Assembly: GCF_000014265.1 (NCBI RefSeq)
Contig: NC_008312.1
Coordinates: 2,400,001 to 2,432,000 of the forward strand
Source of the DNA: Trichodesmium erythraeum IMS101
GTDB taxonomy: Bacteria > Cyanobacteriota > Cyanobacteriia > Cyanobacteriales > Microcoleaceae
Direction: 5' to 3'
Length of the DNA stretch: 32,000 nt
In this document: one piece after another, positions 1 to 32,000 of the stretch
How positions within the stretch are numbered: position 1 is the first letter of the stretch
Layout of the letters: each line of letters starts with the position of its first letter
Made by a program: the position numbers and the translations under genes
The notes under the pieces: generated by a model
The model's database searches: none
What the model saw: the letters and a program-made list of their open reading frames with translations, nothing else
What the model was told of the DNA's origin: nothing

Positions 1-650
1 GTTAGTTTATCAGCCCTAATACTGTCACGATATTTTCTAGAAACAGACGCTTTATTTAAACTATTTGCCAAAACTCCAACAGCAGTACCACCAAACTCTA
101 AAGTTCCTAACATTGCCTCTTGATCTATCCCTTTTGCACCCCCAGAAATTACATTAATACCTTCAGACGCACAAACTTTTCCAACTTTTTTTGTATATTC
201 AACTTCTTCTTCATTAATATCACGAGAACCCACTATAGCTAATCCACCCTTTTCCAATAATTCTATATTTCCTACACCATAAATAATTACAGGAGCCAAA
301 TATTGCAGATTCTGTTTCCATTTTATAGGATAATTTTGGTCACTTCTTGTAAGTACCCATAAACCTTGGTTCACCCACTTTTCCAGAGTAATAGCTAAAA
401 TTCCACCTCTTTCCAATAGAGCCACTAACCGCTCATAGTTTAATTTTTTATCATTAATTTTTGGTAGTATATCTAATCCATTTTTACTTAGTAAATATCC
501 TGGTCTAACTTGATTTTTAATTAAAAAATTAGCAACTATATTATACTCAATTAGAGTTAAAGGTTGTGGCTGTATATTTCTATTTTGACCAAAACTAGCA
601 CATAATAATAAAGTCACTTGTGCATCTGAAGATAAAACATGATTAAGCAT
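1..650 (-). CDS. DprA/Smf-like DNA-processing (Rossmann/SLOG) protein; first 216 codons only, the 3' end lies beyond the window start
   Basis: Absent from the supplied ORF track because it is open at the window edge. My reverse-strand translation from the ATG at 650 gives MLNHVLSSDAQVTLLLCASFGQ...NYPIKWKQNLQYLAPVIIYGVGNIELLEKGGLAIVGSRDINEEEVEYTKKVGKVCASEGINVISGGAKGIDQEAMLGTLEFGGTAVGVLANSL... This matches the DprA core pattern (YP..L....P..L...G, IVGSR, SGGA.GID..A, GG.T..VLA). There is no in-frame stop down to base 1. Confidence 0.7.
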   Translation of the reverse strand, partial: MLNHVLSSDAQVTLLLCASFGQNRNIQPQPLTLIEYNIVANFLIKNQVRPGYLLSKNGLDILPKINDKKLNYERLVALLERGGILAITLEKWVNQGLWVLTRSDQNYPIKWKQNLQYLAPVIIYGVGNIELLEKGGLAIVGSRDINEEEVEYTKKVGKVCASEGINVISGGAKGIDQEAMLGTLEFGGTAVGVLANSLNKASVSRKYRDSIRADKL

Positions 651-830
651 TTTTATTGGATAATTTTTGAGCAGGTATCTCTATTTTATTATTTAGCAAA
701 AAAACATAGTTGAAAGGAAATAAATTCACATAACAATATTCAAAAAAAAGAATCTACTTAGGATGTGCTTTCTAAATCTTTTTAAGAACTAGGAGACCCA
801 AACCTAAACCCCTTATACCATTTCACCTAA

Positions 831-978
831 GTCAAAAGTCAAAAGTTAAAAGTTAAAAGTTAAAAGTTAAAAGTTAAAAGTTAAAGTTTAAAAGTTAAAA
901 GTTAAAGTTTAAAAGTTAAAAGTTAAAAGTTAAAAGTTAAAAGTTAAAGTTTAAAAGTTAAAGTTTAAAAGTTAAAGG
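831..978. repeat. Heptanucleotide microsatellite (GTTAAAA)n, about 21 units, with GTCAAAA and GTTAAA+GTTTAAAA variants
   Basis: Read directly: gtcaaaagtcaaaagttaaaagttaaaag... The period is 7, and 6+8 variants keep a 14 bp register. It lies in the spacer upstream of the DprA-like start. Confidence 0.95.
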
Positions 979-1791
979 TTAGGTTTTTCCGGCATAAAAC
1001 TTTGACCCTACAGTAATTTTAGGAAATTATTTGATATCTAAAGTTTTAAACTATTTATAATATTATTTATGACATTATTTTTGACCCTTAGTGTTATAAG
1101 AGTAATTTTTTAACAAAGGGGTAAGTAATCACTATTATTCAGTATAAAATATCAACAAAAGTATATTTGATTTTATACAATAACATAGCTAAAAATTTCT
1201 TCTAGCCTTCATCCATTCATCTTCTCAAATTTTTTTATCAACTTTAATATCAAAGATAAAAAATATACCCTTATAAGTCTCTAACCCCTTCTAAGAAAAA
1301 AAAGAAAGTAAGTAAGTAGAAAAGTTATATTAAACTGACTTAAGTTTGAACATATAATTTATAGAAGAATTAGTTGGATATATTTATGCCTAAAACTTTC
1401 TGCTATAGTTATCAAAAAAATACTAATACTAATTTAATAAACATCTATCATACTAATTTTTTTTGAAGTCAGACTACACATACCTTAACATTTTAGTTTT
1501 TAGACTTACAGCTAATTTTGGACAAATGATGTACAGGGTCAATAGTAAAAATCATGTAATGCAGGTATCTTACCCACGTAGGCGTACCTCATAAACCTCA
1601 AATATGCTGTAATAAATTACTCTTACAAATTTTGTTTAAGTTAATCAAATTTATATTGCACTTTCTTAACTAGAGAAGCACAGGAGTAGGTAGAGACCTT
1701 ACATAAAACCTCCCTAAAACATTTATACAATTAACACGCTTTTGAAATACTAATTATCAAAAAAAACTATTGGTACAATATTAATTACTAA

Positions 1792-2667
1792 ATAATTAAA
1801 ATTTTATCCAAGAATAACATTTTTTTTTAAATTGGCATCAAACTGGTTATTCTCCATACCGAAAACCAGACACTTTTTCCATCAAAAAAATACTCAAGCC
1901 TTTATAGCTTAATACCTTAATATTTTATGCATTCAACATAATTAAAATTTTATCCAAGAATAACATTTTTTTTTAAATTGGCATCAAACTGGTTATTCTC
2001 CATACCGAAAACCAGACACTTTTTCCATCAAAAAAATACTCAAGCCTTTATAGCTTAATACCTTAATATTTTATGCATTCAACATAATTAAAATTTTATC
2101 CAAGAATAACATTTTTTTTTAAATTGGCATCAAACTGGTTATTCTCCATACCGAAAACCAGACACTTTTTCCATCAAAAAAATACTCAAGCCTTTATAGC
2201 TTAATACCTTAATATTTTATGCATTCAACATAATTAAAATTTTATCCAAGAATAACATTTTTTTTTAAATTGGCATCAAACTGGTTATTCTCCATACCGA
2301 AAACCAGACACTTTTTCCATCAAAAAAATACTCAAGCCTTTATAGCTTAATACCTTAATATTTTATGCATTCAACATAATTAAAATTTTATCCAAGAATA
2401 ACATTTTTTTTTAAATTGGCATCAAACTGGTTATTCTCCATACCGAAAACCAGACACTTTTTCCATCAAAAAAATACTCAAGCCTTTATAGCTTAATACC
2501 TTAATATTTTATGCATTCAACATAATTAAAATTTTATCCAAGAATAACATTTTTTTTTAAATTGGCATCAAACTGGTTATTCTCCATACCGAAAACCAGA
2601 CACTTTTTCCATCAAAAAAATACTCAAGCCTTTATAGCTTAATACCTTAATATTTTAAGCATTCAAC
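1792..2667. repeat. Tandem array of six head-to-tail copies of a 146 bp unit, essentially identical
   Basis: The unit start ataattaaaattttatcc recurs at 1792, 1938, 2084, 2230, 2376 and 2522, giving a period of exactly 146. The only difference I saw is tattttaagc versus tattttatgc in the last copy. No unique spacers separate the units, and no ORF of 60 aa or more lies on either strand. Confidence 0.97.
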
Positions 2668-2845
2668 TATTAGCAGTTAGCTCTAAACTTTTCCTAGGTC
2701 ATGCCAAGCAAAAAAATGAAACTTAGCTAATGATATTTTCAGTGTCAAACTTTTAATTCTTCTGGGAGAATAACTCCTCATTCTAGCTAATAACTAATAC
2801 CTAAAAGCTAAATGCTTACCTCCCAACCTCAGTCTTCTTTGTTCC

Positions 2846-4948
2846 TTATTTAAATCTATTTATTGCTAAAGCCAATGGAAAAACTTTACCAGAACCAGCA
2901 TTTCGTAAAAGCGCCGCAACAACAGTAAAAGTCCATCTTGAGTCTACAATATCGTCTACTAAAAATACATTTCCCCTAATTCCCTCCCAATTATAAACTT
3001 TAAAAGCACCATCTAAATTATGAGCTTGTTGGTAACTATTAGTCATGTCTTTTTGTAGTGAAGTCTGACGAATTTTTATAATACATGGAACAAAGGGTAA
3101 ACCTAATTTTTTAGCAAGACGTTGAGCAAAATTAGGAACAAGTTCCGGATGTGTTAAAGAGGGAATACAAGTAACCCAAGTGGGAAAAGGTTGAGGCTGC
3201 CAACGTTGAATCATATCGTATGTAGCTTGAACTAAGCTATCCTCAAAATGATTATCTTTATACTTACCTTTTTCAACAAATTGGCCCCAACCAGCATCAT
3301 TCCAAATAGAAAGCGATCGCCCAATTTCTGCTTGTAAATCTTTAGATATTTTGCCTGTTAAATTATAAGTTAATAAAGCATTCTTCCGCCAGACTTTCCT
3401 CGTCTCAATAATTTGTTCCCTAGTTCGTAAAAATTGTACAGCTTCTGTCACAAACTTTGAGGAAACATTCCCCGGTAAAAGTGGTTTTCCTAAGCAAATA
3501 GCACATTTACCACAAGGGCTAGGATTTGGGTCATCTAATTCTTTTCTCAGAAATTGCATTAAACATTCTTGACTGTGCATATAATCCAACATTCGATCCT
3601 GTTCTTGATGGCGTATTTCATTCAATCTTGCTATTTTTTCTGTGTCCGTTTGATAATTAATTGGGGTAGCATAATACTTTGACTGTATTTTTTTTATTGG
3701 GGATGGAGTTTCGATAGATAATAACTTCAAAACTTTATTTATTTGCCCATTAGTAAGATTCAACTTTTCCTCTAACATTGGAACAGAAAGACCATCTTCA
3801 GCTTGATTTAATGCATCCAAAATTGCCTGATTATGAGCTTCTGGAGGAAAAGCAGTTTTAATAAAATAATTAGTAATTTCTTTATCTTCTTCACCACTTA
3901 GAAGAATACCATAGGCATTTTCTACTGCCCTACCAGCACGACCTACTTGTTGATAGTAATGTACTACAGATCCAGGACGTTGATAATGAATAACAAATCC
4001 TAAATCTGGTTTATCAAAACCCATTCCTAGAGCTACAGTTGCTATTAATGCTTTAATTTCATTATTCAATAATTGCTGTTCTAATTCTTCTTTCTCTTCC
4101 GTATTTTTCTTACTATGATAAGCTGCTACATTTATTCCTTGAGACTTCAACCAATTAGCAACTATTTCCGTATCTCTCACAGTTAAAGTGTAAATAATTC
4201 CACTGCCAGGAATATTAGGTAAATGTTCTGCTAACCATCCTAAACGATCACAATAAGATGGCAAATAAATATTTTGTAATTGGAGGCTATCTCTAGTTAA
4301 TAAACCCCTAAATATTTTCAGATTTGCACCTAGTTGAACAGTAATATCATCCACAACTCGATTATTAGCAGTAGCAGTAGTAGCAAGCACAGGAATATTT
4401 TTTGGTAAGGCTTGTAAAATTCTCGCAATTCTTCGATAATTAGGACGAAAATCATGTCCCCAATCAGAAATACAGTGAGCTTCATCAACTACAAATAAGC
4501 CGATATTTTTAGCTATATAAATTAAAATATTTTCTCGGAAGTTTTCATTAGCTAATCTTTCAGGAGAAATTAATAAAATATCTACTTTTCCTACCATTAA
4601 ATTATTTTCTACTTTTTCCCATTCTTCCTTGTTACTAGAATTAATTGTTTGAGCCCTAATTCCAATTCGTTCGGCAGCAGCAATTTGATTTCGCATTAAT
4701 GCTAAAAGTGGGGAAATTAATAGAGTAATACCCTTACCTTTATCCCTAAGTAAACGAGTAGCTAAAAAATAGACAAAACTTTTACCCCAACCAGTACGTT
4801 GCACAACTAAAAGACGGCTTTGATGTTCCGTAATAGCTGCAATAGCCTCCCATTGACCATCACGAAATTCAGCTGTGGAATTATTTAAAGCCCGCCTTAG
4901 TAATGATAATGCTTCTTTTTGAATCATATTAATTTTTATATTAAACAC
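2846..4948 (-). CDS. RecQ-family DNA helicase fused to a C-terminal ComFC-like / type-I phosphoribosyltransferase-like domain
   Basis: The 700-aa ORF carries RecQ motifs: TGWGKS (Walker A), VDEAHCISDWGHDFRP, ATTATA, YQQVGRAGR and the Cys cluster CGKCAIC. The last ~110 aa read as ComF/PRTase: TCIPS..FAQRLAKKLGLPF..RQTSLQKDM..NLDGAFKV..GNVFLVDDIVDSRWTFTVVAALLRNAG. The track start at 4948 is a GTG. The ATG at 4927 (MIQKEAL...) is the more likely start. Confidence 0.85.
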   Translation of the reverse strand: MFNIKINMIQKEALSLLRRALNNSTAEFRDGQWEAIAAITEHQSRLLVVQRTGWGKSFVYFLATRLLRDKGKGITLLISPLLALMRNQIAAAERIGIRAQTINSSNKEEWEKVENNLMVGKVDILLISPERLANENFRENILIYIAKNIGLFVVDEAHCISDWGHDFRPNYRRIARILQALPKNIPVLATTATANNRVVDDITVQLGANLKIFRGLLTRDSLQLQNIYLPSYCDRLGWLAEHLPNIPGSGIIYTLTVRDTEIVANWLKSQGINVAAYHSKKNTEEKEELEQQLLNNEIKALIATVALGMGFDKPDLGFVIHYQRPGSVVHYYQQVGRAGRAVENAYGILLSGEEDKEITNYFIKTAFPPEAHNQAILDALNQAEDGLSVPMLEEKLNLTNGQINKVLKLLSIETPSPIKKIQSKYYATPINYQTDTEKIARLNEIRHQEQDRMLDYMHSQECLMQFLRKELDDPNPSPCGKCAICLGKPLLPGNVSSKFVTEAVQFLRTREQIIETRKVWRKNALLTYNLTGKISKDLQAEIGRSLSIWNDAGWGQFVEKGKYKDNHFEDSLVQATYDMIQRWQPQPFPTWVTCIPSLTHPELVPNFAQRLAKKLGLPFVPCIIKIRQTSLQKDMTNSYQQAHNLDGAFKVYNWEGIRGNVFLVDDIVDSRWTFTVVAALLRNAGSGKVFPLALAINRFK

Positions 4949-5020
4949 CCAGCTTTTAAAAGTTGAGTAAATTTGGGAAAAACCTTGCTAAAATACTTTA
5001 GTAACTCTTAAATACGACCC

Positions 5021-5527
5021 GTGATTGCAATTTATCCAGGCAGTTTCGACCCCATTACCTTAGGTCATATAGATATTATAGAAAGAGGCTGCAACCTGTT
5101 TGAAAAAGTAATTGTAGCTGTCCTGCGAAATCAAAGTAAGACCTCTTTATTTACTATTGAGCAGCGTTTGAATCAAATTTGTCATTCCACAAAACACCTG
5201 CTTAATGTAGAGGTAGCCAGTTTTGATGGTTTAGCGGTAAACTATGCAAAAATGCAACAGGCTAAAGTCCTAATTCGAGGTCTACGAGTTCTTTCAGATT
5301 TTGAAAAAGAATTACAGATGGCCCATACTAATAAAACCTTGTCACCTGAAATAGAGACAGTTTTTTTAGCTACCTCTAATGAATATAGTTTTTTAAGTAG
5401 TAGTGTAGTTAAAGAAATTGCTGTTTTTGGTGGCTCAGTAGATCATCTCGTTCCCCAGCACATTGCTATTGATATTTATAAATGTTACGACAAAACTCAG
5501 CCAAAGCCAATATTGAACCAGAGGTAA
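5021..5527 (+). CDS. coaD: Phosphopantetheine adenylyltransferase
   Basis: The N-terminus [23 protein letters not shown] is the classic PPAT nucleotidyltransferase signature, and the 168-aa length is typical. The start codon is GTG. It is divergent from the helicase gene. Confidence 0.92.
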
Positions 5528-6150
5528 ATGGGCAAAATGTCGAGAGTCAACCTGCCAGTGGTTCCCCTGGAGTAGATATCCAGCGAGAACTGAATAGGCT
5601 GGAAGAGATTATTCTTGATAGTCCTAGAATACCTTTCGTGGGGCGCACTTTAATAGATGAAGAACAGTTATTAGACCAACTAGATATTGTACGCCTGAAT
5701 TTACCAGTTGCTTTTCAGGAAGCTGAAATGATTGTTCGCCATAAAGATGATATATTTCAAGAAGCTGAACTTTACGCTGAAGAAATTATTGAAAATGCAG
5801 AACAACGAGCTTCTCAAATCTTAAATGAAATGGGCCTTGTACAGCAGGCTAAATTAGAAGCAGATCAACTTAGAAACCAAGTTCAGCTAGACTGTGAAGC
5901 AATTCAACAAGCTACTATCACTGAAATTGAACAAATTCGTTATCAAGCTCAACAAGAACTTGAAGAAATGAGAGCTAGAGCGATCGCCGAGTGTGATGAA
6001 ATTCAGAATGGAGCTGATGACTATGCTGACCATGTACTTGATAGTATTGAACAGCAGTTAACAAATATGCTGCAAGTTATTCGTAATGGCCGTCAACAAC
6101 TAGGAGGAGATGGAACTTTAGGAACTCCCTTAAATCATACTAATGACTAA
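5482..6150 (+). CDS. Conserved coiled-coil protein (DivIVA-like / ATP-synthase-b-like helical repeats); function unknown
   Basis: The 222-aa ORF has a long heptad-like helical region rich in E, Q and A ([36 protein letters not shown]...). It overlaps the end of coaD by 46 nt. I saw no alternative in-frame ATG or GTG before residue ~83, so the start is uncertain. Confidence 0.6.
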
Positions 6151-7660
6151 TAGCATAAGGATAACTTAGTTGACAATTTACAAGTTTTACAGTCCCCAAT
6201 AACTCAGTTATTCTCAGTCAAATAAGTCAAAAATTAAATTTATTCACAAGATCTAAAAATTTCTTAATGACCGTTTAAGTTAATTGATAATAGCCCTAAT
6301 TATGTCCTGCAGGAAGTAAACCAAGCATATAAATACTCTTAAAACAAATACTCAGGACAAATATCATTGACTGAATCAAAAAATAAAATCAAATAAAATC
6401 AAATAAAATAGGTTCTCTCAACTCATGTTAACTTATATCAAATTTAAGTAATCTAAACCTATTCGGACTCAAAATAATAAATATCTATTCTATCCTATTT
6501 ATCCTACATTCCGCACAATAAAATTTAGTCCCTCACACCCTCCCTCAGCTATTATGCCTAAGGGAGGTTTATTGCTATCCCTAGCTCTGATGCCAGTTCA
6601 TATTTCATTAGATACCCTACAATTTTTTGAAGGAAGGTAAAACTTAATCTTAGTCAAACTCCTTTCTTAGTTTTCCCGTTTTTTTGTCTCAGATACTCAC
6701 CCATAACTAATTAATTAATACAATAATAACATATATATTCAAAAAAATAAAACAAACAAAAATACCAAATTCTAGAACTATTCTTTAAACCAACTTTTTT
6801 TGTAAAACATAATCATAAAAATCGGAATAATATTAACTTATTCAATAGCATTATTTTAGCTAATTTTATAAGTAAAAAACTATATCTATTAATTTCGATA
6901 TGAGTCTCAAATTCTTAGTTTATATCTATTAGTTTCGAGATAATTATCAATTTATTCCGCTGCAAAGTTAGCATAAAAAGTTGAGTATAAGTTAACAGCT
7001 TGCTTACTTCCTGAACATTTTTTAACATAGTACCGTTTATTTATGTCCGACTAATTACTAAATCTAGTTTAGACACGAAGTTAGTTGATACACCAAAGAT
7101 TATTTATTATTAAGACTAAAAAAACAAAACTAGAAAACAGACTCAAATTAAAGATACACGTACTTTAGCCTCAAAAAAATATCAATCATAAATTAACAGC
7201 AGTTTTAGGTATTTTAAGAGCATCAACATAATTATCTTATTTAGACTAACCTTATTGATACTTTTTTCTCCCAGAAAATTTATAAATCACACTATGAAAC
7301 TGTATTCATAATTATTCTCATTTAACTATCTTCTTAGAGCTTTCTGATTAAATATAAAATCACTAATATACAAAGATTTATTTTTTTTGCCTTGAAAAAA
7401 TACCTAGTTTTTCCTCCTTCAAGCTCATGCATATTAGCCTTTTACCCACCGCCATGGCAGAAAGCAGCAGGGGCAAATATATCCAACTACATCCTCTATA
7501 AATTTTCTGTTTCTCTCTACAGATATTACATGCAAAGTTCTTAGTTACTCCCGCGCACAAGCAAAAAAAAGTGGCGCAACAGCCCCTCAAAAATCAATTC
7601 CCAGAAGAAAGCTCAGTAGAAATATCAGCCCCTAAAAGGCAGAAAATATGTCACATTAAC

Positions 7661-7828
7661 TAGATTTCCTATTTTGAACATATTCTTTAGTCTTAGATCA
7701 ATAATCAATCACTTTATTATATATCGGGTCTATAAATAATTTTCTAGATTTCCTATTTTGAACATATTCTTTAGTCTTAGATCAATAATCAATCAATTTA
7801 TTATATATCGGGCCTATAAATAATTTTC
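7661..7828. repeat. Direct tandem duplication, 2 x 84 bp (82/84 identical), spanning the stop codon of the rca-like gene
   Basis: tagatttcctattttgaacatattctttag... starts at 7661 and again at 7745. Copy 2 contains the last 9 codons plus the stop of the 7801..9072 ORF. Copy 1 repeats them downstream of the gene. Confidence 0.95.
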
Positions 7829-9072
7829 TCAACTATCCGTCGCTTCACATTCCCATCAATACCAATCAAACGAACATAATCATTTTGATGTTTAACTAAA
7901 CAATTTTCTACAGCATTTATCACCTCTTTTACTTCCCCATTCTCTATTTTTCCACAACTTTTCCATGAACCAGTTTTATATCTACGTTTATCTGCATATT
8001 CCATCCCAATTTTTCCACCATCTTCGAGAATTTTTTGTATTTTTTCCCTCACTTCTGAACTAAGATTACTACTTTTAATACTATGATTAATCCGATTTGC
8101 ATTTAACTTATTTTCCGTAGTTACTTCGGGAAATAATCCATTAGAATTTGGCGTAATATTTTCTCGTTGACTTGTTTTAAAAACACCAAACAATCGAGAT
8201 TTATTATATTCTTCTACTAAACCCAATTCTCGAATACGTTCTTGTTCTCCAACCATAATTTTTCCATACTCTAGAAGACGGGAAACATTAAAAGTAGGTT
8301 GAGGAAAATCGGGAATCTTTTCTACAGAATTTACTACCCGCCTAGAAATTTTTTCTATTCCTACTTGGTGAATAAAATCACGAATTTGTTCATCATATAT
8401 CCGACTTCGTAAGGCACTAAAAAAATCGATAGCCTGGTCAGAAAATTCATCTATTAAATTATCAATATCTCCTGTAGAAAGTTCATCTGTTTTAAATATG
8501 CTACCTACTATGCCAACTCTATCTTCTCTATTTGGTTCCCAATAAAATTTCTCCATTCGACCATCTCTAATTAAAGGCGCATAAAGAGTAGAAAAATCAT
8601 TTCCAGTCACAATAATTGGTATTCGATGTAAGGGAGTTTCATCGTAGCTGCCTGGTAATTGTACATTTGTAGGGTTATCAGCAATATTCATTAAAGTAGC
8701 ATTTACTAATTGAGTATTTACCGTATATTGAGTACCCCCATCAAATCTACCAGCACCTGCATCTAAGTCATTAATAAATAAAGCACACATTCGACCTTGA
8801 ACTTTAACTTTTTCTGACGCTTCTCTATAACGTAGACGTAATAAACGTGCAGGATCTCCCGCATCTTTACTTTCTAATTCTCCACCAGATATTGTGACAG
8901 GTTCTATTCCCATTTTCTCAAAAACTAATTGGCATTGAAATGTTTTTCCTTCTCCTTTTCGTCCGTGTATTCCTATTATTAAAGGTACCCTTATTCTGGG
9001 GATTTCTAAGAAGTTTTTGGTAATATGTACTGCTAGTTTATCTATGAATCTAGGTGATATATAATATGGCAT
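7801..9072 (-). CDS. rca: Rubisco activase-like AAA+ protein with a C-terminal RbcS-like (SSUL) domain
   Basis: MPYYISPRFIDKLAVHITKNF...PLIIGIHGRKGEGKTFQCQLVFEKMGIEP..GELES..AG.PA.L.R.RYREA is the Rca AAA+ N-terminus and Walker A. The C-terminal ~90 aa (IGMEYADKRRYKTGSWKSC...VRLIGIDGNVKRRIVEKIIYRP) resembles the Rubisco small subunit. Confidence 0.88.
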   Translation of the reverse strand: MPYYISPRFIDKLAVHITKNFLEIPRIRVPLIIGIHGRKGEGKTFQCQLVFEKMGIEPVTISGGELESKDAGDPARLLRLRYREASEKVKVQGRMCALFINDLDAGAGRFDGGTQYTVNTQLVNATLMNIADNPTNVQLPGSYDETPLHRIPIIVTGNDFSTLYAPLIRDGRMEKFYWEPNREDRVGIVGSIFKTDELSTGDIDNLIDEFSDQAIDFFSALRSRIYDEQIRDFIHQVGIEKISRRVVNSVEKIPDFPQPTFNVSRLLEYGKIMVGEQERIRELGLVEEYNKSRLFGVFKTSQRENITPNSNGLFPEVTTENKLNANRINHSIKSSNLSSEVREKIQKILEDGGKIGMEYADKRRYKTGSWKSCGKIENGEVKEVINAVENCLVKHQNDYVRLIGIDGNVKRRIVEKIIYRPDI

Positions 9073-9322
9073 TTATTTTAATTTTTTTAGTATAAATAAT
9101 GGTTTGATACAGATTTAAAACAGATAACAATTAAGCACAAGGAAAGAATATCTAGATAATTACTCAGAAAAATTAGAAATAATCCTGTACATTTAGGTTT
9201 TGATTTGAAATAAGTAACTATACTACTGCAATATAATGAATCATTAAGCTTTGAGTTGATCATACTACTCATATACAATTAATGCAGTAAGGTATTTAAT
9301 TAATATAAATGAATTAGTACCT

Positions 9323-9380
9323 ATCTTCAGGAATTTTTCCCAGTCACAATACAGAGATATTTTATTTTGTGAATCTCCCA
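9323..9380. repeat. Copy 1 of a 58 bp dispersed repeat containing the inverted repeat TCACAA-N19-TTGTGA
   Basis: atcttcaggaatttttcccagtcacaatacagagatattttattttgtgaatctccca aligns without gaps to 9597..9654, identical at 51 of 58 positions. Confidence 0.85.
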
Positions 9381-9596
9381 TAAATAAATAACTGTTTTTT
9401 CTTGATCAAATCTTTCTATCTATACCTCCTCAGCAGAATATACCAAGAACTGAATTTTCATTTTATGAAGCTCATTCTGGTTAATTAGATTTGCTCTTCC
9501 ATTATCACAATTTTTGTGATATAACTAATTATGTAACTATATACATATATGTATGACTTTTTATTCAATATAGTTAACTAGCTCAGAGAACATCAA

Positions 9597-9654
9597 ATCT
9601 TCAGGAATTTTTCCCCGTCACGATACAGAAATATTTCATCTTGTGAAGCTTCCA
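9597..9654. repeat. Copy 2 of the 58 bp dispersed repeat
   Basis: atcttcaggaatttttccccgtcacgatacagaaatatttcatcttgtgaagcttcca. Both copies lie upstream of the rca-like gene. Confidence 0.85.
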
Positions 9655-9950
9655 GAGATTAATATAAGGTAGGTATTTAAACCAATCTTAATTAGATGAA
9701 AAATTGCCCCATGGGTGCAATTTCTCTGTAAATTAGATAAGTCTGCTCTGTAGTATAGTTTTGAGAGTGAGAGAAAGAAATCAATTCCACCCATGCGATC
9801 GCGAATGTGGTAAAAAAGAAAGTCAATGTAAAAAGTACCAAATGAGTAGTATAAAATGTAAAGTTGTTGAACTGTTCAAACAAACTAAAAAACCCAATTA
9901 ATTTAGTCAAAACTGGGTTTTTACAGAAAAATCAATAAGTATAAAAATAA

Positions 9951-10151
9951 TTAAAGAGGCTGTCTAGAAATCAACTTTTCAAAATGAGCTTGAGTTTGTT
10001 GCAACATTTGCTCACGACCATCTTTTATTTGATTAAGAGAAGGAACTAAATTACGAGCATGTAAAGTCATGTGAAATTGTAAATCAGCCACATATTCACT
10101 AACATCTTGATGTAAAGAACAAGATGGATACTTTTTAATTTCTGAATTCAA
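9951..10151 (-). CDS. Hypothetical small protein (66 aa); weak call
   Basis: Track ORF with a TTG start and no recognisable motifs. Its composition is less AT-skewed than neighbouring spurious ORFs. A G9 run on the coding strand lies 8 nt upstream of the start. Confidence 0.25.
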   Translation of the reverse strand: MNSEIKKYPSCSLHQDVSEYVADLQFHMTLHARNLVPSLNQIKDGREQMLQQTQAHFEKLISRQPL

Positions 10152-10249
10152 AGTTTTATCCCCCCCCCTAAATTATTTGAGTTTGTTTATGATCACAAAA
10201 AGTACCATAGAAATTCTTCCTCTGTTGAAGTTTAGCAATGAAGCTTAAT

Positions 10250-10540
10250 ATTTTTCATTGACATCCTCCATGCACTAAAGTGAGAGAACTTGCAACATCA
10301 CAGAGAAAGTTTCCTCTTTCTTTAAGTCGGCTTACTTAACTTGAGTTTCCCCATCTAAACAAAGACCAATTTCTCGAACTTGTTTTACTTTCCCCGTGCA
10401 CCAAATAAGCTGATATTTTCCTTAATGCTGAAATGAGGATGTTTTTTTGCTACTTTCTCGTCTCTCTTTGCAACATATAGCTTTGTATTTAACTCAGCTT
10501 CGTACTTAGTATTTTTTGAACTTAAGAATCACCTTTTTTT
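10250..10540 (-). pseudogene. Frame-shifted ORF fragments, possibly the C-terminal relic of an IS200/IS605-family TnpB-type gene
   Basis: My reverse-strand translation gives ..KYEAELNTKLYVAKRDEKVAKK in one frame. After a frame shift it gives ILISALRKISAYLVHGESKTSS..*..LTLVHGGCQ*. This loosely resembles the (C..CG..)DRD.NAA.NIL...GH tail of TnpB proteins. The match is from memory only, and the region has several stops. Confidence 0.25.
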
Positions 10541-11250
10541 CCAGTAGTCTTAGCTTGAAAGTTGCCATAAAATCTTTATATAGCTACCCAAGCTCTTTCC
10601 CAGTGAACAAACCTGGCCATATAATTTAGTTGTTTTGCCCAAGAAAAATCAGGGGGAGATGAGCTAATAAATATGCAATATAAGTTTAGGCAACCAATAC
10701 GACTAAAAATTGTTCTACCTATCTATGCTATAATAACAATTCCGTAAGTACAAATAGCGATATCTAACAGGTTCTACTAATTCTGGATGCCTTATCTTTT
10801 CATTTCATAGATGAATATAGATAAATATAAAAAGCTTGATTTTAGTATTAAGCAATAAAATTATAATCAATCAAACCTGCATATAAAGCTAATAGCATTA
10901 AAAACCCTTCAATAATTATAAGGATAAGGCTTGAGACCAATTCCCATCCGTTAATACTATACTTAGGCAAAACTTCATAAATTTAAGTAATTAACACGGA
11001 CTGAATAACTTGATGGCTAAATTGAGGCAAATTAATGTTAATTATTTTTATATTGTACCGAGCGAGATTGTATGCAACCCCTCTTTCCCTCCTAGGAAAG
11101 CTTAGGGACTAATATTACTGCACCGTCAGAGTAAGAGCTAAGTCCCCGACTAAAAATTTACGTTCAAAAGTTTTTGATGAATGGTACTAGACCCCAATTA
11201 TCGGAAAAAAAAATTATTCAAACAGTAAAATAACTATATCAAAAGGAATT

Positions 11251-11288
11251 GGGAAATGTTAAAAACTCTTCAAACACAAACATTTCCC
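11251..11288 (-). terminator. Candidate intrinsic terminator of the ndhAIGE operon
   Basis: A perfect 10 bp stem pairs gggaaatgtt (11251-11260) with aacatttccc (11279-11288) around an 18 nt loop. It starts 10 nt past the ndhE stop. On the minus strand it is followed by AAUUCCUUUU, so the U-tract is weak. Confidence 0.45.
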
Positions 11289-11298
11289 AGTGCTATGA

Positions 11299-11610
11299 TT
11301 ACCACTTTAATAAGTTAAATTCTTCCATATCCACCGTATCACGGTTACGATAAATTGCTAAAACTATAGCCAAACCCACAGCAGCTTCAGCAGCAGCAAC
11401 CGTCATGACAAAGACAGTAAAAACCTGACCTTTAATATTTTGAGAATCTAGAAAATTAGAAAAACCCATCAAATTCAAATTAACAGCATTGAGAAGTAAC
11501 TCAATAGACATTAGCACCCTAACTGCATTACGACTGGTAACTAAGCCATAAATTCCTATACAAAAAAGTGCTGCTGCCAACAACAAAAAATATTCCAGTT
11601 GTAATTGCAT
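11299..11610 (-). CDS. ndhE: NAD(P)H-quinone oxidoreductase (NDH-1) subunit 4L / NuoK
   Basis: [66 protein letters not shown] is canonical NdhE. The track ORF begins 5 codons upstream, at the ATG at 11625. Homologs typically start at MQLQ, corresponding to the ATG at 11610. Confidence 0.9.
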
Positions 11611-11650
11611 AAACTTATCAACCATTTCAATTTAACAAATTATTTTAACC

Positions 11651-12274
11651 CTATTTGATTTGAGCAGAACTTTCACCAAGACTTGAAACTAATTCACGAG
11701 GACGTTCTGGCAAACTTAAAACAGGTGTTTGAGATACATTAGTTGGTACTTCATCAGGCAAAATATCTCGACGAGCTAAAATAATAGCTCCCACCATTGC
11801 TATTAACAAACACACAGAAGCAAGTTCAAAAGGGAGTAAAAAATCTGTAAAAAAGTGTTTACCAATTAACACAATTGAACTTTCTCTAGTAGCATTTCCA
11901 ACAACAGGAATTGACCAGGAACTAGACAATACCATTGTACTCAGTAAAGCAAACAAACCAAAACAAACTAAACCTGTAGCTACCTTTCTAAACCAAGCAT
12001 TAGGCAAAGCTTTAAAATCTTCTCGTTTGTTTACAAGCATAATCGCAAATAAAATCAGGACATTAACAGCCCCAACATAAATCAAAACCTGGGCAGTAGC
12101 TACAAAGTCAGCATTTAACAAAAGATATAAACCAGAAATGCTCATAAATACTCCACCCAGCAAAAACGCTGAGTGGACAATATTAGAAAATAATACTACT
12201 CCCAAAGCAGCCGCAATCATCATTACAGCTAATATAACAAATGAAACGAATTGAACTCCTTGCGCTAAATCCAC
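11651..12274 (-). CDS. ndhG: NDH-1 subunit 6 / NuoJ
   Basis: The 207-aa polytopic membrane protein has NuoJ-type sequence (SAFLLGGVFMSISGLYLLLNADFVATAQVLIYVGAVNVLILFAIML). Its position between ndhI and ndhE fits the operon. The start codon is GTG. Confidence 0.88.
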   Translation of the reverse strand: MDLAQGVQFVSFVILAVMMIAAALGVVLFSNIVHSAFLLGGVFMSISGLYLLLNADFVATAQVLIYVGAVNVLILFAIMLVNKREDFKALPNAWFRKVATGLVCFGLFALLSTMVLSSSWSIPVVGNATRESSIVLIGKHFFTDFLLPFELASVCLLIAMVGAIILARRDILPDEVPTNVSQTPVLSLPERPRELVSSLGESSAQIK

Positions 12275-12393
12275 TTTTTATTCCTTTAGAGATACTTAAA
12301 CTTTGAATTATATTTTTTTAGCTGGTAGTTATTAGTTGGTCGTGGCTAAAAATCAATTTAAACCTCTCTAAACTAATAACTAATAACTAATAA

Positions 12394-13023
12394 CTATTTG
12401 TCTGTTATTTCTGCGGCTGTTTTTTCTGCGGCTGTTTTTTCTGCTTCTATTTGTTCCAGAATTTCTTCAGGGCGCAGACCAGCACGACGTGAAGTATGAG
12501 GAACTGTATGAGGGTCAATAACTCCTTTAGGCAAATAAGCTAGTTCTCTCATAGGAGTAACCATTGGGTCATTTGTCACCTTATATGGTAGTCTACCCAG
12601 AGCCACATTATCATAATTTAACTCATGGCGATCATAAGCTGCTAACTCATACTCTTCTGTCATAGATAGACAGTTACTAGGGCAATATTCTACACAGTTA
12701 CCACAGAATATACAAACTCCAAAATCAATACTGTAATGCTTAAGCTTTTTCTTTTTGGTTTCTTTGTTAAATTCCCAATCTACTACAGGTAAATTAATTG
12801 GACAAACCCTTACACAAACTTCACAAGCAATACACTTGTCATATTCAAAGTGAATTCTACCTCGAAATCTTTCAGAAGGAATCAGCTTTTCATAAGGGTA
12901 CTGTACAGTAACAGGCCGACGGCTCATGTGGTCAAAAGTTACAGATAAACCTTGACCAATATATTTCGCTGATTGAAAAGTTTCTTTTGCGTAATCACTT
13001 ACTTGTTTGAGGAATTTGAACAT
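12394..13023 (-). CDS. ndhI: NDH-1 subunit I (2x[4Fe-4S] ferredoxin-type, NuoI)
   Basis: Two CxxCxxCxxxCP motifs are present ([12 protein letters not shown] and [12 protein letters not shown]), along with the conserved N-terminus [21 protein letters not shown]. The C-terminal tail carries a duplicated AEKTA from a 15 bp tandem repeat. Confidence 0.92.
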
Positions 13024-15283
13024 GGTTTTGCTTTATAAAACTTAGAGTGACAATTTAAACTTTATTTGATGTTAGAGATAAATTTTGTTAGTTAACATCC
13101 TACTAATATTAAATTTTTACAACAACTATGCTTTGCTTCTTAACTCAGTATGTTGTCAATTTATCTTAACCAGAACTTACACAAAGGAAGTATATAGAGT
13201 GTAAATATATAAAACAATTACCAAAAATACACTATATGTAGTAGTACTCTGTAATTACTATTAAGGTTGGTTGTTTTGCAGTGCTCTCCTTCAAAGAAGC
13301 GCCCTATGGGAAAACTAATCAATATTACTAATCAATATTGAGGTTTAACACATAGATATGTTAACGTATCTTTCCTAAATAATTAAAGGTTAACCTTCAC
13401 CTCAGCCTAGAAGCATAGGGAGATTAAAGGCCCGAAGCTGCGATGCGGTTTAATATTTCTTATGCTGCTGCACCCACCCCAACCTATTCCCCCATTTCCT
13501 CGGTAGGAACGAAGCAAGATGGTTGATGCTTGCCCAGTGTGTGCATTTAATGTCTTAGGCTACCCGCTTTAGACTAAAATATTTGTTGGTGCATTTTCCC
13601 AAGCGGTCCTACTTACTATTCACTTTTAAGACAGAACTATTCCCTGACTCAAATTTCTAACTTTCCTTTTCTTCACCAACTAGAGCAAATTTGAGAAGTA
13701 GGTTCTCACCTCCTAATTACTCTAAAATTATGACTATATTTTTCTGCAATTCCATTAAAAATGTTCCTATGGGTCGCTAACCTAGATCACTAACCCACCC
13801 CTAATTCCTCCTGGGAGGCTAGCAAGAAGGGTTGCTTACTTTTTTGACTCCATATACATATCATACTTCTAAAACAATTTTTTGGAAGTTAGCTGAATTT
13901 CAACAGATAATTTATCTAGAAAATCAATTTTTATATTCTTAAGTTTAGGGTGCAATTTAGGAAGTTTCACTCGTGGATTTTTATACCTTTTAGATCCTTG
14001 AGTTTTTTTGAGATAATAATTTACTTAACTTTCGTGCTTCGTAACTTTTATATTTTACTGACATAACCTAGGAAAAAATCTTACTTTTTGATTTATTTCT
14101 TTATATAGTTTAAGAGTATCAATTTTTTGACCATGTACAGACATTGGATTAAGGCATCCTTAAGGTAGCAAAAGTTTTAATTCCTAAATAATTACTATTG
14201 TAAATTATCAGTTTTAGGCAAAATTTATGGTAAAGTTTTTAATACAAAAGTCAGAAAATATCTATTAGCTGAATTTTGGCAGCATTTTTAAAATTACTGC
14301 TTTATAATCTGTCAGATATTTAGGTTTAGTAATTACTTCCCTAGACAAAAATATTTTTAGTTTTCCTACTTTAGGATTGCTAATAACTTTATTTTAAACA
14401 ACTTTGAACCTTTATTTTGTAAATTTTGCAGGTTATTTTAAATTTTTAATCCATAAATTCAGGTACGATTACAAGTTTACCTTTTCTCTTATCTTTTATT
14501 AATTGAAAAAGTTTTTGAGCAACGAAAAGTTGTGGTTACTGAGAAACATATTTCTGTAGTATTCCGAAGGGAAATGCACCTAGGGTTTAAATCATTTAAA
14601 GATTGCTGCAATAGTAATTTAGAAACTTTTAATAACCATTCTCTATCTTCGGTGTTTTTAGCTTAAATAATCAACTATTTTTGTAGTGAGAGAGTTAACA
14701 GGCTTATTCTCTAGTAATTTATACTTTTCATAGTTAGAAATCTAGGCTATTACGTTAGAGAAAACGGACACAACCAAATAGTTTTGTGCTCTCGGTATTT
14801 TTTTCCTGTTTTTGGAGAGATACGATAGTTAAATAATTGCGAGTTATAATCTTAAACTTTAATAGCTTTTTAGCGTAACATATTTATTAGAATAAAATAA
14901 ACCAAAAACTCAGCCCAGAAGGGCAAAACTTTAGATACAATCTTTCGAGCAATAATTTAAAAAGCAGACAAGTATTGCTTAGACCTACTCCTGAGCAGAA
15001 AAATCTGTTTCTGATGATGGACTAGATACCCTAATTTCAATAAAAAACTTAATAGTAGTAACACAGAGTTTACTAGGGCTAAATTTAAGAGAATAAATGG
15101 CCAAGTTTATCTAACTAAATCTGCTTAAACATTACCTATAAGATGGGGTAGGCAACTACCAGTTGGCTGTATACCAACTAAAATTACAGAAAATTTCTTC
15201 AGGCAGTTGCGCGAGAAAAATCAACCTAGATTTTGAGGTTTAGGAATTCCTCGTTGTTCCTTATGCGCAATCTTAGGAGGATA

Positions 15284-16402
15284 TCAACCGCCAAAGGCAA
15301 ATGGAAAGGTTAACTTTAAGGCAGCAGTTAATAGCAAATTAACTAAAGCTACTGGCAATAAGAACTTCCAACCCAAGTCTAATAATTGGTCAATTCTTAC
15401 CCTTGGTAATGTCCAACGTAACAGAACTGCTATAAATACAAGCAAATAAGTTTTGAGTAACGTCATGATAATACCCAAAGTAGCGTTGGTTATCTGTAAC
15501 CAAGGAGTTGTTTCACTGACCCCAAACCAATTAGATATAAGTTCTACTGGAAGTGGAGACTCCCAACCGCCCAGGTATAAAACCGCTACAAGTAGAGAAG
15601 ATAAAACTAAATTGACATAGGAGGCTAAGTAATACAGAGCAAATTTCATGCCAGTATATTCAGTTTGATATCCAGCTACCAATTCTTCTTCTGCTTCTGG
15701 AAGATCAAAAGGAAGACGTTCACATTCAGCCAAGACCGCTATCCAGAAAATTATGAACCCTAGTGGTTGTCTCCAGATATTCCATCCCAGAATACCATAG
15801 CTTGATTGTTGTTCAACAATATCAATTGTACTGAGACTGTTGGACATCATCGCTACTGCCAATACAGCCAAAGCCAAAGGAATTTCATAACTGATAGATT
15901 GTGCTGCTGCTCGTAGACCTCCAAGTAGAGAATATTTATTATTAGAAGCATAGCCAGACATGAGTAGTCCAATGGGTTGAATGCTCGAAAGAGCAATCCA
16001 CAAAAATATTGCTACCCCAAGGTCTGTAATTACTAAGTTTTGTCCAAATGGCACTACTAAGTAGGAAAGAAACACGGGTACAGCTACAATTACAGGCCCC
16101 AATGTGAATAGTAAGGGATCTGCTTTGGCCGGAACAACGTCCTCTTTGAAAAGTAGCTTCAAACCATCAGCAAGAGGTGCGAGAGTACCTAAAGGGCCCA
16201 TGAATTCAGGGCCAATTCTTTGTTGCGCCGCTGCAGAGATTTTTCGCTCTAGCCACACTGTTACTAAAACGCCAACAGTAGCAACAACAATCATTAATAA
16301 CATAGGGAATGGTAACCACAGAGTTTTAGCTATTTCTGAGGATAAGCCCAAATCTACAAGGGCTTGAATAAATGTTCTTTGTAGATCAATTCCTGAATTC
16401 AT
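15284..16402 (-). CDS. ndhA: NDH-1 subunit 1 / NuoH
   Basis: The 372-aa protein carries NuoH signatures: [48 protein letters not shown] and [24 protein letters not shown]. Confidence 0.93.
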
Positions 16403-16672
16403 TTACAATTTGTTTATTTATTTTAGAGAAAGTTAATTTTGAGTAAAATGGGTTACTAATGTAATCAGTGCAGATCCTTCAAAGGGATGTACAGTTCATT
16501 AGGTTAATGTTTGTTAAGAGTTATGCTAACAAAAAGATGGCCACTGCAGCCAGTTTGTTATACAAGTTAAGACAGCTAATTTTCCTATCCTAAACCCTTG
16601 AAATTAGGCAATTCTCACAGGTTCCTGGCATGAATTGCTTAATCTTGTTTGCACTTAATACAACATAAAGAA

Positions 16673-17824
16673 TTAGATTAAGGCTCGCTCTTCAAGGGAA
16701 GTATAAGCAATATTATGATCTCCGGAATAAATTTGTGTAGGACGGAAAATTCGATTGGCTGCTAATTGCTCTTTCCAGTGAGCTAACCAACCAGCCACAC
16801 GAGCAATGGCAAATACAGGGGTAAATAAATCGCTAGGAATACCTAATTTCCGATAAACAAGACCAGAATAAAAATCCACATTTGGGTAAATTCCTTTGTG
16901 ACCTAGTTTTTCCTCTACCACCTTTTCCATTTCTAGAGCTATCTGATAATACTTGTCGTCGCCAAACTTTTCAAATAAATCTACTGCTAGTTCCTGAAGG
17001 ATGATAGCTCTTGGATCTTTTACTTTATAGACTCGGTGACCAAAACCCGCAATTTTGGCCTTAGTCTCAAAACATCGTTTTAAATATGGTTTAACATTTT
17101 CTACCGAACCAATTTCAGACAACATACTAATTACATCTTCATTTGCCCCCCCATGTAGTGGACCGGCAAGAGTTCCCACTGCTGAAGCTATAACTCCGTA
17201 GGGATCAGTTAAGGTAGAAGCAGTTACCATTGCTGAGAATGTAGAAGCATTAATAGTATGTTCAGCATGAAGAGTCAGACAAATATCAAATACTTTTGCT
17301 GCTAATGGATCGGGTTCTCTTTCATTGAGCATATACAAAAAGTTGGCTGCATAGCCCAAGTCATCCCTTGGCTTTACAGGATCGTTACCTTTACGCATTA
17401 ACTCAAAGGCAGCTACCATTGTGGGTATATTGGCCAGTAGCCTGACTACTGCTTTCCTAATATATTCTGGGTTATCAAGAGCACGACGAGAATAAAATAA
17501 ACCCAGAGCTGCTGCTGAAGTCTGTAGAGCATCCATAGGATGTCCAGTCTCCGGGAAACATTTCATCATGTCCCGAATTCTATATTTGATTCTTCTGTTT
17601 AGGCAAATCTCTTGCTCAAAGCTTTGCAATTCTTCTTGAGTAGGAAGGTTGCCCCAAATTAACAAATATGCTGCTTCCAGAAAAGAACTCTTTTTTGCCA
17701 ATTCTTCAATATTAATGCCTCGGTATTCCAATATCCCTTTTTGTCCATCGACGTAGCTGACACTTGATTGGGTAGCAGGAACACCTTCTAAACCAGGCTT
17801 AAATTCAATGCAGACGACGGACAT
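16673..17824 (-). CDS. gltA: Citrate synthase
   Basis: The 383-aa protein carries LHAEHTINASTF, GPLHGGANE and GFGHRVYK..DPRA, the citrate synthase catalytic motifs. Confidence 0.93.
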   Translation of the reverse strand: MSVVCIEFKPGLEGVPATQSSVSYVDGQKGILEYRGINIEELAKKSSFLEAAYLLIWGNLPTQEELQSFEQEICLNRRIKYRIRDMMKCFPETGHPMDALQTSAAALGLFYSRRALDNPEYIRKAVVRLLANIPTMVAAFELMRKGNDPVKPRDDLGYAANFLYMLNEREPDPLAAKVFDICLTLHAEHTINASTFSAMVTASTLTDPYGVIASAVGTLAGPLHGGANEDVISMLSEIGSVENVKPYLKRCFETKAKIAGFGHRVYKVKDPRAIILQELAVDLFEKFGDDKYYQIALEMEKVVEEKLGHKGIYPNVDFYSGLVYRKLGIPSDLFTPVFAIARVAGWLAHWKEQLAANRIFRPTQIYSGDHNIAYTSLEERALI

Positions 17825-17921
17825 GATGATCCCCTTTATTTAGATATGAATATACTCAAGCTACATTATCAAGTAGTTGAGTTGTGTTATTTTTTTAACA
17901 ATAAAATATTAATAGTTTTAG

Positions 17922-18428
17922 TTAATCCAGTATAAATCTTGGGGGTGTCAACCAAAACATTTGACTATTACCGACTGGTGAACCAATTTCTGGTAATGAA
18001 GTTCCTATTATACCAGCTTTTTTGAGTATTAATACTTGTTTTACTTCTCCCCAGATTAGAATTTCTGCCCAGTTTGCTAAGTTTGGTTGATGGCCTACCA
18101 TGGCTAATTCTTTATTTGATTGAGGTGACCATCGTTCTAGCCATTGTAACCAGAGATTAATATTTCCACTAGGGGCTAAAGGTGAAAATTCTTCTACTTT
18201 GGAACTTAATTTATGAGCTTGAAGAATTTTAGCTGTTTGATTTGCTCTAACTAAGGGACTGGTCAGAATTAAGTTGAAATGAAGACCTAATTGTTTGAGT
18301 TTTTGAGCAATTTTGTGGGTTTTGCGATCGCCTATTTCTGTCAAAGGACGTTCTCCATCTGTGGCATAATTTTCTCTATCAGCAGCTATACCGTGACGGA
18401 TAAAATAAACATTTGTACTCATAATCAC
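17922..18428 (-). CDS. sixA: Phosphohistidine phosphatase SixA (histidine phosphatase superfamily)
   Basis: VYFIRHGIA (the RHG motif), ILTSPLVRANQTAKIL and MVGHQPNL match SixA, and the ~165-aa length fits. The start could be M1 or M3. Confidence 0.8.
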   Translation of the reverse strand: MIMSTNVYFIRHGIAADRENYATDGERPLTEIGDRKTHKIAQKLKQLGLHFNLILTSPLVRANQTAKILQAHKLSSKVEEFSPLAPSGNINLWLQWLERWSPQSNKELAMVGHQPNLANWAEILIWGEVKQVLILKKAGIIGTSLPEIGSPVGNSQMFWLTPPRFILD

Positions 18429-19276
18429 ACTTTTTTCTTATATGGTGTTTTCACCATCATTTTATTGGATAACAGTCAAACTTTGCAGCATAAAAAATTA
18501 GATTGGTAAGTAAGAATAAATTAATATTGAATCAACAAAGTTTAGCAATTAAAAATTACCTAGATTTAAAATAAATTGATTGAATAAAAAGAAAAAGTTT
18601 TGTTATCCTTAAAATGATCACCTTTAAGATCTAAATAGCAATTAAGAACACAATTTATAGCAATTCTAATTTTTTCCATCTATTCTTCAGTTATGATCTA
18701 TAATAATATTATATTAAGTCTCAAAGTATCATAAATTAGCCATAATAAAAATACTTTTTTCACATCATTTAATAACTTTTTTCCAATTCCTAAATTCCTA
18801 TTTTTTTTCACAGTGAGTATTCAAAGAGACATGATATAAGTTATTAACTTGAGTTGCATATCAAGGAAAGAATTTAGTCTACAAAAAGAATTAAAAGTTA
18901 TGAATTAAATTTTTCAGGACTCTAATCTTAGTCGTTTTTTAAATACTTTTAAAAGTAAAAAACCTGAATACTTACCTTAATTTAATCATGACTAACAAAT
19001 CAGGTCAATAGCCTCGCCTTTTAAGGGATAAAAAAAGAAAATTTTATACTTTGTCACCTCTGGCTGTGCAAATAAGTATTAGAGTTGTTGGGTGTAGGAA
19101 AATTGAAAATACTTAAAAGCTTACTCTTAATGGTTTTCATAATTTTAAGCCTTAAAAGTACACTTAAACCTGAACTTGTTTTGGGTTTTAGCTATTTTTT
19201 GGGCTTCATTCCCAACAACTCTATTATTAATTCACTGGTAGCTGACAACTCAAAAACAGATTGTTATTTTTGATAC

Positions 19277-19304
19277 AAAAAACCCTGCCCTTAAACAGGC
19301 AGGG
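19277..19304 (-). terminator. Intrinsic terminator downstream of the HNH gene (stem-loop usable on both strands)
   Basis: A 7 bp stem pairs ccctgcc (19283-19289) with ggcaggg (19298-19304) around an 8 nt loop. On the minus strand it is followed by UUUUUU (plus-strand aaaaaa, 19277-19282). It begins 3 nt after the HNH stop codon. Confidence 0.7.
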
Positions 19305-19307
19305 GTT

Positions 19308-19811
19308 TTACAGTCCGATAACATATTTTTGCCATTCTTTATTCATACCACTTTTAACATGTTTAGTTAATTCAAAGTAAAGACCACTGCGAGGTTTTCG
19401 AGGAGGGCAGTCCAAAATCATATTAGCTTCTTTTGGGGTCCGACTTCCTTTTTGTACATTGCAACGGACACAAGCCGTTACGAGGTTTTCCCAAGTATCA
19501 CCACCACCACGCGATCGCGGTATTACGTGATCTAAAGTTAAATCATCACCCATATAACCACAGTATTGACAAGAATGACCATCTCGGTGGAAAACATTTC
19601 GACGCGTCAAAGGAATATCTTTGTACGGAACTCGGATATAATAGCGCAGTCGGATGACTGTAGGTAAGGGAATATCTGGGAGAAGATATATTCCCTTATG
19701 TTCAATTTGCTCCGCTTTACCTTTGAGCAACAAGACGATCGCTCGTCGCCAACTCGTGATATTGAGCGGTTCATAAGAAGCGTTCAACACTAAAACATTG
19801 GCCATTGACAT
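19308..19811 (-). CDS. HNH endonuclease family protein (McrA-like small HNH)
   Basis: CQYCGY..LTLDHVIPRSRGG..TWENLVTACVRCNVQKG is a complete HNH/zinc-finger motif. The protein is 167 aa. Confidence 0.85.
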   Translation of the reverse strand: MSMANVLVLNASYEPLNITSWRRAIVLLLKGKAEQIEHKGIYLLPDIPLPTVIRLRYYIRVPYKDIPLTRRNVFHRDGHSCQYCGYMGDDLTLDHVIPRSRGGGDTWENLVTACVRCNVQKGSRTPKEANMILDCPPRKPRSGLYFELTKHVKSGMNKEWQKYVIGL

Positions 19812-20397
19812 TTCTGAAAAGAGGATATTTTCTCAGATATTAGCATATTTGACGTCCTTAAGCACAAAAGTTGAGATTTCAGCAGTTTTCTATCAAGTTT
19901 ATAAGTGGAATAACTTATGTTTTTGTTTTTTCAAAAAAACATTTCTTTTTCAAATTAATGATATATAACTATATGGCTTTAAAAGGGTTTTCTTGAAAAT
20001 TTGATCAATTATTTGACAATGGCTAAAAAAAGTGAAGTAAGAACTTGTATGGTTAGTAAATTGTTTAACTAAGTAACATTCCCGCCCAAGGAAGAACTAA
20101 AAGCTATCAAAATATATGGCTGGTTGTAAGTTAAGCAACATCAAAAAATGGACATTGGTGTTGTTACGGTGCAGGGAGCGAGTAGACAATATGCTTCAAA
20201 CTATCACCTATAAGCATCTTATTCAAAGAGCAAAACAATACCTGCAACAGCTTTACTCTGGTGATGCTATACAAATTTAATGTGGAGCTTGGAGGGGGTT
20301 AACTATCGCACACGCTCTAGATATATCCTGATGAGTGTAAATTTTGGGAGTAGATAATTTTATTTACGCAAAGGCACTAGTTAAGGGATGGATAAAA

Positions 20398-21585
20398 ATG
20401 TTGAGTAGAGAAAAGACTTCTTTTAAGACTCTAGCACTAGAAAGTGATGCTTATGGAGGTATTTGTCAAAGAGCATGGGTAGAAATTAATGATCGGGCAT
20501 TGAGCTATAATGTCCAACAACTTAAGAGTCTTTTATCAGCTAAAACTCAACTAATGGGAGTAGTAAAGGCAGATGCTTATGGACATGGAGCGTCTAAGAT
20601 CTCTAAAACTATTTTAGAAGCTGGTGTAGATAGGTTGGCAGTAGCCACACTGCCAGAGGGAATAGAATTAAGGTTAGCTGGAATTAAACCACCAATTTTA
20701 ATTTTAGGAGCAATAGACCGACCTGAACAAATTCGGGCGATCGCTCACTGGCAACTAGAACCAACTATTTGTACACCTCAACAAGCTTTAGTTTTTTCAG
20801 AAACTCTTTCCTACCAAACTGAACCAATGCTAGTACATCTTAAGTTGGATACAGGAATGTCTCGTTTGGGAACACCTTGGCAACAGGCGGTAGAATTTGT
20901 AAAATTTGTGCAGGGGTTACCAAATTTAAAAATTGCTAGTATTTATTCCCACTTAGCGACGGCGGATAACTTAGACCAAACGGTGATGAAGCAGCAGCAT
21001 CAAAGGTTTGAGGAAGCAATAGGTCTTTGTGGTATTGGTGGAAAAAGTTTTTCTAGTGATATACAACTTCATTTAGCTAATTCGGCGGCGACGTTAACTG
21101 ACCCTGCTTTACACTACGATATGGTACGAGTAGGTTTAGCTATTTATGGCCTGTATCCGGCACCTCATCTACAGGATAAAATTAATTTAAAGCCTGTTAT
21201 GCAAGTAAAAGCTAGGGTGACACAAGTCAAAACTATTGAAGCTGGTACTGGTGTGAGTTATGGTTATCAGTTTATTGCTCCAAAACAGATGCGTTTGGCA
21301 GTGGTGGGTATTGGTTATGCTGACGGTTTACCTCGTAACCTTTCTAATAGGATGAAAGTCATTGTACGCGATCGACTAATTCCTCAAGTAGGAGCTATTA
21401 CTATGGATCAGTTGATGTTAGATGTAAGTGCTATTCCTGATCTAGAAACGGGTGAAGTGGTAACTTTGTTAGGGCAAGTTGGTAAACATCAAATTTCTGC
21501 TGAAAACTGGGCAAATACTCTAGGAACTATTTCTTGGGAAATTCTTTGTGGTTTTAAAAATAGGTTGCCTCGGGTAGCAGTTTAG
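20398..21585 (+). CDS. alr: Alanine racemase
   Basis: AWVEIN..AL..N, the PLP-lysine motif VVKADAYGHG, SHLA.AD and VSYG match alanine racemase. The track ORF starts at a TTG at 20344. The ATG at 20398 (MLSREK...) fits homolog lengths better. Confidence 0.9.
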   Translation: MLSREKTSFKTLALESDAYGGICQRAWVEINDRALSYNVQQLKSLLSAKTQLMGVVKADAYGHGASKISKTILEAGVDRLAVATLPEGIELRLAGIKPPILILGAIDRPEQIRAIAHWQLEPTICTPQQALVFSETLSYQTEPMLVHLKLDTGMSRLGTPWQQAVEFVKFVQGLPNLKIASIYSHLATADNLDQTVMKQQHQRFEEAIGLCGIGGKSFSSDIQLHLANSAATLTDPALHYDMVRVGLAIYGLYPAPHLQDKINLKPVMQVKARVTQVKTIEAGTGVSYGYQFIAPKQMRLAVVGIGYADGLPRNLSNRMKVIVRDRLIPQVGAITMDQLMLDVSAIPDLETGEVVTLLGQVGKHQISAENWANTLGTISWEILCGFKNRLPRVAV

Positions 21586-21841
21586 AAATTAAATTAGGGA
21601 GAGTTATCAGTTATGAGTATTGACTGTGCTCAGGCAGATGCTTTTAATACTGAGTTTGATTGTTTTTTATAAGCACTATTACAGTTGTTGAAAGCATACT
21701 CTAGTTTGAGTGATGGTTATAATAAGAGGTTCAGTCTTCAGGGGGTGAAAAGCTAGCGGAAAGTTATATATAGAATGTTTTTGCGTTGGAGAACTCAATC
21801 ATAATTCTACTAAAAGAAAAGACAACGCTTATTGAAAATAA

Positions 21842-21888
21842 AGGGGTGTGGTATGTTCATGGAGTGAACGCACTACACCCCTATTTTT
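21842..21888 (+). terminator. Strong stem-loop plus T-run; an orphan intrinsic terminator 257 nt past the alr stop
   Basis: aggggtgtggt (21842-21852) pairs with actacacccct (21872-21882) as an 11 bp stem with one G-U pair. It is followed by attttt. It is preceded by aaaataa, so it could act bidirectionally. Confidence 0.6.
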
Positions 21889-22566
21889 GGTTAATTATTT
21901 TTTCATTTAAGGATGTTTTACAATAGTTAAATATCAGATTAATAAAGGTTTGTAATTACAAATAAAAATCAATAAAAGTGAGTATTTTAAGGTTTTATAA
22001 AAGCTATATTGAGTAAGGTTTGAGCCCATTTGAAGTGGCAATATTACAAATATTCTCCTCAGTAAGTATCAGTATATAAAACTTACAAATATGCAATTTA
22101 AGTAATTATTTTACCCTGTCAATAAAATCATAAAGTAAGGGCAAACATATACAATTTTTTTTGATTATCAATGAGTTAAATTTACCTTTATTCTGGCTTG
22201 CTTTAGTTGAAAAAATTTTTTATACCCTCTTTTTTTTGATAAATTTTTAATTACAATTATAGCTAAAGTTTGATTTTGCTGATATCTCTTGATGGCTTTT
22301 CTCAAAAACGAGTTAGCAAATGTGATAAGTATTAGTAGTGCTTAAGGTAAATCATGCTTTAACTATTTGAATTTATCAAGACTTATACCACTTTTAAATA
22401 ATACTGTTACAGTACTAAGTTATTTTGCAGTTGAGTGTTGAGATTAATACTGTAGCTACCTTTTTTGAATTTGGTATTTTTCAATAATAATCAATAGGGT
22501 TATTGCTATAATTCAATTTTTTTATAGAAACAAAGTTTTATTTAATTATAACTCCCATAATTTGAT

Positions 22567-23040
22567 TTATTGATAACCAAGGTCTGAGGGTAAATCAAGT
22601 TTTTGAGAAGCTTTGACCGCTAATTTATCACAGCGTTCATTTTCTATATTTCCAGAATGACCCCGTACCCAAGAAAATTCAACTTGATGTTTACTGCATA
22701 AATCTAATAATTTTCCCCATAGATCGGGGTTCATTGCTTTATCTTTTTTATTCCGTTTCCAACTGTTAGCTCGCCAACGTTTTGCCCAACCTTTTGTAAC
22801 AGCATCAACTATATATTTAGAGTCAGTATATAAATTGACAATTGATGGAATTTCTAGTTGTTCTAATCCTACTATTACTGCCATTAATTCCATACGATTA
22901 TTAGTGGTTAATTTATAACCTCCAGATAATTCTTGGCGTTTTTTCTCAGATAAAATAATTATACCATAACCACCAGGGCCGGGATTTCCACTACAAGCAC
23001 CATCAGTATAGATAGTAATTTCGGTTCTTTTTTCTGTCAT
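22567..23040 (-). CDS. rnhA: Ribonuclease HI
   Basis: ITIYTDGACSGNPGPGGYG, TNNRMEL, YTDSKY and W..VRGHSG...NE.CD are the RNase H catalytic DEDD-context motifs. The protein is 157 aa. Confidence 0.92.
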   Translation of the reverse strand: MTEKRTEITIYTDGACSGNPGPGGYGIIILSEKKRQELSGGYKLTTNNRMELMAVIVGLEQLEIPSIVNLYTDSKYIVDAVTKGWAKRWRANSWKRNKKDKAMNPDLWGKLLDLCSKHQVEFSWVRGHSGNIENERCDKLAVKASQKLDLPSDLGYQ

Positions 23041-23169
23041 TTTAGTTACTTATTATTACGGTAAGTTTCTTCTAAAGAAGAAGGGAGTAATATAGTATTT
23101 AAGCACGTAAAGGAAAAGATGACAAATTATTTCAGAAAAAGCAGCATTAAGGAATATATTTAATAGGCT

Positions 23170-23830
23170 CTATTCTGACGAGAGGTTATCGTCTAGGAAT
23201 AGTCTTAATTAATTCGGGCTATGGCAATAATACAAGATTTTTGAAAAAACTCGAAGACGGAAAGTTAAAATATGCGCGGAGGTATGGCTAAAAATCGAAA
23301 AATAGTAGTTAAATAAAAATCATCTCCAGAAATAAAAACTAGAATAGATGAAGCTGGCTAAAACTTTACCAACAGAATACTTTTAGCTAGTCATCTTAAT
23401 TTTATAAAAACCAAAAAAAGTTTGACTCACTACATTTAAAGGTTCAATTTCACGGCTTTAAGGAGAAAGAATTTTCCCTATGGCTATGAATGCTGGTTCT
23501 ATAGAGTAGGCGACATAAATTGATTATTTTATTACTAATTTTTAGAGGTTAAAGGTAACATCTCAATGGATGGTAAATACCTAAGTTAAACAGAAACTGG
23601 ATAGAGGTTTTTTACTGAAAATTGCTCATTATGGTTGGGGTTAAAAGAATATCAAGTAAGAGATAAATGGAGTCTAGAATGACATTTTATCTTAGTATTT
23701 TTTGCTTAGATTTTTATCACTTGGTATAAGCTAACTGGAGGATTACAAAGGCAATGGGGGAATAAACTTTTGAAGATATTTACTGTGGACGCGCCAGCGG
23801 CTTCTCGAAGAGTAGCTTTAGAAGCTTTTT
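23170..23830 (+). pseudogene. Decayed C-terminal part of an IS4-superfamily (IS701-like) DDE transposase
   Basis: My translation, broken by frameshifts and stops, gives RGYRLGIVLINSGYGNNTRFLKKLEDGKLKY-GGMAKNRKIVVK*. It continues with ...NRNWIEVFY*KLLIMVGVKRISSKR*MESRMTFYLSIFCLDFYHLV. This parallels the ..SGYGNN..FL..LE.R.L.Y.GG.AKNRKV.. and ..QRNW.EVFYRE.KGWLGL.EYQVRDK.SL.RHF.LVFCAY.F blocks I recall from this transposase family. No intact ORF is present. Confidence 0.55.
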
Positions 23831-24051
23831 TGTAGGGCTATATAATTGGTGTCTAGTTGCCCCTAAAGTAGAGGTTTTTTCTGGTGAGGTGAGAGGGGTG
23901 TTAGTTAGCTTAATTAATATTAATTGTTCTAAAGAAGAGACTATTAAATTAGTTTTTGGTTGTGCTAAGTCTGGTAAGTCTAAATCGTGGAAGGTGGCTT
24001 CTTATTGGTATGAGGAATTAAAGCACAAATACGATGATTTAGGAAGGTAAA

Positions 24052-24396
24052 ATGGCTATGGATATAAAGAAGAAAAGACTATTTAAATTAGATGGATTTA
24101 TTAAGCTATTAAAATTTATTAGTTTTGGGGTTGGAGTTTTTGCGATCGCAGGAATAGCAATCTATCCTTTAATAGGCAATAAACCTGTAGATGAAGTCAA
24201 GGATAAAACAGAAGAAACTACTAGTGTTTTACCTCCTGCTAACTATACAATTATTATGGGTAAACAGGAGAATGAAGTAGTTATAAAGTTCCACAAACAA
24301 GCTTCAGAATTACACCTAAAGAATATATCTACTAAAGAGTCTAATTGCTTGCTCAATGGCGGCAGATTAAATTGTGTTTTAGCTACAGCTTACTAA
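24052..24396 (+). CDS. Hypothetical protein with an N-terminal transmembrane helix; possibly truncated by an in-frame TAA (see findings)
   Basis: The 114-aa ORF has a hydrophobic segment FISFGVGVFAIAGIAIYPLIG near the N-terminus and no recognised domain. The same frame stays open for 57 more codons after the TAA. Confidence 0.4.
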   Translation: MAMDIKKKRLFKLDGFIKLLKFISFGVGVFAIAGIAIYPLIGNKPVDEVKDKTEETTSVLPPANYTIIMGKQENEVVIKFHKQASELHLKNISTKESNCLLNGGRLNCVLATAY

Positions 24397-24734
24397 CCTA
24401 AATCAGAAGCAACTGAAAAGCAAGTTAAAACTACTCCTAAAGATGAATTTAAACACCAATTCTATAAGATTCCAGATATAGAAATTAGTAGTGATATGAT
24501 GGAGAATATTATGGTTTTTGGTGGTGTAGTTCTAGGTATTTTAGTTATCAGCAGATTCCGTTCCAAATGATTTCTATCTCTAAAAGTTACATCGCTCTAC
24601 AACTTAATTCTAGGGTGATTTTTTTATAATGACGAAGAAGGATAATTATGGGATAAGGCTAGAGTTAACTATTATCTGATAAAAAAAGATTTTTGATTTT
24701 CTTTTGCATATATTTCTGGCACAAAGCATAAAAA

Positions 24735-27700
24735 CTAATATTTATCTTGATTTTGTTTTGATTCATTTTTCTCATTTAAAAATATTTGATAGTTTTTCAG
24801 AACTGTTTGAGTGTTGGGATGTTCTTCACCTAATGATTGTGTAAATATTTCAATAGCTTGTAGGTACAAAGGTTCAGCTGCTTCGTATTTTCCTTGTTCA
24901 CGATATAATTCTGCCAGGTTGTTGAGGTCTCTTGCAAGAGATGGATGATTTTCAGGGAGGGCGATTTTGTCGATTTCTATTGTTTGTAGATACAATTGTT
25001 CTGCAGCTTCGTATTTTCCTTGTGCATGATATAATCCTGCCAGGTTGTTGAGGTGTGTGGCTAATTGTGGATGATTTTCTGGGAGGGCGATTTTGTCGAT
25101 TTCTATTGCTTGTAGAAACAAAGGTTCTGCAGCTTCGTATTTTCCTTGTGAATGATATAATAATGCCAGGTTGTTGAGGTCTGTGGCAAGAGATGGATGA
25201 TTTTCAGGGAGGGCGATTTTGTCGATTTCTATTGCTTGTAGGAACAAAGGTTCTGCAGCTTCGTATTTTCCTTGTTCACGATATAATTCTGCCAGGTTGT
25301 TGAGGTCTCTTGCAAGAGATGGATGATTTTCAGGGAGGGCGATTTTGTCGATTTCTATTGCTTGTAGGAACAAAGGTTCTGCAGCTTCGTATTTTCCTTG
25401 TAACTTATATAATGCTGCCAGGTTGTTGAGGCCGCTGGCTATATTTGGATGATTTTCAGGGAGGGCGATTTTGTGGATTTCTATTACTTGTAGGAACAAA
25501 GGTTCTGCTGCTTCGTATTTTCCTTGTACACGATATAAATTTGCCAGGTTGTTGAGGTGTGTGGCAATACCTGGATGATTTTCAGGGAGGGCGATTTTGT
25601 GGATTTCTATTGCTTGTAGGTACAAAGGTTCTGCTGCTTCGTATTTTCCTTGTGCACGATATAAATTTGCCAGGTTGTTGAGGTGTGTGGCACGTTGTGG
25701 ATGATTTTCAGGGAGGGCGATTTTGTCGATTTCTATTGCTTGTAGGTACAAAGGTTCTGCAGCTTCGTATTTTCCTTGTAACTTATATAATGCTGCCAGG
25801 TTGTTGAGGCCGCTGGCTATATTTGGATGATTTTCAGGGAGGGCGATTTTGTCGATTTCTATTGCTTGTAGGAACAAAGGTTCTGCAGCTTCGTATTTTC
25901 CTTGTGAATGATATAATAATGCCAGGTTGTTGAGGTCTGTGGCAAGAGATGGATGATTTTCAGGGAGGGCGATTTTGTCGATTTCTATTGCTTGTAGGAA
26001 CAAAGGTTCTGCAGCTTCGTATTTTCCTTGTAACTTATATAATGCTGCCAGGTTGTTGAGGCCGCTGGCTATATTTGGATGATTTTCAGGGAGGGCGATT
26101 TTGTGGATTTCTATTACTTGTAGGAACAAAGGTTCTGCTGCTTCGTATTTTCCTTGTACACGATATAAATTTGCCAGGTTGTTGAGGTGTGTGGCAATAC
26201 CTGGATGATTTTCAGGGAGGGCAATTTTGTGGATTTCTATTGCTTGTAGGTACAATTGTTCAGCTGCTTCGTATTTTCCTTGTGCACGATATAATGATGC
26301 CAGGTTGTTGTAAATAGCTGCAATATCAGAATTATTTTTATCTAAACGTTTTTCAGCTATTTCTTTACCTTTCTCTAACCAAGGTTGTGCCAGTGGGTAC
26401 AATCCTTGACCTTGATAAAATGAGCCTAAGCTTGTAAAAGGTATAATCAAATCATCATCGCTCAAATATTCAGCCAAATTGTCTGCTATTTCTGTAATAT
26501 GAGGTATATCAATCTCAACTTCTTTAACTTGTTCTACTGTAATGTCATTGTTATAAGGAATTTTCTCTGCCGCACCTACAATTACCCGACAAAACTGAGA
26601 CTTCAACTGTTCTACTTCCTTCATTGCATTCAACTTATCTTGAAAATATCGACGTACTAATTGATGCAATTCATAAGTTCCCTGTGTTGTCTTTTGAATT
26701 AAATTTAAATCTAACAAAGTATCTTCCCTAATATCTTCCCAAGTTCTTGAATCTAATACATCAACTTTTTTTGGAGGCATCAATAATAACCATAAACGTG
26801 AAAAAGTAGGAAACCACCTTTGTATAATTCCTTTCTCCTGACTTTCATCTTTAGACAAACATTTTTCCACCAAATTCCAAGGTATAGGAGCCAATGCAAA
26901 AAGACTCAACAAACAGCCCAAATACCTTCCCCTTTCATCTAATTCATTCCAACTCAATTCAAAAGCAGCGGCTACTCCACGCTGTGCTGTCATTTCTCCC
27001 TGTGGTGGGTTCTGTAGCACCGAGAAATTTAAAGCTTGTTTTTCCAACTCTTGTATCATTCTTTCCAATGTCCATTCAGACCGCCTCTTCAGAAATCGCC
27101 CCACCAACTCTAATCCCAAGGGTAAATATCCCAACCATTCACAAAGTTGCTTTGCTTCCTCTATTTGTGTCCCTAAACGAGAATTGCCAATTAAGACCTC
27201 TAATAATTCTAAAGCAGAATCTTCATCCAAAACCTCCAAACGTAACTGTGAAAAAGATTCTGACAACCAATATTTACGAGTAGTAATTAATAATTTAAAA
27301 CGTTGTTTTTGTGGAGGTAAATACTGCTCAATTTCTTCATATTTATTAACATCATCTAGAACAATTAAAACATCTCCAGGTGGTTGCCAATTTGACCAAC
27401 AAAAGCTAATTCTTTCTTCTAAACTCCAATCTTCAGCCGGAAATAATCCTAATTGAGTTTGAGCAAAGCTTAATAACTGTTCTCCCACACTTCTTTCCCT
27501 AACATTTATCCAACAAATACCACCAGGATAATTCAACTCCTTTTCAGATAAAAGAGAATATTGAAGTGCTAATTCTGTTTTCCCAACGCCTGCCATACCT
27601 GTAACTACTGCTGTAATAGATACACGCTCTTTTTCCTGAAGTTGTTCATGTAAATTTTCGATATCTTTATCTCGACCAACAAATTTAACAGCACCAGTTC

Positions 27701-27902
27701 GTAATATATTTAAATTATTAGGAAACTCTGCTGGCTCACCCTTCCATGAAACATTTTTTGTGTCATTAATAATTGTCTTAGCAAAAGTTGAATTTACAAT
27801 ATTGCCTGAATTAACACCAACACCATGAGTCTCCTTAATATCAACTTTATCCTCAAAATTATCTGACATATTAACCTTGTTTATGATTTGGATTTTTGCC
27901 AA
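24735..27902 (-). CDS. NB-ARC (STAND) NTPase with a C-terminal array of 12 near-identical 42-aa TPRs; NLR-like
   Basis: NB-ARC motifs are GMAGVGKTELA (Walker A), VLIVLDDV (Walker B), KLLITTR and GYLPLGLELVG (GLPL). These are followed by repeats of NHP..A..LNNLA.LY..QGKYEAAEPL.LQAIEI.KIALPE. The likely true start is the ATG at 27869 (MSDNFEDKV...), by homology to the N-terminus of the upstream ORF. Confidence 0.9.
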   Translation of the reverse strand: MAKIQIINKVNMSDNFEDKVDIKETHGVGVNSGNIVNSTFAKTIINDTKNVSWKGEPAEFPNNLNILRTGAVKFVGRDKDIENLHEQLQEKERVSITAVVTGMAGVGKTELALQYSLLSEKELNYPGGICWINVRERSVGEQLLSFAQTQLGLFPAEDWSLEERISFCWSNWQPPGDVLIVLDDVNKYEEIEQYLPPQKQRFKLLITTRKYWLSESFSQLRLEVLDEDSALELLEVLIGNSRLGTQIEEAKQLCEWLGYLPLGLELVGRFLKRRSEWTLERMIQELEKQALNFSVLQNPPQGEMTAQRGVAAAFELSWNELDERGRYLGCLLSLFALAPIPWNLVEKCLSKDESQEKGIIQRWFPTFSRLWLLLMPPKKVDVLDSRTWEDIREDTLLDLNLIQKTTQGTYELHQLVRRYFQDKLNAMKEVEQLKSQFCRVIVGAAEKIPYNNDITVEQVKEVEIDIPHITEIADNLAEYLSDDDLIIPFTSLGSFYQGQGLYPLAQPWLEKGKEIAEKRLDKNNSDIAAIYNNLASLYRAQGKYEAAEQLYLQAIEIHKIALPENHPGIATHLNNLANLYRVQGKYEAAEPLFLQVIEIHKIALPENHPNIASGLNNLAALYKLQGKYEAAEPLFLQAIEIDKIALPENHPSLATDLNNLALLYHSQGKYEAAEPLFLQAIEIDKIALPENHPNIASGLNNLAALYKLQGKYEAAEPLYLQAIEIDKIALPENHPQRATHLNNLANLYRAQGKYEAAEPLYLQAIEIHKIALPENHPGIATHLNNLANLYRVQGKYEAAEPLFLQVIEIHKIALPENHPNIASGLNNLAALYKLQGKYEAAEPLFLQAIEIDKIALPENHPSLARDLNNLAELYREQGKYEAAEPLFLQAIEIDKIALPENHPSLATDLNNLALLYHSQGKYEAAEPLFLQAIEIDKIALPENHPQLATHLNNLAGLYHAQGKYEAAEQLYLQTIEIDKIALPENHPSLARDLNNLAELYREQGKYEAAEPLYLQAIEIFTQSLGEEHPNTQTVLKNYQIFLNEKNESKQNQDKY
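24825..26336. repeat. Intragenic tandem array, 12 x 126 bp (the TPR units), including a 5-unit-offset internal duplication
   Basis: gggagggcgatttt recurs at 24955, 25081, 25207 and onward with period 126. The 280 bp at 25313-25592 are identical to 25943-26222, an offset of 630 = 5 x 126. Confidence 0.95.
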
Positions 27903-28261
27903 TCTTCCAAAGCTGCAATAACAAAGCTACTAGCAGGATGATTAAGTAATTGTTCAACAGCAGCAACTCCACCAGCTTTTATAGCGCTAAATATTTTTTG
28001 TGCCTTAGTCGGATGATTATCAATATGTGTAATTACCTCTGTAGCAATTTTCATTCTGTCCATTGTTGTTTCTGACGGATAAGTTTTTTCTAGTTGCTCT
28101 AGTAATTCTTGAATATCTCTTGCTGCTTCTGTCAAGTTTTGTTGTTGAGATTCATAAATTGTCATTGTCTTAGCAAATTTTGAGGTATTAATATTTCCCT
28201 TGTTAATACCTACACCATAAACTTCTTGAATAGAAACTTTATCCCCGGAATTTTCTGACAT
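27881..28261 (-). CDS. Small helical protein sharing the N-terminal ~35-aa motif of the downstream NB-ARC/TPR protein
   Basis: The 126-aa ORF begins MSENSGDKVSIQEVYGVGINKGNINTSKFAKTMTI, against MSDNFEDKVDIKETHGVGVNSGNIVNSTFAKTIIN in the NTPase (20/35 identical). Its stop lies 11 nt upstream of the NTPase ATG at 27869. The remainder is predicted helical (..AARDIQELLEQLEKTYP...AIKAGGVAAVEQLLNHPASSFVIAALEDWQ). Confidence 0.7.
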   Translation of the reverse strand: MSENSGDKVSIQEVYGVGINKGNINTSKFAKTMTIYESQQQNLTEAARDIQELLEQLEKTYPSETTMDRMKIATEVITHIDNHPTKAQKIFSAIKAGGVAAVEQLLNHPASSFVIAALEDWQKSKS

Positions 28262-29000
28262 ATTTGTACCTAATTTAGAATTTGATATTTAATGGGCTTT
28301 TTAACTCTCCCACATATTAACTTAAAAAAGGAATAGCGATCGCCACCAAAGCAAACTCAACAGACTCCATTTTAAACTTCCCTAGCTAATATAGTTGTCC
28401 AAACATTATACGAAGCTACAAGGAAGTTAACAAAAACCAACAAAATACTCACTTAAATTTTTCAACATCTATGCAACGAACCCAACAATTTAGTAATCAC
28501 AAATACATCCCAATATTGCCAGAGAAAACGGGAATATTGACCGAAATGGGTCAAAAGCAGTATTCAGTAAATTTATTTAATATATATAAAAATATTATCT
28601 ATAGGTAAATCCTGTCCAGTTATCCGAAATGCCAATGCCCAACCTACTAACTACAATACATATAGCAGTCCGTTGGGGGTTGCGACAAATCAAAAAGTAA
28701 ATAAAACCTTTAAAACTCTTACCTATTCTCTGTTCCCTCTTCCCTGTTCCCTAAAAAGCAGTAGGATTTTTGCCATGAACACTCATAGGATTGCTATAGT
28801 AGAGTTGTTTAGAAATAAAAATTTAAAATCCTCAAAAGTTTACTCTATAAAGTATTCATAATTTTAGGCATCAATAACACTATAAACCTTGACTGATAAT
28901 CGTTCCAGCCATTTTTTGGCCTGAATTCCCCACAACTCTAGTATATTGAGATAAACAAGTTTTTGATAAACTTCTGTGTGAATCTGTAATAATAAAACTG

Positions 29001-30038
29001 ATGAACTCAATATCACAAACTCAATCCCGCAAAGCAGATCATCTAAGAGTTTGCTTAGAATCAGATGTCCAATTTAACAACAAGACCAATGGATTAGACA
29101 AATACCGTTTTACTCACTGCTGTTTACCAGAACTAAACCGCAGTGAAATAGATACTAAAACTACATTTCTTGGGAAGCAACTGGGCGCGCCATTATTAAT
29201 ATCTTCGATGACAGGTGGCACTGAGCAAGCTAAAATGATTAATTATCGGTTAGCCAAAGTTGCCCAACACTATAAAATAGCCATGGGAGTTGGTTCCGAA
29301 CGAGTTGCGGTAGAAAATTCCCAAGTGGCTGATACTTTTGCTGTGCGATCGCTTGCTCCTGATATTCTATTGTTTGCCAACCTAGGAGCTGTCCAACTCA
29401 ACTATAATTATGGCATTGACCAGTGCCAACGAGCGATTGATATTTTAGAAGCAGATGCCCTCATTTTACATCTCAATCCTCTTCAAGAGTGCATTCAGAC
29501 TGAAGGTGATACTAATTTCCGAGGTATCCTTGACAAAATATCAAAATTGTGCTATTCGCTGTCAGTGCCAGTAATTGCTAAAGAAGTAGGTAATGGGATT
29601 TCCGGTTCAATGGCCAAAAAGTTAATTGATGCTGGAGTAGGAGCGATTGACGTTGCAGGAGCTGGAGGGACTTCTTGGGCAAAAATTGAAGGGGAGCGGG
29701 GGAAAGACCCACTTCAGCGTCGGTTAGGAAATACTTTTGGGAATTGGGGTTTACCTACTGCAGAATGTATTAGCGCTATCCGCACCCTGAATTCAGACAT
29801 TCCTCTAATTGCTTCTGGAGGGTTACGAAATGGGTTAGAAGTAGCAAAGGCGATCGCTCTTGGTGCAGATCTAAGTGGATTAGCTTGGCCATTTCTTCAA
29901 GCAGCAGTCAAATCAGAAGAATCTCTCAATTTATTAGTAGATATATTAATAGCAGAAATAACGACAGTTCTATTTTGTACAGGCAATGCCAATTTATTAG
30001 AACTGAAAAAATCTCAGGCTTTAGAAAAATTAACATAA
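29001..30038 (+). CDS. fni: Isopentenyl-diphosphate delta-isomerase, type 2 (FMN-dependent)
   Basis: [37 protein letters not shown] and [19 protein letters not shown] form the typical IDI-2 TIM-barrel signature. The protein is 345 aa. Confidence 0.9.
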
Positions 30039-30332
30039 AAACAAAGTATTAGTCATGGCATCAATTCAACAATTAAAAGTGCTTTGTTGCCATAATTAAT
30101 TTCAAACCATAGTATAAATTTAAATTGCGACTAGTAAATACTGTTGAGTTATCGTTTCTAAAAAATATTTTTTTCAACTCAACTTGTAAATTGATTCTTT
30201 TTCCCAAAATCTATTTCACAGCTTTAGTTGAGACAGTTCACTACAGTTTCAAACTTAGCAAATTCAAATAGTAGGTGATAATTAACTAATACCAAATAAT
30301 TAACTTCCTAAAAAGGAACTCCCACTAGAAAC

Positions 30333-32000
30333 ATGAAAGACTTTTTCAAATACACCTTTGCCAGCCTAATTGGCAGCATACTAGGAATTACTTTAATAAT
30401 CGGTGTCGGATTTGGCGGATTAATATTTTTTGTCGTTTCCATAGCCAGTCAAACCAAAGATCTAGGTCCACAAGTTGAAGACAAATCAATCTTAGTTTTC
30501 GACCTTGCTACAAGTATTACAGATAGTCGACCCATTTCCTCAACTGGGGAAGCACTCCAAGAAGCCCTATCTAGCGACCAAGCTACAACCATAACCCTCC
30601 GAAAAGCAATTAATACTCTCAATGCTGCTGCCAAAGATAAAAAAATAATCGGCATTTACATTAAAGGTAGTAATGCTCCAGGGGTAACAGGACTAGCAAA
30701 CCTACAAGAAATAAGACAAGCACTTCAACGGTTCCGAGAAACAGGCAAAACTATTATTGCTTATGATATGGACTGGACAGAAAGAGAATATTACCTAAGT
30801 TCAGTAGCAGATGAAATTGCAATTAATCCTTTGGGTGTTTTAGAGTTCAATGGTTTAAGTTCTGAAACTATGTTCTTGAGTGGTGCATTAGATAAATTTG
30901 GTATCGGGGTTCAGGTAACAAAAGTTGGTAAATATAAATCTGCCACTGAACCTTTTCTCCGAGAAAAAATGAGTCCGGAGAACCGACAGCAAACTCTTCA
31001 ATTGTTACAAGATATTTGGGGTCAATATCTGCAAACAGTTGCTACAAGTCGAAAGTCTACAACAGAGCAGTTACAGGCGATCGCTGATAATCAGGGAATT
31101 TTGATGGCGAATAATGCTTTACAGAGTAAGTTAGTAGATAGAGTTGTCTACTACGATGAAGTTCTGAAAAAACTTAAAGAACTAACAGGTATTGAAGAGG
31201 ACGATAAAAGTTTCACACAAATTAGTCTGAACAACTATAGCAAAGTACCAAGAGTTGCAAAAACTCTTAGTAAGAATATTAAAAGCAACAATAAAATTGC
31301 TGTAGTCTACGCTCAAGGAGAAGTAGTTAATGGTAGTGGTACTTCTAGACAAATAGGGGGCGATCGCCTAGCAAAGAAATTACGACAACTACGACTTGAT
31401 GAAAAAGTGAAAGCTGTGGTTTTACGAGTTAATAGTCCAGGGGGGAGTGCTTCAGCATCTGAAGTTATTAGTAGGGAAGTAAAACTTATGAGTGAGGAAA
31501 AACCTGTAATTGTATCTATGGGTAATATAGCTGCTTCTGGAGGGTATTGGATTTCTATGAATGCAGATCGGATCGTTGCTGAAGTCAATACTATTACAGG
31601 TTCTATAGGAGTTTTTGGTGTGTTGTTCAATATTCAAGAAATAGCTAATCAAAATGGAATTACTTGGGATGTGGTTAAAATTGGTAAGTTTGCAGATTTG
31701 AATACTACTTCTCGCCCTAAGACTGAAGATGAGTTAGTTTTGATTCAAAAGATGGTAGATTCAATTTACGAGCGGTTTATTAAAAATGTAGCGACAGCCC
31801 GTAATTTAGCACCCGAAAAAGTAGAGGAAATTGCTCAAGGTCGAGTTTGGTCTGGTGCCAACGCTCAAAAGTTAGGTTTAGTTGATGAAATTGGTGGGAT
31901 AGAAACTGCTATTAAAGTTGCTGCAGAAAAAGCTGAACTGGGAGATAGTTGGAAAATTGAGGAGTATCCTAAGTCTCGTAGTTTGGAGCAACAGATTTTT
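30333..32000 (+). CDS. sppA: Signal peptide peptidase SppA (67K type); 556 codons, 3' end beyond the window
   Basis: Absent from the track because it is open at the window edge. My translation from the ATG at 30333 gives MKDFFKYTFASLIGSILGITLIIG (signal-anchor). It continues ...AVVLRVNSPGGSASASEVI..MGNIAASGGYWISMNADRIVAE..TGSIGVFG...RVWSG..A...GLVDEIGG, the ClpP/SppA S49 motifs. No stop occurs through base 32000. Confidence 0.88.
   Translation, partial: MKDFFKYTFASLIGSILGITLIIGVGFGGLIFFVVSIASQTKDLGPQVEDKSILVFDLATSITDSRPISSTGEALQEALSSDQATTITLRKAINTLNAAAKDKKIIGIYIKGSNAPGVTGLANLQEIRQALQRFRETGKTIIAYDMDWTEREYYLSSVADEIAINPLGVLEFNGLSSETMFLSGALDKFGIGVQVTKVGKYKSATEPFLREKMSPENRQQTLQLLQDIWGQYLQTVATSRKSTTEQLQAIADNQGILMANNALQSKLVDRVVYYDEVLKKLKELTGIEEDDKSFTQISLNNYSKVPRVAKTLSKNIKSNNKIAVVYAQGEVVNGSGTSRQIGGDRLAKKLRQLRLDEKVKAVVLRVNSPGGSASASEVISREVKLMSEEKPVIVSMGNIAASGGYWISMNADRIVAEVNTITGSIGVFGVLFNIQEIANQNGITWDVVKIGKFADLNTTSRPKTEDELVLIQKMVDSIYERFIKNVATARNLAPEKVEEIAQGRVWSGANAQKLGLVDEIGGIETAIKVAAEKAELGDSWKIEEYPKSRSLEQQIF

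Follow-up and report, generated by a model that had tools for sequence, protein, structure and literature searches.

The two minus-strand genes at the start of the window (the whole 32,000-nucleotide stretch analysed here) represent, with a probability of about 0.85, the two-gene module known as RqlHI or PsyrTA in Trichodesmium erythraeum IMS101, a module that consists of a helicase-toxin (RqlH/PsyrT) and an antitoxin (RqlI/PsyrA). The assignment is based on a full-length match to the PsyrT profile, a match to the PsyrA profile and a domain order as in the published RqlH definition, and further on the conservation of the catalytic and PRPP-loop residues and on a PRTase fold backed by both a profile-versus-PDB search and Foldseek. 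The coordinates are collected in Table 1.

The locus is already known, and we grade it as ordinary. It is among the ortholog pairs of Russell & Mulvey (2015; PMC4670107), who describe rqlH and rqlI of T. erythraeum IMS101 as 'separated by an unannotated 2196 bp sequence', and the fusion architecture of RqlH has been treated biochemically in 2012 (Ordonez, Unciuleac & Shuman; PMC3378886) and genetically in 2015 (PMC4670107). RqlH-RqlI, studied in extraintestinal pathogenic E. coli F11 (PMC4670107), and PsyrTA (Sberro 2013; Millman 2022) are one and the same system. An earlier note on this DNA had read the sequence correctly: the helicase, PRTase-like and DprA-like domain types that it recognized are correct and lie where it placed them (2930..2968 for the C-terminal motif, given there as 2924..2968), and PsyrTA, which it named as a candidate, is borne out by the PADLOC matches. 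Its claim of novelty is not upheld.

Table 1. Features of the rqlHI (psyrTA) locus, in window coordinates
Feature	Coordinates	Strand	Basis
rqlI / psyrA, N-terminal 216 aa of 515-aa DprA/SLOG-like antitoxin	1..650	-	PADLOC PsyrA
Non-coding spacer psyrT–psyrA, 2195 nt	651..2845	.	lineage-specific expansion
Heptamer array, ~22 copies, AAGTTAA (+ strand) / TTAACTT (gene strand)	829..981	.	
146-bp tandem repeat, 6 copies, 99% identical	1792..2667	.	
rqlH / psyrT, RecQ-like helicase with C-terminal PRTase-like toxin domain	2846..4948	-	PADLOC PsyrT
C-terminal ComF/type I PRTase-like domain	2849..3256	-	Pfam Pribosyltran, family profile vs PDB, Foldseek
PRPP-binding loop VFLVDDIVDSRWT	2930..2968	-	read directly from sequence
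RecQ-type four-cysteine zinc-binding module (…ECLM…PCGKCAIC…)	3491..3625	-	Pfam RecQ_Zn_bind
RqlH-specific linker, ~100 aa, between ATPase and zinc modules	3626..3925	-	gap between Helicase_C and RecQ_Zn_bind
SF2 ATPase lobe 2 (Helicase_C)	3926..4216	-	Pfam, 7.1e-18, aa 245-341
SF2 ATPase lobe 1 (DEAD/DEAH), motif I TGWGKS, motif II VDEAHCISDWGHDFR	4346..4861	-	Pfam DEAD

Domain organization of the helicase protein

The psyrT reading frame opens with a GTG at 4948, ends with the stop codon 2846..2848 and encodes 700 aa. The public annotation starts at the ATG at 4927, giving a 693-aa product that shows 100% identity with the protein annotated 'RecQ' in T. erythraeum IMS101. The PADLOC PsyrT profile covers this reading frame almost completely (E 1.5e-301, aa 10-697 versus profile positions 5-684 of 689). 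The product exceeds the cut-off of the NCBIfam recQ_fam subfamily model (261 bits versus 219.8). Unlike classical RecQ (E. coli RecQ, PDB 1OYW), with which it shares the SF2 ATPase core and the zinc module, it fails two recQ equivalog models (306 bits versus a cut-off of 640, and 224 versus 1015), has no HRDC domain, and carries the extra ~100-aa linker and the C-terminal PRTase-like domain.

In the ATPase core (Pfam DEAD, 1.5e-26, aa 30-201), residues K49, E149 and H151 (693-aa numbering, here and for the residues below) are invariant across 50 family members and D148 is nearly so (at least 90%), and the RecQ cores in the PDB align to aa 20-335 only, with E values of 1e-55 to 1e-57. The linker that follows is a described feature of RqlH, which classical RecQ lacks (PMC3378886). 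The Pfam RecQ_Zn_bind match to the zinc module is under the curated cut-off (1.3e-4, aa 442-486); the four cysteines, C455, C472, C475 and C478, are nearly invariant in the family alignment. Four elements together define RqlH (PMC3378886), namely the RecQ-like ATPase, the linker peculiar to the family, the zinc module with its four cysteines and, at the C-terminus, a ComF/PRTase-like domain, and the architecture is common to nearly all of the 150 best representatives, which at 36-60% identity align over query positions ~2-689 and have lengths of ~680-720 aa. The RqlH of Mycobacterium smegmatis (MSMEG_5935) is likewise a protein of ~690 aa with all four elements and without an HRDC domain.

The predicted PRTase-like assignment of the C-terminal domain is weak from the single sequence (Pfam Pribosyltran 1.9e-3, 18 bits, aa 607-686, under the cut-off) and holds at the family level. 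A profile built from 26 diverse C-terminal domains matches PRPP synthetase (5e-7), HGPRT (1e-5) and PurF (2e-4) in the PDB, by which the PRTase relationship proposed in the earlier note is recovered. In the AlphaFold model of the last 205 aa only the core is confident (mean pLDDT 66), and Foldseek ranks the PRTase domain of PurF first (E 9e-5, probability 1.0), ahead of HGPRT and XPRT. The VFLVDDIVDSRWT loop corresponds in the alignment to the PRPP loop of PRPP synthetase, the domain's D170 and D171 are invariant (alignment A1), and the motif VDDxVDS[G/R/K]WT is present in most of the 80 representatives checked. Judged from these alignments, the 'DSRW' loop, in which altered or lost catalysis had previously been suspected, is the family consensus, with no degeneration in the T. 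erythraeum copy. It is to this C-terminal domain that the toxicity of E. coli RqlH maps (PMC4670107).

The DprA-like partner and the gap between the genes

The psyrA reading frame begins with an ATG at 650 and runs off the edge of the window, the gene continuing beyond it. Its translation matches ABG50850.1/WP_011611226.1 of IMS101 at 100% identity, and this protein supplies the complete DprA-like product of 515 aa. Within the window, PADLOC PsyrA is matched with E 8.4e-77 (aa 6-216 versus profile positions 3-213 of 398), Pfam DNA_processg_A with 3.4e-25 and SLOG cluster4 with 6.6e-10. In L007, a sister strain of Trichodesmium, the 515-aa ortholog shows 100% identity to the 216 aa in the window and spans profile positions 3-396 of 398, such that both PsyrTA profiles are matched full-length.

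In ~36 of the 37 loci where both genes were found, psyrT is the upstream gene and psyrA follows on its strand, the arrangement of every published pair (PMC4670107); the order exception is a locus (L045) with the DprA-like match upstream. The Trichodesmium locus thus resembles E. coli F11 RqlH-RqlI in its two proteins, their order and strand, their domain architecture and the conserved DIVD PRPP loop. It differs in the length of PsyrA (515 aa versus the usual ~400 aa, with the C-terminal HTH module duplicated), in a housekeeping, vertically inherited context and in the gap between the genes. The latter amounts to 2195 nt, whereas most other genomes have −8 to +32 nt between the two genes and Nostoc, Coleofasciculus, Gomphosphaeria and Caldora have 6-18 nt, and the view that such a spacer is atypical for a toxin-antitoxin pair is therefore upheld. 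In the Trichodesmium/Dapis lineage the usually overlapping or near-abutting genes are now 0.76-2.2 kb apart, separated by AT-rich, non-conserved, repeat-bearing filler, and the HTH duplication in PsyrA is likewise specific to this lineage. Against the PsyrTA reading, a gap of 2.2 kb makes co-translation impossible and stoichiometric co-expression uncertain.

Alternative readings of the locus

We have also considered that the pair is a domesticated housekeeping module of filamentous cyanobacteria, in which RqlH acts mainly as a RecQ-like repair or recombination helicase rather than as an abortive-infection toxin-antitoxin, and RqlI is its regulator or ssDNA-binding partner. The neighbours are indeed housekeeping genes (coaD, a Rubisco activase-like gene, ndh genes and citrate synthase), the neighbourhood is not a defence island, with no defence genes adjoining, and Trichodesmium and Dapis share the synteny of the locus, which indicates vertical inheritance. 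Orthologs are ~70% identical over the full length in Nostocales, Oscillatoriales and Chroococcales-type genomes, an identity across orders that is high for a defence gene. The M. smegmatis RqlH, moreover, was characterised as a repair-type helicase, and RqlH-bearing mycobacteria lack a classical RecQ (PMC3378886). RqlI is absent as a partner from the copies in mycobacteria and other actinobacteria (PMC4670107). Sampled actinobacterial homologs are ~42-45% identical to Trichodesmium RqlH, and in the actinobacterial loci sampled here no RqlI was found within ~6 kb, which means that the helicase is not obligatorily a toxin.

However, the flanking genes of the pair are not conserved between cyanobacterial orders, and the toxic DIVD PRPP loop is fully conserved. 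The comparison of Trichodesmium with Dapis gives dN/dS values of 0.29 (psyrT) and 0.35 (psyrA), versus 0.08 each for the flanking coaD and Scy-like genes. Both genes are intact and, with ratios below 1, under purifying selection, and they evolve 3-4 times faster than these neighbours, a pattern that fits an accessory or defence gene. Homologs in other bacteria act as a toxin-antitoxin and defence pair. On other recQ genes in the genome, a point left open in the earlier note, a published inventory assigns T. erythraeum one E. coli-like and one cyanobacterial-type recQ, and psyrT is therefore not its sole RecQ-family gene. A housekeeping role is accordingly unlikely.

A second possibility is that the spacer itself is functional, the 146-nt array or another part yielding an RNA of a regulatory or antitoxin-like kind, or serving as an independent promoter region, that rewires the control of the pair. 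The spacer contains no ORF longer than 43 aa. A search of it for terminator-like sites found none, which would be compatible with such a role, as would the position of the array exactly between toxin and antitoxin and the high transcription of many tandem-repeat-derived ncRNAs in T. erythraeum (PMC4143802). Against this, the array has no excess RNA structure (z-scores of -0.85 and -0.67), the spacer gives no Rfam match, its promoter-like sites are not enriched (27 versus 25±5 in shuffled sequence), the 146-bp unit occurs just once in a sister strain's assembly, the Trichodesmium ALOHA MAG, and the spacer cannot be aligned to the 760-nt one of Dapis. We regard a functional spacer as improbable. 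The heptamer array is shorter in related strains, and the spacer is best described as a lineage-specific, non-conserved, AT-rich expansion containing both arrays. Such an expansion fits a genome that is only ~60% coding.

Much the same domain types act on incoming ssDNA in natural transformation, and a paralogous module of a ComFA-like helicase, a ComFC-like PRTase and DprA could be envisaged from this domain-level analogy, from the ComF similarity for which the RqlH C-domain was first noted (PMC3378886) and from a speculation of Russell & Mulvey (PMC4670107), which corresponds to the competence-like ssDNA handler of the earlier note. We found no support for it and consider it very improbable: the helicase is of the RecQ family (recQ_fam) and matches no ComFA-type model, the solved folds closest to the C-domain are PurF, HGPRT and PRPP synthetase, with ComFC absent among the matches listed in both PDB searches, and no other competence genes were found nearby. 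Canonical DprA is rejected for psyrA by the dprA equivalog models (TIGR00732, 65.7 bits versus a cut-off of 191; PRK10736, 46.5 versus 495).

Finally, the main hypothesis of the earlier note, a new, uncharacterised hybrid merging a PsyrTA helicase with a ShosTA PRTase toxin, suggested by the presence of both domains in one protein and by a weaker ShosA match of the partner (E 2.8e-19), is refuted, since the 689-position PsyrT profile is itself matched end to end, nearly all of the 150 representatives share the full-length architecture, the fusion that defines PsyrT/RqlH was in print in 2012 (PMC3378886) and 2015 (PMC4670107), and ShosA scores 68 bits, far under the 257 of PsyrA. ShosTA does resemble the locus, in that a toxin domain of the PRPP-binding PRTase type is paired with a DprA/SLOG-like antitoxin that neutralises it and the toxin leads to DNA damage and filamentation, but ShosT has no helicase.

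Proposed function of the RqlHI pair

RqlH of M. smegmatis is a 3'-5' ssDNA translocase/helicase of the RecQ-like RqlH clade (PMC3378886). In E. coli the unchecked PRTase domain is genotoxic, causing SOS induction and filamentation, mutation of the DIVD loop abolishes this genotoxicity, and RqlI, which is DprA/SLOG-like and carries an HTH region at its C-terminus, neutralises RqlH and interacts with it physically (PMC4670107). A bacterial homolog of the PsyrTA pair protects against phage (Millman 2022; preprint). By analogy, PsyrA in Trichodesmium would hold PsyrT inactive until infection or DNA stress lifts the inhibition. The helicase-tethered PRTase domain may then damage DNA or nucleotide metabolism, and the PsyrT activity released in this way would stop phage replication.

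The helicase–PRTase protein

The gene pair collected in the table below is already known as RqlHI, or PsyrTA, down to the exact IMS101 site, the psyrT-psyrA locus being the very one to which a passage of Russell and Mulvey 2015 (PMC4670107) refers. The earlier note, whose observations on the ORFs, domains, motifs and repeat-bearing spacer are confirmed in every detail by ORF reading and Pfam, had named PsyrTA as a candidate, and rightly so. The 700-aa psyrT product is matched end to end by the PADLOC profile PDLC03928 PsyrT (E 1.5e-301, 999.8 bits; aa 10-697 against profile positions 5-684 of 689), and the part of PsyrA that lies in the window is matched by the PsyrA profile over its first half (E 8.4e-77, 256.9 bits, positions 3-213 of 398). 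The annotated start of psyrT is ATG 4927. The 693-aa product from this codon is present in public assemblies and shares 100% identity with [quoted passage not shown], while the exact-product look-up with the GTG-start version gave no match.

Features of the psyrT-psyrA locus (window coordinates, or residues where marked aa) and psyrT-psyrA gaps in other cyanobacteria
Feature	Position	Strand	Evidence or detail
psyrT (rqlH) ORF, 700 aa	GTG 4948 to stop 2846..2848	(-)	ORF reading
DEAD	aa 30-201		Pfam, E 1.5e-26
Helicase_C	aa 245-341		Pfam, E 7e-18
RecQ_Zn_bind	aa 442-486		Pfam, sub-threshold
Pribosyltran	aa 607-686		Pfam, 18 bits, sub-threshold
PRPP-loop motif VFLVDDIVDSRWT	2930..2968	(-)	sequence reading
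Spacer, 2195 nt	651..2845		ORFs of at most 43 aa only
146-bp tandem repeat, 6 copies, 99-100% identical	1792..2667		between psyrT and psyrA
Heptamer array, ~22 copies, TTAACTT on gene strand	829..981		
psyrA (rqlI), N-terminal 216 aa	starts ATG 650, runs past window edge	(-)	DNA_processg_A 3.4e-25, SLOG cluster 4 (Pfam)
Nostoc NIES-2111			psyrT-psyrA gap 6 nt
Caldora			psyrT-psyrA gap 6 nt
Coleofasciculus PCC 7420			psyrT-psyrA gap 15 nt
Gomphosphaeria			psyrT-psyrA gap 6-18 nt, by start codon chosen

Ordonez, Unciuleac and Shuman 2012 (PMC3378886) described M. smegmatis RqlH as a RecQ-like ATPase followed by a linker, a four-Cys zinc module and a ComF/PRTase-like C-domain, with HRDC absent; they showed its 3'-5' helicase activity and mentioned homologs in Cyanobacteria. 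In the IMS101 product, motifs I and II are intact (TGWGKS and VDEAH). An alignment of 50 RqlH/PsyrT sequences, numbered on the 693-aa product, has K49, E149 and H151 invariant and D148 nearly invariant (at least 90%), K49 and D148 being the defining motif I and II residues of the M. smegmatis protein. The four Cys of the RecQ-type zinc module are nearly invariant in the same alignment, and the RqlH-specific linker (~90 aa) is accommodated between the end of Helicase_C at aa 341 and the start of RecQ_Zn_bind at aa 442. Pfam gives no HRDC match in the product, and its place is taken by a PRTase-like C-terminus with a PRPP loop, which the single-sequence Pribosyltran match recovers weakly.

The product passes the RecQ family subfamily model of NCBIfam. 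A classical RecQ is nevertheless ruled out, as the recQ equivalog cut-offs are missed (TIGR01389, 305.9 bits vs 640.2; PRK11057, 224 vs 1015) and HRDC is absent. A published inventory lists two recQ genes for T. erythraeum, one E. coli-like and the other of cyanobacterial type, and psyrT is therefore not the sole RecQ-family gene of this organism.

The earlier note had taken the fusion of helicase and PRTase for an uncharacterised hybrid architecture, which is wrong. An exhaustive HMMER search, run against 1.84 billion representatives, found 9131 proteins at E <= 1e-30, and nearly all of the best 150 of these (36-60% identity) align over query residues ~2-689 and have a length of ~680-720 aa. 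As judged from these alignments, the fusion is the norm of the RqlH/PsyrT family, and it was published in 2012 and 2015.

The same note had read DSRW in the PRPP loop as a possible sign of altered or lost catalysis. The loop VDDIVDSRWT agrees with the family consensus VDDxVDS[G/R/K]WT, which is carried by most of the 80 representatives checked; what the window has is therefore the consensus and no local degeneration. Many family members have DSGWT, which is near the canonical PRTase loop.

The search of the PDB found no solved RqlH/PsyrT structure, the matches of the full protein spanning the helicase core only, and the C-terminal 204 aa as a single sequence found no match there. In the PDB, a profile built from 26 diverse C-terminal domains matched PRPP synthetase (5e-7), HGPRT (1e-5) and PurF (2e-4), with the PRPP loops aligned. 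AlphaFold, applied to the C-terminal 205 aa, gave a model of which the core alone is confident (mean pLDDT 66), and Foldseek with this model gave the PurF PRTase domain as the top match (E 9e-5, probability 1.0), with purine PRTases next. These sequence and model comparisons are evidence for a ComF/PRTase-like domain of type I PRTase fold, as had been proposed. A resemblance of the RqlH C-domain to ComF at the sequence level was noted in PMC3378886. ComFC itself is a competence protein that stands alone, has ~200-250 aa, carries an N-terminal zinc finger besides its PRTase domain and is encoded in a com context, whereas the IMS101 domain is fused to a helicase; with no com genes nearby and with PurF and HGPRT as the nearest solved folds, ComFC is ruled out.

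The partner gene and its arrangement across genomes

The full DprA-like ORF beyond the window was recovered. The IMS101 protein (ABG50850.1/WP_011611226.1, exact cluster look-up) has 515 aa and is identical across the part in the window, and the ortholog in the Trichodesmium ALOHA MAG, also of 515 aa and 100% identical across the 216 aa in the window, is matched by the PsyrA profile at E 1e-131 over positions 3-396 of 398. By profile similarity, the protein thus has the N-terminal region, the DprA/SLOG Rossmann core and the C-terminal HTH region of RqlI/PsyrA. The DprA core of the proposed partner stands; its identity with the canonical DprA of natural transformation does not, as the equivalog cut-offs are missed (TIGR00732, 65.7 bits vs 191.15; PRK10736, 46.5 vs 495) by the half-length fragment used for this scoring, on which the PsyrA profile reaches 257 bits. 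ShosTA is likewise ruled out: its toxin ShosT is a PRTase without a helicase, unlike the psyrT product; no ShosT profile is found in the best 25 of 40 PADLOC matches of the 700-aa protein; and the ShosA profile scores 67.6 bits (E 2.8e-19) on the psyrA fragment, far under PsyrA.

The PsyrA proteins of Trichodesmium and Dapis have 513-515 aa (13464-15008 in the ALOHA MAG locus, 12855-14393 in the Dapis locus) vs 412-426 aa in other cyanobacteria. The extra ~100 aa are a second, tandem copy of the HTH-like module at the C-terminus (IYEKVLPIIL…), a minor lineage-specific variation.

In the window, psyrT (4948..2846) lies upstream of psyrA (start 650) on one strand, the minus strand, with no other gene in between; PMC4670107 gives the same order. 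The arrangement was compared across a mostly non-cyanobacterial sample, in which one genome per species was scanned and the loci listed were searched for PsyrA by tblastn; the cyanobacterial context was sampled by four exact-protein look-ups. Among the loci listed, the co-occurrence of the two genes as neighbours holds in several phyla, psyrA being directly 3' of psyrT in loci of Proteobacteria, Desulfobacterota, Acidobacteriota, Chloroflexota and Cyanobacteria and in a few Actinomycetota MAGs (Acidimicrobiia and relatives). Many Actinomycetota carry psyrT alone, with no psyrA inside ~6 kb in Streptomyces, the other cultured actinomycetes sampled and most of the remaining Actinomycetota MAGs. 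The presence and absence of psyrA across the sampled taxa reproduces the published pattern. In one Chloroflexota MAG the DprA-like match (~5022-5882 of locus L045) lies upstream of psyrT and not downstream.

Tight operonic coupling is typical of the system, not strictly defining. Outside Trichodesmium and Dapis, 31 of the 34 pairs measured have gaps within -8 to +32 nt, the exceptions being one pair at 98 nt, a Rhodothermales MAG at 1154 nt (8076-9231 of locus L052) and the Chloroflexota locus with the upstream match. The 2195-nt gap of IMS101 is atypical for a toxin-antitoxin pair, as had been remarked; the published description of the RqlHI family already admits gaps of >2 kb (PMC4670107). 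In the three other cyanobacterial genomes with gene calls (Nostoc, Coleofasciculus and Gomphosphaeria), the PsyrA proteins have the shorter length and the flanks are mutually unrelated. Behind the pair, Coleofasciculus PCC 7420 has a gene for an AAA_15/AAA_21 ATPase and an ORF of 220 aa (11792-13808 of locus L093), with a NACHT protein nearby; this context would be defence-island-like, unlike that of Trichodesmium.

The spacer between psyrT and psyrA

The psyrT-psyrA gap is 760 nt in Dapis, and two other Trichodesmium assemblies have 1381 and 1756 nt. The spacers of Dapis and Trichodesmium are not alignable. The ALOHA MAG has one copy of the 146-bp unit, and in another Trichodesmium assembly (L008) the unit is not arrayed, though in both cases collapse of short reads is possible. 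The spacer is therefore a lineage-specific, fast-evolving filler, in keeping with a published genome that is ~60% protein-coding and rich in tandem repeats; its repeat-bearing expansion is a minor lineage-specific variation and, with the duplicated HTH of the antitoxin, all that is unusual about the locus. ORF-free stretches of 1.6-2.3 kb also lie between housekeeping genes elsewhere in the window (6151-7800, 9073-11298 and 13024-15283), have no Rfam or tRNA match and are typical of T. erythraeum, whose coding density is reported to be low.

All contigs with the exact IMS101 helicase end within ~1.4 kb downstream of the gene, near the 146-bp array, and none spans the spacer; the array is probably of the variable-number type and disrupts assembly. 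A 38-mer of the repeat had 0 matches in JGI metagenome contigs. A heptamer run related to the window array (CAAAAGT/TAAAAGT) opens the otherwise unrelated Dapis spacer (12093-12134 of that locus). The window array resembles the short tandem heptamer repeats (STRR) known from filamentous cyanobacteria.

Rfam gave no match on the spacer at permissive or gathering thresholds, a tRNA scan of it found none, and no RNA structure signal appeared when the 146-nt unit was folded as either strand. The promoter and terminator scan gave the same counts as shuffled sequence, and no terminator-like site was found in it. A transposon or group II intron is ruled out by the lack of an ORF, of an Rfam intron match and of long flanking inverted repeats. 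Given the 2.2 kb gap, psyrA would be either on a long read-through transcript or under its own promoter.

Neighbourhood and probable mode of action

Helicase/translocase activity of RqlH, genotoxicity dependent on the PRTase loop, binding and neutralization by RqlI, and phage defence have all been shown in other organisms. In E. coli F11, RqlH by itself is genotoxic, which requires the PRTase domain and its DIVD loop, and the DprA-like RqlI, encoded downstream, neutralizes RqlH and co-immunoprecipitates with it (PMC4670107). Millman et al. equated RqlHI with PsyrTA, reported anti-phage activity for the system of a bacterial donor, and described PsyrTA and ShosTA alike as a PRTase toxin with a DprA-like antitoxin; later ShosTA papers cite Russell and Mulvey alone for PsyrT. 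In the IMS101 copy, both ORFs and all catalytic and PRPP-loop residues are intact by sequence. By analogy, PsyrA would hold PsyrT in check until infection or DNA stress lifts the inhibition, and the helicase-tethered PRTase domain of the released PsyrT may then damage DNA or nucleotides, aborting phage replication.

In the main rival to this defence role, cyanobacteria have domesticated the pair for DNA maintenance, which would fit the pair's strong conservation and its housekeeping context. The order coaD – Scy-like – psyrT – psyrA – DUF58 – FeThRed_B is common to Trichodesmium and Dapis, which indicates vertical inheritance, and the wider window is of housekeeping character (Rubisco activase-like, ndhA/I/G/E, citrate synthase, alanine racemase, RNase H). 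Against domestication, the toxic loop is conserved, the flanks are not conserved between cyanobacterial orders, and the Trichodesmium-Dapis dN/dS is raised in psyrT (0.29) and psyrA (0.35), each flanking gene having 0.08. As judged from these ratios, both genes are functional and under purifying selection, and evolve faster than the adjoining core genes.

A more specific reading starts from the uncoupling of the Trichodesmium/Dapis RqlHI, with its variable spacer of 0.76-2.2 kb, its antitoxin with a duplicated HTH and its vertically inherited housekeeping setting. The two genes may here be independently regulated, as would fit a toxin-antitoxin/defence module that has been domesticated for chromosomal DNA maintenance, possibly with a spacer-derived transcript in control; we regard this as improbable.

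Several other features were observed in the window. A 1055-aa NB-ARC and TPR protein of STAND type is encoded at 24735-27902(-), its TPR region being encoded by a 126-bp repeat of 11.6 copies, and may be a STAND NTPase with a role in signalling or defence; a 126-aa ORF without a Pfam match (27881-28261(-)) overlaps the start of its gene. A stand-alone HNH endonuclease ORF of 167 aa (19308-19811(-)) has long ORF-free sequence on both sides. An 84-bp direct duplication, 97% identical (7660-7829), overlaps the 3' end of the Rubisco-activase-like gene (7801-9072(-)).

The IMS101 locus gives no special handle on the chemistry of the helicase-tethered PRTase domain, and for annotation it means that the IMS101 genes called "RecQ" and "conserved hypothetical/DprA" are to be read as RqlH/PsyrT and RqlI/PsyrA, with little meaning beyond. 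Of modest interest are that the pair tolerates a separation of 2 kb in Trichodesmium and that its conservation among filamentous cyanobacteria is very high, often with tight coupling of the two genes.

Follow-up and report, generated by a model that had tools for sequence, protein, structure and literature searches.

A 146-bp tandem array between psyrT-like and psyrA-like genes of Trichodesmium erythraeum IMS101: a probable, recently expanded intergenic minisatellite

The six adjoining copies of a 146-bp sequence found in Trichodesmium erythraeum IMS101 probably represent a lineage-specific intergenic minisatellite, or variable-number tandem repeat (VNTR), that has expanded recently and is likely to be nearly neutral. 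The array combines the properties by which VNTRs are recognized, namely, head-to-tail copies without spacers, non-coding sequence, and a copy number that apparently varies at a locus with conserved flanks. Judging from its sequence, it most likely has no dedicated function. The one sure effect of the array is the addition of 730 bp to a non-coding gap that was already long. The data come from a 32,000-nucleotide stretch of the IMS101 genome, here called the window, and from assemblies of related strains and populations that cover the same locus.

Structure and genomic setting of the array

Tandem Repeats Finder delimits the array as 6.0 copies of the unit with 99% matches, no indels, and a score of 1745 (Table 1). 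Direct comparison shows that units 1 to 5 are identical and that unit 6 carries a single T-to-A change at unit position 137, just as the original prediction had it: six head-to-tail copies with one substitution in the last of them. The repetition ends at both borders, and neither flank carries it on. An 82-nt piece of the unit matches the window 6 times, compared to no matches in 100 dinucleotide-preserving shuffles. The unit has a G+C content of 26% and contains all the motifs that had been listed for it: on the plus strand, the inverted repeat CTGGTT-N15-AACCAG (a hairpin of approximately -8 kcal/mol), followed by ACAC and then by TTTTT; on the minus strand, the hexamer pair TTGAAT-N16-TATTAA; and one run each of nine T and seven A residues. 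A further minus-strand pair, TTAAAA-N18-TAAAAT, is also present.

Several familiar classes of repeats do not accommodate this array. CRISPR arrays need repeats of ∼23 to 50 nt and unique spacers, whereas the 146-bp units abut directly, so the original exclusion of CRISPR stands. The same is true of its exclusion of a protein repeat: the period is not a multiple of 3, and all six reading frames are closed, with 7 to 12 stop codons per frame in three units. The longest open stretch in the array comprises 38 codons, and the sole call per unit in a small-ORF search is a TTG-started frame of 26 amino acids, so the array contains no credible ORF. The heptanucleotide tandem repeats of filamentous cyanobacteria, known as STRRs, are not a suitable assignment either, as the unit is 20 times longer than a heptamer and has a complex sequence.

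The array is located in a 2.2-kb non-coding spacer that separates two genes of the minus strand. Read along that strand, the locus consists of a gene for a helicase fusion, a 178-bp spacer, the array, an 810-bp spacer, a heptamer repeat, and a DprA-like gene. The helicase fusion, which joins RecQ and PRTase parts, matches the PADLOC PsyrT model over residues 3 to 690 with an E value of 2.4e-301. In an ALOHA metagenome-assembled genome (MAG) locus (L007), in which the helicase and DprA-like genes occupy positions 8001 to 10082 and 11464 to 13011, respectively, the orthologue of the DprA-like gene matches the PsyrA model with an E value of 1.1e-131. These matches bear out the labels given to both genes in the original prediction. 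The two genes are adjacent on the same strand, 2.2 kb apart, and are predicted to form a pair like PsyrTA (also referred to as RqlHI). PsyrTA is a toxin-antitoxin and anti-phage gene pair with a DprA-like antitoxin; attempts to delete psyrA in the systems tested did not succeed, perhaps owing to toxicity (10.1101/2022.05.11.491447). Other genes in the window encode a RuBisCO-activase-like protein, NdhA, NdhI, NdhG, NdhE, and citrate synthase.

The order of genes for a CTP-transferase-like protein, a Scy-like protein, the helicase, the DprA-like protein, and a DUF58 protein is kept in the loci from Trichodesmium, Dapis, and Okeania, and homologues of the helicase with ∼70% amino acid identity occur in Nostoc, Scytonema, and Coleofasciculus. 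The gap between the psyrT-like and psyrA-like genes measures 1.4 to 2.2 kb in T. erythraeum, compared to 214 bp in the nearest outgroup.

Table 1. Features of the psyrT/psyrA-like locus, in window coordinates
Feature	Position	Strand	Basis
DprA-like gene, 5' part; begins at 650 and continues past the first position of the window	1..650	-	Full-length orthologue in L007 matches PADLOC PsyrA
Heptamer repeat AAGTTAA (TTAACTT on the gene strand), ∼22 copies	829..981		Tandem Repeats Finder and sister strains
Distal unique spacer, array to heptamer repeat	982..1791		98-100% identical within the clade, absent outside
Tandem array, 6 x 146 bp	1792..2667		Tandem Repeats Finder and unit comparison
Boundary copy (unit 6, A at 2658), on the helicase-gene side	2522..2667		Unit comparison and related assemblies
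Proximal unique spacer, 178 bp, helicase stop codon to array	2668..2845		98-100% identical within the T. erythraeum clade, absent in farther relatives
RecQ-family helicase fusion with C-terminal extension (upstream flank)	2846..4927	-	Full-length PADLOC PsyrT match

The heptamer repeat is of the STRR type and has in common with the 146-bp array both its location in this spacer and its variability between strains. It ends ∼180 bp upstream of the start codon of the psyrA-like gene and comprises 21.9 copies in IMS101, 18.9 in a related scaffold (L023), 13.9 in each of two Tara contigs (L011 and L024), 9.9 in L007, and 6.1 in the MAG_R01 locus (L010). Its copy number changes independently of that of the array, and each of the two repeats is largest in IMS101, which could reflect relaxed stability or selection in culture. 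In two further scaffolds (L008 and L025), the heptamer repeat is the cause of assembly gaps.

Repeats of other kinds are found both in the spacer and elsewhere in the window. A short dispersed inverted repeat of 58 to 80 nt, with 71 to 78% identity, links positions 1349 to 1406 of the spacer with positions 7454 to 7511, a non-coding segment near the RuBisCO-activase-like gene, and a spacer segment at approximately 1520 to 1595 has a 78% match downstream of a TPR/trypsin gene in L007 and L008. An 84-bp sequence occurs twice, with 95 to 97% identity, at positions 7655 to 7869, where it overlaps the RuBisCO-activase-like gene (7801 to 9072, minus strand) at its 3' end; it is likewise present in two copies in L007, L011, L024, and L025, and a version with a 97-bp period is found in L010. 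A 126-bp repeat with 11.6 copies and 88% identity (24847 to 26310) lies inside an ORF on the minus strand (24735 to 27902) and encodes the 42-amino-acid TPR_10 repeats of a 1,055-amino-acid NB-ARC and TPR protein of the STAND type; unlike the 146-bp array, it is coding. Multi-kilobase stretches of the window (9073 to 11298, 13024 to 15283, and 6151 to 7800) contain no ORF of at least 80 amino acids, even between the ndh genes, in agreement with the published figure of ∼40% non-coding sequence in the IMS101 genome. Within one of these ORF-poor stretches, a conserved 66-amino-acid ORF is called in related loci (e.g., L007:2781-2981). Two minus-strand ORFs in the non-coding-rich middle of the window, one for a stand-alone HNH endonuclease (19308 to 19811) and one for an RNase H (22567 to 23040), may be remnants of mobile elements.

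Copy number and distribution in related genomes

The array was compared among contigs whose encoded helicase is identical or nearly so to that of IMS101; within the T. erythraeum clade, the helicase gene shows 98 to 100% nucleotide identity. A single copy of the unit is found in three Tara MEGAHIT contigs (L011, L012, and L024), a Tara scaffold (L025), the ALOHA MAG locus (L007), and a Logan contig (L002). The MAG_R01 locus (L010) has two copies, with two further substitutions in the extra one. In three scaffolds (L001, L008, and L023), the array is broken by a 100-N gap but a unit-unit junction is visible, indicating at least two to three copies. The IMS101 window has six, a count known from the window sequence only. 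Copy number thus appears to differ (one, two, gapped, or six) at an orthologous locus whose flanks are 98 to 100% identical, although the relatives were counted in short-read assemblies, in which perfect repeats can be collapsed. Because unit-unit junctions are present in four independent assemblies (L001, L008, L010, and L023), the tandem arrangement is not an artifact of any one of them.

The variant site orders these copies. In every related assembly, the unit that adjoins the helicase gene has A at this position, and this is the sole copy where there is only one, while every extra copy has T. Between strains, the unit shows 0 to 1 mismatches per 146 nt. This rate equals that of the flanking spacers, which argues against any extra constraint on the unit. 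Two contigs built from short reads (L004 and L005) terminate precisely 30 nt beyond the unit 6 variant, probably the position at which other copies would join it in a k=31 graph, and a contig from strain 21-75 (L009) ends in the unique spacer ahead of the array. Many runs of one Logan series (SRR32465992 to SRR32466020; L002 to L006) give contigs of ∼4 kb that encode the identical helicase and end in or just before the array, whereas L002 crosses a single copy. Should these runs prove to be RNA, they would indicate read-through that enters the array from the helicase gene.

Could the differences in copy number, or the six copies of IMS101 themselves, be products of assembly? The six copies might be unreal, or all strains might share a multi-copy array of which the one- and two-copy versions are short-read collapses. 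Perfect 146-bp repeats do exceed the k-mers and most of the reads behind the MAGs and contigs, and several scaffolds have N gaps inside the array. Moreover, the single-copy L007 and the gapped L008 carry the same helicase allele; they possibly come from one population, so that at least one of the "single copies" may be a collapse. Against this explanation stand the junctions seen in four independent assemblies, the two distinguishable copies in L010, and the independent variation of the neighboring heptamer repeat. In addition, MEGAHIT contigs of 23 to 28 kb from three Tara runs, as well as one scaffold, cross a single copy unbroken. Such contigs appear harder to dismiss as collapses, since a repeat cycle with good coverage would be expected to interrupt a contig. 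On balance, an assembly artifact appears very improbable as the general explanation.

Outside the T. erythraeum clade, both the unit and the ∼1.2 kb of spacer around the array are absent from L013, Dapis, Okeania, and another Trichodesmium MAG, all of which have the syntenic gene pair. The helicase (RecQ) gene of L013 shows 92.5% nucleotide identity, and the gap between the two genes is 214 bp in that locus, 760 bp in Dapis, and 992 bp in Okeania. Absence from outgroups and apparently free variation within the clade largely match what the original prediction had named as evidence against small-RNA and regulatory roles of the unit; this pattern deprives those proposals of support but stops short of refuting them.

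No further copy of the unit was detected elsewhere in the 32-kb window. An exact search of the genome collection with a 22-mer from the unit was negative; this search extends to the remainder of the IMS101 genome only if that strain represents its species in the collection. The IMS101 helicase locus is likewise missing from the protein scan of this collection, so the window is apparently masked in it; the same scan retrieved distant relatives of the helicase only and no named Trichodesmium thiebautii locus. Two different sub-patterns of the unit gave no matches in JGI metagenomes, nor were sub-patterns matched in viral contigs, and a blastn comparison of the unit with GenBank phages was also negative. 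A dispersed repeat or MITE family was rejected as an explanation of the unit, given that neither the window nor the collection scans yielded an additional copy.

Tests for RNA, promoter, and protein-binding functions

The original prediction envisaged the array as a battery of identical small RNA (sRNA) units, each with its own promoter or terminator, or else as a set of phased protein-binding sites, and proposed a search of Rfam. At gathering thresholds, the whole window has no match to any Rfam family. At E values of up to 10, the region from 600 to 2900 yields nothing for the array and only a chance-level match to ohsC (E value of 5.1) in the heptamer repeat. A tRNA/tmRNA scan was negative. 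Structures predicted for three registers of each strand of the unit had z scores of -0.7 to -1.5 and were no better than those of shuffled sequences. Promoter-like sites between 600 and 3000 number 14, compared to 13.1 ± 4.0 in shuffles, which is the chance level; the scan requires a final T in the -10 hexamer, which the minus-strand TATTAA of the unit lacks. No terminator-like sites were detected on either strand. The plus strand, which is antisense to the two flanking genes, carries the hairpin with its five T residues, and the promoter-like pairs are on the minus strand. Of the two substitutions in the extra copy of L010, one is in the hairpin stem and the other is adjacent to it, with no compensation. 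Finally, AA/TT autocorrelation shows neither 10- to 11-bp periodicity nor phasing of A tracts, so the idea of phased binding sites finds no backing.

Precedents for tandemly repeated sRNA genes exist both in this organism and in other cyanobacteria. According to Pfreundt et al. 2014 (PMC4143802), a tandem array of seven 736- to 973-bp units in T. erythraeum IMS101 yields its most abundant non-coding RNA, and its units have a mapped transcription start site (TSS) each, a northern-verified transcript of ∼260 nt, and an included duplicated gene fragment. Similarly to that array, the 146-bp array consists of near-identical non-coding tandem copies in the same genome and has no similarity outside its lineage. 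In contrast, the units of the former are 5 to 7 times longer, and the two sequences are not similar; the psyrT/psyrA-like genes on either side of the 146-bp array go unmentioned in the text of PMC4143802. The idea of an sRNA battery is modeled on NsiR1 of heterocystous cyanobacteria, a tandem array of sRNA repeats located upstream of hetF (Ionescu et al. 2010, summarized in PMC6596454). Conservation of the NsiR1 repeats extends to at least 19 other cyanobacteria, and these repeats have regulated promoters (PMC6596454). Unlike NsiR1, the 146-bp unit occurs in a single clade, in which many strains may have only one copy; neither promoter nor terminator signals in it exceed chance, and it matches no Rfam family.

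That each 146-bp unit is a self-contained transcription unit producing the same sRNA appears very improbable, in spite of these precedents and of the fact that 26.7% of T. erythraeum TSSs are non-coding. Each unit does have two minus-strand hexamer pairs and a hairpin, but promoter-like matches remain at the level of shuffled sequence, the TATTAA element is incomplete, and the hairpin with its T5 run is on the strand opposite to the promoter-like pairs, with no terminator-like site on either strand. The weak folds, the lack of Rfam matches, and the uncompensated changes in and next to the hairpin stem in L010 point in the same direction, as do the single copy in most field assemblies and the confinement of the unit to one clade. 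Further, no second repeat-derived set of TSSs is listed among the top-20 transcripts in PMC4143802. The sRNA proposal is thus left unsupported by the promoter, terminator, folding, and Rfam results, albeit not refuted by them, and the original suggestion of an element acting within a recQ-like to dprA-like co-transcript is in the same position. A different kind of function would be that of a cis-regulatory module of the psyrT/psyrA-like pair with variable copy number, made up of tandem promoters toward the antitoxin-like gene or of a pause or insulator in read-through from the helicase gene to dprA, so that the number of copies would tune the product ratio. The array is indeed flanked by full-length PsyrT and PsyrA matches, the promoter-like pairs face psyrA, and both spacer repeats differ between strains; the failure to delete psyrA in tested systems would imply that the downstream gene must stay expressed across the 1.4- to 2.2-kb gap. 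However, relatives keep the gene pair with spacers of 214 to 992 bp that lack the unit, one-copy alleles are apparently common, promoter and terminator signals do not exceed chance, the unit shows no extra sequence constraint, and no phenotype has been tied to copy number. Such a module must be regarded as highly unlikely. Equally little credence is given to the broadest functional scenario, in which the unit would be active, either as a gene for an sRNA or as a promoter or pausing element directed toward the psyrA-like gene, and its copy number, together with the heptamer repeat, would act as a contingency switch. In a polyploid cyanobacterium without CRISPR-Cas, this switch would set the proportion of toxin to antitoxin made by a chromosomal PsyrTA-like system.

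Origin of the probable minisatellite and its significance

The interpretation of the array as a near-neutral minisatellite suggests a simple history. The starting point would be an ordinary AT-rich 146-bp stretch of the spacer between the psyrT-like and psyrA-like genes in the T. erythraeum clade. A single duplication would have produced the boundary copy, with A at position 2658, and an extra copy with T, and in the lineage of IMS101, the T copy may then have multiplied until five identical copies were present. We infer that this largely neutral expansion proceeded either by replication slippage or by unequal recombination with gene conversion between sister or multiple chromosome copies. The identity of the units would be maintained by the recency of the expansion and, possibly, by gene conversion among many genome copies. 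Polyploidy, with multiple genome copies, has been reported in Trichodesmium (Sargent et al. 2016, cited in PMC6068237), and Trichodesmium genomes have been described as rich in repeats (PMC9950141). The expansion in IMS101 appears to be recent, as its 730 bp of extra copies contain no substitutions, compared to two in the single extra copy of L010. This, along with the apparent presence of only one or two copies in sister strains, supports the original view of a very recent amplification or homogenization.

Intergenic minisatellites of this kind are familiar from other bacteria, in which VNTR loci, such as the mycobacterial MIRU-VNTRs, serve for MLVA typing. The array has much in common with these loci: its copies are arranged head to tail with no spacers, it is non-coding, its unit falls within the usual range of tens to a couple of hundred base pairs, and its unique flanks are conserved. 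Furthermore, its copies are nearly identical apart from a variant boundary copy, and their number apparently differs among near-identical strains. Unlike the MIRUs, the 146-bp unit does not belong to a dispersed family; it is also at the long end of the size range, and its copy numbers come from short-read assemblies rather than from sizing. With these differences, the array is probably a further case of the familiar class of bacterial VNTRs.

The practical value of the array is modest. Together with the heptamer repeat 800 bp away, it could serve as a strain marker for T. erythraeum cultures and blooms that can be sized by PCR, and its locus is a point of breakage or collapse in assemblies made for this species from short reads. 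The array would matter more if its copy number affected expression of the PsyrTA-like pair, of which there is no indication here. [quoted passage not shown]

Follow-up and report, generated by a model that had tools for sequence, protein, structure and literature searches.

In Trichodesmium erythraeum IMS101 an NB-ARC/TPR NTPase and a small protein encoded next to it begin with the same motif. This raises the question of what the motif does and whether the small protein is the output of the NTPase. The window, i.e. the whole stretch of 32 kb that was analysed, carries both genes on the reverse strand, and all window features given below lie on this strand. An earlier note, made from the sequence alone, proposed that the motif is an adaptor of death-domain-like logic and that the small protein is the recruited effector or regulator.

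Gene organization

The small gene (27881..28261) codes for 126 amino acids, and its product matches Tery_1588 of T. erythraeum IMS101 with 100% identity. Both ORFs were found as described before, the second one with 1055 amino acids at 24735..27902, and the sequences quoted for them were recovered. With the ATG at 27869 as start, the NTPase gene (24735..27869) encodes 1044 amino acids plus stop, beginning with MSDNFEDKV. This start is backed by orthologues beginning with MSEN and by the same start in a related Trichodesmium contig. The spacer between the stop codon of the small ORF and this ATG (27870..27880, acaaggttaat) has the 11 nt reported earlier, and the same gap is present in the related Trichodesmium contig L085. 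A promoter-like site (28405..28433; TTGTTA, 17-nt spacer, TATAAT) lies about 145 nt upstream of the small ORF; it is the best consensus match of the region with 10 of 12 positions, and a consensus match only. No terminator-like site was found between the two genes. Judged from the 11-nt gap, the lack of a terminator and the promoter-like site upstream, the genes are probably co-transcribed. The genes around the pair are housekeeping genes, not a defence island.

For the NTPase, Pfam identified an NB-ARC domain (PF00931, residues 78-292, 27027..27671, E = 1.4e-20) and about 12 TPR_10/TPR_12 repeats (24783..26546; TPR_10 with E = 1.2e-130 in 12 stretches), the putative sensor region. The motifs GMAGVGKT (Walker A, 27576..27599) and VLIVLDDV (Walker B-like, 27348..27371) are located within NB-ARC. 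With Walker A and B followed by supersecondary-structure repeats, here TPRs, the protein belongs to the STAND NB-ARC (AP-ATPase) clade. Within the TPR region Tandem Repeats Finder detected an array of 126-nt units (24847..26310; 11.6 copies, 88% matches). Nothing besides NB-ARC and TPR was returned by the Pfam search, in agreement with the earlier statement that the NTPase has no recognisable enzymatic effector domain. In PADLOC-DB v2 the NTPase matched a generic TPR model only and no defence-system model.

The shared N-terminal motif

Copy 1 of the motif comprises codons 1-35 of the small gene (28157..28261, MSENSGDKVSIQEVYGVGINKGNINTSKFAKTMTI) and copy 2 codons 1-35 of the NTPase gene (27765..27869, MSDNFEDKVDIKETHGVGVNSGNIVNSTFAKTIIN). 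The conserved core of the motif is G-x-G-x-N-x-G-N-I. Identical residues are found at 20 of the 35 codons; BLASTP with compositional adjustment gave 20 identities in 33 positions (E = 8e-11). In a six-frame search of the whole window each copy matched only its counterpart (E = 2e-10), and the next matches had E values of 0.37 or higher. The similarity noticed earlier is thus real, and the pairwise E value together with the window search shows that it is neither due to chance nor to low complexity, the outcome that had been named as a possible refutation.

At the DNA level the copies are 71% identical. Among the 19 identical residues with degenerate codons, 15 use the same codon, vs 8.8 expected from codon usage. 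Hence, the two copies either descend from a recent common DNA ancestor or are subject to gene conversion.

In the AlphaFold2 (AF2) monomer model residues 1-26 of the small protein are disordered (pLDDT < 50). No beta structure was predicted for the motif by the AF2 monomer models, which are uninformative on amyloid formation.

The C-terminal domain of the small protein

The helical body described earlier was confirmed. Residues 26-125 are predicted by AF2 as helices with a pLDDT around 90. By this model and by conservation, a C-terminal domain (CTD) of five helices with the near-invariant pattern LNHPA..F..AL.DW was delimited at residues 38-126 (27884..28150). Near-invariant polar residues are N107, H108, D120, W121 and Y61. 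The CTD family is cyanobacterial and comprises 1,588 clusters at 50% identity.

Neither sequence nor fold comparisons matched the CTD to an entry of Pfam, NCBIfam, PADLOC or PDB. With the AF2 model of the small protein, Foldseek against PDB yielded a best E value of 0.64 with TM < 0.4; the sequence profile of the CTD reached at best E = 0.047 against PDB, with unrelated helical proteins. The small protein gave no Pfam match to HeLo, HeLo-like or SesA at E <= 1 and none in PADLOC-DB v2. Neither an obvious membrane-inserting helix nor an enzymatic signature was seen in the CTD. A Death fold (six-helix antiparallel bundle; DD, CARD, PYD) was considered and rejected, as Foldseek against PDB gave no entry of this fold. 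The UniRef name of Tery_1588, pentapeptide-repeat protein, was rejected as well, as no Pentapeptide Pfam match was obtained; the name probably stems from proteins of about 700 amino acids with pentapeptide and TM regions and the same C-terminal CTD. The designation of the CTD as candidate effector follows mainly from the fact that no other candidate is present.

Occurrence in other cyanobacteria

In Okeania (L002-L005, L013, L016) and further Trichodesmium lineages (L085-L089) the orthologue of the NB-ARC/TPR gene likewise has the small gene as its neighbour. Absence of the small ORF from orthologous loci, named before as a finding against the adaptor, was therefore not observed.

In cyanobacteria in general the CTD is nearly always C-terminal, ending at most 10 amino acids from the C-terminus in 306 of 323 CTD proteins, and stands behind a variable N/G-rich, L/P-poor segment. 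This segment recurred at the N-terminus of the downstream protein in 25 of the 42 loci with a called downstream ORF. Smith-Waterman scores of the recurring segments were 77-168, vs a median of about 22 for non-cognate comparisons. Counting upstream and opposite-strand partners, a motif partner was present within 7 kb for about 40 of 74 CTD genes; the background for this count, from 957 ORF comparisons, had a median of 22 and a 90th percentile of 32. Many CTD proteins are without a motif partner within this distance, e.g. the pentapeptide/TM fusions of Okeania with about 700 amino acids. The partners were of the types NB-ARC+TPR, NACHT(+TM), TRADD-like_N+pentapeptide, TM+TPR and CHAT, some with the motif at the N-terminus and others at the C-terminus. 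At least eight multi-member motif classes and about 33 singletons were distinguished; the classes are mutually unrelated, and pairing was seen in several cyanobacterial orders. Multiple CTD paralogues occur per genome, with at least five loci in Okeania sp. SIO3I5.

Furthermore, the CTD is fused C-terminally to CHAT proteins, NACHT-type partners with TM regions, Roc-COR and NB-ARC-TPR proteins. Two fusions of the Rosetta-stone type were found. The CTD-motif-X protein of L032 has its counterpart in a separate pair in L044, and the fusion of CTD and TRADD-N in P0168 corresponds to a pair in L070.

These fusions bear on the possibility that the motif serves for stable docking without amyloid, e.g. 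as a beta-zipper, and tethers the CTD protein constitutively to the NLR as a regulatory subunit. The CTD would then be a guard, cap or inhibitor that blocks self-assembly of the NLR motifs or terminates their assembly, and not an effector. A solubilising or capping domain would always adjoin the motif, as the CTD does, and several proteins fused to it have candidate effectors or sensors of their own. The missing membrane or enzymatic signature and the tight linkage of two probably co-expressed genes fit as well. However, the NLRs of the minimal pairs of Trichodesmium and Okeania have no effector, and a purely inhibitory partner would leave the system without output. A constant domain of 85 amino acids with near-invariant N107, H108, D120, W121 and Y61 also suits a binding or active surface better than a passive cap. 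We consider this explanation unlikely.

Concerted evolution of the motif copies

The motif copies within a locus evolve in concert. In the window, comparison of the small protein's motif with its own NLR gave a score of 102, compared to 64-77 with orthologous small proteins. For the motif of the L003 small protein the scores were 168 with its own NLR and 78 with the motif of the L002 small protein. The indel state of the motif is common to both members of a pair.

Comparison with known systems

BASS motifs are enriched in N, Q, G and beta-branched hydrophobic residues and depleted of P, L and K (Dyrka et al. 2020, bioRxiv 10.1101/2020.01.06.895854). The composition of the segments before the CTD agrees in part: N (3.3x), G (1.8x), Q (1.55x) and I (1.5x) are enriched and L (0.18x) and P (0.29x) depleted, but V (0.82x) and K (0.98x) lie outside the published bias. 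Charged residues, lysine among them, are fairly frequent in the Trichodesmium motif, in contrast to the K depletion of BASS motifs. The strings GNYNE, NYNER, GVGI and FGIG were absent from the BASS1-10 motif pairs in Table S2 of Dyrka et al. by string search.

In their organization the CTD pairs resemble the Bell-BASS/NLR pairs. The gene of a small protein is adjacent to and collinear with an NB-ARC/TPR or NACHT gene, and an N/G/Q-rich, P/L-poor motif of 20-40 amino acids is shared by the small protein and the NLR, in the latter at the extreme N-terminus. Many motif families, short intergenic gaps, NLRs without an effector of their own and filamentous or multicellular cyanobacteria as hosts are further common features. 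In contrast, the motif (residues 1-35) is here N-terminal to the globular domain and not C-terminal after it. To our knowledge, the motif is C-terminal to the globular domain in every described BASS/FASS effector. The CTD is not Bell- or HeLo-like, as it lacks a hydrophobic helix at the N-terminus and gave no match in fold or sequence, and the partners include TRADD-N, CHAT and TM/TPR proteins, some of which carry the motif C-terminally. The topology, in which the motif precedes the domain, and the partner domain itself are new compared to BASS and HET-s.

A comparable relation to HET-S/NWD2 of Podospora anserina, a case of amyloid templating by a fungal NLR, is proposed here by analogy: the N-terminal motif of the NLR would template a homologous motif abutting a helical domain. 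In both cases the motif overlaps the terminal helix of the domain and the NLR has highly similar internal repeats. The CTD pair differs in being bacterial, in its mirror-imaged polarity and in lacking a HeLo domain. Each Trichodesmium protein has a single motif copy, whereas the Okeania fusions have 3-4 decapeptide repeats.

Bab/Agp (BASS11), an antiphage system of E. coli, shows that a pair of this kind can act in defence by abortive infection (Ibarlosa et al. 2024, bioRxiv 10.1101/2024.11.07.622273). It likewise consists of two genes, for a small helical protein and a large TPR-containing sensor with a common terminal motif. [quoted passage not shown] Moreover, the motif of Bab is C-terminal and its domain is Bell-related; the CTD is not detectably related to any solved structure.

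The EAD-coupled conflict systems and the TRADD-N systems described for multicellular bacteria (Kaur, Burroughs, Iyer, Aravind, eLife 2020, PMC7159879; 2021, PMC8195603) follow a similar principle, as far as the term-searched passages of both papers describe them. The same module occurs on the N-terminus of the NTPase and on a neighbour ('EAD principle'), and adjacent copies are closest relatives, as in the CTD loci (102 vs 64-77; 168 vs 78). Several paralogues per genome, a 'constant component' with variable partners and the partner types STAND, CHAT/caspase, TRADD-N, pentapeptide and Roc-COR are also shared with these descriptions. On the other hand, the shared element of 33-40 amino acids is predicted to be disordered here, not a folded alpha-helical EAD or Death-like domain as in those passages, and only the motif, not the helical CTD, is common to the NLR. 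Neither motif nor CTD matched the Pfam models for EAD, bDLD or EACC, and the CTD was not found in the passages searched.

The adaptor hypothesis of the earlier note therefore stands in its core and changes in its form. Recurrence of the motif on neighbours in about 40 of 74 loci, the many motif classes, the concerted evolution and the fusions argue for an adaptor; the shared element, however, is no folded, death-domain-like one but a short N/G-rich segment with predicted disorder, which comes nearer to the amyloid signalling motifs associated with NLRs.

Proposed mechanism

By analogy, amyloid signalling of the BASS/HET-s kind is the most likely mode of action of the pair. The specific reading of the locus as a two-gene NLR module, in which the shared motif would couple the sensor to a small output protein in the style of amyloid signalling, is given about even weight. 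The TPR array would sense a ligand or stress signal. NB-ARC would exchange nucleotide and oligomerise, so that the N-terminal motifs cluster. The clustered motifs may form a beta-arch or amyloid-like template, which would recruit and convert the motif of the small protein, as with HET-s/NWD2 and Bell-BASS/NLR. Since the motif runs directly into helix 1 of the CTD, this conversion would remodel or cluster the CTD and switch on its putative output, for which the execution of cell death or an immune signal further downstream is most plausible.

Recombination and the sister Trichodesmium lineage

A sister Trichodesmium lineage has three consecutive motif-tagged genes, so that a second motif-tagged protein, domain X, is encoded in the same operon. 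This protein could be the true effector, with the CTD as a constant adaptor that, once recruited by the motif, binds a shared hub encoded elsewhere (a protease, pore or transcription factor), comparable to the 'constant components' of EACC/TRADD-N systems as these are presented in the passages cited. The combination of one invariant domain with dozens of motif classes and many partner architectures, its strongly conserved polar patch and the multiple paralogues per genome are in line with such a role. Nevertheless, no conserved third gene was found beside the CTD in the loci examined, and domain X was lost from IMS101 while CTD gene and NLR are still intact there. We regard a constant adaptor as quite improbable.

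The small gene of the window is a recombinant of two tagged genes of the sister lineage, with the crossover inside the motif-coding repeat. In view of this and of the similarity at the DNA level, part of the motif similarity reflects recombination history and not selection alone. Taken to the extreme, the shared N-terminus would have no interaction function and would have arisen as a side effect when neighbouring genes were duplicated and converted, e.g. as a duplicated translation-initiation region or as a joint for cassette shuffling. The excess of identical codons, the crossover position and the Met kept at the motif start in fusion proteins are consistent with this. However, pairing occurs in at least eight unrelated motif classes, in several orders and with different partner families, and a duplicated start region cannot explain motifs at both N-termini and C-termini of partners. 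The marked N/G-rich, L/P-poor composition common to the motifs and the conservation of the protein sequence where the DNA diverged (29% nucleotide differences) also speak against a mere by-product, which is very unlikely.

Returning to amyloid-like coupling, a wider reading is put forward tentatively and with rather less than even confidence. The CTD may found an undescribed, cyanobacteria-specific family, the constant cell-death or immune-signal output of a large network of NLR, TRADD-N, CHAT and Roc-COR proteins. It would be switched from the N-terminal side by prion-like templating via dozens of co-evolving N/G-rich motif classes, as a mirror image of HET-S and Bell. The motif-coding repeats would at the same time serve as recombination joints, by which tagged effectors are added, swapped and deleted between close strains. 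If this is true, the chimeric gene of IMS101 would represent one such event when set against the sister locus with its three genes. Nucleotides 1-96 of motif copy 1 are 94-97% identical to gene 1 of L085, and over 28164..28410 the identity to the 5' region of the same gene is 88.7%.

The motif-sharing gene pair

The small ORF at 27881..28261 (-) and the NB-ARC/TPR NTPase gene at 24735..27869 (-) were found where the earlier note had placed them. Between the stop codon of the small ORF and the NTPase ATG at 27869 lie 11 nt. A promoter-like site (TTGTTA, 17-nt spacer, TATAAT) is located at 28433..28405; a terminator-like site was sought between the two genes and none was found. The small ORF is 100% identical to Tery_1588 of T. 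erythraeum IMS101. No mention of Tery_1587 or Tery_1588 was found in the literature.

The N-terminal motif described as common to both proteins was recovered with 20 of 35 residues identical. In BLASTP with composition correction 33 residues were aligned with 61% identity (E = 8e-11). A six-frame search of the entire window matched each motif only with its counterpart (E = 2e-10), the next match having an E value of at least 0.37. The NTPase consists of NB-ARC (E = 1.4e-20), with the Walker A motif GMAGVGKT encoded at 27576..27599, followed by about 12 TPR_10/12 repeats; other domains were not found in Pfam. For the small protein AlphaFold2 (21-sequence alignment) gave five helices over residues 26-125 with a pLDDT of about 90, in agreement with the proposed helical body, and residues 1-26 are disordered in the model. 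Thus, from ORF positions, motif match, domains and helical model, the original observation is confirmed in all its parts.

The C-terminal domain of Tery_1588

Alignments with homologues identified residues ~38-126 of Tery_1588 as well conserved; this part is referred to as the C-terminal domain (CTD). The first 30-50 residues of the homologues are wholly different from lineage to lineage. Near-invariant in the CTD are L43, A46, A47, I50, Q51, L54, L57, Y61, A73, A93, G97, A101, L106-N-H-P-A110, F113, A117, L118, D120 and W121. The domain has a conserved polar cluster (N107, H108, D120, W121, Y61) and a small-residue ladder (A93-x3-G97-x3-A101). Neither a hydrophobic helix of transmembrane (TM) length nor a catalytic signature was detected in it.

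A CTD profile search of 1.84 billion cluster representatives gave 1,588 clusters, defined at 50% identity, with E <= 1e-3 and 1,001 with E <= 1e-10. The end of the CTD lies at most 10 residues from the protein C-terminus in 306 of the 323 sequences examined; the protein sample is enriched in near-identical Trichodesmium and Okeania sequences. Scanning one genome per species yielded 173 confirmed CTD loci. The best 80 of these 173 are all cyanobacterial and mostly filamentous (Okeania, Dapis, Trichodesmium, Nostoc, Scytonema, Calothrix, Rivularia, Microcoleus, Symploca), with few loci in colonial unicells, e.g. Crocosphaera and Microcystaceae. Sources that give names to CTD proteins name cyanobacteria only, and the names refer only to the other domains of these proteins.

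For Tery_1588 and 21 family members, Pfam at E <= 1 produced only scattered sub-threshold matches to unrelated helical families, among them DUF4404, Med10 and 4HB_MCP. No counterpart of the CTD was found in NCBIfam, in PADLOC or, by profile search, among PDB sequences. With Foldseek its fold had no match in the PDB (best E 0.64, TM < 0.4) or among the viral predicted structures of BFVD. The passages seen of the literature on bacterial amyloid signalling and on conflict systems with the shared adaptor domain EAD or with TRADD-N do not contain it. According to such passages, EACC1 is a single-TM protein and Pepco/Trypco is a beta-barrel, and both were rejected as names for the CTD. EAD and Death-like domains were rejected as well, with neither a Pfam nor a fold match, and the UniRef name 'pentapeptide repeat' was rejected for Tery_1588 after the Pfam search of the protein.

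The CTD occurs in small stand-alone proteins like Tery_1588 and, according to Pfam, in several fusions. It forms the C-terminus of pentapeptide-repeat/multi-TM proteins and follows short CHAT (caspase-like) domains, Peptidase_C25+CHAT, LRR-Roc-COR GTPases, one NB-ARC-TPR protein and one HsdM-type methylase+pentapeptide protein. In fusions behind CHAT, pentapeptide/TM or Roc-COR (loci L006-L022, L045, L047, L052-L068, L059 and L079) a Met is kept exactly at the start site of the stand-alone proteins, e.g. ...NQGDTM-SESSGD and ...KSNM-TGNRNI. This suggests whole-gene fusion via stop-codon loss, or an internal start also yielding the small protein. Two metagenomic proteins have the appearance of additional recombinants or of chimeras from assembly: in P0106 the last ~35 CTD residues directly follow a pentapeptide-repeat N-terminus, and in P0100 the motif and half of the CTD are joined to NLR-type TPR repeats.

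Motif classes and partners across loci

CTD genes and their neighbours were taken from the best 80 loci. In every form of CTD protein the 30-50 residues ahead of the domain are rich in N and G. In the 40-residue stretch preceding the domain, N (3.3x), G (1.8x), Y (1.7x), Q (1.55x) and I (1.5x) are enriched; L (0.18x) and P (0.29x) are depleted. These segments form at least 8 multi-member classes and about 33 singletons. Examples are GVG(I/V)N.GNI, GNYNERIEGNYIQGNYY, SGNFGIGHMSGG.I..GAKVAG, DLRGAN..NFAN...DNARQQANQYNY, NF.APV.GVAGNVEG and HSGSGDNVAGDK.

At 25 of the 42 loci with a called downstream ORF, the downstream protein has the segment again at its extreme N-terminus, with Smith-Waterman scores of 77-168 (non-cognate median ~22). 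These partner statistics are based on our own ORF calls and a simple score threshold at the 80 loci. The downstream partners are NB-ARC+TPR proteins in Okeania and Trichodesmium and NACHT proteins with a multi-TM region and zinc ribbon in Nostocales; others are TRADD-like_N+pentapeptide, TM+TPR or carry unknown domains. Furthermore, the motif was found at the C-terminus of the immediately upstream ORF, in TM/TPR proteins (L072, L074, L078) and in a 201-aa TM protein (L051, L071), and, at L080, N-terminally on a bare CHAT domain encoded upstream. At L025 and L028 (Microcoleus and a cyanobacterial MAG) it is also present on a second CTD gene. The two CTD genes there are ~1.2 kb apart and both have GNFGIGHMSGG. 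A third motif-bearing ORF is encoded on the other strand; the number of tagged genes at a single locus can thus reach three or more.

Considering all ORFs within 7 kb, a motif partner was detected for about 40 of 74 CTD genes; the background of 957 ORF comparisons had a median of 22 and a 90th percentile of 32. Many CTD proteins, in particular the ~700-aa pentapeptide/TM fusions, have no partner within this distance. Two natural fusions join the CTD directly to a partner type that is a separate protein at other loci. L032 encodes a 360-aa CTD-motif-X protein, in which X is the downstream protein of L044, and P0168 has the CTD followed by TRADD-like_N, corresponding to the L070 pair. Searching a 5.8-billion-protein index with a profile of the motif alone recovered no more than 7 short fragments, the sensitivity being limited by the word index.

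In Okeania-type proteins (L006-L022 from Okeania/Dapis; P0067, P0079) the motif consists of 3-4 tandem decapeptides, G-x-x-G-x-x-G-E-I-x, e.g. GVVGKEGEIH GAVGNKGEIY GLAGSQGEIN. The Trichodesmium motif has one such unit. When P0067, with its 3-4 repeats, was checked for a beta-solenoid with AlphaFold2, the motif was still disordered (pLDDT < 50).

Concerted evolution of the motifs and origin of Tery_1588

The motif of Tery_1588 scores 102 against its own NLR and only 64-77 against the motifs of orthologous Okeania small proteins. At L003 the same comparison gave 168 (own NLR) and 78. At L003, L004, L005 and L013 both paired proteins have the insertion GVGIGVG, which neither member of the Trichodesmium pair contains. 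In the window the motif DNA copies are 71% identical, with 29% of the nucleotide positions differing, and 15 of the 19 identical degenerate codons use the same codon, where 8.8 are expected from codon usage. This codon excess and the DNA identity indicate that the copies exchange sequence or were recently duplicated. Exchange of this kind would also be the starting point for regarding the motif similarity as a functionless recombination product, which is highly improbable in our estimation; the similarity recurs across loci with different motif classes.

A weak homologue match, P0105 (170 aa; L085:2786-3298, also on L081-L089), combines a motif 88% identical to the Tery_1588 motif with another body, referred to as domain X. 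This body is helical and terminates in the hydrophobic tail VAGYLGYAVGTIWSMLP. Pfam gave no match to domain X, and the window lacks it. Possibly it serves the same NLR as a second partner, directed to the membrane. On the metagenomic Trichodesmium contigs L085-L089 a P0105-type gene precedes a 142-aa motif-CTD gene by 26 nt; a further 11 nt on comes the orthologous NLR, which starts with MSENFEDKVDINKNYGIGFNSGNIVNSTFAKTI. All three carry the motif; therefore, three consecutive genes are tagged.

L085 is 90.7% identical to 26326..28246 of the window. Comparison of 28162..28410 with L085:2637-3440 revealed that the 5' UTR (to ~28410) and the first 96 nt of Tery_1588 are 94-97% identical to gene 1 of L085 (motif and domain X). 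From about nt 100 on, Tery_1588 is 97% identical to gene 2 (motif and CTD). Thus, Tery_1588 is a recombinant that lacks domain X and the 5' end of gene 2. The crossover junction GCTAAG-ACAAT-G-ACAATTTAT (ACAAT-G-ACAAT) is found at the 3' end of the repeat that encodes the motif. Deletion between two motif-coding direct repeats is the most economical account of this origin; the converse event, an insertion, is also conceivable.

Homology between the window and L085 ends at ~28410, about 150 nt upstream of the first gene (28262..29000 compared with L085:1-2636). Further upstream, L085 has an AAA_22 ATPase and YdjM and the window an FMN-dependent dehydrogenase ORF (29001..30038). Therefore, the module with its promoter region stands in different neighbourhoods in two close lineages.

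Relation to known systems and proposed mechanism

The closest known systems are the pairs of Bell and NLR proteins coupled by bacterial amyloid signalling motifs (BASS), HET-S/NWD2, Bab/Agp and the EAD/TRADD-N conflict systems. With BASS systems the locus shares their defining pairing feature, and with EAD systems the feature that adjacent copies are closest. In BASS systems the motif follows the globular domain; here it stands ahead of it. Nor does this domain resemble Bell/HeLo, and what the two proteins share is no folded helical EAD. The tested motif strings were absent from the published BASS pair table. Given these differences, the locus is not filed as a BASS/Bell or EAD system and is treated as a variant of motif-coupled NLR signalling with an undescribed domain family.

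It is established that the Trichodesmium NTPase is a sensor-type STAND NTPase without effector and that its small partner bears the same N-terminal tag ahead of a conserved domain. It is likewise established that tag, CTD and partners recur, co-evolve and fuse across cyanobacteria. Every functional statement on the module is derived from sequence and gene context. The tag probably mediates homotypic contact. NB-ARC oligomerisation followed by templated beta-assembly of the tags is favoured because the tag resembles BASS and fungal (FASS) motifs in length, in its N/G-rich and L/P-poor composition, in alternating hydrophobics (KV.I.E - GVG - (I/V)N.GNI - S.FAKT), in the disorder of the modelled monomer and in its position at the extreme N-terminus of the NLR.

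The shared sequence continues into the beginning of CTD helix 1 (residues 26-37, modelled with low confidence by AlphaFold2), so the CTD could be remodelled or clustered once the tag converts. This would be comparable to HET-s, where prion-domain folding remodels the HeLo domain. We infer the CTD to be the only candidate output in the minimal pair. Templating from sensor to CTD would have about an even chance of being correct. A small protein that docks constitutively or acts as inhibitor is a minor possibility, and a CTD serving as an adaptor to an unlinked hub is slightly less probable still.

Fungal NLRs are established to signal by amyloid or prion-like means, and such signalling was recently demonstrated in a single antiphage system of E. 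coli. To our knowledge, bacterial amyloid signalling has so far been linked mainly to Bell-type effectors with a C-terminal motif. The locus suggests that cyanobacteria have a second repertoire, apparently much larger, marked by one unnamed helical domain, reverse polarity (motif before domain) and many co-evolving motif classes with links to STAND NTPases, TRADD-N, caspase-like CHAT and Roc-COR proteins. Should the CTD prove to be an execution or signalling domain, it would give concrete molecular access to phage defence and regulated cell death of filamentous cyanobacteria including Trichodesmium, where caspase-like programmed cell death has been linked in the literature to bloom collapse. 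With one protein of 126 aa and an NLR of 1,044 aa, the minimal pair lends itself by its size to direct expression and mutagenesis, and the natural two-gene and three-gene variants are a ready-made comparison.

Surroundings of the pair in the window

Positions 1..23100 carry housekeeping genes for a DEAD-box helicase, Rubisco activase, NDH-1 subunits (NADHdh, 4Fe-4S, chain 6), citrate synthase, alanine racemase and RNase HI. A defence-island setting of the module was rejected, since its neighbours are these genes and the FMN-dependent dehydrogenase. Rfam families and tRNAs were not found across the whole window. A 114-aa ORF at 24052..24396 (+), convergent with the 3' end of the NLR gene, has one predicted hydrophobic segment and no Pfam match. 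The TPR sensor of the NLR is encoded at 24847..26310 by tandem units of 126 nt (42 aa) in 11.6 copies with 88% identity. Fungal NLRs also have highly similar internal repeats, which diversify via recombination.
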